Assembly: GCA_040954595.2 (NCBI GenBank)
Contig: CM082584.2
Location: forward strand, 12,871,166 to 12,935,165
Direction of reading: 5' to 3'
Source of the DNA: Balanoglossus misakiensis
Taxonomy: Eukaryota > Animalia > Hemichordata
Length of the DNA: 64,000 bases
Every line of letters starts with the position of its first letter. Positions within the stretch are counted from its first letter, which is position 1. Below the pieces are notes generated by a model. The model ran no database searches, was not told the DNA's origin, and saw only the letters and a list, made by a program, of their open reading frames with translations. Below are positions 1 through 64,000 of the stretch, in pieces. The translations under genes and the position numbers were made by a program.

Positions 1-94
1 TCTAAAACTTTGTCACAAATGTGACTTAGGATTAGGTATAGGCCATAACAAATTGTTGTCATTGTTATAAAAATAAATGAGAACTTGGATTTAC

Positions 95-3000
95 CCTGAT
101 ATATGCAGTTTGGCCATTTTTCGTCTTCAGAGTTGGGACATTCACCAACGATATCACACACCAGAATATCATCGATGCACATTTCATCGTTGCACTTGAA
201 AAATCCTCGCGGACAGTTTCCAGTGTCGTCTGGTACAACTGGATTATAATGAAAGTGCAGGTTATTAGAAATGGGAGAGAGAGAGGGAGAGACAGACAGA
301 CAGATTGATAATGAATGATGGAACAGCAGAAAAATGTCTGTGCCAGAAAAGTAAACGGCAAACATAAACTATGGGCAGATGGAACGCTGAAGGAGAAAAC
401 GTCACACGACGAAATCACTTACCATTTTCACCCTCGCAAATCCTACAACTCAGAGGGCAGTATTTCTTCATGTAAGCTGGATTCTGCGCACACTCTCCAT
501 TTTCAGCCCAAAACTCACAGTTGACGTTGCTGTCCGAGCATACTGTACAGAAACAACCCGTTAATATTTTGATGGAAATTTCCTTTGTAATGGAAGTCCC
601 AAGTGATATCATATATAACATTCTTGATGTAAACAACTATACTTACATAGACTGGTACAGTTCTGTAATTCATCACTACCATCTGGACAATCGTTGTAAT
701 TGTTGCAAACTTTCCAGGATTTGATACATTTGCCGTTGGTGCATTTAAATTCGTCTCGTCCACATAAAGCTGGAAGGTGGGAAAACAGTTATTAGATTTC
801 AGGAAGTCATGTGGGGCGTGACTGTTGAAAAATGACTTGTCCTGGTAGTAGTTTACTGCCAAAATGGCGGACGTTATCATTGACCAACGGGAAATGACGT
901 CACAAATAGACTCACCGTATTCACAATCCCTTTCGTCACTTCCGTCACCACAGTCATCAATCCAGTCACAAAGCTTTTCAATCTGTACACATTTCCTATT
1001 TTCACACGTAAATTCCCATTCTTGGCACAACCCTGCGAATGTAATTCAAAGCAACATTTCGGCAATTAGGCAGTTGGTGAATTTGAGCACAGAGACTACA
1101 GAAGATGAGAACGCATACTCACTATATTTACAGCCTTCTTCATCAGATCCGTCACGGCAGTCGATTTTGTAGTTACACTTATCCGTATAAGGATGACAGA
1201 AATTCACATCGCAGAAGAACCCATCGCATTCACGGCCAGGTATATCTGTGGATGTCAAGAAAGACGCATTTTACAAGAACATTTTGAATATCACATAGTT
1301 TACAATCACAATTCAGCTACGAAGCATGGCAATTGTATTTTCTTTGGTGGGGTCTCATCATCGTAGTCATCATCACCACCAGCACCACAAACAACAACAC
1401 AATGAAAACCTTACTGCAGTTCTTTTCATCCTCGCTCTCATTGCAGTCTTCAATGCCATCACACTTTCTCTCACCCGGAATGCAAACCCCGGACAATCCG
1501 CCTTTGGAACATTTGAACTGGTCTGCACCGCACACATAACTGGCTGTAAATGGTTGAATGTGGAAGAAATTTCGAAGTTTAATGACTGTATCATTTCATA
1601 GTATGAAGACACTAATACAGCTAGAACATATAACTACGGCCGGGCGTCATTCAGGAATACTCACTGAAGTCGCAGCCGAACTCATCGCTTCCATCCGGAC
1701 AGTTTCTCATTCCGTCGCAAACCAGATAAGCTTTGACGCAGTGAATGCCATCATTACAAAGACTGTCCCCAGGAAGACATGGCACTGAAAGGAAAATAAA
1801 CGGTAGTGGTAAGATTTATCACCAACCTTGGAAATAATTTCGCATGATTTTCGATGCTTTTTTGCTCCGAGAACTGGTACTCACCATAGTAGGCTTGGAC
1901 CTTGATGTTCAACATCATATTGACGAATGCATAGTGGTTGCTGTCTAATAACGCTGATGCTCGTACTTTATTGGTGTTGCATATCGTCACAGCCGGGAAC
2001 TTGAGGAAGCTCACGCTAGTTTCTTCCATGTCGATGTTTGTCTTCCGGGAATAGAAGCGGAACACCATCACAGAGGCCTGGACGATAAACGCGATGCAGG
2101 CGGCGACCACGACAACGGCCCACAGGAGTCGACTGGCACTGGTGCGCGACCTGCCGATGTTTGGGAGTCCGTGCCATGTGGTGTTATCGCAGAATTCGTG
2201 GGCCACGTTGCTCAGGTCTTTTGTGAACTCGTCCTGCTCTTTGCCTTCCTTTGAATCGTCGTCATCATCATCGTCGGAGCTTGAGAGGTCGCCAACTGGT
2301 ACTGTCGTCACGTTTTCCTTGCTCCCGTTTTCAGTTATCGTTCTGGTACTGAAATGTCAGAACACAAGATTAACAGAAAACAATTTGGTATTGTGTACTT
2401 ATCAGAGGGATAAGTTCATTACCATTCTTTGTTGTTCAGACAGCTTCAGAAAATCGAGATCTTGGATGTTTCTTAGAGCACATCATGGCAGAAATATGTG
2501 GCGATACAACAGAGTGATATGATACACAGATACAGATTGTATAATACGATATCATATACAGCCTACGTGTATGTCACTTACCGTGGACCAGTTCCGTTAC
2601 TTGAGATGTCTGATGAGAATCCATTGTTTGCGTACGCTCTCTAATCAAACAAGAGAAAAAACCAGCCTTTCAGTCGAGTCATGGATCAGATAATGGCAAT
2701 ACGTTGTATGCCAATTCTGATCAAACACAGCTTTATTATCATATTAATAATACTATGTAGTGTAATTAAACAATTCCGAACAGACTGTCTCAGTGTCTGT
2801 ACTTAATGTGTGTGTGTGTACATCGTGTTAATATAGTATTTATGACAAGACATAATGTATTTATTTTACCATTGTCATTCTTCTGCTCTTCCTGCGTAAC
2901 TGTTTTAATTTTCTTTTCCGTTTTCTCCTTCTCCGTATACAGACGACAGTGATGTTGATCGCAACCAAGATTGCGACGAAGAGAACCTGACCAGCAATCA

Positions 3001-6000
3001 GGATGGAAACTATGAAAATAAATACAAAGTGTTGTGCTGTTAGATCTAGTGTCTTGTATTTGAGTGACATATTGAACAGAAACACAAAGGAGATTAATTG
3101 TCTGAGAGATTTGAACCAATGTGTGTGACTGACATATGAATGTCTTTGTAGCCGTTGAGGGCGGCCTCTATAAGAAAGGCGCCAGTTTTTATCATCTCAT
3201 TTTTGAGGAAAGACTTGAGGAAAGCTGAGTTCTGGTTTACAAGGACCTCCCATTCTATAAACTGCTGCTCTATAATGAATGTGTTTACATGTACAGTGTT
3301 TCATATTGCCCAGGGTAACATACCATCTCTTGTGATTCTCAATTCAATAAAATTTCAACGTTTAGGTTTTTTCTTTATCCAGCTTTGAAAATTTAAACTG
3401 TGAACATTTGTTCAAAATCACTGGAGTGAACACCTGGAACAAATTGCACGTCGGATCCTTTAACAGAAGTAGAAATTGACACCAAAAAATGAAAAATGGT
3501 TGAGTATTGAATATCCGTGTTTCTTTACATATACACAGGTGGTGTGGCGTTCACTTTGTTGACGTCATCATTTAACATTTGTGGAAAGGAGACCGACACT
3601 TTCATGAAAATGTGCCCAGAATGTCGGTTGCACTAAACCATTGGCTGCGCTCTATTCCGCATAACTTTAACCAAATTTGAAAATATTTCTGCTTAAAACC
3701 GAGCAATATTCCTAGTTGACCTCATTGCATGGATGAATTTCCATGTTTAACAATGCAATAGGTGGAAACAATTTTCCCATGATACGCTTATTACGGTATG
3801 ATACTCGGGGGTAAAAATGTCCATTTGATGACTCACAATTAAAAATAGTCACCACAACAAATGATGTTAATAGGGTTCATTGTATCGACCTACCAGTACA
3901 TACAAGTACATCATATATACATGTAGTTAAAAACAACTGAAATGTAATTTTGTTATCAAATTCGACGTTTTGGAATGCGTCTCACGTGAAACAAATTTAT
4001 TTGTTGAGAACTCTGGTAAAATGAGACTGGGAATTATCTCCACTACAACGCACCCAGGGGGTGTTACCAGCTGTCACTCAGACTTATCATTAGCATACTT
4101 GACATGGTTCAATATCAAATATAAAAGGACATATGTTGCCTTTGCAATCGCTAAATGTGTAATGAACAGCTTGTCATGTAATATCGTCAAAATGTTTCAG
4201 TGTTTTTTGTTAAAACATGCAAATCGCGGCACGATTACAGTTGAATATGCCAAGAACAGGATGGCATATAATAATGATTGATGTTCTCCAGGGCTTTTAG
4301 TTGTGTCATGAAAGTGTGGATGTGCCTTCATGATCTTGGGAATATTCAACTGTAATCCTGTCCAGATGGTCTTACCGAGGCTCCAACTGCAATTGGGTCC
4401 AATCCACCAAGTACTGCACTGGCACGAGTATTCTAGACACTCATTGGTTGGTGTGCAGGTGCCACCATTTTTGCAGGGAAATGATTGGCAGGCATCCATA
4501 CCTTTAATCAAAGGAAGAACAAATCTGTCATCCATGGAATATATACAGGAAGGTCATTCTGGAATCTTCCTAGACTTCAATGTGTAAAATTATAGATAGG
4601 TTTGAAATAAGGAATAAGGCATTATCTCTTTGATTTCACACAAAAAAGGTCTATTTTGCTGTAGTATTTGACTTACTTATGTCGCACTGATCGCCTGTGA
4701 AACATATCGGGCATGAGCAGTTGAACAGTGTGCAGGTGCCTTCCAATGGAGTGCATGTGCCTCCGTTTGCACAAGGTGTTGATTCACAAGGATTATGATC
4801 TGAAACATGGGATGAAGAACAGAGGTTCAGGAAACACAAGGTCCATTTAAGAATATTGAAGACAGGTGATTGAAATGATATCAATGTCATAGGCAACAAT
4901 CATATGATGTACCAAGATACCAATTCTGTTGTCGAAAAGAGAAGGCCTTTTTACAGCAACTGCGGCTGCTTTACATGTAATACTCACACTTCTGGCACAC
5001 TTTGCCCTCGTAGCATTCCGGGCACAAACATTCATATTCCATGCATGATTCTGCGACAGGCTGGCAGGTAGCGTTGTTTCGGCAAGGAGAATAAAACGAA
5101 CACGGGTCTTCAAAATCTGTAAGGTCACGTCATTTTGTCAACAAAACAAAACAGTAAACTAATTATCTCTGAACTTTGAGTTTAATTGACATGGATATTT
5201 CTATAGTTACTGACAATAGATCTTTTGTCTGTGCATGGAATTGTTGATTGGGATAAAAAAATGAAACAAAGAGTCACCTGTGCATAACATGTGTCTTCAA
5301 TGGAGTATGCTAAAGTCTTAAACTTTATCTCATGTTATGCTCAAGGCAACTTCAAATGTTTTTTTACAATTGACCAAGTGAACAATTAACCATGGCAATT
5401 ACTTACACTGATCGCAGAGTTTGCCGGTGTAACAGTCATCACAAACACAGGTATACTGGTAACATGAGCGATCGTCGCGTATACATTCACCGTGTTCACA
5501 GGGATTCGAAGCACATGGGTTCAGCACTGGGGATGAGAAAGAGATTTGTGAAAGATGACGACGAACTATTATTAACAGTTGCAATAATATCCTTGGGTTG
5601 AGATTCTTTATATATGACATCAGCACGAAATGTAACATTATTAAGTGATGAAATCCTTTGACGTGAAAATGAATGAACGATAACTGAAAAGTTTTGGTGT
5701 TTGCTGTCAAGTGGTATCTGTTCTTGAGTTCATTTATAAGCAGCGCAGTGAAACGATATCCACCATTATCAACAGCTCATCCCGTTTGTCACACCCTTGA
5801 CCTATTACACTAGCATTGCCTACCCCGTAAAATTAGACATCTCTATAAACAGAAAGGACATGGCCAGTCATCCCAAACACATGCTTTATTCTGCCAATCA
5901 ACCTTGCCACTGTTTTTATACACGGGGTTACAGCCAAGGGTTCATTTGCAATGCAACGTTCCATGAGGGAGCGCATCTGGTACTTTCTGATCATATGTAG

Positions 6001-9000
6001 CGGTGAGCAGACAAGATACTGGTGGTTGATCTGATGTCTGGCAAACCCCCTTAAAATTGATGGGATGAATGATGGAGTGTTGATGTGAAAAGTTCATCGT
6101 TTGAAAGGAAATGCCGCAGTTGTTAATCCTTCCTGCCTCAGGGTCTTGCTGCAGGGTCTGAGGTTTAATCAAAGACACACCAACGCCCATAGACTCATAT
6201 CTGTGGCTTCATCCTGCTCAAACACAAGCTTCGCTCCATTTGCTGTGACGTTGTTTTATTGAGGGCTGGGATTATCAAACAATATGTAAATTACTCTATG
6301 TTTTATTGGAACGTACTCACTGAGACAGTGTATTATCTTATGAAATTGCACTCTCCCTGCGTACTTAATTGTGTCTAATAATCACAAAAATATAATACGT
6401 ATCATGGGTTTGAGTATCAAGTGAAATAAGTTTCAAGCCTCGAGATACAGAGTTCATTCAACTCACGATTCTGAGAGAGATGAGATGTTGAAATTTATCG
6501 TTGCGTGACTGAAACGCATTAACATTTATATCTGTACCGGTACATGGTTTATGGACATCATTAAAATGCACGAATGAAGAAGATGGACTTCTTATTAATT
6601 ATTATCTCATTTTAGAATGTTTGTACTTCGTGTATGCATAAAATATAAGTCAAACAAAAACGAAAAAAAGAATATGCACAGCACAGTATATATTTCATGA
6701 CCGCAATGCCATCTCGTAATAAATATGTCTCGATGCAAACTGCAGGAAAGGAATTATCGCTTACACAACTGGATGCTAAAAATTGACTTCGATTCCTTCA
6801 GGAATACAGGAAAAAAGTTTTTTGAAGTTGAATTCGACATATGACAACACCACCAAGCCACTGAATGGGTGCAGTTGGGAATATTCCGGCAGATACCAGA
6901 CCATGTAATTTCCCCGGAATAATTATGTGATTTCACTTGTGTTGCCTCAAAAGTGGGCTCATCTGTTGCCGAATGGATCATTTTGATTTCCTTTTCAATG
7001 TTTCCTTTTAGAGCAGAAGAGCGACGTGAATCCATGAATTTGTACAAATGAGCAAATTCTATGCTCTCTTCATCGCGCTGTCACGAAAAAGAATCAAACG
7101 TTGATTTTTACTTCGTAAGTAGGTTTGCTATTTGTACAAATTCATGGATTCACGTCGCTCTTCTGCTCTGAAAGGAAACGTGAAACGCATGCACCTTTTG
7201 CAAGTCATGGCCAGAAAAAAATAAGCTTTCATACTTACATATTTCACACGCTTCACCTGTGTAACATCCGGGACAGTCGCATATATGACCGCAAGACGTT
7301 TCGTCTGGTAAACAAACTCCGTGAACGCAAGGGTTTGGCTGGCAAGGGTTATGCACTGCAAAAAATCATTACAAAGTGTCTGAATATGTGACTGACACAA
7401 ACAGAAAAGCAAAAAACATATTTACACTTGTACATAAGTTTTCTCTTACCCGATACAATTACTGAGTCATATCGAGAGGCAGAGAGGCAGACAAACAGAT
7501 GGACATGTCCTCACCTGTTTGACACTGTTTCCCAACGAAGCATCCACGTTCTGTGTTTTCGCAAAAACACTGATAGTCATCACAGAGAGCGCCTATTGGC
7601 TGACAAGTTGTGTTGTATCCCTCAAGCACCGGGCATGGGTCAGAGTGACATGCATTGTTATCTGAGAAAAAAATTGATGAAAGACACGTCAAGCGGTTTG
7701 ATGGAGTTGATAAAATCCGTCTCCAACTTTCCTTATATTTTGCTCAACTCATAATATCTCGTATTTACTAACACTTGTACCTTGCAGGAAAAACCCCACC
7801 AAGACAATCTCAACCTTGATTAATCATGATCGAAACGAATTAAGTGGCACCAACGAGAAAATGTGTCCGACAGTAGCCAATGATGAATACACGTGTGTAT
7901 GCATTTGCAGAGAAGAGAGGCCAATAACTGTCCTTCAGATGTCAAACTGTCACGTTGTCTGTCCGCTGTTAAATTATTCATCAAATCCGTGCCAAAAGTA
8001 ATCAGACACCTGTCTACTATTTCCTGATTGTTAATATCTATGTGCTATGACTGAATTTCTTGGCAAGGCTATCAGGTTTTAATTTTTAAAATCAGTTGTA
8101 TCTTATAATCCCTCAGCCAAGTGCTCTTATCCAAATTGTAGGGAAATATTGCAAAAATACTCGACTTGCAACTTTAGCGATGATGATGGGACCTCTATGC
8201 ATCAAAGCTTGAAGGTGTGACAGCCATCAAGAATGTCAGAATGCGATGTCACAGTAATGACATGAATGCAATCGCAGTTAATGTAACTCCCATGATATGC
8301 CCTCATTATACTTACATATAATTGAATTGTAATTCCCAATTTAGCCTTTGGGAAGACCCCGTCATGCACCGACGTTTCTACAAACGTAATCAGGTCTTTG
8401 GCCTGACATTTTTGTGAAGATTCCAATGTATGGCATAAGATCAGGAAACAAACATTAACACCCAGAAAAATGGTTTTATCTATTTAATACTAAGGTCACC
8501 ATAACTACAGTTGTTTATCTATTATATGGGTTTTCCGACTTACAGTGGTTTAAATGAACCAGGCCAAAACCTGATCCTGTTGTTTGTTTGTTTGGGATTT
8601 TCGCATTAAGGTAAAACTGAGTTTGATATGCTACAAAAGGAAATGTCATTCTCTCACTCTACCCGCATGGATTAAACATAGGGTCATTGGCCCTATTGAA
8701 ATTTCAAAACAATGCCTGCGGTCTTTGAACAGGACAAGTCATCACTTGTGATGATTAAACGCGAAATGAAAGCAAAAGAAAAGCATGAATTAACCACTAT
8801 ATTAAAATTCATCATTACCTATTTCACAGCTGTAGCCTGAGTAACAGTCTGGGCATGTGCATTCATACTCCGTACACGAACCTTCTTTCATTTTGCATGT
8901 ACCTCCGTTCTGGCATGGGTTGCTTTCACACATTGTCGGTCCTGGTGAAATGAGTAGATACAGACAAGATAAACAAATAGTTGGTATATCCAAACAACAG

Positions 9001-12000
9001 TAATGCATGTGAATGTAGTGATGTCAGATCTATATAACTGCACGAATGATCTTTTGATGTATGTATGTAACATCTCGCTATCAACGAGGCTGAGGGAATC
9101 ATTTGTCAAAATTTTCTAAGATAAGTTCAACTTTTGGTAATATACCCAAGGCGCCCATTAATTATTGGCAGATGGGTCTTGCAGTCGTGGCTTACTCGCT
9201 TAATGAGTGAAATGGGCAATAAATCTTTCATTAGAGATGGTGTTAGTCAATTAAGAACTGCACTTGGGAATTGCATTATTTATCCCAGGTAATGTACTTG
9301 ACGATCGCTTTGGGTGTATGCATATGCTGTTCATGGTCAGTGCAGAATATTGAGAAGATGAACACATAACTACACATAGAGTAACACTCACCATATTCAC
9401 AATGTTCTCCAGAGAAACATTCTGAACAGTAACAACTGTAGGCTGTGTATAGACCAATCACCAGTTGACAAGCTCCGCCATTTTCGCAAGGGTTGTTGTC
9501 ACACGGATTGCGGGCTGCAAGAGTCCAAAGCAACAGAAAAAATATTATAGTAACATTGGAATTCAACACACAGCCAAACTGTTAACATGTCAGCTTAGTG
9601 GAAATGTATCATGCAAATGCATATTTCATGTCTTGGAAACCCTTGTGACAGTGTTGTTAGAATATCAAAATGCTAAACCTCGATCTTGTCAGTACAATCA
9701 CGCACACTTTCAAGATTAAAGTTTCAAAAAGTCACTAATGCACTAATGTTGATCCATTACATGAGATTCACGGTTTTCATGACCAAATCAAACTTACTAG
9801 TGGATCTGGTGACGACCGATGTGCTGTTTCTGCCATTGATGAAGGCAGACACTGTGATGGTGTACGACGTCGCAGGGAAAAGCCCTGAAAATCTGAACTC
9901 TGTTTCTGTCTTGTCGGCGCGAACGGGGAAGTTGCCGCCGTGTGGAGGGTCCAAGAAAATCACGATATCTTCTCCGGTAATCACACCGGATATCCGCCAT
10001 GATGTCAGGATAATCGTCGGACTGACGTGTGTTATCGTCAGAAGGATGTCTGCAATATAAAGAACCAGACGTGTATTGAATATTCAATGTGGTATAAATT
10101 GTGTGTATCAGTATAAGAACCAGTATAGGGCATGTACATTCTGGTAGTCACTGAGGTTCTTGCAAACATTTTAGTTTTTATTACATATATTGTGTCACTT
10201 TAGCTTTTGAAATTCGTAAGTATTCATAGTTGTGTAGATATCTGACCCCAAAAACTTAGATGTTTCACTAAAAATCATCAGATGGAGCTATTATACTGTT
10301 TAATTAGAATTCAATAATAGACCAATTGATATAGTAGAAGGTGCTTCTTAAAAATAGCCATCGCCTTGTTGTTCACCTTAATCGAACACAATGGAGTTAA
10401 TTTGACGAGTGTGCACTTAATATGTTGAACGAAAAATTAATATGCTGATTCAATTTTGATCAATAACAATATTGGCAATTTAATTTCCTTAATAAAAACA
10501 TGGTGACAATGGTTTAATATCATCTCGTCACCAACGTATAAGTCCAATGCAGAGTCACCTGAAAAGGTGAAATTTAAACTACCCTGAGGTCATGGTCGCC
10601 CGACCTTGAAGAACAGGAGAAAGCTGTCAGAATTTCTAGTCAGAGAAGTTTGACGCAGGCAAATTATTTGTTTGTGGTACTAGTAGCCTGTCTCTATGAA
10701 CATTCCCCCATCAGGTAGAACATGGTATTTTTGGTTCTGTTGGTGCAGTTGTGAATTTTTCTGACGACTGCCACGAACAAACCAATCACCCGCACCTTGT
10801 TGCCACCGAAAGGGGACACCAACGCAAAACTATTATAGGATCACAGTTCACTGTACATTCAGTCAGTCAATGATCCCGCAATACCTGCTCATCAAGCTGT
10901 CATTTGACGTGAGATCGGCCTTCGCAAAATTGACATCTGCCATCAAAGGTTATTCACCTATAAAATATCTACAGCTGACATAATATGAATAACAACTAGC
11001 GTTCGTACAAAGCAATGTAAATTTATACAAACAAGATACATTTCATCGGTCAACGTGTTCACTGTTTCTGAATAGCATGGGCATATTTAATGACCAACAG
11101 CTTGGCAGATGATCTGACATCACGCATCACCTGTGCTTATCTTCATTACCACAAAGTTAATACAAATTTCGCGTCAGAGTTGCCTGTGTGTTAAATTTAG
11201 AGATTCGGACATGTGGGTTGATGCTTATGTATGCCTAAATACTCCTTGTGGTTAGCAAACGCATGCTTGACTATCATGCAAATACCACATTTGCACCAAA
11301 TATCAAAAAGACAAATGAATCAAATCGGTGCTATAAAGGATTGCAAGCTCTAATAGACAATAAATATACATGGTTGTTATCAGAGGGGAATTTCTCTGAC
11401 AGTATGGGATGCCTGTCACGGACTAACTGTTTCATAAAAAAGGTTGCATCGAGCGATGGAATGTATTTCAGATGATTGGATATGGTCTAGTAAATAAGGT
11501 ACTTAGAAGTGATGAATTCCTTTGTGCTGATGTGATATTTAATGTGCTCAGAGTAAACAAAATAGAAAACTGCATCGTTTAGAAGAAACTAGAACAGCTC
11601 AGCCTTATCACACATATGCAAAGGGAAGCATTATATACAGGAGGAAGAAGTAAGATTTTCCCCTAAATCCTATTAAAAACAGTCCATTGCTATGAAAATT
11701 CTGCTAAGAGAGGGAATCACAAGTCAATTTAAAAAATAATAATAATAGGTTAGATTTGAACGAAAAATATCTTTCTAGCGTCTCAAGGAATAATTTCAGG
11801 CTTTATTTTCCAAAATTTGACTTTTCTTTGAAGACACAGGATCTGCGCATGTGCAGAACCTTCGGCAACGACCTGCCTGTCGATTTCCGCAGTTTTACCA
11901 CAAAAAATCACAAGATAACAGAGTTAAGGTAGAGAATCTAATCGCTCGATTGTTTGCGCATACTTCCTAACTGTCGACCCTTTTGAAAACATTAGTATGA

Positions 12001-15000
12001 ACTCATACCGTCTATGAATTTACATGTGGTGATCAAAGGATGGCAGTTCGATCGAGGACATCTGATATATATGAACCAGACACAAACATAGCATAGCGCA
12101 GCGGTCAATATTACCAATATTTCGATTAAAAACACTGATTCTAACACTAACCTCGGTATCTGCAGGTTCAATTGTGATAAAATCTTACGATTTGTGCATT
12201 TCTTGGCCATCTAGGGCAATATTCCAGTCCTGTTTTCCACGAAAACTGATCAGACGACATGACCTCACAGTTGAGGTAGCGTGATGTTCCAGGAAGCTGG
12301 TGCGCGCGCGTTTGCCTAACTTGCTACAATGTTACCATGGTAGCACCATGACGAAATCCCTAGAAAATCTCTATCAAAAAGCGTTGGAACGCCTCATGCA
12401 TTATTGTCCTCTTTGACAATTTAGGTGGAAAATTCAATATCACGTTTGCAATGATACGAATCTAGTGACATAGTTAATATTAAATTAGCCGCAAGTCCAT
12501 TCAACGTTGGCAATAGTTATCGACCTGACTCTGGTAACCATGTGGCTGAAATGACAGTTATGACAGCGCTGTGACGACATCTAACATCGTCTAAGTACAA
12601 TTTGGTTTTCTTCAAGGTTGCGTCATGTTATTTTTTAAATATTAAGATCAACAAACGTATGAATATGGTTTTCATTAAGTAACATTGACATTGGAAATTG
12701 CCATTTATTGATTCGAAGGCAGTGTTCGATTTTGTTTTGTGCCAATAAATGTTTTTACTTGACTTTAATCTTGGCCACAGTTGTTATGTATTAATGAAAC
12801 ATTGGCACATGAAAAGCATTCGTGTTTCACTTCGTGGGTCTTTTATTTGTGAAATCTCCCTAATCATGAAATTAGATTGACGCCTAAGGGAAAATTGACA
12901 CCATTATTAAGCCTTCAAAACGCTTTGACCGCTATTGCACACTACAGCAGGATATTAATGCGTTTAGCCATTGTAGTGTTCGAAGTTAATTGACAGACGT
13001 CACAAATTAGAAAACATAGGTAACTCCAGAGAGATAATACTTGTTGTGGCGACAACTTTGACCAAGAACAGTTATTGGTCAGTCACGTCGGATGAAGTTT
13101 ATTACAAAGCGCGATGATCAAACCTTGATCCAGAAACGTCCTGCCATAACGTCATATCTGAAATGTTGATGTTCATACAGGCTTTGCAATTAACCCGCCA
13201 TAGTTAATGTCAAGGTCATCCTTCTAAAACAACCTTCAAATTCATAAAGGAAGATCGTGCCTATTTAATCATATAACTTTTTGTTTGGCTATTTGTCTAA
13301 GTTTGAATTTCGCGTATGATGCTCCCAGTTGGTGGAGTTGTCGGCCTGTGTTGACTCACCACAGCCTTCTGTGTGGGCTGGTCTCGAAAAGCAAACCGAG
13401 ACATGTGGAACCTGAAATTTCTTTATCACCGAACAGCTGGACCTGGCAATACTCGACGAAATAATTAAACAAGATTTATTGACGTGTTTTCAGGCACCAT
13501 TGTCTGCCATTGTGTTGTATTTTGAAAAGGGGTCACTAAATATACTATGCTGTCGTTTTGCGGGTAGGTTGGTTAACACTCACAGAGAAGCTCGCCCGTG
13601 ACCTTTTTGATGAGGACTAGATACCGTAATGTGAGAACTGGACCCATCATCATGACACGTATTATCTACTGAATTGAAATGAACGTTTGTTTTTACGGTT
13701 ACTTCCCAGTTGGGACTTCTTTGGTCATAAAATTGTCAACATCTGCGGAAAAACTGATGACAGAGCTAAACAATACGGCACAAACATGCGCATATAGGTA
13801 GCAGAACGCAGAAAGGCATGTGAGCTAATATTACCCGATGAGTTACAACCCGATACACATATAGGTGGAAGAGAGAGCGTATACGTGTGTTGCATGCTAC
13901 AGAATCTCAAACCTTTGATCTTTCCGCACAAACTTAGTCTTCGCGTATAAACGTGACACCGAGGAATAATCGCATTGTCAAAGCCCAGCACAGCGAAAAT
14001 TATGTGTAATTCACTCCATAACTCCACCCAACCACCTTTAAGCAATGTAAATTGTTCTATTTTTGTATAATTTTAATTTCCTTAAACAAAATAGAACATG
14101 CAAATGTAAGCAAACGTAAATATTTTCGCCAGAGGGAATAATTATTTCCCCGAGGTAATTTAAAAGCGTACGACGCTACCCTGGAAATTTGAAGCATTTC
14201 GTTTCTACGTGACGGACATTCTCCAAACCCAACCGCGTTGAAATCTCCAGAAACCCCCGTAAATCATTTCATCTCGACTACAAGTGCCTCAGAACCCAAC
14301 GAAGCTTGTCGTACGTGAGCGATGTGACGGCCAATGAAGCACGATTATTGCAGTTTAGAAACGCACTTTCTTACAGCTGAAACAGTACGGAAATGGATAT
14401 AGCGTTCTTCAGCTTCATCCAGTTTTTCAGCTGTAATGTGATCTATATTTGCTTTCTCTGTCACATTCGACACGAATGTACAATGTTATTCGAGATGGCA
14501 GGTCGTTACGTCGTTAGCGGACATATAAATGCATGTTTCAGACCCTTACACTCATTTCCGTAACTTGTTGTCACTATCAAACTGTCTCGAAGAAACTGTT
14601 TTTCACCATGTTGACGAAATAGATGTTAACATGTCCTTTCGTAGGCATTTACATCATCGCATGCGTTTCTCAGTTTTTGCGACCATGGCGACACATGGTG
14701 TTGAAAATAAATTGCCAATGACCTTGATTGCGTGGCTTTTTTGCCTCCCAACAGTGGTCATCTCCAAGGGACTGTGTTTATATTCTGAAATATTTATTTC
14801 ACTTATTCTTGCTGTGTTTTGTTTTCAGTGTTGCTAATCAGTTGCTATGCCATTGTTGTGGAAAATGAGCGATCAAATTAAAACCCGGCACAATTCAGAT
14901 GATTGATTAAAACACATAAGACTTACTTCGCTCAGAATTTTAATAAAACCAATGCGGTCCCACGGCGCTTTTTGTTGATTTTTTCTGGCGTTTAATTGAC

Positions 15001-16150
15001 TATAGGAATTATCTTAAATGCAACGAGCGAGGGTTCCATTTTCAGTTGTTGTTCTGCGATTCATTAATATTCCGACCGCTAGTTCCCAAAATAAATATTT
15101 TCTGTCCGATTTACATTTTTTATCGTGGTTGAGCACTAGATCTGCCCGTTTTAGTTTCGGTCGCTCAATATCATGTACAGTCATGATCGGGCGTAACATA
15201 TCTAAGTCACAACAACGCTGTTTTGTTGTGCGCAACAAAACTGATGTATCTTCTATGCTAGACCAGGCCAGGAAGACAAAACTTCAAGTTCCTGGGATTT
15301 GGCAACTAGTAAAGCTTTTATTTATTTTTTACTGCATGACCACAGAAATTTAAAAGTGACACACCTTGACCCTGCTTTCTGCCTTCAAATGAACACAGAT
15401 ATTTTAATAACGCGTGCCATGCACATGTGTTGCTCATTACGATCCATTGTAAAGTCAATATCATGATTGTCTACTTTCAGATGGAGTATTGATATCAACC
15501 ATGGATTCTTGTTCTATTCCCTAAAGCATGATGTATTCAGTTTGTCAACGCTACTACAGAGAGGCACTTCGCTTGTAAAATATCTATTCGACCTATTCAT
15601 GAACACATTTCATTTAATTCTCATAATTTTGTTGCGCAACGTGTTTACAAATATATTGGCTGGCATATGCGATTTTAACACGCTAAGCGCATTATTAATT
15701 AGCTAGCTATAGGACGTAACATAGGTTAACATACGCGGGTAGGAATCAAGTACGTATTTAATTGTTTCAAAGAACTGTTATCGTTATTAATATAATGCTT
15801 ACGTATACGTGAATGTGACATCCACATTTCCGAAGTATTAAAGAAGTAGATGCTTAAGAGTGATCGCTTTACAGCTGACACGAGAAATTGACTGACAGAT
15901 AGACAGACAGATAGATAGACAGAGAGAGAGAGAGACAGCCACAGTGACTTAACTGAAACCCAGCTTGTCATTATACCAGCACTCATGCATATGTAGCCCT
16001 GGGTCAGTTGGCCTCGGATGAACGTTTTATAAGGGAGATGCTAATAAAAACCAAAAGTTCAAAAATGAACTTACCACATTCTACCGGGTTAAATGTCCAA
16101 CACACAAGTAATAAGAACGACGCTGCGCGTACTATAGTTCCCTTCTTCAT
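95..16150 (-). CDS. Predicted FN3/EGF type-I receptor fused to a DEG/ENaC channel subunit carrying LDLa and ShKT modules; 3'-partial, 20 exons and about 958 codons visible
   Basis: Exons (minus): 16150-16075, 10049-9798, 9514-9392, 8941-8819, 7661-7515, 7355-7239, 5526-5407, 5116-4988, 4799-4677, 4501-4376, 3009-2870, 2640-2582, 2348-1885, 1784-1665, 1543-1415, 1245-1123, 1032-916, 769-647, 542-423, 238-95. All introns GT-AG, all junctions phase-compatible, no in-frame stop. Module identities are clear; joining them into one transcript is a prediction. Confidence 0.75.
423..542 (-). CDS. ShKT domain exon
   Basis: [35 protein letters not shown] fits the ShKT six-Cys pattern with W-A-x-x-G-E-C and C-P-x-S-C-x-x-C; 120 nt, phase 1-1. 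Confidence 0.9.
647..1784 (-). CDS. Five LDL-receptor class A exons inserted in the DEG/ENaC ectodomain (a sixth lies at 95-238)
   Basis: Six-Cys modules ending in D-x-S-D-E-type motifs: [81 protein letters not shown]; all phase 1-1. Confidence 0.92.
1885..2348 (-). CDS. DEG/ENaC (amiloride-sensitive channel family) N-terminal exon: HG motif, TM1, post-TM1 signature
   Basis: [17 protein letters not shown] (HG motif), [27 protein letters not shown] (TM1), [16 protein letters not shown] (FPAVTICN signature). Confidence 0.93.
2870..3009 (-). CDS. Transmembrane helix plus polybasic stop-transfer exon
   Basis: [47 protein letters not shown]; acceptor tattttcatag phase 1 matches the EGF8 donor; donor ATG|gtaaaa phase 0. 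Confidence 0.85.
4376..9514 (-). CDS. Array of 8 single-exon EGF-like modules
   Basis: For example [40 protein letters not shown] and [36 protein letters not shown]; each exon 117-147 nt, symmetric phase 1-1. Confidence 0.92.
7000..7179. repeat. Long near-perfect inverted repeat (arms about 56 bp, spacer about 67 bp), intronic, MITE- or hairpin-like
   Basis: 7000-7056 gtttccttttagagcagaagagcgacgtgaatccatgaatttgtacaaatgagcaaa is the reverse complement of 7124-7179 apart from one substitution and one indel. Confidence 0.9.
9798..10049 (-). CDS. Fibronectin type III domain exon
   Basis: [20 protein letters not shown]...[22 protein letters not shown] has the FN3 Trp and the L-x-P-x-T-x-Y-x-I-x-V-x-A signature; 252 nt, phase 1-1. 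Confidence 0.85.
15893..15938. repeat. Compound (GACA/GATA/GA)n microsatellite
   Basis: gacagatagacagacagatagatagacagagagagagagagacag is directly visible. Confidence 0.8.
16075..16150 (-). CDS. Signal-peptide exon, first coding exon of the FN3/EGF-DEG/ENaC gene
   Basis: [25 protein letters not shown] followed by a G|gtaag phase-1 donor; basic n-region, hydrophobic h-region, V-E-C cleavage-like site; phase matches the FN3 exon acceptor. Confidence 0.7.
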
Positions 16151-18145
16151 AATGTTTGGCTGTGGAGGCAGGAACTGATGCGTGTTATTCCGTTCAACCG
16201 TGCTGGGTTGAATTAGCGTAAGTTGGTAGCCACAGCGAGAGGAGTTTTCTGAAACAATGTTCGTTGAGCTGGGGAGTTTTGGATCCCCCGGCTGCGTTGG
16301 TCGAGTCAGGAGGCGTCCATGCGTCACATTGTGTGACGTGTTGTCAATTAATTAACGGCTGACCATGCCAGTATAATAGATAAAATTATATATGCTGTAC
16401 GAGCTGGTCTGCGATTCAAGTTGTATCAGATGCTTATACTTAAAGGTCTTTGTAAAAACTGGCATAACCTTTAACGCAACGAAAAATGCATGAACTGAAG
16501 TAAAAAGAATTACAAATGTACACGCATTTGTTTATCATCTCTTGGTTACGGTTGCATATGTAATATTGCGATCCTTAACGTGAGCACTGAAGGTTGCTAA
16601 CCTATCCTGGTTCCTGATCCCAAGGAAACTGTTCGGTAACATGGAATGTTCAGTCAATATTCGGTATTTTTCCATTGAGGAAACCAAATCACGCTCATCT
16701 TAAGTAATTTGTCATATAACATTTAACTGAATCGGCGAACCAAGCAGCAATTTCCTGTGTAAAGCTGTGTGTTTCATTCATCAAAACGCGTGCATAGAAA
16801 ACCACCAAGCTGATTTTTAGCGTATTGTGCATATTATACGTTTCGAATTAGTTTACTTTATGATATTTCTCTTCCGTTGTCTTGGTTACTGCTGAGAAAA
16901 CTTGAAATTATTCTGCGACGGGAAGCCAATCACATAACCTTAAATCTTTGGTTTTTTTTCTATTCTATCTCGCACAGGACTGAATTGGGTGCGTTCAGAT
17001 TATTCCAGTTAGGTTTTTCAAATAATTAGTTGAAGTGTCGAAATCGCTATGTATGATGCTTATATTAAAGTTATGCCAGTATAAACTTAAAATGAAACGA
17101 TGGATCCTTTAACGACTTTAATTCTAAATCATAAATAATTACGGTGTATAGGGATTTCCTCCAGCACTATTTTATTAAGGTAATCATTAATTGGATGCCG
17201 TTTATTAGATTTCAAAAATCCATTCTGCGACAATTCAAACCCTCCACAGCATATCCTTGTGATTGACGCGCAAAAGATATTACAAGGTGGTTCATATATT
17301 GACAGTGCCAATTATACGACAAAGGCCTCGCCCTTTTGAAGATTTATAGAAACTACCGGCTTCACCATGGTTATATTAGGTAATTAGATTGGTCATTAAA
17401 TAACAAACCAATATGATATATGACGATAGCATATTGCTTCCAGGCAGCCAATTTCACTCACGAATGAGGGGATAATGGCGCCCTCTATTGATCGTGGAGT
17501 CTCAGAATTGGGGTACGGTGACGTCTGAACATGAACAGACCAGACCGTTTACAGACGTATCATAGTGCCATGTGTGAAGGTCACCAAAATGAGAGATGAT
17601 GGTCATGAACTTATGACACTGACATATATTTTGAAATCATATATACACCTTTCATTTCAATGTCTATGTGATAAGAAACCATAAGCTCCTAACGCAATCT
17701 GTTATGGCTGGGGTACCACTCTGTAATCACTTTCACATCTGTCGCACCCCACTTGATACTGATATCAACTATGCAACACGTGACCTTTGTCAAAACCTGT
17801 TAGCCATTTTATGCTATTAATGTAACATGTCATGTATAATTCATGTGAATCTTCCCTCAATAAATGAGATGAAAATCATAACATGGTTGTGTTTATGACA
17901 CAGATGCTTATCTTTTTAGATAATTCACTGCTTGAAAGAAATCAGAAAGCTAAGGTGCTTTTCCTCACTGAACATTTTTATTGTACAATAAATGCTTTAA
18001 AAACTCTACATTGAGCCTATAACAGAAGTCCCCCATTTACATCGGAAAGTCTTGATTGGCTGATGAGATAGTACAAGTCTGAATGAACCAATCAGCTGCT
18101 TGCTATCAACACTATTGGCCAAATCTCAGCCAATCTCTTCTGCTC

Positions 18146-21100
18146 TTACTTCTTCCTGAAGAAAGTGGACTTTGCTGCTCCTTGCGCATCTTCTGGTCGG
18201 ATTGTGAAGAATACTTCATCCATGGGATCCATTTTGAAGGATTTGTCTTTTGTCTCTTCCCGACGCTTTTCCAGAAACTGCTTGGATTCCACACGGTTCT
18301 GGTATTTGTATGTTGCCTGGCGTCTGGCATCTCTCCGTTGCTACATGCCAAAAAGGGGGAAAAACATTTGCGTTAATTTCATAGATGTCCAAGTAATTTT
18401 ACCCTAAAACAGATTCAGTTGATATTGAGTGACAAGGGGAATGTCAGTTCATCACAGTATGAACTCCATTCAGTTAGGGGACTCAAGTGACAGCTGAATG
18501 GTACTGAGTAACTATGGGAGGGCAGTAAGGTAACACACCTCTTTTATGATTTTCAAATTGAATTGGTAATCTTACAAGAGGGAAGGTGACATATCAATTG
18601 GGTATTAAAAAGCCTATATCCCCTGACAATTAAGTGACCACCTGTGACAAGATTTTATTGGGAATATTATAACCCCAGAATGAGGAACATAAACACAGGG
18701 CGCCATTCAATGCATATGAATATTCACCATTGATGAGTTGTATTACAATCAAACAATAGTCACTGAATGTACTTTGCATAATTGAATACTAATCCACAAC
18801 ACACTTTGCATTACTCAACAAAAATATATTGTGGGAATAATCATCAGGTGAGTTTGGCTGAGAGAAGTATTCATGACATGTCATCACAGTGTGATGATTA
18901 GACTGACCTCGTTTGGTGACTTGTAGTGAGGGTTTTCATACAACGTCGGCCCAACAAAACTCCCCCCAAACAATTTGATGAGATTCAGTGTAAATCTTGG
19001 TCCAACTTCAGCCAAAGAGCCATCTTCTTCTATTATCTATTGTGGCAAAAGTGGGGAAAACAAAACACCAACAGTGAAACAAAAAGCCAATGCAAGTGTC
19101 AGTGTCAGGCAGTGTCAATGCAAGTTTTCTTCAAAGGACATGAAAAACTGTAAACTATCTTTTTACGAGGCTGCTGTAGATTTATTTGACTGCACTGCAA
19201 AATTCTGCAAAATGACATGGCTAAAACAGGCAATACGCTGTTGTTCAGTTTTATGACATAAACACTATTTAGTTTTAAGGTCACCTATTCATACAGGCTA
19301 ACTGTATTGTGAGTGTCACTTCTGGTGTTATAAAAATAGACCACTGGTGCTGTTTTTGGATTACAGACAGTACCATGCTATCCACAGAAAAACATTGGAT
19401 ACTGTAGAAAATCGTTTTTACTGTTTTTTGATCTCTCTCTTGCTTGCATTAGCGAGAGATGGGCCAGTTCCTGTTGATTCTCCAGGGATAACCCCACTGA
19501 GAAAACTGATTTCCATCTTACCTGGTAATTCCTAAACCAAATTCTGTTGTCACCGATGGAGAAGTTATACACATGATCGATAAATGGTTGACTTTTGGGA
19601 TGATAATGAGGTGTGCTGAAAATCTGCCAAAATAACAAGAGACATTTACTGTTATGGGCAATGTCACACATGATGAATAAACACAAATAAAACAAATATA
19701 GTAATCATTCAAATATTCACACTAAAATGATGTTTATTTGTCTGGGAATTGCAACTACGCCCTCTATCAATGCAACTGCTACCACTTTCGTTTAAAGATC
19801 ACAAAACCGATCCACCCAAAGCCATTTTGCCTAGAAAAATGGACTGGTTGCCATGGACACTTACCTGTACAAAAAGTTCCTTGAGTAACATATACTGAGG
19901 CTCATCTTCAAATTTCGAATCAAAGGACAGAATTGGTCGGGACGCTCTCAGGCAGTTACCTGTCATCTTCAGTTCATTCATTGTGTGAACTGTGTAGTAA
20001 AACATGACACAATTGTTGGAAAAAACAAGATGAGAAAGAGGCATATTCACTATACATCCAGTCAAACGAGAAGAATGGTCCACATAGCTGCAAGTACACT
20101 TACCATTTTCCACTAAAAATTTGGCAGAAGGCCCATGGGGTACATTCGACATCCTGTATGCAGAAAGAAGAAACATGTTGCTTTGTTAGGTGGTGATTTA
20201 TTGAAAAGTGGTTTCTCCATCCCCATGTCCAATTATGTATGCCCAACCGTTTATGAAGCATAAACATAGCCAGAAATTGTGACTATGAAAAGTGCTAACA
20301 CTCACCACATATACAGATCTTTCTTTTTCTTGGCCTCAAAGTAAATGACTTTACTACAGTTCTTCATTTCACAAATCTACATAAAGAAAAAAAAAGATGC
20401 TTTGATCAATACAGGACGCAAAGACGAGTACTGGCAAGCTTTCAAATATTTGCAGATAAGGCATTCTATCACTTGCAACCTTGCCACTTGTCTTTACCTC
20501 ATTGATTGCAAACAGACCATCTTGCTTTTCCATCTTCACATCTGAAAATGAAATGATCACAAAAATAAATTTCAACATCAACATCTATCAATACTATTTA
20601 TTTTTGTACAAAAAAGTTCATACATGAAAAACTTGTGATTTACCTGGTTTTGCATGTGGCGTTAACGTCCTAAGATCATTCATCAAATGTCTTCCTCTGA
20701 ATGAAATTCCTCTTGAAGAAAATACAAGAACTCTAGTTTTGTTCTTCCATTTTCCCTGGGTGAGAGATCAGAGATTACACTTTTACACAACACATGTGAT
20801 GATGTATGAGTTGACCTCACACAGTGCCTTGCCACGGTGCAAGGGGAATGGCAGGGCTATGCATCATCCACAGCAAATCTCTATCCTATTAAAACCATGG
20901 ACGTATGTATGCTGTCTACATCATACATGTACAAACAGCAGTACTGTACAGTACACAGTCTTGTACATGTGTGTGTACAGTGCATCATGTACTCGATACC
21001 ACGTGTTCTCGAACACAGTCGCTCCTTTCAAGTTTGTCGATATTTACGCCAATCTTTACCTTCGTTATGAGCTCCTCCACTGGTACCTCACTAGTTTTAT

Positions 21101-21194
21101 CTTCCGACGGCAGTTTACGCTCCTCATTATCTGCCTTTTTAACCTTTTTCGCCTTTTTACTGTTTTGTTTCTGTTCCCGTTTGCGTTTCGCCAT
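18146..21194 (-). CDS. BRIX1: Ribosome biogenesis protein BRX1 homolog (Brix domain), multi-exon
   Basis: Spliced peptides KWKNKTRVLVFSSRGISFRGRHLMNDL, MSNVPHGPSAKFLVEN, HTMNELKMTGNCLRASRPILSFD, IFSTPHYHPKSQPFIDHV, IWFRNYQ, LAEVGPRFTLNLIKLFGGSFVGPTLYENPHYKSPN; ATG at 21194, TAA at 18146-18148. Confidence 0.95.
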
Positions 21195-21619
21195 ATTTAC
21201 TGTGGTTGCATTGAACCACTTCCGGGTCATGAGTAATCGACAACGGATCGTGTTCGACGCTCTTCGGGTGGGTGTCGATATTTCCAGATTTAAAAGGAAT
21301 TTCAAGACAAATAATCATAATTTTCCCATAAAATGTACACAGTGTTCACATAATTAAGACACAAACCATAACTGGACCTATCTTGCCTATTAATTCTTAA
21401 ACGGCGTTTGACACATCATCGTCGACTGTCTCGGGAAAAAAGCCGAACGTAGCCGAAAAAAGATAAACAATTTTCTTAGAAGGACGGACAGGAAGTACCT
21501 GGCCAGGAAATACCCTGACAGAATAGTAGTGATAAACCGCAACTAAACGTGAGCTTTGTTCGCGCATTTCGTTCTAACTACATCAGAGAAACTTAGTGCA
21601 GACAAGGCCTTTCAATAGC
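21195..21619. promoter_or_regulatory. Probable bidirectional promoter shared by BRIX1 and PAIP1
   Basis: Divergent start codons about 425 bp apart; locally CpG-richer; ETS-like cores CACTTCCGG (21217-21225) and CAGGAAGT (about 21489). Confidence 0.65.
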
Positions 21620-24600
21620 ATGTCGACAAATACAAGCAGCGGCGAGGGAAAAGTGACGGACAAAGATGGTGGTGGTGACATAGGTGATGGGGCAGAGCAA
21701 CAGAAGAGAAAACCTCTGCGTCAACCTCTTTCTCCAAACCCACCCGACATTAAACCAGGTATTAATATTAAAGCATGGCGTTTCTCACATTCACACAAAA
21801 CATAATTCATTCTTCTTGAGGCACCAGTCATAATGAATTGCCCGTGCATCTTCTCGCAGAGTGAAAGATTATTTATGCTGTGTCACCTTGATCATTGTAC
21901 CAATAAACATCTTTTATATTCCCAGCTGAGCCAAACCAAAAAGCAAACTCGGCATATGCATTAGGAGGAGACACAAAAACCAGTGGGCCATCACCAATAT
22001 CAAGCCTGTCTGTAAATGCAGCTGTTTTTGTTCCAAGGACAGCAAAACCACCTGCAGCTGTTGATCAGGTGAGCAAGAGCAAATGAGAAACAACAATAAT
22101 TATTGTCTTTTGAGAATGAATGATGGAAACAAGTGTTATTGTTGTATTATTAAATGTCATCTGTGCAACTACATGTACAGATATGATGGATACTGAAGAC
22201 CTAAACCAATCACAGATTTATGCTTAGAGAGGTACAATATGGTCAAGTGCTCACAAACCTCAAATTGACCTATTTTCATTTGAGTGACGTACGCACCCTC
22301 TATAACCATAAATGGACGTATTTGTATTTGAATAAGAGATTTCTGTACACCTTTGACATTTGTGTGAATTTACATCCTTCCAGGCATCGACTGGTTACGA
22401 CACATTTGACAGATTGACAACCAATCGGCCAGCAATACTAGCCACTGCAAAAAATGATAGTAAGGAGATCAGCTTGTTGAAGAATTCCATGTTTCAGCTG
22501 ATGTCAGACCCAGGCTCTTTTGATGAGCTTCTCAAAAAGCTGGTTGATGTTTTCAATCAGAGTGTTCGAGATGAGAAGAGTCTGCTAGAAGTCATTGGCA
22601 TCATCTATGAATTGGTAAGGTGGCCACTTTAGACTCTTCTCCATATTAATTGTTTTTTCGTTTTAAAGCTGGTGTGTATGTTAATCAGTGTTATATTGAC
22701 ATGTTGGCACCCCCTAGCACTTTGCCAAAGGACAAACCCTGATAGACTACTACTTGTTTCTTTTCACAGTCAGTTGAAGAAGTGAATTTTAGGTACACCG
22801 GAGCAAGAATGTGTGACTATCTTTCAAGGGATATGAAAGTGAAAACGGAAAGTGGTACATTTAGGCAGCATCTTTTAAAAAGGTAAAGTGAAGGGAAGAA
22901 TGTGGATGGGAACTGGTAATCACCTGGAAGTATGAATTGTCTGCTGTACTGGACCTTCCCTGGAGATGTGTAATCGTACTTGGCTGAAGTGTCTTCCTTC
23001 CTAATTTATCATCCTAATACTCATTATGTTTTGTTATACAGACTTCATCAGGAATTTCAAAAGAAGGATGAAAATATCAAAGTTCCAACCAGCATTCCAA
23101 GACTTCATGGATTTACATTATTTGTAGGAGAGCTTTTTGAGAACTTTAAGGTAGGTTCAGATTCAGTTGTTCATAAACATTTTAATCTTTTCAATTTAAG
23201 TTTCAAGTGAACAGATTCAATATTAAAGTTTGTTTAATGTACATTTGGTAAAGTTGAAAGTAAATGTGAATGAATGTATTGAGACAGTGGTAATTTGTTG
23301 TCTTTGAATTCTCGTGGTGGAAGTAGGTATCTGATTTTCTTCGTGTTTCTCTTTTTCAGATCAAAATTGAAAATACTGGAAAGGTAGAAAGGCTTAATGT
23401 AATTCGAAAAGCCTTGCATGATTTGATACTTACTCTGTTTGAGCAAAAGAGTTACGCTAACTTCAAATGTGCCATCAATGTCTTGAAGGTAAGGGGATAT
23501 ATGGAAAGTATTTAACTCCGTGCAAGCTAGTGGGAGTAGAGGATGTTCTCTGTTCTAGGCCAGAAGAAAACAAAATGCTTTAATGATATTCATCTTGGAT
23601 TTCAAATACATGTTATCCACCATCCACATTCCTGCTTGTACTTGCAGTGATCTCGTTGTTACTTTTAAAACCGTCTTGAAAGCTTTTATCCCTGAAGCAT
23701 GCCTCTTTTTATTTCGTACTTGCAGCTGACAGGTGGAATTCTTGAAGAATGTGAAATAGAGGAAACAGGCAATCATTCTGAAATGGATTCAATATTTGTC
23801 AAAGTCCGAGAATTGGCTAAAGACCAAAATGTTCACAGGTAAGAAAGATCCTCATGTAAGGGGGATTGGATTGACTTACTCTGCATGCTATAACTGCATG
23901 GTTCCATACATATGGGGATAGTTGACGAGACTTGGGTGTTTCCACTTGCAGGGATCTTCAGGAAAATCTGAGGAAGTTGATGACACTCCGAGAAAGTGGT
24001 TGGGACCGCAAATCACAAGAGACATCACTGCCAACCGAGAATATGAACTCGGCAAGTGCAGCAGCAGCAGCTTCAGCCCAAGAGTACTCTGTAAGTATCT
24101 GATAATCCTACTGAGACAGGGTCAGCTACTTTCAGCTTTAGTATATTCCAGAATGTAGGCACAATTTCTCAAGAATGTTCATGAAGATTTACGTTACTAC
24201 TCATTCGAGTAAACTTGAGAATGATAGGCTAAAAATTTTGTCAGCTCTTTAATGCAGAGGTTATTGATGTGCTACTTGAGGGGTTTGTATTTTTTTCATT
24301 TTTTGCAGGTGGCACCTGTTTTCTTCTCAAGTGATGGACGACAGATTACAGCACAAGAAGCAGGATATTATTATGAAGATTATGAAGAGTACTCTGAGGA
24401 GTACTATGGTAATGATGAGTACTATGGTAATGAATACTATGACTGGGCAGCAGCACAGTAAGTATACATGTCACAGAATTCTCACTGCCTTAAATAGGTT
24501 TGTGCTACCTAGGTGAGTGATAAAAATCTGGTGAGGCTCATGCTGCCTAGGTATGTGATAAAAAATCTCATGTGCAGACTTTCAAGATGGCAGACTGAAG

Positions 24601-24797
24601 AATTTGTGAAAGTCCTGGCATTTGAAACTAAAATTGTAATTTTTTATTACAAATTACAAAAAAGTTGAAATCTGTATTAAAGTGGCATTTTGTCTTTTCA
24701 CAGGGAAGGAGAGGAGTATTATGATGGTGCGTACATACTCGATGACGAAGCAGAAAGAGATTATGAACAGTTTCTCCGAGAGAGCAGGCGTTCATAG
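21620..24797 (+). CDS. PAIP1: Poly(A)-binding protein-interacting protein 1, multi-exon
   Basis: PAM2 motif SSLSVNAAVFVP (about 22000-22040); MIF4G segments NFRYTGARMCDYLS, FRQHLLKR, RLHGFTLFVGELF; acidic Tyr-rich tail ending DDEAERDYEQFLRESRRS, stop TAG at 24795-24797. Confidence 0.88.
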
Positions 24798-27040
24798 CAT
24801 TTGTCTTCCTGTAATGGTGGCAGTAACATGGTGCTTAGTCATCAAGAAATCTTGACATCTTGGAAGGGGGGTCAGTAGTACCAGGATGTCTGACCCCATA
24901 AGGGGTCGGTCATTGTATGACCTGATGTGAGGTCACTCAGGTACCAGGATGTACGACCTTACAAGGGTCAGTACATGCACTGTTGCATAATGCAACCATA
25001 ATTTTACAAATCCACGACCAAAAAATGATAAAATATTGATTAATGTAGATGCTAATTTGGAAAAGACAACGAAAAAAGCCTAGTGATCAGTTGAAAATGT
25101 AAATGTAAGATTATATTACTGCTGGTTGCTTGTGTACATTCTTTGACTGCCAAACTTTTGTCCTTTCTGCGCATTTCATCTTTGTGTCAGTTTATTCCAT
25201 GTCAGCAAGCGTCCATGTTCTAACAGTAGATGGACTCTATGCAATGTACAGGAACACACAAGACTCAGTGTATCACATGGCATCTGTCGTCTGTACGACT
25301 GAATTTTTTTGTTCTCATTCTTCTATTGAGAAATCCTTGACTTAGTTGTTCAACATTTGGCATTACTGTAGATGTAAAGTTTTTATATGAAGATAATGTC
25401 ACTTGCTTTGTTTTATTTTGAGATGTGGTAATTCTGCTGGCATTTTGTGATGATTTTATTTCCTGTTCAGAGACATTATATAGACATGCCTAAACAGATC
25501 ATGTAGGTAACGGTACACTGACCTTATGCCAAGCTTAAATGAGATCTGTTTAGGCATACCTCGGTACATGTACAAAGTTGAACCCTGTCAACTTCATATG
25601 ATGAAGTTGCAGAAAAAAAATATCATGCTTCCGACTTGTCTTTGTTTAGTTGTTTTGTATGGTTTATGTTGTATTAAATATCGCTTCCAAGTGGTGTAGC
25701 CATCCAGGATGTTATTACTGTCACCATCCGATTTGTGACGTGCTGTCAGCACCAGATGTTTGAGTCGTCTTTTTTCGCTGATGTTTATACAACTTTGTGT
25801 TCTCATTTCTTGTCATTTTTTGAGGCTCAGCAACAGTAGAGTGTTTTACCACTACTTGTTTAGTTATAATAATAAATTATATTTCCCAAAAAATGTTATG
25901 TGTATTGCTTGTGTTTACCTATCTTGCATGGAATATCAGATTGCTTTGACCCCTACTCTTCAGTTTCGTGTGTATTGGCGACTTCACATGAAATCAGTAT
26001 CGGGGAAACGGAGTTGATAGAATCAAGCAAAACCCCCGCAGAGGGCGGTATACTACGAGATAAAGCATAATTCACTCACTCCTACCAATGCTGAAAGAAC
26101 GAATTTTTCGGAGATGGGAGCAAGTCTAAGCTGTATGACAATACAAAACCAGCAGCACTTGTTAAAAATTGTTGGTAGAGAACTTTGTACGCCAAGGAAA
26201 GGACCTAAACGCTTCATTTGAATCAGTCTAAACACATTCTGAACAAAAGTGGTTTGAAAAAAATCTACCATCAACTTGTTGATGAGAAATAAGGATTATG
26301 CGCGACTTCAGGAGAAATCTGCGTTTCAGCTGGAGTCTCAATCTTTCCGACCCGCCAGGATATCTCACAGCCCACTTTCTCTCGCCGAAACGTTATACAC
26401 AGTTATAAAGAACACTGAGTAAAGAACATAGCAGAAACACGTGCAAGTGCACACATTACAGAGGAATGGTTGAATAACAAAAGGGTATGGGTGTGTCATC
26501 AGCAGGCACCGCCTAAATAAAGAAGATTATTATCAATTTCATCACAGGTAGAGGTGACTATACACATGATACACTTTCGTTGGCATGTTGCCATGCTAAG
26601 ACCCATTGTATAATTGTTGAACAGCGAAGGGCCGCGGGTAAATGGACCTCGAAATTGCAAACACTGAGAATAAACAAGATTATTGATTACTGTAATAGCA
26701 TTAGCTATCTGACTGACGTCATTCGAGTGGTCTGACGGGCATAATACGAATCAAGTGGATATGGCAATATTTGGTGAGGACATAAGACGACATTATACGT
26801 AACTCATCTGTTCAAGGATGGGTCCACCGAGTGTCTCTACACGTGGTTTGAGTATTTGGTAAACACACCAATTTCGAGTGACATTTCCACTCGTTCAAAT
26901 CGTGTCGTCCAATAACATGGCGTGACGTGCAGAGCACGGACACAAGAAACCGTGCCTCTTGGACTGTTAAAAGGAAACGTAGACGAAAAACGATATATGT
27001 ACAACTGAATTCTGTAATCTATAGAAATGCGCGTCAAGTA

Positions 27041-27089
27041 GACGATGATGATGATGATGATGATGACGACGACGACGATCGATAATGAC

Positions 27090-27122
<33 letters not shown>

Positions 27123-27140
27123 CATCATCATCATCATCAT
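27041..27140. repeat. (GAT/GAC)n microsatellite that inverts into (CAT)n
   Basis: gatgatgatgatgatcatcatcatcatcat is directly visible, with the centre of symmetry at gatc near 27120-27123. Confidence 0.9.
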
Positions 27141-28047
27141 ATCAACAACTTGACTGTTTTTGTGACAATTGTTTGCTTGCCAGTCAATTCACATTAACGA
27201 TATACCGCAAAAGAATTCCCAAGCCCACGGTCAATCGCTATTATAATTGGGATAAAATTGACAAATGGTTGTATTTGTCAAAACATTTTTTTCTTTTTGT
27301 TAAGTGCATATATAGCTGGTCTATTTTGACGCAGAACTCAAGCATTCCCGTCTCGAAGTATACAAGCGCACGACAATCGATGGGTGTGAGAGGTCGCGAA
27401 ACCCTGCATACTTTCCATCTTTTCATCACATGACCCGAACAACCTGTCTATTTGCACCTGCTGCTGTTTAACTCTACAAAGATATGCAATTGGGTCGGAC
27501 AGGCGTTAAAAAGCACGTTTCCATTAGCTATAAAGGCAGTTGTGAATAATTTACGTGTTCGGCGATTGTTCTTGGTCACGGTGCGTGAGCAGGGTAGATG
27601 AATTGTCAGTCGTCTTCCAGACGCGGTCTCCCGGCGGAAGACGGCTCGCTTGTTTGGGGTGTGTACATATTTTGCCAAGGTAAATCTGTTTGCAGCGATT
27701 ACGAGAAAAACGGCCGAATAATCCTGTTACCTGAACACAATTGACTTTGGGGTGGAATGCCTTTCATCACCTGCGGATTTACATCACAAAAAGCAACCCT
27801 CTTGTGGCGTTTGTTTCGAAACTATTAGAATAATTGATCTCTCCGGATTGGCAACGAATCCCGTTATAATAACAACAACAGCATCGGTGTCTGTTGTGTG
27901 GCACACTTCACTTAAAGGAAATCAGTCTGACGACATCTCAGAGAAGTGATTCAGACGCCACGGCAGAGAATTCTTAATTTTTAATAGTTCAGTTCAGAAA
28001 TATTTCGGCCGTAACACGATTTCCGGTATTCTTGTATTAATACCATC

Positions 28048-28674
28048 ATGATGAAAGCGATGTTAGCAGCTGCCGCTAGAAGTGAGCAAAATATTCCACA
28101 GCATCAACAGCAACCAGCGCCGATGGAGCGACAGAGGTCGGCTACCTCAATCATCTCAAAATTAAGTAATTCCTCTGCTGCGACAGCTGCTCTGGGAGCG
28201 GATCTCGAAAAAGCGGACAAACCGAAACAGCCTGTGGCATTATTCGGCAAGAGGCCGTCGATGTGGAACTCCGTACACAAACTACTCAAAGAGAAACCCG
28301 CAGCACCGCCGAAGAAATTCGAAAACACGTACAGAATGCAGCCGGAACGTGAACACGAATTCAAATCACACCAGGTCCGGGAGCTCACGGAAGAGATCCT
28401 GAAGATTCGACTCAATGATGAAAAGTACGACCAGAAGAGAGCCAACAACTTGGCTAGAAATCTGGCCGAAGTGATCAAGTCCAGAGTCAAGAAGCTGGAC
28501 ATGCCTCGACATAAGATCGTCGTGTTCTGTGTGATCGGGTCACGACAAGAGCAGTGCTTGCGACTGGGCAGTCGGTGTGTCTGGGATGAAAAGACCGACG
28601 ATTTCGCTTCGGCCTCATTCCAGAATGGGTCTATCTTCGCCGTTGCTACTGTTTATGGGATCTATTGTGAATAG
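28048..28674 (+). CDS. Tctex1 domain-containing dynein light chain (TCTEX1D/DYNLT5-like), intronless CDS, 208 aa
   Basis: FENTYRMQP...IKSRVKKLDMPRHKIVVFCVIGSRQEQCLRLGSRCVWDEKTDDFASASFQNGSIFAVATVYGIYCE is the Tctex-1 domain signature; the exact paralog cannot be resolved. Confidence 0.92.
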   Translation: MMKAMLAAAARSEQNIPQHQQQPAPMERQRSATSIISKLSNSSAATAALGADLEKADKPKQPVALFGKRPSMWNSVHKLLKEKPAAPPKKFENTYRMQPEREHEFKSHQVRELTEEILKIRLNDEKYDQKRANNLARNLAEVIKSRVKKLDMPRHKIVVFCVIGSRQEQCLRLGSRCVWDEKTDDFASASFQNGSIFAVATVYGIYCE

Positions 28675-31600
28675 ACCGCGTGAACTATATTTCAGGAATG
28701 GTTGACTCCAGATGGACTCGTCATGAGTCGGAATCGAATATATAACACACCTTTCGATCGCTTACTACATAATGGAGGTTGAGGAAGCAACTCAAAAATC
28801 CATCTTGCCATTGCTTAAACGCGAAGTAGACAAAGCCATGCCATTTTTCATCACCACGACTCGTCCACGATATATTTGATCTCATTCTTGCTACGACGAG
28901 TCTTATTTCTTCGATCCATTCATTCATTCATTCCCTCACGCCATGATTCACAGGTGGTGCGCACTCATCTTAGGAATTTGTGGAGTACTCTAAGAGAGGA
29001 TCGATCTTCTCTTTCCTAATGATCGGTGTATTTTGTTATTTTTGTTCTATACGCTCTCAGAAGCGGAGACAGTTTTTTTTTTTTAAAAGACGGGAAGGAA
29101 GTCATGAGGAGGACTAAATCCCTCAACAGTGGACGGGACGAAAATAAAAGCGGACGACGGCTGTTCTGGAGAGTATCCTACCATTATTCACCTTGTTAAG
29201 GTTGACTCCTAAGGGGCATTGTTTAATCCGGATTTTTGTATTGATCGGGCCATCGATTCCCGATGCGGACGGTAGAGCTTTAGTGGGAGAGAAACCGAAT
29301 TCCTTTGAAAACAGCGGCAAGGCCCAAAGACCAGGAAATCGAGCGTTAAAACATGTTGCCATATCTCATACGGCGGCCTACTCGGGGGCGTTTTAGCGCA
29401 GAATCCCTGAAAAAAAGACTAATTAATTGTAAACGATGGTATACATGTAGCAACCATCTTTCAAAGGGCAGACGAATCCCTCGAGACATCAGAAAACAAG
29501 TCTTAGAACAATCAGCTAATGCAAATGTGTATACCGTTACTCATTTGTTGCTATGACGACCGTATAAACACAGAACTTGTACCATTCATGTTACACTTTT
29601 CTACCATAACCATAATCATACCGCGTGTGTCCAGTCATTTTATGTGAATATTGCATAATTTTTCTGACTCGGAGTATCATGTTAATTTATAAAAGTCAGA
29701 ATTAATAGGGTTTAGGTTATTTTTATATCTCCGTGTATTCTCTATGCAACTATTTTCAATACAGGCGATTCTTAGCTCTAGAGGAAGTTGAACTATCGGC
29801 AATGGTCATTCCTTCACCTTGCGTCTACTGGAAGATCTTTAAATATATTTGTTCGATAATCATTCTTATTTGTAAACAATTCAATCAACTGATACCGTAG
29901 AAATATTAAAATTTATGTTCATATTGTACAATCATAGCTTTGGTGTACATGTACTAAGTCTGTCATATGTGATGTAAGTGTAGCACATTGTCTTGATCGT
30001 TTGTTTGTTTGTTTGATTGTTGTCCTCGTTTGTTGTTTTGTTTCGCCGACCACCTGTAGATACGTAGATATGGGCAGTGCACAGCGCCCTCTAGAAACGA
30101 ATGCGCTGTTCTCGCCGGCAACGCCGCTACCAAGGCAACGCGTTATGGAATGATGGAATATTTACAACACGTTCGATTATCATGAATCAAAAAACATAAA
30201 TGCATCGCTGTTCTTCCGAAGTGAAAAGTTAACCCCAAAAATGTTTGTATTTATTTTTTTGGATGATACCTGAGGTGATGTTGTCTTCCGAGATCTTCAC
30301 ATGGGTGAGTTGAGAAATGAGTAGTGACGATTCTAAAGATTTGTGAGTATATTTCTCCGTGTTGAGTCCCCTCCGGACCGGGAGATGACAATCACATCAC
30401 ACATACGTACTCAGCAAAAAAAAGACATTCGAAACATTCAACTTTTCTTACGAACTTCTGTGGGCAGGGGGTGTCCAACAGAAAAAAAAACACCCAAGCA
30501 GAATATGCATCTCTCGCAATCTCACTGTGCACTACTTGCTGGGCCGAAAGCCCAGCGGTGGGGGCTATTTCCCACAGATCAGTTTAGATTATTTCTCGAT
30601 ATTACAGTATCGTCTGATGTGTGATATCGGTTACGTAGTCAAATGGTCTGATATGGAGTCGCAGTGCCCCATATATTTGCATATAAGCTGTTTCCGTGAG
30701 GATGTTCCGTCGCGAATTGATCAGATAAAAATACAGGAATTAGATTAGCCACTATCTTCCTTCTTCTACTGTTCCAGGCACGAGATTACCTAGTGCGGTC
30801 CAAGTTTTAGTTGGAACATCATCACACAGTCAAATAGAAAAACCAAATCCGCCACGCATGTACAATAAGAAAATTGTGTAATTTTTCCTAATCTTTATCA
30901 ATGACTTTAAACCAAAAAAAGAGAAAAAACAGGGTGTTCACATCCCAGTTAGGGGGTCTAAAATATTGTGCAAAATGCTGGGTGGGCACTTTTGAGCGCA
31001 CGCCATTAGTTTGCCAAAAGTGAAAATATCTGAAATTGATCATTTTGACGAGGAATTTGATCTTAACATCTCCACCGCTGCTCCGTCACCTTCTGAAACC
31101 CCTCTAAAGGTAATTTTGCTAATCAGAACAGACAAGTTAGCTGCGCCAAGGTCAATTTATAAAATTTGTGACTTTCGGACAAGGATGACAGCGGGAACGA
31201 ACGGCTGTGTATTTCTTGAGAAATGGGAACGGGGAACCCCAGTGTATAGTTTCAGAGTTAGTCGACTTTATTACGAGTGCAGCCGGCCCAGGGCGTCGGC
31301 CTGAGAACTATGAGTATGACCCGCGTCACGGTGAAGGACTGTGAAGGGGACAGCTGAACTCTCTCACATCCCTTTTATACCAGCCAAAGAAGAACACAGC
31401 CATTGGGTAAGGGTACCTGGTCGTTTGCAATGTAACCTCCGCACTTCTTGGGTGTAGATAACACCCCACCCCCATCTCGGTCTTGACCAAATTCGTTCAT
31501 TATCTGTCGGGTAATCAATATGCAGACTCACGAGGGAACTTATACAAGTGACCTTGGTTGACATAACATGACACAACTGATCCGAGATTGAATCACCTGT

Positions 31601-31743
31601 TGTAATCCTTTGTTTTTTTTCTTTGCGCAATATAAGGCACGTGTCATAAGCCAGCACTGGGCCAGTCTGCAAGTAACTCTGCTATTACGCACACTGACTA
31701 AAAAGTCATCGTATTTCTTTGCCAATAGGAAAGTGCATCAAAG

Positions 31744-32296
31744 ATGTTGGTCTTTCCTAGCAACAACGCCGCAGAACTTCTGAATATGGCCGGCCTGGCA
31801 ATCATACTGGCTGCTTGGGCTTTGTTTTTCCTCTGTCTTTTTGGACTCATTGATGAAGATATTTTCACGGACGCCTGGCAAATCAGGTAAGTTTTCTTTA
31901 TCTGAAAGGATGTACGCGTACTATGAGCGTGTGGAATTTTTTCTCTTGCCACAAGATTACAAGAATTGCTAGAAATTCACGAAAAGCTTTTGTTCATAGA
32001 AGCAGATTTTTCCATTATTGGCTAAATTCACGGCTTTATAATTCATGAGCTTTTAAAAAATCCACAATTAAAAGAAATGACAATTCTTACAATTTTACTG
32101 ATCGTACATCCCTTAAAAGATGCAAAACCATCACAAAAATTACTTGAAATAAGAACTATCAATATCAATACTTTTCAGGAAGATTATAGGCGCCCTTGAA
32201 GGGAGTCTCGGGGAAAAGGAACGACCAAATGTTACGAAGAAGGGCAGAAAACCTAAAAGGCGGCAGTCTTCTTCTAAAAGACAGGTAAATAGATAG
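31744..32296 (+). CDS. Putative small single-pass membrane protein (about 86 aa, at least two exons), absent from the ORF track
   Basis: Exon 31729-31886 (tttgccaatag| ... ATCAG|gtaagt) joins exon 32179 onward (cttttcag|) in phase 2, giving MLVFPSNNAAELLNMAGLAIILAAWALFFLCLFGLIDEDIFTDAWQIRKIIGALEGSLGEKERPNVTKKGRKPKRRQSSSKRQ(VNR*). Both termini are uncertain. Confidence 0.55.
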
Positions 32297-33039
32297 ATAG
32301 ATAGATACTGTAGATAGATTTTACGCACATGACCTTTTACGTTGGTGGCCATGTTGGATCATATCGCAAAACAAGTATGCATGTTAAACTTATGGTAGAT
32401 TGTTCTTGTATGTTGTGCCATAAACATATGGACACCATTTGTCTGAGGTTAACAGATGACAAAATCACAATGCACATTTTTATTTCTAAAATGATTTAAT
32501 TTAATAATATTCCATAATTATGTTTTCATAAGTCCACACTTTCATTAATCTTCCCACTTTTTGGATATTGGTCTTACTGGACTGAGAACATCACATAAAA
32601 ATTGGATTTAACTTTTCTGAGTAGTATTTCTTAACTGGTAGATTCTATTGAACACCCCATTTCTAGTATTTGTAAATGGTCTGATAGTTAATCCATAAAT
32701 ATACATATTCAAAATAATTGGATAAAATGTCCCTAACTCCAAAACTGTTTTTTAATTATTATTTTTTTTAAAATGACTGATTTTTTCAGTTTATTACACT
32801 TATTTTTTTAAAGTGTGATTGAATCCTTGTACAGAGAGGTGTTGTTTATAGGAAATACTTGACCAACTCTGACTCGGCATATTTATGACTTCTCAATGGT
32901 TCACAAGATTCTCGATTAGGGTCAAATACAACAACTGGTTTCTTTCACGATTTGCCTAAAAACATACTTACAAAACTGTAAAAGATTAACACAAAACTCG
33001 CTTTGAAATTCACATGTGTATCCTGGTGATAACGGCATT

Positions 33040-36000
33040 TTAAGATCCAAACTCAACAGTGTCGTCAGAAATTTCTTTGTATTCATACGCACCACGTCCA
33101 TCCATGTGCAAATAGTACTGTTGTAGAGAGGAATACAGAAAATGAGGATTAGTCTGATATGCTTCAGATAACAAAGAACGACTTTGAAGCTTTAATGGGC
33201 GGTGTGTGAGGGTGTGTGTGTATGTTACTCAATGCAAAAATACATGGATACGCTGACATTGTATGAAGACTGCTATCCAAGACGATCAGCATTTTCTTTA
33301 CCCTTTGCAAAAAACCCATCCCAATCTTTAATCATGTTCAAGGTCATAATTACAATAATAAAGTTCAAAGTTCAGCTAGAAACATCTCCAGCTTAGGGGG
33401 ACTGACTTTACCTCATGGTGTTTCCATAGTGATTTTCTGTGGGAGACAGTGAACAAAGTGATTCCTTGCTCCTTGCAGTAGCTGTACATGTAACCTTCAA
33501 CATCAACACTGACCGCGCTGGTGCATTCATCCAGGATGGCAAACTGGGGTTTGTGGTAGAATACACGGGCCATCTGAAATAGAAAACATTGTAATTTCAG
33601 AAATGTTTTAACCCTGTGCACCGTGACCCCCACATGAGCTGTGATGTCAAGAGTCCTTCTAGGTCAGGGTTCAAATGGTCAGTCACTGGCATGCAGGGAT
33701 GCACCTGTACAGAAATTACTCCCTGATAGGCGATGTTAGTTCTTGTTTGACTTACTGCTATTCGTTGTTTCTCTCCTCCACTGAGCACATCCATCCAGTC
33801 TTGTACAGCATCCCATCCACCTTCCCTTTCCAACAGATAAGCCAGTTGAACCTACAGAGCATTCATTGAAATTAAGATCTTGATGTGGGAAATGTTTCTT
33901 TGTTGCCGGGAATAAAACCCAAGACGTTAGTGTTATCATATACCAATAGATACAAAGACATGCGTAACTATATGAATTTTAAGTGTCATCCCAGTTGCAG
34001 TCCTATGAATGCAGCAAAACTTTCCTCCAAAAGTTTTACAAAATTTCTCATTAATGAAAAAACTCTAGCCTGTAATTGCATGGGCTTTTGATGTTAATAT
34101 TGACACAGCAAAAACCATAGACGTTTTCTGTCTCTGAGCAAGGAAAATACTGGACCAACAACAACAACAACAAAACTTACTTTATCCAGATATTCCAGAA
34201 GATCTTCATCTGTGATACCCTTCCGTATCATTTCAACTTTTACGTCTGGATAGATGATTTGATCCCGAAAAGTTCCCAGGGTCATGTATGGTCTCTGTAT
34301 AAAAACAAAAGAATCGTTACGCATTGAATTTGAAATGATCTGCAATAAATTAATACTTTCGGTTAGGAAGAACTTGTTTTTGGAAACTTGGGATGCACAA
34401 ATCGACCAAGTATCATTTTAGAGTCTAAGATGCGATTATCTAAAATTTGAATTCATTGATTTAATATGTATGTACATCCGGATAAGTGCAACGCCCTTTT
34501 TTGGCCATTGTTCATTATGAAGAGGATAGATAACACAAGATTGGGCAGAGACGGAAAACAAGATTACGATTCAAGTTTCTGAAAACTACGTTAGCCACTT
34601 TACATGTTAGAAATTGCATGGAGAATTCACGCGTAAAGATAGCTTTGAGTAGTTCAGCCTTGAGAAAAATCAGCCAATCTGACAATCACTACCATTTAAA
34701 AGATTAGATTTTGATCACCCCATTTCATATAATATGCAATCCTGTTAAGCCATGACAATCTTGTTTTCAGTCTGTGCTCAATCTTTTGTTATCTGTCTTC
34801 CTTTTCAACAGAACGATAGCAAAAAAGTGGGATGCAATCATAAATTTGACGCAAAAACCATATACAACTGCAGGGGCTTGTTTGGCAAAGTGACCACATG
34901 CGATTGGAAGTGTCAGGTTCCCACAGTAATCAGTCTCATTCTCTGTAGTCACTGCACCCTGATGACTTCAGATCTATACTGACACACTGGCAATGCACAC
35001 TGACAAATTCAAAAACCCATCAGAATCTTCTCACAACTGGCAATGCAGGGCAACTTTTGAAACAAACACTGGAACTCACCTGCGGTATATAAAATAGTTT
35101 TCCCTTCTCAGGCTTTGTCATCTTGCCACCAAATAAAGGCCACAACTGAAAGTTAAAAAAAAAGATGATTAAACCAAAGGAAATTTGAACGTAAAAATCA
35201 CAAATAAAGAATGGGTGTCACCATGCAAAATTGGAATGACAAAGCAAAATTGTCTCAAGTGGCCACTAATCTCTGTGTTAAAGAAAACAATTTAAATTAA
35301 TGATTTTAATAAAGATTGGAAGCGCCTTTTCAGATCATCTTCAGGGGGCTGGTCAGTTTGTATCTAAAAGAGCATGTGACCCTTCCACATCACATGATGG
35401 TCATGAGACCATCATTTAACAATAGAATGAATATTTGTCAGAGAACAAGGGGGGTTGATCCCTTCGTGCAAAATTGTTGTGAGATAATCCTGCAGTCCAG
35501 GGGTGGCACTTCACACAACTCATTATCAGGGCGCTGGTTAGATTGTATCTTTCTTCACTTGAAGATTAAAAGGGCATGTGAACCCAGTAATCAAACCACT
35601 GTATCAGGATGCAAACAAAAATGTAATCACACTTATTATGAAAGCAGATGAACACTTTGATCCTGAAGTCTGTCTCTGCAGACATCTGCTGATGGATGAT
35701 TCAAATATAGCCAATCACAGATTTTCATTGGGTGCCACCACATGATCATTCAAACACCTACTCACGCTTATTTGACCATATATAGGCATATGTAAATTAG
35801 AAGTGACTGTATACCTTTTAAGGACCCCAGAAAACAGGATATCAAGATGGCAACAGATGGGGGAGGAGAAGGAGGGGGAAGGATGAAAGGGTTCATATCA
35901 CTTACCTCACCAAGTGTTCTGAATAAAGAGCTTTTGCCACATCCATTTGGACCACACACTAAGACATTTTTGCCTGATTCCACTTCAAACGACATGTCCT

Positions 36001-39000
36001 TTATCAAGACATCCCCATTTGGTGTTACCAAGGGAACATTTTCAAATCTGGCGTTAAAACAAATTAAAATAATGGGTTTGTGTTACAAATTACTGCAAAG
36101 ATCTTCAGTCTCCACTAAAAAGATCATTGTCTCTTTTAAATACAGATGGTATGTACTTCAGAAAAAAAATTCTGGAAATTTTTTAACTGACATTTAAATT
36201 GTAGAAACCTCTTTCACAGAAAGTATATTGGTCAGCATTCTGCTGTGGGCTGGATTATTAAGGTAGACTGGACCTCAAAAAGCTCAGTCTTAAAGTACGG
36301 GTCATCCTTTAAGACAGATTTTTGAGGTGTAGTCTACCTTGTCTGTATCTGTGGTGTCTACTTCCTTAACTTAAATGCTAACATACTTGATTAAATGATC
36401 TTTGAGTATGACAACACCACTGCCAGGCACTAAGGGTTGCCTGTTGTCTTCACTGTCTGAATCTACAAGAAATCAAACCATCAATTAATTAATGTAGTGG
36501 CAGATGTTGAAGCAGGCAGTTACTCGGGACAAGAATCTACATGTGCCTACCTTTGTTGTTTGAAGTTATGCTTGTATTCACCATTGTGCGTTCGTAATGT
36601 CCTCTGTTCAGATCGTCCAACACAGTCATCAGCTCTGTCACTCTGGCCGTAAAACTAACAGAAGGAAACAGGGAATAAATAATGACATCAAACTTACAGT
36701 TCTATGACTCTGGTTGTAAATCTGAGCAACAGGGCAGTAAAGGTCAGTGTAAAATCTACAGACGTGAGGAAAACAGTTGTGTCAAAGTGATCCAGGCACT
36801 CACCCAGCCAATCTTGTCATTTCTCTGCCTGCCAACACAATTCGACCAATAGCCTGTGCCATCCGCACCAGCATACGACCTGACTTGTAATAATCCTATA
36901 AACAAAAATATCCTCTTGTATTATTCATTTACATGAATTAACAAGTGTAACAAGGTCTTGCCAATTTCTATTTTATTTTTAAATACACACAGCGTATTTC
37001 TCACCTCAAGAAGTTCATTATGTGTGCTGTTTTCATGTCTTGGATTTGTAAGATCTAAGAATGGACGACTGACAACAAAATAGCCAACCACAGTTGCTAT
37101 GTCTGAAAAGAGAAAAAAGGAGATTCAAGTTTGCATCATGATAAACATGTATCAGTAATTATTTCACCAACCTAGCAAAGAAACATATTTTTTTAAATAA
37201 CAAATTTGACACCATGTTCTATTGACTTTGATACTGATAAAAATATCATTTGACTGTATTAAAACAAAGCAAACATGATCACATAAGATATGGTATGACT
37301 GACTACCATATTGAATTTAAAATTGTCCCTAAAGAGGGCGCTCTTCTCTTCATGAACAAATGTGGAACCAACATAATTGGTTGCATACTTACATTTAGCT
37401 ACAATGTTATCAACAAAACCCATGTTGAATCTAAAGGTAACAAAATCAGTCAGATGGTTCATCAGCTTCTGGAATGTCTTGTTTATCGTCCTCTTCTCTT
37501 TCTCGCCACCTTGATAGAATGCTACTTCTTCACTATTCGTGATAAGACGAGAATTCACGTATCGAAACTCGCCTTCGTATCTCTGTTCAACAACTGTCAT
37601 CTTGCCAATGGGGCGTCTCAATCTGTGATTCGGGGAAATAAAAATATCTCAGCTTAATGCAGATTGCTATGGTCATGCGCAGACAAGCATTGGCTATGCC
37701 ATGTCACAAACACTTCACCTTTCCTTTAACCATACTGTCCATTTCCACACCACAAAGATGGTATACAGCGCCCTCTTCAGGCAACAATTGTAATTCTCTG
37801 TGGTGTTCCAAATATGCTTTTTTGTCATTTGAACCATGTTCAAAGCCAATTGTGCAAACACATAGGTCCTGATCTCATTTTAACGTATTATTATAGACCC
37901 ACCTGGTTAATATTAATCCTGAGAAGGCAAGGTAACCCATCATAGAGGCAGGTCCTTGTACCCCTATAGCATTGGTCAGTTCCCGGATGTAAATGATGAT
38001 GTCCAGTAAAGGCTGCAATGGAAAGACTTTTGTTATCAAAATGATTCTCAGAATTCAATGATGCCTGTCATCAATGTCACGTTTCAAATTGAAAGTGATA
38101 CAATTATCAGCATTGCTTACCTTACTAAGATTTGAGTAAAGATCTACCGTACTGTTGCAAAACTTCTCTGCATCTTGAGTCAATAGTTGATCAGCGTTTG
38201 ATATTCTATTGTCGAGGTTACTCATCTTGTAGTATGTGTTACCTCTGAAAACAAAATGTGCAGGACTTTTTATGAGTAACCAAACAAAATGAGAAAAATT
38301 CAGGGTTGCACTCAAAAATAACACACCATGTTCCAGCTGAAGCTCATAAAATATTGGAAAAATTCGTTCTTGTCTCGTCTTACCTGAGATATTTTTCATA
38401 GAAGTGGTTGGTCAACCTCTCGCGGAACCGAAGCTTCAACATATTCATCCCATACTGTGAAAGAGACAATAAACCATGGCTTTAGAGGTCCAATCTTACC
38501 ATAGAAAACAATGGGTTTGGATTGAACCATGGTGGTGAAAGGGTTAAGCATTCCCCAGGACATTCAGTTTGTCCCAGGGAATACAAACCTGGAATCATGC
38601 CATTTGCTGAGTTTGACGTCATTTCACTGGCTATCCTAAATCAACTTACCTTTAATAAGTTGTTGATAATTGAAATCTGAAATCAAAAAGAGAATGAAAA
38701 TTTATTTATAATTATGTGACAAAAATGTGACCAGATCAAAGGTACATTAATTTTTCTAATTCAGAAAAAATACATGTTACATTTGGGAGTTAATTCTGAT
38801 TTCTTCATAAGGATCATGAGACTCACCCCAGGCATGGCATAAATAAATCTAAATAAATGATGTTTAAATAAATCCACGTTTCGTCCAATGATAGCACTCT
38901 CAATGGCTGTACCATTGGATATCATCCAGACATCGCAGTACGTTCTGGCTATCAGCATCACAGCTATGAGGATTATATAGCCGGTCTGAAAAGAAAAAAA

Positions 39001-40824
39001 ATCACACTATGAGGAGAGAAACACTGCCTGTGAATGTTGGTTTGCAATTCTCCCAAAGACCTCCATTTTCTTGTGTTGTATCTATATTTGGACAAAACTA
39101 TGGCAGTGATAAAATTATAACTGCCGTATAGTATTGTGTGACTAGATAAAAACTGGTGCCACTTACCTCGGGTGTGAACCATCCTGGTACAAGAACTTTC
39201 AATATCCGTATCATGCGACTGTTGGCAACAGAGAAAACAGTGTATCAACAAGGAGACAAAATTTATGATCATAAAGAAAATTGAAGCATTAAGATAAAAC
39301 AATAGGCAAAGCTGCCTGTGTACAGAAATCATCAATGTTCTCTGAGGTAGCTTTTAATACCAGAATGGATTATGTCAAATAGCTGGGGCAGGTGTATTAG
39401 AATTGCTCAATATTTTTTTTCAACAACCCAGCACTTTTGTAGTGACTAGCTACGTTACATGTACAGCATAAGAAACTATTATTCCACTTACCTGACAAAT
39501 ACTTTGTCAATGGCTGCCTTCTCTTTGTGGTCATCTTTCTGTCCTTCTAAAACAATTGGAATATTGGCAGAACTCACTCTGAAATGCAAGTGAAAGATAA
39601 ATTTTTGTGAATGACCTTATTTATTAATTTTAATGAAGTTACATGTACCAGTAATCTCACAGGGAGAGCTAGAGGAGTAGGCCACTGGAACCTGAATGAA
39701 AATATCAGTAAACATATGTTCAAGCTAATTAAAAGTGACTGACACAAATATCGAAACTTAAAGGGGCATATATAGATGAAGAAAAACTAATAGTGATATT
39801 AACAAAAGAACTGCTGGTATGTAGGTGTTATAACTGCCACATTAGTAAAAGCTGATATTTTTTTCCCCAATAAACAGATCCAGTACACAGAAAGGTGAAC
39901 TGGTCCATCGTTTTTATCCACAGAAATGTTCCAGTGTACAAATGTGGGCCTTTAAATATATAAACAACAGTAAAAGTCATATAAAGTATCACTGCCAGTT
40001 GAACCAGTGCAGATGTAGTACATGTACATTGAAGCTCCAAAATATCAAAACCAACAAAGATACTTATGATGTCACCAAAGAAACTGTTGTCTTGAAAACG
40101 ATTAAACGTTAATAATTAGTACCACACAAATGATTTTTACGTAAAATCCCCTACAGCTCTAGATAAAGAAAGGTCATCTCACAATAGAGGTGACAGTGAC
40201 ATTGTCTCATACCTTCTATGCAATATGACAATTCTTACCACTCAATAGAAAACTTGCCTACTTAGATAAAACCTACCAAAAGGCAGTAGCACACATGCTA
40301 GTTGTGTCAACCTTATACGTACTATGACTATGCTAGAACTACTAATTCGGTACACCAGTGTGTCAACAAACTTTTTCAAAGAGCTATATACTAGTACATG
40401 TACTTGATTGAGAGGAGAAAATGCAAGTTGATAGATATAGATGGTGTGATGCAGAACCGGTACTGCAGTTGTTGTGACCGTCACTTAACAGCTAAATAGC
40501 CTTACTTCAACCATGAATAAAGAAATCTTTAAGATAAATTGTAACCAAAGCAATCGGTCACATTTTTCTAGGTGAGTTACGATTGGACTTTGAGCAGCTT
40601 AGACAAGGCAAGACGCCGTACATGTACCGGTAAAAACCCTGGTTCTGGCGTACGGATTCGAGGCAATCGCAACGACCAGGCATTCTTAGTCGTTTACAAA
40701 CCTACCCTCTTTTCATCAGCTGTCTTCTCTTTCTCGCCCGATTCAAGTAATAAAAGCCGATCAGCGCTACCAGAGCACCGGTCGATGACTTCGGCGTTAT
40801 CTTCAATTTACTGAACACCGCCAT
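33040..40824 (-). CDS. ABCD3: Peroxisomal ABC half-transporter PMP70, multi-exon
   Basis: [45 protein letters not shown] region [21 protein letters not shown], Walker [13 protein letters not shown], signature LSGGEKQR, Walker [13 protein letters not shown], and ABCD3-type C-terminus [25 protein letters not shown]. Confidence 0.97.
36260..36340. repeat. Short foldback element (about 80 bp) in an ABCD3 intron; possible remnant of a non-autonomous DNA transposon
   Basis: aaggtagactggacctcaaaaagctcagtcttaaag ... ctttaagacagatttttgaggtgtagtctacctt: imperfect arms of about 35 bp, with the left end overlapping ttaa. Confidence 0.65.
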
Positions 40825-41259
40825 GACACTGCTGGACGCAATAACGCAACGAACGAAATGAACTTTGGTCAATCGAGGTCGCGAGGTGAAAGGTCGATGA
40901 TATGCAAATTTCATTTGAAAAACAAAAGTATCTGATGTATGAAAAATGTAGGCACTAGAGGGCTCTGGGCTATAATAGTATAGGTATGGAACATGCAGAG
41001 CAAATTATTTATATACCCGCGTTTTGACAAGAAAATTGACAGGAAGTTTGGCAAATCCGAGTGTGCTGCTGCATTTTCCACAACTTGAAGTTTTCATAAT
41101 ACAGATTTTGTATTTAATGGACCGTGCTCAAAAGTTGCTCTTTTTAATGAACAGAAGGCCCAATGAGTATTTCTGGATGGGTGAAGACACGATTGAAGAT
41201 TATTTCTCAAATTTGATTTCAACAGCCTGTTATTTTTTTTTTTTTTTCACTCACGTCAG

Positions 41260-42234
41260 ATACCTGATGACGTTTCATGTCCAAAACCGAAATTGGAACG
41301 AATTCATGATGTGAGTGTGATCAAACGAGGTGACTGTCTGGCAGTGACAGGATTTCGGCGCATGTACCTCCATTACTCGATCGCACTGGAGGACGGTTGC
41401 CATGCCAAAACGACAGGGCGACTACGTGCCATCAACTTTAATGGTGGAGCTTGGTCTTACTTCGTGGAAGGAGTGATGGGGAAAGTCATCAAAGAAGAGA
41501 TTGATGTTGACACATCAGGTGCAGTCCACGTATACCGAGCTACTTTTGACAACAGTGCCGGAGCGGAAGATGTCGTTGCGAGAGCTCTCAGTCGTCTCGG
41601 GGAGACAGAATACTCAGCACGTTGGAACAACTGTCATCACCTGGCCATTTGGTGTTGCACTGGCCGTAGTGTTTCTCATCAAATTGTTGAGAATCGCTCT
41701 TTAAGATTCCTCGCGAGCATATTGGATGAAGTACGGCCTAAGGTTGTGTTTTTCAGAAACTTCCTCAAATGCACACTCACGATTATTCTCAAACTCAAAG
41801 AAGTCTGCCCAAACATTCGTGAAATCTTAATTTTCCTGGCGGCAGGGGACTACACTTTGTGCTCACAACCAGTTACTCCCCTGAAATCCGTGAACGCATT
41901 GGACACAGTAATTTCGCTGGTGGGAATTTCTGCAATCACTGAAATACTTTTTCTCCTCCACGGACTGGCAGAAATGAACCGACTCAAAGAAAAAGAACTG
42001 ATAACGGACGCAGAAAAACTTCTTGTATTCAAGATCCACTTGGGACGTTTTCTCGGAGGCGTTTTCTGCACTGCCTACGGTACCATGTTGGGCGAAGGAT
42101 TTTGCAGCTCAGCACCAGTCCTTGTAGGCATCATCAATGGAGTTGCGTGGAGTTTCATTGGAAGATTCTGTGGAGGTTTCATTGGCGGAGAGATATCTCT
42201 GGTTTATAACACTCTCAAACACAAATGGAACTGA
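41260..42234 (+). CDS. LRAT/PLAAT (HRASLS) family permuted NlpC/P60 protein with a hydrophobic Gly-rich C-terminus; start codon uncertain
   Basis: GDCLAV...MYLHYSI (catalytic His), VVARALSRLGETEYSARWNNCHHLAIWCCTG (NCEHF-like catalytic Cys motif). The frame is open from a poly-T acceptor at 41260; first in-frame ATG is near 41362. Confidence 0.85.
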   Translation: MPDDVSCPKPKLERIHDVSVIKRGDCLAVTGFRRMYLHYSIALEDGCHAKTTGRLRAINFNGGAWSYFVEGVMGKVIKEEIDVDTSGAVHVYRATFDNSAGAEDVVARALSRLGETEYSARWNNCHHLAIWCCTGRSVSHQIVENRSLRFLASILDEVRPKVVFFRNFLKCTLTIILKLKEVCPNIREILIFLAAGDYTLCSQPVTPLKSVNALDTVISLVGISAITEILFLLHGLAEMNRLKEKELITDAEKLLVFKIHLGRFLGGVFCTAYGTMLGEGFCSSAPVLVGIINGVAWSFIGRFCGGFIGGEISLVYNTLKHKWN

Positions 42235-42469
42235 AATTTGTGATTGGTCAACTGAAAGTAGAACAGTGATCGAGACACTTGAAAGTGCAATTTAACTTTT
42301 TTTCTCCGTGAATGAGACACTTGGAACAGTCAAAGAAAGTGCGAGACAACATGATAGCTTTGTAGTCAGAACACTTACAATAGTTAATGCTGAACACCAC
42401 GTATCGTATTTATTTGTTTGTACTCGTCTCCGCTGAGAGACGAGGATCGTGATGATTTCAGCAACCACG

Positions 42470-42513
42470 ACATACATACATACATACATATATGTACATA
42501 GATGTATGTACGT

Positions 42514-42552
<39 letters not shown>

Positions 42553-42619
42553 TACATACATACATACATACATACATACATACATACATACATACATACA
42601 TACATACATACATACATAC
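42470..42619. repeat. Compound (TACA)n/(CA)n microsatellite
   Basis: Directly visible; it explains the spurious MYVC/HTYI ORFs. Confidence 0.97.
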
Positions 42620-44057
42620 AAGACACTGAATTTTAAATTGACTTTTAATTCACAGTTCATGAAATGTATAATTATACATACACATGTAGTTTTTACAATA
42701 AAATATGTTGAGGTAAATTTGACACATAATTCCATTAGTAGATTACTTTTTTACAATTTTCCTTCTTAGGATCTAAAGTCCATTTGTACAATATAATGTA
42801 CACATATTACTTGTGTAAATAACAAAAAATTGCTATTTTTTGTGCATGAACTGAATTCTAACTTGTTCTGCAGCATGTATGTCTCCTAGTTTGGCATTAG
42901 GTGTGCATCACAAGAAATTCTAAGAACTTAATTCGAGATCAAAATTGCCAATGTTTATATATGTATACTTAGTCTAGGATTAATTTACCATTCCATTCCA
43001 CTAAAAAGCAAAGTTCTGTTAGTAAAGTTAAAGTGCAGACCAACCATGATGAGATATTATTTGGAAAGTGTCAATATGACATCTTGACAGTAAAATCACA
43101 ATATGTGACAAGGTCAAGGATCAACTTCACAATTTCTCAAAATCAAACTGGTGGGTTCACCAACAAAAGTGTCAGGATGTGAGGTCACATCTCTCAACAA
43201 TTGCCCATTCCAGTGTCTAAAACAGTCTGTATTATTACATTTTGGCTCTTTCGTCGTTTTCGCAATAATTGCTCCATTGGCTTATTAAGCTTCTTGCTTG
43301 TTGGACACCTCAAACACAGACTGATACTTTTACTGATGAAATTGAACATCATTTTTTAAAAACTGACAAACCCGCAGCACACTTCCCCATACAAGCTTGT
43401 CTAAAACTAATAATTTTTCCCCTTACCCAAAACTTCTTAATTTATACAATTACACCTCAGGTTAATTAGTAAATATTAGTAACAATCTCTGGAAATAAGC
43501 TAAATTTTTAAAAGCATTTTTCACTATTTGTAATGAAATGATCAACTGTGACTTTGATTTTGGCATAAAGCAAATAATAGAATATACATATTTTAATTGT
43601 AATAGTGTATAGACACTGCATGAGTATGGGTGATTTCAATTTGCAGCTTTTGAAAGACTGTGATATCATATATGTCACAAAATTCAACATTCACAAGAGA
43701 CTGCCATCAGCTATATGTTTGTGACATAAATACTTTGATCTACAACGAACTGGCAGTGTTTAAGAACTTTATACACAACAGTTCTTGTGAGTGTAGTTGT
43801 GTATTATGTACTGATGTTGCTTACAAGTACATGTGCACCAGAAACACCAGGATGTAAAGCAGCTAGGCCATTGGGGTATTGAAAATGTCTACTAATTTAT
43901 TCTCAGACATGCTTACCCAGTAATTAAAAGAAACAGATTCACAACTCCTATGCTGTGATTATCAGATACAAATTCATCTTAAAGCACCATGCATATTAGT
44001 TACAAACAATGACAGCAAATTAAAATAAAATAAAATAAACTTCTGAGAGGTTACAGC

Positions 44058-47000
44058 TCATTTGAAGTGCTTGATATATGACAGAAACGTGTCCCAGCCA
44101 AGAGTGACGCCATTGACGTAGAGAACTCGGAATCTTGTGGGTACAAAGTAGAAGTTGATGAACTGGGCAGCCGGCCAAACACACCAATCAGCCTGTCAGA
44201 CAAAAAAGACAAGAAAAAAAAAATAAACATGAGTTTTATCATCCACTTTATTGCTATCATACCTATATGGATTAATATTTGTTGATATACTAGCCGAGTC
44301 TACTGAGATTATCGGGAAAACATGCATTGCTACAATACTATCACTTTGATCACTGAGCATTCAAGAATCAATTTTCGGAAATCGCATTTCATTCTTTTTG
44401 TACTCCCACAGAAAAATCTAGAATAAATGTATGGTACCAATGAAGCTTGAAAGTATTTGGTACATTTGGACAATTATCTAATAACTAATTCAAGAATGTG
44501 CGAAACCTGTATTCACTGTTTCAGACTTTACTCAGAGTGTAATCAACCCCATAAAAGCTCAATCTCAAGTCGACTGTAAAATTCAAAACATGTAGAAGTA
44601 ATCCTTGACAGATTTCATTTTGCAGCAAATAAAACCGCTAACTTAGGCACTTAAAATCAGACGAGAAACTTGATTGAATTGAATCCTGACAATCAAATCT
44701 AGAAGTAATGTAGTCAATGTTGGTGATGCAAGTCAGTTGTAGGATGACACGTACACACATTCGTGTTCATTAAACTTCCTTGTAAGAAAAGCTGCGCCCG
44801 TTATTTGAATTCCTTCAGAAGAAACAGGCAAGTGATCGCAGTCAGTGTAAAAAAAATAACTACATGTATTCAGTAAGGAGTGAAAACTTAATTATTAACA
44901 ACAGTTGATGTAACAACTGCACTTATGCATAAAAATGAATGTTGAACTAAACAGGGAGACATATAGGGATTGATACACAGGTGTAATGCAGAAGACAGAC
45001 AGACAGAGATGATGAGAGAGAATTAGCCACAGGCCATATGTGGTTGAAATAAAGAGAATGCAGTATGTAACACACAAGTGCCATCTACATTGCCCTTATC
45101 AAGTTATATCTCTTACGTTTCCACAGTTACACAGCTATTACACATGACGATCACAAGAACAATTTAATACAACTCTCATAACCTGCACCTGATGCCACCA
45201 ACAAGTTTACAACACACAGACCTGTTCATGACATTATGTGTGCCCGCTGTTTTCATTGGAGACGGACGATTAAAAAGTCATTTGATTATACTGCCCTCCC
45301 AATCTATTGGAATAAATTGCTGGTAGTAAAACATCCTGATCGGTTTTCAAGTAGTCTTGCAACCCTGAGAACATTCTTTGCATGTTGGCAAGCATAAATG
45401 TTTTCAGAGACGTACGTTACCAGCTGATTTGGACATAGCAAATTCAGTAAGACTGTAATATTTACAGAAAAAAAATGTGAATATTAAGAATGTAAATTAC
45501 CGTGAGCTTGTGGGAATAAACTGCAGAAGAGCTACTGGTAGATATCTATGCTGAGCAAAGTACGGCACTGTCAGTTGAGTATAAGTGTATGCGTTCACGA
45601 CCGGATATACTAATCTAACGGTATTCATTGATTCTGTAATAACAAGCCAGCGTTCTTATACAGCGTCTAAATCAAAAGCTTTTAGTTGAAGAATGTTTTG
45701 CATTATCGAATATGTTTCAAGCAGCAGGAAATGACTCAGGAAATGGGAAAAAATTGTATCAATGAAAAATCCATTACTCAACCTACCTGTGAGAAAATTG
45801 TGACACTGATATTGTAACAAAATGGATGAATCTGAAGCAATGTCTACATACTTCCGAAATATCTGCTTTGGCACTATGATTTATACAATGTGTATGGTAG
45901 TTGTGGAATTTAATAACTGGATTTTTTGCAGAGGGACTTGTAGCTGAAAAAATTATGTCTGTGAGTTTGTACTTCTGACAACTCCTTCAAAGGAAATGTG
46001 GAAAATTGTAAAACACGTCGGGCAAATAATCTTCTCAGGAAGTTGAACCTTTTCAGACACAAGACTGCTTACATGTACATGCAATATTTCTGTAAGTAAT
46101 AAGTTTACCGAGTATTGAACTGTTTAAAATCAAATTGTAGACAGTATAATACCAGAATGAAGTGAAATTCTGAATCACTGTTCATTTGTTTGGATCAGAG
46201 ATCCAATAATCAACCCTGTTGGCATAGCCTTTGGCTATCTTTTCAGAATTTGAATTCTGTGTATCACTTGCAGTTTATTCCCTCCAAAATTAGCATGATT
46301 ATTAAAAATCTTTCAGTCATTTTGAGAATTTCTAGAATTTCTTTACATCAGCTCTACATGTACACCTTTCTGTGTAATGTGAATAATTTGTTGTATCAGT
46401 GACTATATTATTGGCTTAAGACGGACTCCGGCACATACAATGTTGAGAAGCTGAATCAGTTTTTTTATGTGCTTTAGGGAGTAGAAAAAGAAACTGCAGT
46501 TGGTAACAAAACTAAAATACTGAAAATAGCTAAAATTTACAGCTTCTATCCCTTAATGCTCAACTACAGTATAATCCTTCAATTAAAGCTCGGACCAGAC
46601 AGACCCGGCTGTTTTACATTTACATTTACCCTTTGATAACCATAGACTTGAAAGTCTTGGCAACATTCTTCGAATATGGGGACTTCCAAACTGCGTCAAT
46701 TGGATTGCTGAAGAGGGTTTTGTAACACTCGTGTAATATGTGCAGTCCGTTGCATTTTGATGGTACACATGTATAGCCTTGACACACACAAATGTACTTA
46801 ATGGAAGTACAATGTAGAAGTCTTCAATCTTCTATCTCAAATTTTAATCAGAGCACTCACAAAGGTAAAACTCAACTTTCCGCAGCAACTCTGCAAATGG
46901 CATATTAAACCAGACAAGACACATCCTAACCGTCTATCTTAATGCAATTTCGGCAGACGACAGAGAAGCCAGCGCATAAATCTCTGCAATTTACGATGCA

Positions 47001-50000
47001 ATGATGACGATAATAACCATAATGGCAGCTGAATGCAAAGATACTGGTTGCCAGGCAACCCCTGAGAGTGTGGCTTGCGCTCAACAACTGCGCTGTGTGA
47101 ATGTATGACAGTGTGCACGGACACCCTAAAGGCTTATATCATCTGAACATCAGTTTGCAGCAATTTGCTGTTGCAGTGTTTCACTTGAAAATAATGTCTG
47201 AAGTCATTGATACACAGAATGGCACATGATATTTATGCTCATGCAGTTGTTTTGTTATCCTGTCCACGCACTGTCAGCATTTCCTCGTGTTCCAAATACA
47301 AATGCCAAAACTGAATATGATTTCATTTCCTGAAAGAAGACAGTACCAATAAAATCAGACAAAACCAGTTTTCTTCAATTAGAACCTTTGTTATTCCGTG
47401 TCTTCAATTTTGTATGACTTCACACACAAGTTAAACAGTCAATCAATGTTCTTGTTTAAAACGTACCGTATACTACAATATATGCAGCACACAGAAAAAC
47501 GTCAAATGTAGTAAGCTCTGAATTCTGTTAAAAGCAAAATTAGATTGAGTGAACTGTGGACATCCACAGATTCAACAGTGAATGCATTAAAGGAAGTAAT
47601 TTCTTTCATCGAGTATAAAACATTAAAAGGATTGTGCATGAAGAACTAATTCTGAAGGATAAGTCACTCTAAGATTGACCTAAAAAATTGGAGGAAGCTG
47701 ATATACAACTTTCATTTGTTTTTAATTTGCCGGAAGCCACAGACAATCTCTTTCTGCATTGAAAAAGTTTCATCTCACGGCAGCATTGCACTTTGCCTCA
47801 GAGCCGACACAATCTGTCGTCAAATTTTTGATGCATGCAAACATTTGCCACAGTGAATTGAAATATCCGAAGTACAGAAAGCTTCAAAATAAGGTCTTAA
47901 CACTCAACATGCCATAAAGTCTGACAAAAGTCCACAACTCTACCCATTATTCTTGCACTAAAAACGCATCTTGGTGAGAAAAATCCCAGATACTTCTGAT
48001 ATGCCAAGGTAGCCACTGAAACAGAGTGTAAAACTGTTTCAAAATAATATTCCCATCACTCAAGTAATTGGCTTTGTTACATTCACTATGCGTTCTCACA
48101 CTCTGCAATCATGTCCAGCAAAAATCAATCGAAATGATGCCATGTTCCATTTATCATTGTTCTTCTCATGTTCCCTTTTGTTCCTTAAATACCAAAGGTG
48201 AACTCACCGTACTAGATGGGCTTACTTGGTTAATAACCCGATCAGATGTATGTAACTTCAAATCTGATTTCGGAAATCAAATAAGCCATGAGTTGGAGCG
48301 GCTCAATCTTGGAAGCATTGGAGAACTGATTAGATTAAGAGACAGCAAAGTGATTCTGGAATCAGAATAGTCTATGTGAGTTAACTCAAATGTGACGACC
48401 ATGTATTTGAACCCAGTATTTGAACGTGTATACATATACATCTCAATAGAAGCCACCCAATTTCAGATGGAGTATTTGGTCGACCACCAAAAAATATGGA
48501 CATGTTCTTTTGATTTGATGGTCTAGATGAATCATGCCAATGGTGCTTGATATGATATGCTTAAGAACAAGTGGGCATAGAACGGATGGACAGTGGGTGT
48601 GTTACTTACAATTCATCAAACCCATCGAATGTGAACCCTGACAGCAAAATGGATGGCAAGACCTACAAATAGCATCCACTGATAACAGATAGCCTCACAC
48701 AAAGAAGAGAAATCATTACTCGGTTATATCAGACACTGATCTGCATCTAGGAGGAAACGCACATTAACAACCTACGCATGCCACGATTTCCTTGCTCGTA
48801 AAACCTAAGTTTACACAGGAACTCTCAGAGGGACATTCTGAATGACTGTAGAACACTTGTTGTTGTATTCCTGCAGGTACCATAACCTTTATTGCCATCA
48901 TGCGGCACAAACTGATGGAGTTCTGAAAGATGTGTAAACAATAAACGCTCTTTGACAGTAAATTAAATGATGAAAATTTGTAATTAACACAATGTTTATG
49001 TACATTTACTTTCTTGAACTCAGGAAATGATCTAATGAACAACAAAAACATGTATGTGTAAAGATCGTTGTTAAACGAATTTTCATAGCACTTTATAGAA
49101 TTAGCTCTTGACTACAATGTAACGTTCCACTTTAAGTTTAGCACAATTAGCAGACTGTCTAAGTTAAAAATTTACAGAAGGTGTTGATCTACCCTTTATA
49201 AGAGATTGGAAACCTTAGAAGAGATATCCAGTTTCTATACGAAATAAAACTTTGATTTTCTGTATATAGGTGCAGGCTAACACAGCTGAGCATTTTAAAT
49301 TTCATTTGTTGAGATTATGCGAGGACATTCTGTGCCTCTATGCCGTAGAGGCAATAAAGATTTCCCGCTGCTGCTGATGATATTATATCACTTGCTGAAC
49401 ACAACGATGCTGAATTTTGTTAGATAGATCAAACTCATGGATAACAAGGGTTGCAGTGACTTCCCTGGAGGTGTTTCGGGAAACAGTTGCACAATAATGA
49501 TGGGCGCAGATTTCCCAGAATGGTACTTAGTGACTGCATCCGGAATACAAGGCTGCACACAGATGAAGTCAGCACTGCCTTCAACAAGTAATCAATATAC
49601 GCCCTGCAGAAGGCGATCCAATTTTTATTACCCAAGCGATTATTTGCCAGCTATTGATCAGACTTCGGCAGGGAAATGATGCTGTATCCATAGCAATGCA
49701 GATTACTGAAGCATGCTACCGAGGACCATGTCAGTCTTGGTTTGTGTGGGAGGAAGATACGCATGCTTTCAATTACCAGATCACCAATGATTTTATATAT
49801 GAATGAGATTTTATACCAAAAGATCAGCTGTTTCTATGGCAACACTCATAAAACTGTGTCTTCAGAAAAGGTCTAGACAATGGCTGACAGTCTTGTTTGC
49901 ACTGTGTTCCAATCAAATTCAGAGTTTCACGCACTATTAGTAAAGTCTCATTTAAATCTATTCAGTCTGTGCCATAATTGAATGTTGTACACCAGAAATA

Positions 50001-53000
50001 ATATCTTGGATAAACATGCACTCATAAAACCTTGATACTTTGTGATAAAACACAGATATCTTTTTAGATGAAACTGAGACAAAATCAAAAACTTAATTTT
50101 CACAAACAGTGCCTCATTGTCTCCATTTGAGGCACTCAAAGCATTGGTGCGAGAAATCAAAGTATTTCAAGCGAGAGAGCACATTATTTGAAAACTAGTC
50201 TAGACTCCAGCAAGAAGCAAGCCGTTACCTGGATATGACACATACTGAACGCTCTCTTACAAACAATTTCTCTCTTCAGCAATCAAGTTTACACTTCCAG
50301 CTTCATCCCTGCAAAACGTTAAATCCTTTTCCGGAACTTTTGAGGAGTTTCCAGAAGCAGATTGTTAAATTCCAGGACTTTCCAGGAAGGTATTTAAACC
50401 CTCCATTAAAGGTCAACACAAGGCTTATATATGGTGGACTCCAAAGTAGGGATTCATAGCAGATCACTCATTCAGTTATTTAAAAGGTTAGGAAAGAGTA
50501 TAAATCACAATACAGGTATAAGAAACGAGAATGTTTTTTTTTTAGTCTCATGGGGCAACAAATCGTGATCTTTTAGCGAGTATAATGCAGTGTGAGTATG
50601 GAAACGTCATTCTCAAACGCATCTATCATGGACAGATGCTTGCATTGGTGCATCAAATCCCCTTTCAGTCACAATTTATTCCGGTCATTAGTGGAAGGCT
50701 CTTTGAGCTTGGGATTTAGCCGGGCAATGGAGCGCTGCAATTACCAGCCAGCATATTGAGTCTGACATTGAGTAGAAATCTTCAGGATAGCATAGCAGTC
50801 ATTGTCAGTTACTGAACCAGCATGCAAATATTGATCGGCAGCAACTGATTTTTAATGTACTGCTTGTACAAGATCTGTTTTCCCTTTTCTGGGTTGAAAA
50901 CTACCAGGAGATTGTTATAAGTCACCTCACATTACAATAATGGCATATTTCTCTCTCGCTGTCTGAGTGACAACTTGTCAAAGTGACATTTTGGCAACCA
51001 TAATTTAATTTCTTGATGCATTTATTGAACATAAAATGATGCAGTTTAATTCTTAATTGACACATTCTGATATATCTTATAGTGGGCATCAGTGATGTGC
51101 ATGAACCAAACTTAACTTGCAATAAACAGGACATTAAACAAATATTTGGCACATTTCTTCAAATGACAGCAAGTCACTGACCATACAATGCTTGCGGAAA
51201 ACACCAGGTGGCTATTTTCATTCATTTTCTGTGCTCGTTTTTATGAAAGAAAAAAGAAATTCAAGTCAATGCCTGTGTTGAGTTGGAAAATTGATTAGTT
51301 CTTGCGGAGTGATATGCAAATTGATATAGATCACAGGCATAGTTTTTTTCAATTACATGTCGACTATAACCTGAAATGAACTCCTGCATATAGTGTACAT
51401 TCATGTACTCCATTCTGAAGTATATCTGTCCCACTTTACGCTCACATCTACACAACCATTATATTCTGTCAGCAGGTTAGGCTATATACATAACCACAAT
51501 CTCTTGATGGAATTTGCATTTGAACGTGTCTGGTAAAGTAATGTTGACTTTTAATAATGGATGTACACTGTATTTAGAGTGATTCAATGCGAAACCAGTA
51601 TAGTCACAGCCATTGACGACATTTATTCATGACATATCACTGTAATACCTGTGGTATACAAAAAGCTGACCAGTAATTTTTCATCACTGGTGTTCTGCAA
51701 CTTCTTTTCAGATCTTCAACTGTTGTAAGGGGTTTGTATATGTAATGAATACAATACAGTAATGAACACACATGCATTTATAATATTTGGTTCAATTCTA
51801 GTTGTCAATAATTGTATCAGTGAATAAATGTCTAGTGTAGCTTCATCTTATTTCAGAGAATGAGGATTTTCAGGTTTTGCCTCAGGTTGCTCATGAAACT
51901 TGATGACTGAAAATTACACTATAATCACTGTCTGCACTCTGACAAAACTCTAAGGACTCTGTTCACCTTGTCACAATGCAGCCTTGATGGCATGTTTTAT
52001 GCAAACACTTAATAAGGATGTAACTCGGCTGTGTTTAACGATGCACACCTTTTCAGTGATCTTCTGGCACTTGTCAACTTTATGATGGATCTTAAAGAGG
52101 ATATGTCTTCACCCAGATGTACATATGTAACCTGAAGGCCAAACTCATTACATTCGTACAACTTTTACAGAAACCTTTTATTTACAGAGGTCATTTTAAT
52201 ACAAGGAGTATTTTCTCAGCTGATTACAGACTTAATCGCCATTTGAAACTTCATTCACATGATTCAGCTTTATAAGCCTTCAAGAGTGCATGCAGTAAAC
52301 CGTGTCTGAGTGAGAAAGATCTACTCGCTTGCACTTTCAAAGGTAAATTCTCACTGTTTTACTCGATAATAAAAGTACAAATCTCACTCTTCAATCTCAG
52401 AGAAAAACAAAGCTTTGTTCCACTTTCATGAGTTCTATAGGTATGCAGCATTGATCCAAAGACGGCATTTTCTAGAGTCTTTACACACAAACAGCATTAA
52501 ACTGACAATGAAACACATCAACATGCAGGAAGCATAGAAATGTCAGCCTATCTGTGCAAGGTGGCGTTCTCCCGAGGGTCACAGCTTACAAATAGTGTAA
52601 TTAAACTTTTACATTCAATAACAGCGACATCACCCTGACTGTAAAAGCCTAACCGCATTTCCCAGTCGAGTTTTTTTTTCTTTCTTCTCAGAAAAAAACT
52701 CACCTGACAAGCTGTCACAAAGGAAACATTTCAGCCGCAGCGTATTTGTATACTTCACTTGGAATATTTGATTTAGTTTGATAACTAAAAAGCACTATGT
52801 GTATTAGTTGAAAACACCCAGGGAACATCTACCATTGCTGCTGTGTAGACACTATCAACTACTGCCACTTTCTGAGTTGATGCAAATCTTGACTGAACAG
52901 CTCAGAGGCAGAGTTTTCTGACAAATGAAATAAATTCTGTTAAATCTTATATTTGCTCAATGTTTCCAGTCAAACAGCAATAACAGTATCGGGCTGTGAG

Positions 53001-56000
53001 CACTTAAACTTTTACTGTATAATTTGGTGAAACAGTAGAGACTTTTATCACCCAGCTGAGGCTCTGAGGTTTAAATTTGTTGGGAAAGACACCAGAGTAC
53101 TTTGTAACTAAGAAATGATGGCAGATACTAGTCACAATATAAAATAGTTTAGACCCGGTTTCATCCAATTTTGTTCTTGGATTTACTGAATTTCAGGAAC
53201 AAAATTGGAAATTGACTGTTTTGTGAGTTTCACTTTACAAAATGAGATTTCAGCAAAATCACATTTCTTTGGGTAAAAATAGCTTTTTATCTGAAATGTA
53301 GTGCACACTAGATGTTCAGATATACTAATACGAGAGATAAAGCTGAATTTATTTCTCTTCCTATATCAAACAAAAAACAGTCTATCTCCTGGCAGTCCCA
53401 TAGGTATTCATTATTCTCAATGATGAGTAGGTCCACATGTCAACCTTCTAAAATAATCATGCATCAACCAATTGGGGAAACCCATGCAGGACAAATTGTA
53501 TGTATCATAATTATGCAACATGAAGAAGAAAATGAAAAGTGAGTTAAACTCCAAGTTCACCACACATTACAACACTTATCAACCCATTTATCATGCTACA
53601 AAAAAGTATATCAAATTTCACTTACTGTGTACACTGATATAAACTTCTCTTTTAGAATGTCAAAACTTTTTGAAACACTTTCACCTTCCAGGACACCCAT
53701 TCCTGGAAAGAAACAAAACACAGTATATGAATCTTGTCAAATATAACTAACAATATATTTTATTTGTACGTATGGTTAAAAATAATTATCTGCAATGTTG
53801 GAGAGTCACCAGTAGAGAGTGCGTGATGCTGAGATTCCCTTTGTTGAAACAAGGTACAGTTTTCTGCATTAATGTACGTACCATCCTCGCTGTTTGTGGT
53901 CATTATGGTGTATTGACTGACAAACCCACTAAATAATGATTCCGTCTGCTAAATCACTAGCTGGGGAAGGGATTTAACCCAGGGGGATCTAGGAATGTTT
54001 GTCATTCACAGTGAGTGTAATATCGATCCAGCCATGGTGGCTGAGCTTGCAGGAAACTGAAGCGACGGTGACATTCTGAAGCTGTTCAGCCAGACTGAGT
54101 GTGTATAGCAGTCAACAATTAGTGCAAAAAAAGGACTGAGATGGTTGTAGATCTCTGAGCTGTTGAGTGAATGATCGACTTTAGTCAATGATTGGCATGA
54201 TCAAAGAAGATAGCACCGAGGCACGTTTTTTCACTAACAGATCGTAGGATGCTCATTTTAACTAAAGAGAAATGAACATTCTGCCTGCAGGCAAACTAAT
54301 ACCAACGCTGCTTGAGGGGGTGAAGATATTGTCTTATTCACAGACGACGTTTAATCTGTACCGTATCAGATCTAATACAGTCTGAACTTTTAATATCTGA
54401 CTGACGAGTTGGACAACCAATATTCCTGATTGCATGTAGACTTCTAATGCTTGACTCCAAGAGCAAGAAATTTGCATTTGGTTCCAACAACTCAAGCCAA
54501 AACACATTTTGGCAGATTTATTCTACGGTAAACATATTTATTCATTTAGAGATTTCTGATAAGCTACATATTTCTAATGAAAACTTAAATTTAAACAGTC
54601 AGATATTGCAATGTAACGATTGGCAATTTGCACAGGTGACTTTAAACTGTTTTCTGTACATTGCAACATCAAAATTTAGCAAATCAATCAATGCAAAGTA
54701 CATTCCTTAGAAGAACTGTATATTTGGGGGGAAAAATCTAAATTTTGAGTAATGCACGAATAAGAGATCTTACCCATAAAAAATGTGGTGGCAAAAAATG
54801 GTGATGCAACAATTTGATCCAGAAGAATTTTTCGTACAATGATCCCTGTTGTCCTGGCCGGCAAAATGTGATCAAGAAATTTGTACCAAGCATGGTTGAA
54901 TGGACCAATAACCAGACCGATCAAAAACATTCGACCTAAAATAAGTAGAAAGAAAGAACGTGAAAATAACAAAAAACGATAAAAAGCAGAAAATCTACTA
55001 AGACAGTATGATATGAGTCTGTTCCTGCCATCTTAAAAACAATACAACAATTATTAATGCCCCATATGTTTGTATGTGCAGAACTTTCAAATTTCAAAAA
55101 TACTTTATAATGTAACTTTTTTCTACTTGAACAATTCATTGATTTTCTAAGTAAAAGTAGCTTTGTGACACACAGGAATATAAGAAGTTCATAACAGGTG
55201 AGAGGAGGAATTGATCATAATTATTTTAATAATTTCTTGCCTATGTTTTAATAAAACTCTGCTTAAAACATATCTTAGACAATGGAGGTCAAAGGTCACT
55301 ACAGAAGATCTTAAGATCTCTGCGCGTATGTTGCATCGCGTTCGCGTAAATAAATCTCAAGTCTTCAATTTTGATTTATAAACCATACAAGCGGTATGTA
55401 CAAAAAATATGGGTAAAATGTAAAAATATCCATCCTCTCATATAATTATACTTACTGCGCGATATATTGCGTAACAACTATTATTATGCAAAACAATGCT
55501 GTCTGCTGTCGTGCATAAATTATGTTACGCAATGGAGTGCGTCTTTTTGTAAACAAATCGAATATTTTTTTCTGTCTAGTTGTCTATGGATAGATTTTTG
55601 CGATATATTTTACATATGGGGTTTTAGTTATTGTCTATATTGTATAAAACAAGAAGATTTCCCCCACTGATAATCGCGATTGTGATGAACGCGAAAAAAT
55701 ATTTTCCCGTATCGCGACTGTTGTATGTTGCACAACACGCCCACCTATCCCGATTGCGATCGCGATCGCGCAATGCAAACTACATCCACGCCACGATTGC
55801 TTACCAGTTCGGCCCCAGTCTTGATGTAGCGCCACTGTTGTCTGTCCACCGTTCGGAACACTCTGGATTTGGCCCGGCGATAACGCTGGCGTCCCCGGCG
55901 ACTCCATTTTCATGTGTCGTCTGATGCAACTTCTCTCCCGACTCTGCTGAATCAAATCGCCGATCGCCAACAAACTACCACAGGTCACGGTGTTGGTGAC

Positions 56001-56054
56001 AAACAAATGCTTAGAAAAAAGTTTCTCAAAAGAAGTCCGTAATACAGACAACAT
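44058..56054 (-). CDS. MPV17L2: Mpv17-like protein 2, 4 coding exons, 207 aa
   Basis: Exons 56054-55805, 54935-54774, 53702-53626, 44192-44058, phase-consistent; [86 protein letters not shown]. Confidence 0.95.
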
Positions 56055-56298
56055 GGCAGTATAGCTGTCGTTACCTGGTGATCATGGAACACTCTGTGGG
56101 TGCAGAGTACATGAATGAATGAAAACACACCATCCAAAGTTTACGCATCTACCACTGAATTAGCATATAACGGGATTGTTGATGAAATGCGCATGAGCAT
56201 TACGTTCGAGTACCTTTCAGTACCTTTAAGTTGGCGTGTTTTATGAGACCCACCTAAGTTGTTCCACATTTGTGACAACCTGTTTCGAGGAGGGAGGG

Positions 56299-56319
56299 GT
56301 TGCTAGGTTACCTAGACAC
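56299..56319. promoter_or_regulatory. Overlapping RFX X-box-like motifs in the divergent region between MPV17L2 and the CCDC190-like gene
   Basis: GTTGCTAGGTTAC overlapping GTTACCTAGACAC; motif match only. Confidence 0.4.
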
Positions 56320-57672
56320 CAAACGATGTAGAACAATTCCAGGAGTTGGGTTTGAATTTGGGAGTTCATGGTCATTTTTTATAAGGACATATCCCCATCA
56401 CTACCACATTTTGACCAGACTTCGACACTAGATCACATTCGTTTGCTTTTTAATCAAATACAAACGAATGTCATTCACCAATAGTGAAAACAAACGTCAA
56501 TGGTCATTTAGAGTAAGATGGCGCCATAACATAACACATCGGTGTCCATAGTCAGTCTTGTGTCACATTATTGCTCTGGTAGATAAGTGGGAATGTTTCT
56601 CGGAGAGGTTGCACATAGAAGCAAACGTCTGTGGTGTAAAGTGTGTACATGTATGCGTTATATTTTAATCAAGACAGTTATCTTTTAACACTTTCCATGC
56701 CATATTATTACCAGTTCACCCAACTTATTGTCCAGTCATCCTCAACCTTGCACTGCAGTGACAAGATAACCCCAAAAAATCAATAAAGAGCCAATTATGG
56801 ATGTTACAGAAAAAGAGAAGACATGAATAAATAATCAAGATTGATATTATCGACCCGAAACTTTGGGTTTGGTGACTGTATACCAAAATAGGCGCAACGT
56901 CAAGTGAGAAGGGGTACGCGATAGAAGGAACAGGTTTTAGTCCGCGGAGATTCAGGGTAAAGTGACAATTTTCCAACAAGGTAAGCGACATGGTTGACTT
57001 CGATAATTCGTCAATATGCACCTAGGTTTATTGGGGTTTCGTTGTGTTATGTTGTGTTGTGCTAAATGTTGTTTTGAGATTATAGGCTAAGGCATGCCAT
57101 AGCATAGACCCTGGGTCTACAGTCATTTAGGTACACACGTTGATGCAGACGAAGAGAAACTTTGCCCAGCGCATAGACATGTCATGTAATCTGGAGCTGA
57201 GATACATGTACCACTGCCAACCTGGTCTCAAAAAGAGAACATGTTAGCTGAAAATACCGAAAAACTTTGTTGGTATACCCTCAATGCATGTACGACTCCA
57301 TGCAGGGGGTTGCGCATAATACATCCTTAAATTTTACATGAGTTTGTTAAAACATGTATCTGTTGGTTCGTTTTCATGAATTCACATTCAATAATGAGAT
57401 GTTCTTGAATAATTCAATGCATTGGTACAATACCATTTGGTGATGAAACTCCGGATCCAGACAGCAGTGCTCGACACTTAGCTGTGTACCAAATAATCAA
57501 AAAGATTTGAAGACATTTTCCCAGATCGAGCTCTCCAGAAACCTGCCTGTAATTTTTCGAACTTTTCAAAATAACCCACAATGCAAGAACACTGATCCTG
57601 AAGCAGAGGTGCGGGACTGTATTAGGATTTCCATGTAACAAGTATATACCTTATTAACTTTTCAGTTTGAAG

Positions 57673-58480
57673 ATGAATGAATTAGGTGATGACGATGACG
57701 CCAAAGGTCCGAAAGGAGGAAAGATCAGAGCCACCAGATCGGTCTCAAAGGCAAAGACCTTAAATGATAGCGAACAGCGCCGCCTGACGGGGACACTAGA
57801 CAAACTCAAACGAGATTTCAGGTATCATACACATAACCTTGACAGAGAAAAGAATCTCCTCAGACTCGAACTCCTCGAATTGAATCCAGAGTTCAAACTG
57901 AAAGACCCGGCCAACAACATCATAGTGCCACGCGGACTCTCACGAGAACAGGCCGAGAAATTAAAGGAAGGGAGACGCAAGAGCATGCCGGTGGTCACTA
58001 AGAGTCTTTCCCTGGCAGAGTTTGACGAAATGCGGGCAAAACAGCGACAGGCAGCCAAAGAGGCGAGGGAAGCGGTACTTGCAGCTAAGCAGAGCAGCGG
58101 TCAAGGGGACGGAGCGGATGGGGAGGGCGGTGGTCCCCCAGATGGGTGGGGCAACCAGCAGCAGTACGCCAGTCTTAAAAGGAGAAGGTCGACAATATTT
58201 CAACAGAGACAGGCGACTGGTTTTCAAAACATGAAAGCAAAGATTAGCAGTTTTGACGAAGCTAAATCAGGTGAGAATTCAACTCCTCTAATAACAGAAT
58301 GGCCCAGACAACCCTTTTTGCATGTTACCCGGTGTGAACTTATCCTCAAGTAGTTCCAATCGTGTTTTTTTCATTTATTGTTCATCTGTTCACAATTATA
58401 CTTTCTTCATTACAGGAGTTGCTCAGCGACGTGCGTCTAAGAGCAACGCGGGGCCTCCTCCTAAGTTGGGTGGAATGTAA
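57673..58480 (+). CDS. Uncharacterised 220-aa protein with a CCDC190-like coiled-coil motif; two coding exons (57673-58270, 58416-58480)
   Basis: Long ORF with acceptor at 57665, donor TCAG|gtgag and phase-1 last exon GVAQRRASKSNAGPPPKLGGM*. RLTGTLDKLKRDFRYHTHNLDREKNLLRLEL resembles, from memory, the CCDC190 N-terminal motif. Confidence 0.7.
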
Positions 58481-59371
58481 CGCGCCGACGCATCCATGTC
58501 AAGAACCATATTGGAAATGCGTTGATATTTCTCTACATCTTTTCAGGGGGACCGAGTTAGAAAGAGGGGGAAGACAGAAGAGACAAAGAGAGAACTTTCT
58601 GATATGAGGGAAAAGAAAACGGATATTATTGAAATATCATACATAAGCTTATGTAATTTCACAATTAGTCGTGGGCAGATTGTTTCATAAAAAGAGACTG
58701 AACTTGTGATGATTCATTGCTTCTGAGAATATATGCCCGCGTGTTTTGAAAACAAAATTCTAATAAATAATGAATTTTCATGTGGTCGATCGTGTCCATC
58801 ATCCTGGACATTGGCAGCTACGGACCATACGTCAATCACCATATTAATTATAGCCTGTGTATATTCTGCCAGTAATAACTTGGACAAGATCATGTATTGA
58901 AGCTTTCTATTCCTGACAATAAAGTATATAGTTATGGTTTGCTATGCTGTTCTGTCTAGACTGAAATTATGTCTACCCCAAAAACTTTAGCTTGTATGGT
59001 TACATTCATATGCCAATGTATGTCCACACGGAGTTCCACGAAGTCAAGTCGACTAGGTTTTCTCACTTCGACCGTGACTTACGTAATCATCTGCGAATTG
59101 GCGAAATTGGTGAATTTCAAATGCCAGTGTTAATTGTCTACAGCCAACAGATGCTGCTCAGATACCCGTATATTTTTGAGTTGCTTTATTGTTTTGAAGC
59201 CGTTGGTCGTTGTCTGTTGCGTCAATCACCAAAGTAGGGACGGTTTTGGTAATTTAATTACCAGTACATTTTCTCTGTGAATTTTAAAAAAGTCCATCCG
59301 TTACAAACACAACCATACGATCATGACGCAGTGCATTGAACATTAGGCGAAAGGTACTCAGAGTCGACGCT

Positions 59372-61806
59372 ATGGCGAGATATACTTTTGTTTCGACATG
59401 TCTGCTTCTAAGTTTTGTTCACATCAATCCAAACGGTGCCGGTAAGTTGTTGTTCTTTTTATTTTATATATTCCGGTGCCTATGTTTCGAAGTTCTGAAT
59501 TCGTGCATGCCTTTGTGCTGTCTACTGCACGACGTGCTTTTCTTTCTGTTTCAACAGATAATGTAACAGGGGTCACGAATATCCAGAGTGTATTAATAAG
59601 AGATCTATTGCGAAACTATGATCCTTTGGTGCGTCCGGTCGTTGATCCAGCAACTGTAGTGGAGGTGAAACACGGAATGTCCATCAATCAAATTATTCAA
59701 ATGGTGAGTGTTTAAATGCAAAGAACTTCTTTTCTCTTAACTTTCTCATGACCATTTCGCCACCATATCATGAAATTCATACATAATTTAAAAATCGCTC
59801 AAAACTATTTATATTGTGTGTTTTTCAGGACGAGATAAATCAACAGGTGTCAGTGGCGGTTCACTTACGTCAGGTAAACCATTTTTTTCTCCTTCAAACG
59901 TTACATACATCTCTCTTCCGATCGCCCCCATCATTTGCAATTGTACCAACAGTGCAGTTAGTTAAATTATTTGTGAACAAGAAAAACGGGGTATATCACT
60001 ATGAATAGAGAAGATGGGGGCAACGTAAACAATGTCACCTTCATCTAACGATAGGGGTTAAACAAGACCTGGTCAGGAGCTCATACCCGCTCAGTTATTC
60101 TCACTCGGGGCATGTGTTTGTATTGTCAATGCTCGCACTAACACGTGCCTTCTTTTGTGTTGCGTATTCATGATCAACAGGGTTGGAATGACGAGTACCT
60201 CAGGTGGGATCCGGCCAACTACGCAGGTGTCACGGACGTGAGAATACCACGTGATCTGATTTGGATACCGGATATATATCTCTACAACAGGTAAAGAGAA
60301 GCACGAGTTTCACTGGCGAGACTCTCGGAAATGCATACAGTGTGAATGCATTTCCGAGAAGCTGAAAGATTACATGGTTATTCTATGGATTCCTTTCCAT
60401 TCTGTTGATGCTTGGCTTCGTATTTCTGGCTGAAACAGTAAGTAATAATATCTTGTACTTGATTTGTTTTCAGCGTGGACAAGGATTTCGGCACCAGCAC
60501 GGCCGGGAGTAACGTCATTGTTAAATACGACGGCACCGTGAAGTTATACGGCCAGGCTCTCTTCACCAGCAGCTGTAGTTTCGACATTCTGTACATCCCG
60601 TTCGACGTGCAGAATTGCAACATGGTTTTCGCCTCCTGGACTCACAACGAATCCCTGTTGTTTCTCACGAACGGTTCGACCGGCGCCTGGCTAGACAACT
60701 ACTACCAGAACAACGAATGGGAACTGGTAGATGCCCCGGTCGAGACCGCCACGCGTACTTTGAGATGCTGCGATTTCAGCGTCGCTGAATTGAAATACAC
60801 CCTGATTCTACGTCGCCAGCCATTCTTTCACTTCATATTCGTCATCATACCGTTCGTTTTGATGTCCTGTGTCAGTCTTTTGGTGTTCCAGTTGCCGGCA
60901 GAGTCTGGTGAGAAGTTAGCTCTCTGCATCACAAACTTGCTTGCGCTCATCATATTCTACGATAGCATTGGCGCCGCACTGCCCGCTACTTCGGATAACA
61001 AATTTCCCTTGATTGGTAAGTTTGATTTTGTCTCATCTTTATCTTGTCTATCAAAAAGAAACGACCACTATAGTGCAAACACTGCAAAAAGTGAAACAAA
61101 CTATTCCGACATTTTCATCAGAGGGGAAAAGTCAGGAAATAAAGGGAAGAGTGTTACAGGTTGCTTTTATTGTTTTCTGTTTGCGCACCTAGAGATACTG
61201 TGGCTTTCCTGTTTCATATTTGGGTCGCTTTTGTTTTCTACAGGTATGTATTTTTTCAGCCAGACAAGCGTGGCGGTTTTGTCATGCGTAGCGACTGTGA
61301 TTGTCCTGAAGATGCACCACATGCGAGTTGACGACAGGCCTGTTCCCCGCTGGCTTCACAAAGTTGTCTTCGGTCGTTTCGGACTGAACTGTCTGGTTTG
61401 GCATCTTCGCGTGCCACGGACTGAACGCAAACGTACAACAAGGGCCACTAACGGGGCATTTACGGTGGATTCACGACGAGCGAGCAGAAACTTTCACGTC
61501 TTTGAAAACGGCGCCCCCAGCGTCCCGGATACCGAGTCTACGCAAGATGGCTGTCCGGATGACGAGGGAGAGTTCGCAGTGGTTGCCATGCAACGCGATC
61601 TGGCTGAAATTCTGTGGAACGTACGTCGGTTGAATGAAATGGATTCAATAACACACACAGTAAAGGAAGTAGAAGAAGAATCTGTTAGGGCAACTTGGAA
61701 GAACGTAGCAGAAGCGTTTGATAGGTTCTTTTTCTTGTTATTTGGATTTTATTTTTTGGTGAATACATCGATTGTCTTTTTATCGGTTAAACACTTACTC
61801 TGGTAG
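59372..61806 (+). CDS. Divergent nicotinic acetylcholine receptor alpha-like (Cys-loop) subunit, 6 exons
   Basis: Exons 59372-59441, 59558-59703, 59829-59873, 60181-60290, 60474-61015, 61244-61806; signal peptide, [21 protein letters not shown], Cys-loop [15 protein letters not shown], vicinal CC, M1-M4, ESGEK before M2, [12 protein letters not shown] before M4. Confidence 0.93.
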
Positions 61807-62267
61807 GCCTACGGACAAAGACAATGAAATGACTAATATTGCTGACTCGATCATCTTCATAGTTGTTAAATGATTTCATCTGGATTTTGCTGGATAGTGC
61901 AGACATACTTGACATGTACATACTTTCTTACTTACATACATACATACAACACTCCTAAATTGTGAATATAAAGTTTAATATTTATTTCAAAAGAAATAAA
62001 ACATGTGTAAAATACAATATTTAAAAAAAAAATTAAGAAAGTGACCAGATGAAGCCACTTCAATCAACAATGTCTTACTTCAGGAAAAAAGTTATGGCAT
62101 TGCTTCCATGGTACAATGGTTATAAAAGTCATATTGCACTTGATGTCTATACCACCCATGAGATTTCAATAAAAATGTTTGAATTATCAATTTCTATGCA
62201 TGTACATGATTTACTTTGTCAAGACTGGATGGAATTGTTTTATCTGTACACATCTTTCAGAAAGACC

Positions 62268-64000
62268 TCAAACAGGAGGATAATTTTCTTTATAAATGTT
62301 TCTGTTTCCATAGCAATCTATACTCTGTTGCACCATCATTTTAGCCTCAGTCCGGAGCTTCTGGTAAAATTTCAAGACATCAGAACTTGCTCGCACACAG
62401 CTCTTGTCAAAGTCCACTACTCTGAGACCCTCTAGGTTCCTGGCTCTTGATAGGGCCACATAAGCTTGTCCACATTCAAACACTCTGGAGAGAGACATTT
62501 CAACACAGTCCAGAGACAGACCCTACAAGGAAAGAAAGATGGAATATTACACAGGGAAAATCACACACTTTTGATGTATAAAATGTATATTTATACAGAC
62601 TTCACTACTAGAATTATGGACATTCAAAATCAACATGTACATTTATTGTATGGCATTTATTAACCCACAAGCTTACCTGACTTTTATGAATTGATATTGC
62701 CCAGGCTAGCTGCAGAGGTAACTGTCGCCTCATTAGCAATGCGCCACCTCCCAATTTGATTGGCCACTTCTCAGGACCAATTGTTTCTTCCAGTCCACTT
62801 AGAAATCGTACAATTGGCAGACCTGTATTAACAAACAAAATGTCATTGTATATTCATTACAGTTGAGTCATTTGCATATTGGTGTTTATTTGACCAAATT
62901 TGAATTATTATCCTAGCTATTGGGTGTGGTTACCATAGTTACCTTTCTCTTTGGCAAAGCCAGTGATGACACCTCGAGCACCATTGACCAATCCTCGGCC
63001 GACATCCAGGTTCTTGGTCAGCATCACCTGCAATGGCAGCATTCAAGATGCAAAGTACTCTAATTATTCGACCACTAAATATTGAGTCAACCTGACCATT
63101 TTTAACACTTACCTGAGCTCCTTTCTTGAGAGTAATTGTTTGTTTGACTGTACACTGGTTGTTGATTAACTTCACCAATGCTGGGTCACTGTCAATAGCT
63201 TCAAATGCACGACTATCATCTAGGATGAAACAAACAATTGAAGCAACAGACTGGAATATACATTTGTTACAAGGTGGATTTCACAAATTGTATTCTCAAT
63301 CTTCTAAACAAAAAATTGCGATTCTTACCTTTCAATTTTTGCAGCTGTACAACATTGATCTGTTCCACATCCTCCTTGTGGGTGCACAGTCTTGTTGCAT
63401 GGATACCATTCTTGTCTATTTTGTTTGTTGCCGTGCCAACCAGTGTCTCAGCCATTGCCTCTGGGCATCTTCACAGAAGGTACAGAAAGAATATTTCAGT
63501 TTAACACTTCAGGGAACTTGGTTTGTTGCCATTTTTAAAAGATCATAAAAGCACCCAGAAGCTCTTTATCATTACCTTCCAACTCGAATGTGTTGTAAAA
63601 CATTGATGAATTCAGTGTCTGTCTGTCTCCGCACTTCTCTTAGTTCCATTGTCTTCTGTATACACCTCCACCAGGCAGGAGACTGAAATTACATGAGCAC
63701 AAAAAGGAAAATTATAACTTCAATCACAATCATGAAATTTAATTTGAACTTGCAGCAGGCAGTGAATTCCAGTCAAATTCTACACATGCTCTTGTACACT
63801 GTATGGTACCCAGAGTTGGAGTATCTATTGAAAGTCACAGCAACTGTCTGGGGACAAGTTTTTTTACCTGGAAACAAAACCGTCTTTTCTGTCCAGCCTT
63901 TGTGACCGGCGGAAGCTGCAGAAAGTCTCCACACAGAATCAGTTGAATTCCACCAAATGGTTTATCCTTCTGACGGACAACCCTAGCCACGTGCTGAAAA
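62268..64000 (-). CDS. PIF1: ATP-dependent DNA helicase PIF1, 3' part (5' end beyond the window)
   Basis: [97 protein letters not shown]; stop at 62268-62270. Confidence 0.97.

What the first reader, a model, noticed from the sequence alone, without database searches (positions are those of the whole stretch)
95..16150. Receptor-channel chimera: FN3/EGF type-I ectodomain and an extra TM helix fused in frame to a DEG/ENaC subunit
Seen: EGF8 (donor phase 1 at 4376) joins the TM exon 3009-2870 (phase 1 to 0), then a 59-nt linker exon 2640-2582 [20 protein letters not shown] (phase 0 to 2), then the DEG/ENaC exon at 2348 (phase 2). Three successive junctions of three different phases all keep the frame open. 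Neither the linker exon nor the channel exon has an in-frame Met before the HG motif. Established: DEG/ENaC subunits are two-TM trimer-forming proteins with a cytoplasmic N-terminus and no signal peptide; C. elegans touch sensing through MEC-4/MEC-10 needs separate EGF/Kunitz matrix proteins (MEC-1, MEC-9). Inference: signal peptide plus one extra TM puts the HG motif on the correct cytoplasmic side, giving a three-TM subunit with a built-in extracellular arm, a candidate tethered mechanosensor or contact/ligand-gated channel. I know of no characterised channel with this architecture but could not search for one.
Basis: partly seen in the sequence, partly recalled or inferred. Interest (0 to 1): 0.93.

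Follow-up and report, generated by a model that had tools for sequence, protein, structure and literature searches.

The report
Acorn-worm sodium channel with built-in arm
An acorn-worm gene is predicted to encode a DEG/ENaC-type sodium-channel subunit with an extra membrane helix and a long FN3-EGF arm in the same chain, a layout also found in gene models from three acorn-worm families; the arm likely anchors the channel to matrix or a neighbouring cell and would let pull or contact influence its opening.

Summary
Observation confirmed. Twenty minus-strand exons (16150 to 95), all introns GT-AG, give a 958-aa open frame: signal peptide, FN3, 8 EGF, extra helix (TM0), ~100-aa linker, HG motif, TM1, then LDLa/ShK modules; the gene runs off the window.

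Seven database proteins from three acorn-worm families have the same order. They form one clade with three paralogue groups, and the full-length ones end in thumb and TM2 with G-x-S. This makes a chance annotation merge unlikely, though no transcript was seen.

New detail: the EGF array has 7+6x8+7 cysteines, which predicts disulfide staples between repeats, i.e. a stiff rod.

C. elegans EGAS-1 to -4 ('EGF plus ASC domain') are already named and cloned, gave no current alone in oocytes, and appear to lack HG/TM1. Two in-frame ATGs follow TM0. A stop and AATAAA right after the TM0 exon could give a receptor-only isoform.

Best reading: a three-TM subunit whose arm tethers the channel (0.45). 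The disordered linker argues against simple direct force transfer. New variant; interest 0.72.

The parts
16075..16150 (-). Exon 1: start codon and predicted signal peptide
   Evidence: 68% identical to the N-terminus of P0003; signal peptide judged by eye, no SignalP-type tool
9798..10049 (-). FN3 exon
   Evidence: Pfam fn3 E 6e-5, 23.6 bits, under the 25-bit cut-off; paralogues P0004 and P0007 pass it; Foldseek FN3 matches for the P0003 model
9392..9514 (-). EGF1 (7 Cys, lacks extra Cys a)
8819..8941 (-). EGF2 (8 Cys)
7515..7661 (-). EGF3 (8 Cys)
   Evidence: repeats 3 and 4 were mis-cut by the parser; together 16 Cys
7239..7355 (-). EGF4 (8 Cys)
5407..5526 (-). EGF5 (8 Cys)
4988..5116 (-). 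EGF6 (8 Cys)
4677..4799 (-). EGF7 (8 Cys)
4376..4501 (-). EGF8 (7 Cys, lacks extra Cys b), ending in invariant C-x-W
2870..3009 (-). TM0 exon: extra hydrophobic helix with conserved Gln, basic stop-transfer cluster, two in-frame ATGs at its end (2878, 2872)
   Evidence: hydropathy peak 2.8; 72% identical to P0003 and 59% to P0002
2732..2869 (-). Non-consensus donor, read-through stop (2863-2861) and AATAAA at 2865-2860 and 2737-2732: possible receptor-only isoform
   Evidence: untested
2582..2640 (-). 59-nt linker exon
   Evidence: 57% identical to P0003, 42% to P0002
1885..2348 (-). Channel exon: acidic linker, HG motif, TM1, first palm/beta-ball strands, start of finger
   Evidence: Pfam ASC E 9e-23, profile positions 1-112
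1665..1784 (-). LDLa1
   Evidence: Pfam Ldl_recept_a E 9e-10
1415..1543 (-). LDLa2
   Evidence: Pfam E 7e-9
1123..1245 (-). LDLa3
   Evidence: Pfam E 3e-4, under cut-off
916..1032 (-). LDLa4
   Evidence: Pfam E 4e-10
647..769 (-). LDLa5
   Evidence: Pfam E 1e-13
423..542 (-). ShK-like module
   Evidence: Pfam ShK E 1.5e-10
95..238 (-). LDLa6; gene continues left of the window
   Evidence: Pfam E 1e-4, under cut-off; GT donor follows

Best explanation
The gene is predicted to make one three-helix DEG/ENaC-type channel subunit whose likely rigid FN3-EGF arm would tie the channel to extracellular matrix or a neighbouring cell, holding it in place and probably letting tension on the arm bias its opening. 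Shown in sequence: the open spliced frame, the order of domains, the same order in homologues, and thumb plus TM2 with G-x-S in full-length homologues. Inferred topology: the signal peptide sends the arm outside; TM0 and its basic cluster return the chain to the cytoplasm, so HG-TM1-ectodomain-TM2 keep the normal orientation. Inferred arm: extra cysteines staple each EGF to the next, and the last EGF abuts TM0 with no stalk, so arm and TM0 would move as one lever. Inferred coupling: force would reach the pore by TM0 packing on the channel helices (conserved mid-helix Gln/Glu) or by deforming the membrane, not through the slack cytoplasmic linker. The LDLa/ShK crown in the finger is probably the older ligand- or partner-binding element, since many two-helix relatives have LDLa inserts. 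The three paralogue groups may form an ENaC-like heterotrimer (untested).
For: Open 958-aa model. Same order in P0001/P0003 (Ptychodera), P0002 (Glandiceps), P0004 and P0023/P0175 (Saccoglossus), P0006 and P0007 (Ptychodera). 7 of 127 proteins with a detectable channel N-terminus (of 174 fetched) have a helix ahead of HG. On a tree built only from the C-terminal channel domain, the six of these that have that domain, plus the split fragment P0034, form one branch (SH-aLRT 99) with three subgroups. No stand-alone close orthologue of the arm was listed: best hit 66% (P0003, itself fused), the other 119 of 120 listed at most 37%. AlphaFold of P0004 from the last EGF to the end: pLDDT 82, pTM 0.70, with TM0 helix, HG helices, TM1 and a split TM2; best folds ASIC1 and FaNaC. 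EGF cysteine pattern 7+6x8+7 in the window model, P0002, P0003, P0006 and P0007, 7+5x8+7 in P0175, and the same complementary ends in the crinoid protein P0264. Invariant C-x-W and Q/E in TM0 in 7 of 7 aligned. Analogy: EGF/Kunitz proteins MEC-1 and MEC-9 are needed for worm touch and position MEC-4 (PMC2958478 passages).
Against: No transcript was seen. The TM0-to-HG linker is 94-109 aa, 17% identical among paralogues, with 72 residues at pLDDT under 50, so it is unlikely to carry force. TM0 itself is only 28% identical across paralogues, against 36% for TM1. The arm model has pTM 0.27 from 7 sequences and does not show rigidity. P0004 and P0023 have odd cysteine totals (47), though fuller models add repeats. 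PMC2958478 says the worm matrix localises channels and that a gating tether is unproven. The nematode EGF-ASC proteins gave no current alone in oocytes (PMC10424705). RefSeq models of related species are not fully independent of each other.
Confidence: 0.45

Rival explanations
1. Receptor-channel gated by a protein ligand or cell contact, with no mechanical role: the arm and the LDLa/ShK crown together capture a ligand that opens or shuts the pore.
For: The LDLa/ShK block is the best conserved part (56% among paralogues) and sits after the first finger helix, a gating region in ENaC and FaNaC (recalled). The EGFs carry O-glucose (5) and O-fucose (4) consensus motifs (motifs recalled) and fold like Notch EGFs. 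Polycystin-1/2 is a ligand-activated receptor-channel precedent (PMC12513491 abstract).
Against: LDLa-inserted relatives exist without any arm, so ligand capture does not need it. The Pfam scans list no DSL domain. Predicted staples suit a strut better than a flexible catcher (inference).
Confidence: 0.28
2. The arm only anchors or traffics the subunit; the pore is a leak channel, or is gated by protease or pH, or the subunit is a silent partner in a heteromer.
For: Slack linker. MEC-1 and MEC-9 mainly position channels. EGAS homomers were silent.
Against: HG and G-x-S are kept in all full-length members. The conserved polar residue in TM0 and the stalkless EGF-TM0 joint suggest coupling (inference).
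Confidence: 0.19
3. Two transcripts dominate: an EGF receptor ending at the stop and AATAAA after the TM0 exon, and a normal two-helix channel starting at the ATGs at 2878/2872; the fusion is minor or an annotation merge.
For: Non-consensus donor, immediate stop and two AATAAA in a 229-nt intron, where 0.26 are expected at the gene's intron rate of 15 in 13,181 nt. Poisson P about 0.03 by my arithmetic, not significant over 19 introns. In-frame Met in the linker of 7 of 8 sequences. An older Ptychodera model joins EGF to channel without TM0.
Against: The fusion is kept in three paralogue groups and three families. The Glandiceps orthologue has no Met between TM0 and HG. No arm-only orthologue was listed. 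A separately named Saccoglossus model has the same joins.
Confidence: 0.08

Closest known systems
[quoted passage not shown]
   Same: Hydrophobic N-terminus and EGF repeats in front of an ASC domain in one chain (first 400 residues seen in the PMC10507113 supplement; name in PMC10424705).
   Different: The visible EGAS N-termini have ordinary-looking EGFs and a WSC-like module (my reading by eye), with no evident FN3. In the published trimmed alignment their HG/TM1 columns are filled with scattered pieces of that N-terminus, suggesting they lack HG and TM1; residues past 400 were cut, so this is unverified. The acorn-worm protein keeps HG and TM1 and adds TM0 and LDLa/ShK. Orthology not tested; convergence likely.
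Canonical DEG/ENaC/ASIC/FaNaC subunits
   Same: Pfam ASC, HG, TM1, thumb, TM2 G-x-S, ASIC-like fold.
   Different: Described as two-TM with cytosolic termini (PMC9822975 passage); this one has a predicted signal peptide, about 420-aa ectodomain, third helix and about 290-aa LDLa/ShK insert.
Two-helix DEG/ENaC relatives of acorn worms, echinoderms and amphioxus with LDLa, kringle, PAN or F5/8 inserts
   Same: Nearest channel domains (37-50% identity) with modules inserted after TM1.
   Different: Short cytosolic N-terminus, no TM0 or arm; themselves uncharacterised database entries.
MEC-4/MEC-10 with MEC-1, MEC-9 and MEC-5
   Same: EGF-rich extracellular proteins working with a DEG/ENaC channel.
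   Different: Separate secreted proteins there; one chain here; no Kunitz domain here.
Polycystin-1/polycystin-2
   Same: Large adhesive ectodomain on a channel-forming subunit; ligand binding alters permeation (abstract).
   Different: TRP-type pore, 11 TM, GAIN autocleavage (listing); no shared ancestry implied.

Membership tests
DEG/ENaC (ASC) superfamily | ASC domain by profile and fold | tested here: met
   Pfam ASC E 9e-23 in the window exon, 1e-83 in P0002; Foldseek ASIC1 E 7e-27 for the P0004 model
DEG/ENaC (ASC) superfamily | Pre-TM1 HG motif followed by TM1 | tested here: met
DEG/ENaC (ASC) superfamily | Cys-rich thumb and TM2 with G-x-S | tested here: met
   Outside the window; present in orthologue P0002 and in P0004, P0006, P0007, P0023, P0175 (GVS or GIS)
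Canonical DEG/ENaC subunit | Exactly two TM helices, cytosolic N-terminus, no signal peptide | tested here: not met
   Extra helix and N-terminal hydrophobic leader by hydropathy, charge bias and AlphaFold; prediction only
Canonical DEG/ENaC subunit | Trimer carrying amiloride-sensitive Na+ current | not testable with these tools
   Needs expression and recording; a full trimer exceeds the size limit of the complex tool
Nematode EGAS | N-terminal leader plus EGF repeats fused to an ASC domain | tested here: met
Nematode EGAS | Same topology (EGAS apparently without HG/TM1) | tested here: inconclusive
   Read by eye from a trimmed alignment; full EGAS sequences not available
Nematode EGAS | Common descent of the fusion | not tested
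   No EGAS sequence could be placed in the tree
Notch ligands (Delta/Jagged) | DSL domain | tested here: not met
   No DSL family in Pfam scans of the fused homologues
Tethered mechanosensitive channel | Force-evoked current that depends on an extracellular link | not testable with these tools
   Bench experiment needed

The most novel reading that the evidence does not exclude
Acorn worms built a self-tethered DEG/ENaC mechanotransducer: a heterotrimer of three paralogous three-helix subunits, each with a disulfide-stapled EGF rod (one tipped with a chitin-binding-like module) that works as a lever on the pore through TM0. It would put in one polypeptide what C. elegans does with MEC-4 plus MEC-1/MEC-9, and give the first DEG/ENaC whose tether can be expressed, cut and pulled in a dish.
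Probability: 0.25. Interest if true: 0.92.

Novelty: new variant of a known kind. Interest (0 to 1): 0.72.

Why it matters
DEG/ENaC subunits are described as two-helix proteins. Whether extracellular tethers gate them or only position them has been open for decades, because the tether proteins are separate and reconstitution has failed. A natural subunit that keeps the whole channel and carries its own arm makes that question testable with simple deletions. It also shows the fold tolerates a third helix, and it suggests an EGF array stiffened by inter-repeat disulfides. Limits: found only in acorn worms so far, already sitting unnamed in RefSeq, function unmeasured, and the looser idea of EGF fused to ASC is already named in nematodes.

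Tried and rejected
No sequencing run was listed for window 1-10000: no evidence either way, and no reads could be laid. No genome is held for the window, so the thumb and TM2 exons could not be read.

The metagenome scan gave one locus, L001: 62% GC, matching only the hydrophobic TM1 stretch; rejected as chance. The ESM Atlas gave no usable hit for the TM0-TM1 region. Two long hits with sequence ahead of the channel start (P0079, P0091) are tandem channel merges without TM0. No paralogue lies in the window right of 10100. Earlier-findings look-ups returned nothing.

Ten paper searches listed no description of this architecture or of inter-EGF staples. Supplement files not searched: one picture-only PDF each in PMC9822975 and PMC10507113, and files 13-15 of the latter; long sequences in file 1 were cut at 400 residues.
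Full report
OBSERVATION. Reading the minus strand and building the exon chain by coordinates gave 20 exons from 16150 to 95: 2875 nt, 958 aa, no stop, and GT-AG at 19 of 19 introns. The order is: hydrophobic leader, FN3, eight EGF exons, a hydrophobic exon (TM0) followed by a run of Arg/Lys, a 59-nt linker, the channel exon with HG and TM1, five LDLa, one ShK-like module and a sixth LDLa. Pfam finds ASC (E 9e-23, profile 1-112), ShK, LDLa in 6 of 6 exons (two under the cut-off) and fn3 just under its cut-off. Only the path through both the TM0 and linker exons keeps HG in frame. The gene leaves the window after position 95, and no genome is held.

ONE PROTEIN OR TWO. A search with the channel exon among longer proteins gave 3 hits from 262 candidates, all RefSeq acorn-worm models with TM0 ahead of HG: Glandiceps XP_077981954.1 (P0002, 1438 aa, complete through thumb and TM2) and Ptychodera XP_070564444.1 and XP_070564509.1. 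The window model is 75% identical to P0003 over 638 positions and 67% to P0002 over 953, so the window is very likely an enteropneust (inference). Searching with the C-terminal channel part added P0004, P0006, P0007 and P0023. Of 174 proteins then in hand, 127 had a detectable channel N-terminus and 7 had a helix in front of it; the other 47 could not be scored. The seven come from Spengelidae, Ptychoderidae and Harrimaniidae.

A tree of 92 C-terminal channel domains was built (quick IQ-TREE, SH-aLRT only, midpoint root; P0003 left out for lack of that domain, most lower-ranked hits left out by my cut). It puts the six fused proteins that have the domain, plus the fragment P0034, on one branch at 99, with subgroups P0001/P0002/P0034, P0004/P0006 and P0007/P0023. 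Two subgroups span Saccoglossus and Ptychodera, so the fusion likely predates their split and then duplicated. The Ptychodera members share one contig length and the two Saccoglossus genes another, with consecutive accessions, which suggests a cluster. A search with the arm among proteins under 790 aa listed no close arm-only relative: P0003 at 66%, then 119 of 120 listed rows at 37% or less (142 hits, 120 shown). In the supplement of PMC10507113, model Sakowv30011650m has the same EGF-TM0-linker-HG joins as P0004, while an older Ptychodera model joins EGF to channel without TM0. No run was listed, so no transcript was seen. I put the full-length protein at about 0.9.

AGAINST, OR QUALIFYING. 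The donor after the TM0 exon is non-consensus (GTAAAA). Read-through hits a stop after two codons, and the 229-nt intron holds 2 of the gene's 15 intronic AATAAA. Two in-frame ATGs sit at the end of the TM0 exon. A receptor-only or a two-helix isoform is therefore possible, although P0002 has no Met between TM0 and HG. RefSeq models of related species may borrow from each other.

ANATOMY. In 8 of 8 sequences TM0 has no Lys/Arg in the 15 residues before it and 7-14 in the 20 after, the pattern of a type I helix. The last EGF ends C-x-W directly before TM0, and TM0 carries Gln or Glu at one position, in 7 of 7 aligned sequences. The linker to HG is 94-109 aa and 17% conserved. AlphaFold on P0004 from the last EGF onward (80-row alignment) gave pLDDT 82 and pTM 0.70: a long TM0 helix, 72 disordered residues, the pre-TM1 helices, TM1, LDLa modules after the first finger helix, the palm and thumb, and TM2 broken at G-V-S. 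Foldseek ranks ASIC1 first.

The EGF array holds 62 cysteines as 7+6x8+7 in the window model, P0002, P0003, P0006 and P0007: the first repeat lacks the extra cysteine in the C3-C4 hairpin and the last lacks the one in the C5-C6 loop. P0175 shows 7+5x8+7. P0004 and P0023 are odd (47) and look like incomplete models, since P0175 and the supplement model add repeats. Only 1 of 119 generic EGF hits has the extra motif, the crinoid Kunitz-EGF protein P0264, with the same complementary ends. The simplest reading is a disulfide between each pair of neighbouring repeats, at the surface where tandem EGFs pack (recalled). This is inferred; the arm model did not test it (pTM 0.27). The P0007 subgroup adds an N-terminal Cys-rich module that resembles chitin-binding type 1 (Atlas score 0.80, a lead only).

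HOW IT LIKELY WORKS. Predicted topology is out-in-out-in with three helices, leaving the channel in its normal orientation. A stiff arm of roughly 25 nm (my estimate from typical domain sizes) would reach beyond the channel body and bind matrix or another cell. I favour anchoring with force passed through TM0 or the membrane (0.45) over ligand gating (0.28), anchoring only (0.19) and separate transcripts (0.08). The slack linker is the main reason not to go higher.

WHAT IS KNOWN. DEG/ENaC subunits are described as two-TM with cytosolic ends (PMC9822975, passage). The main texts of PMC9822975, PMC10507113 and PMC9234716 have no hit for LDL, and the EGF hits in PMC10507113 shown were EGFP; its phylogeny section only notes uncharacterised ambulacrarian groups (section 6). 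The closest named case is C. elegans EGAS-1 to -4. They were cloned and gave no current different from controls in oocytes (PMC10424705, passages); a companion review has no hit for them (PMC10148893). Their first 400 residues are leader, EGF and a WSC-like module, and a trimmed alignment suggests no HG/TM1. I could not see the rest of these sequences. MEC-1 and MEC-9 position MEC-4, with a gating role unproven (PMC2958478, passages). TENM4 has been proposed as a separate mammalian tether (bioRxiv 10.1101/2024.10.10.617546, abstract). Polycystin-1/2 is an unrelated receptor-channel (PMC12513491, abstract). PMC9949801 and PMC6827283 (passages) showed nothing on this subfamily. Ten searches listed no description of a three-helix DEG/ENaC; none used 'egas', and the library lacks most subscription journals.

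VERDICT. Real, conserved across acorn worms, and not described in what I could search. It carries the ASC domain but not the canonical two-helix topology, and it is not shown to be an EGAS. New variant of a known kind; interest 0.72.

Noticed in passing
P0264 (Anneissia japonica): Secreted Kunitz-EGF-Kunitz protein whose five-EGF run has the same complementary extra-cysteine pattern; possible relative of the arm's donor, and MEC-9-like in domain content.
   Followed up: partly
P0005, P0008-P0022, P0024-P0033: A large uncharacterised set of two-helix DEG/ENaC proteins in acorn worms, echinoderms and amphioxus with LDLa, kringle, PAN, F5/8 or link modules inserted after TM1.
   Followed up: partly
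P0003 and P0034: Consecutive Ptychodera RefSeq models that look like one gene split just after TM1; P0001 is a near-identical second copy or haplotype.
   Followed up: partly
P0007 residues 26-142; P0023/P0175 N-terminus: One or two Cys-rich modules resembling chitin-binding type 1 at the tip of the arm (Atlas 0.80, no Pfam hit).
   Followed up: partly
PMC10507113 supplement file 1, Ptychodera model g971: An entry in the DEG/ENaC dataset that begins, by eye, with Ig-like, TM and tyrosine-kinase-like sequence: a gene-model merge or another chimera.
   Followed up: no
window 7000-7049 and 7130-7179: 50-nt inverted repeat, 98% complementary, 80 nt apart, in the EGF4-EGF5 intron; MITE-like.
   Followed up: no
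window 28015-28671 (+): Tctex-1 family dynein light chain ORF (Pfam E 6e-29).
   Followed up: partly
window about 33379-41004 (-): Exons of an ABC transporter (Pfam ABC_tran on one exon); looks like peroxisomal ABCD3 (recalled).
   Followed up: partly
window 41197-42231 (+): LRAT-domain ORF (Pfam E 9e-13).
   Followed up: partly
window 54691-56081 (-): Exons resembling an Mpv17/PMP22-family gene (recalled; no Pfam hit on the one exon tested).
   Followed up: partly
window 57658-58350 (+): 231-aa ORF with no Pfam hit.
   Followed up: partly
window 60463-61803 (+): Cys-loop (nicotinic-type) receptor exons (Pfam Neur_chan_LBD and Neur_chan_memb).
   Followed up: partly
window 62942-63280 (-): Fragment resembling a PIF1-type helicase (recalled; no Pfam hit).
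   Followed up: partly
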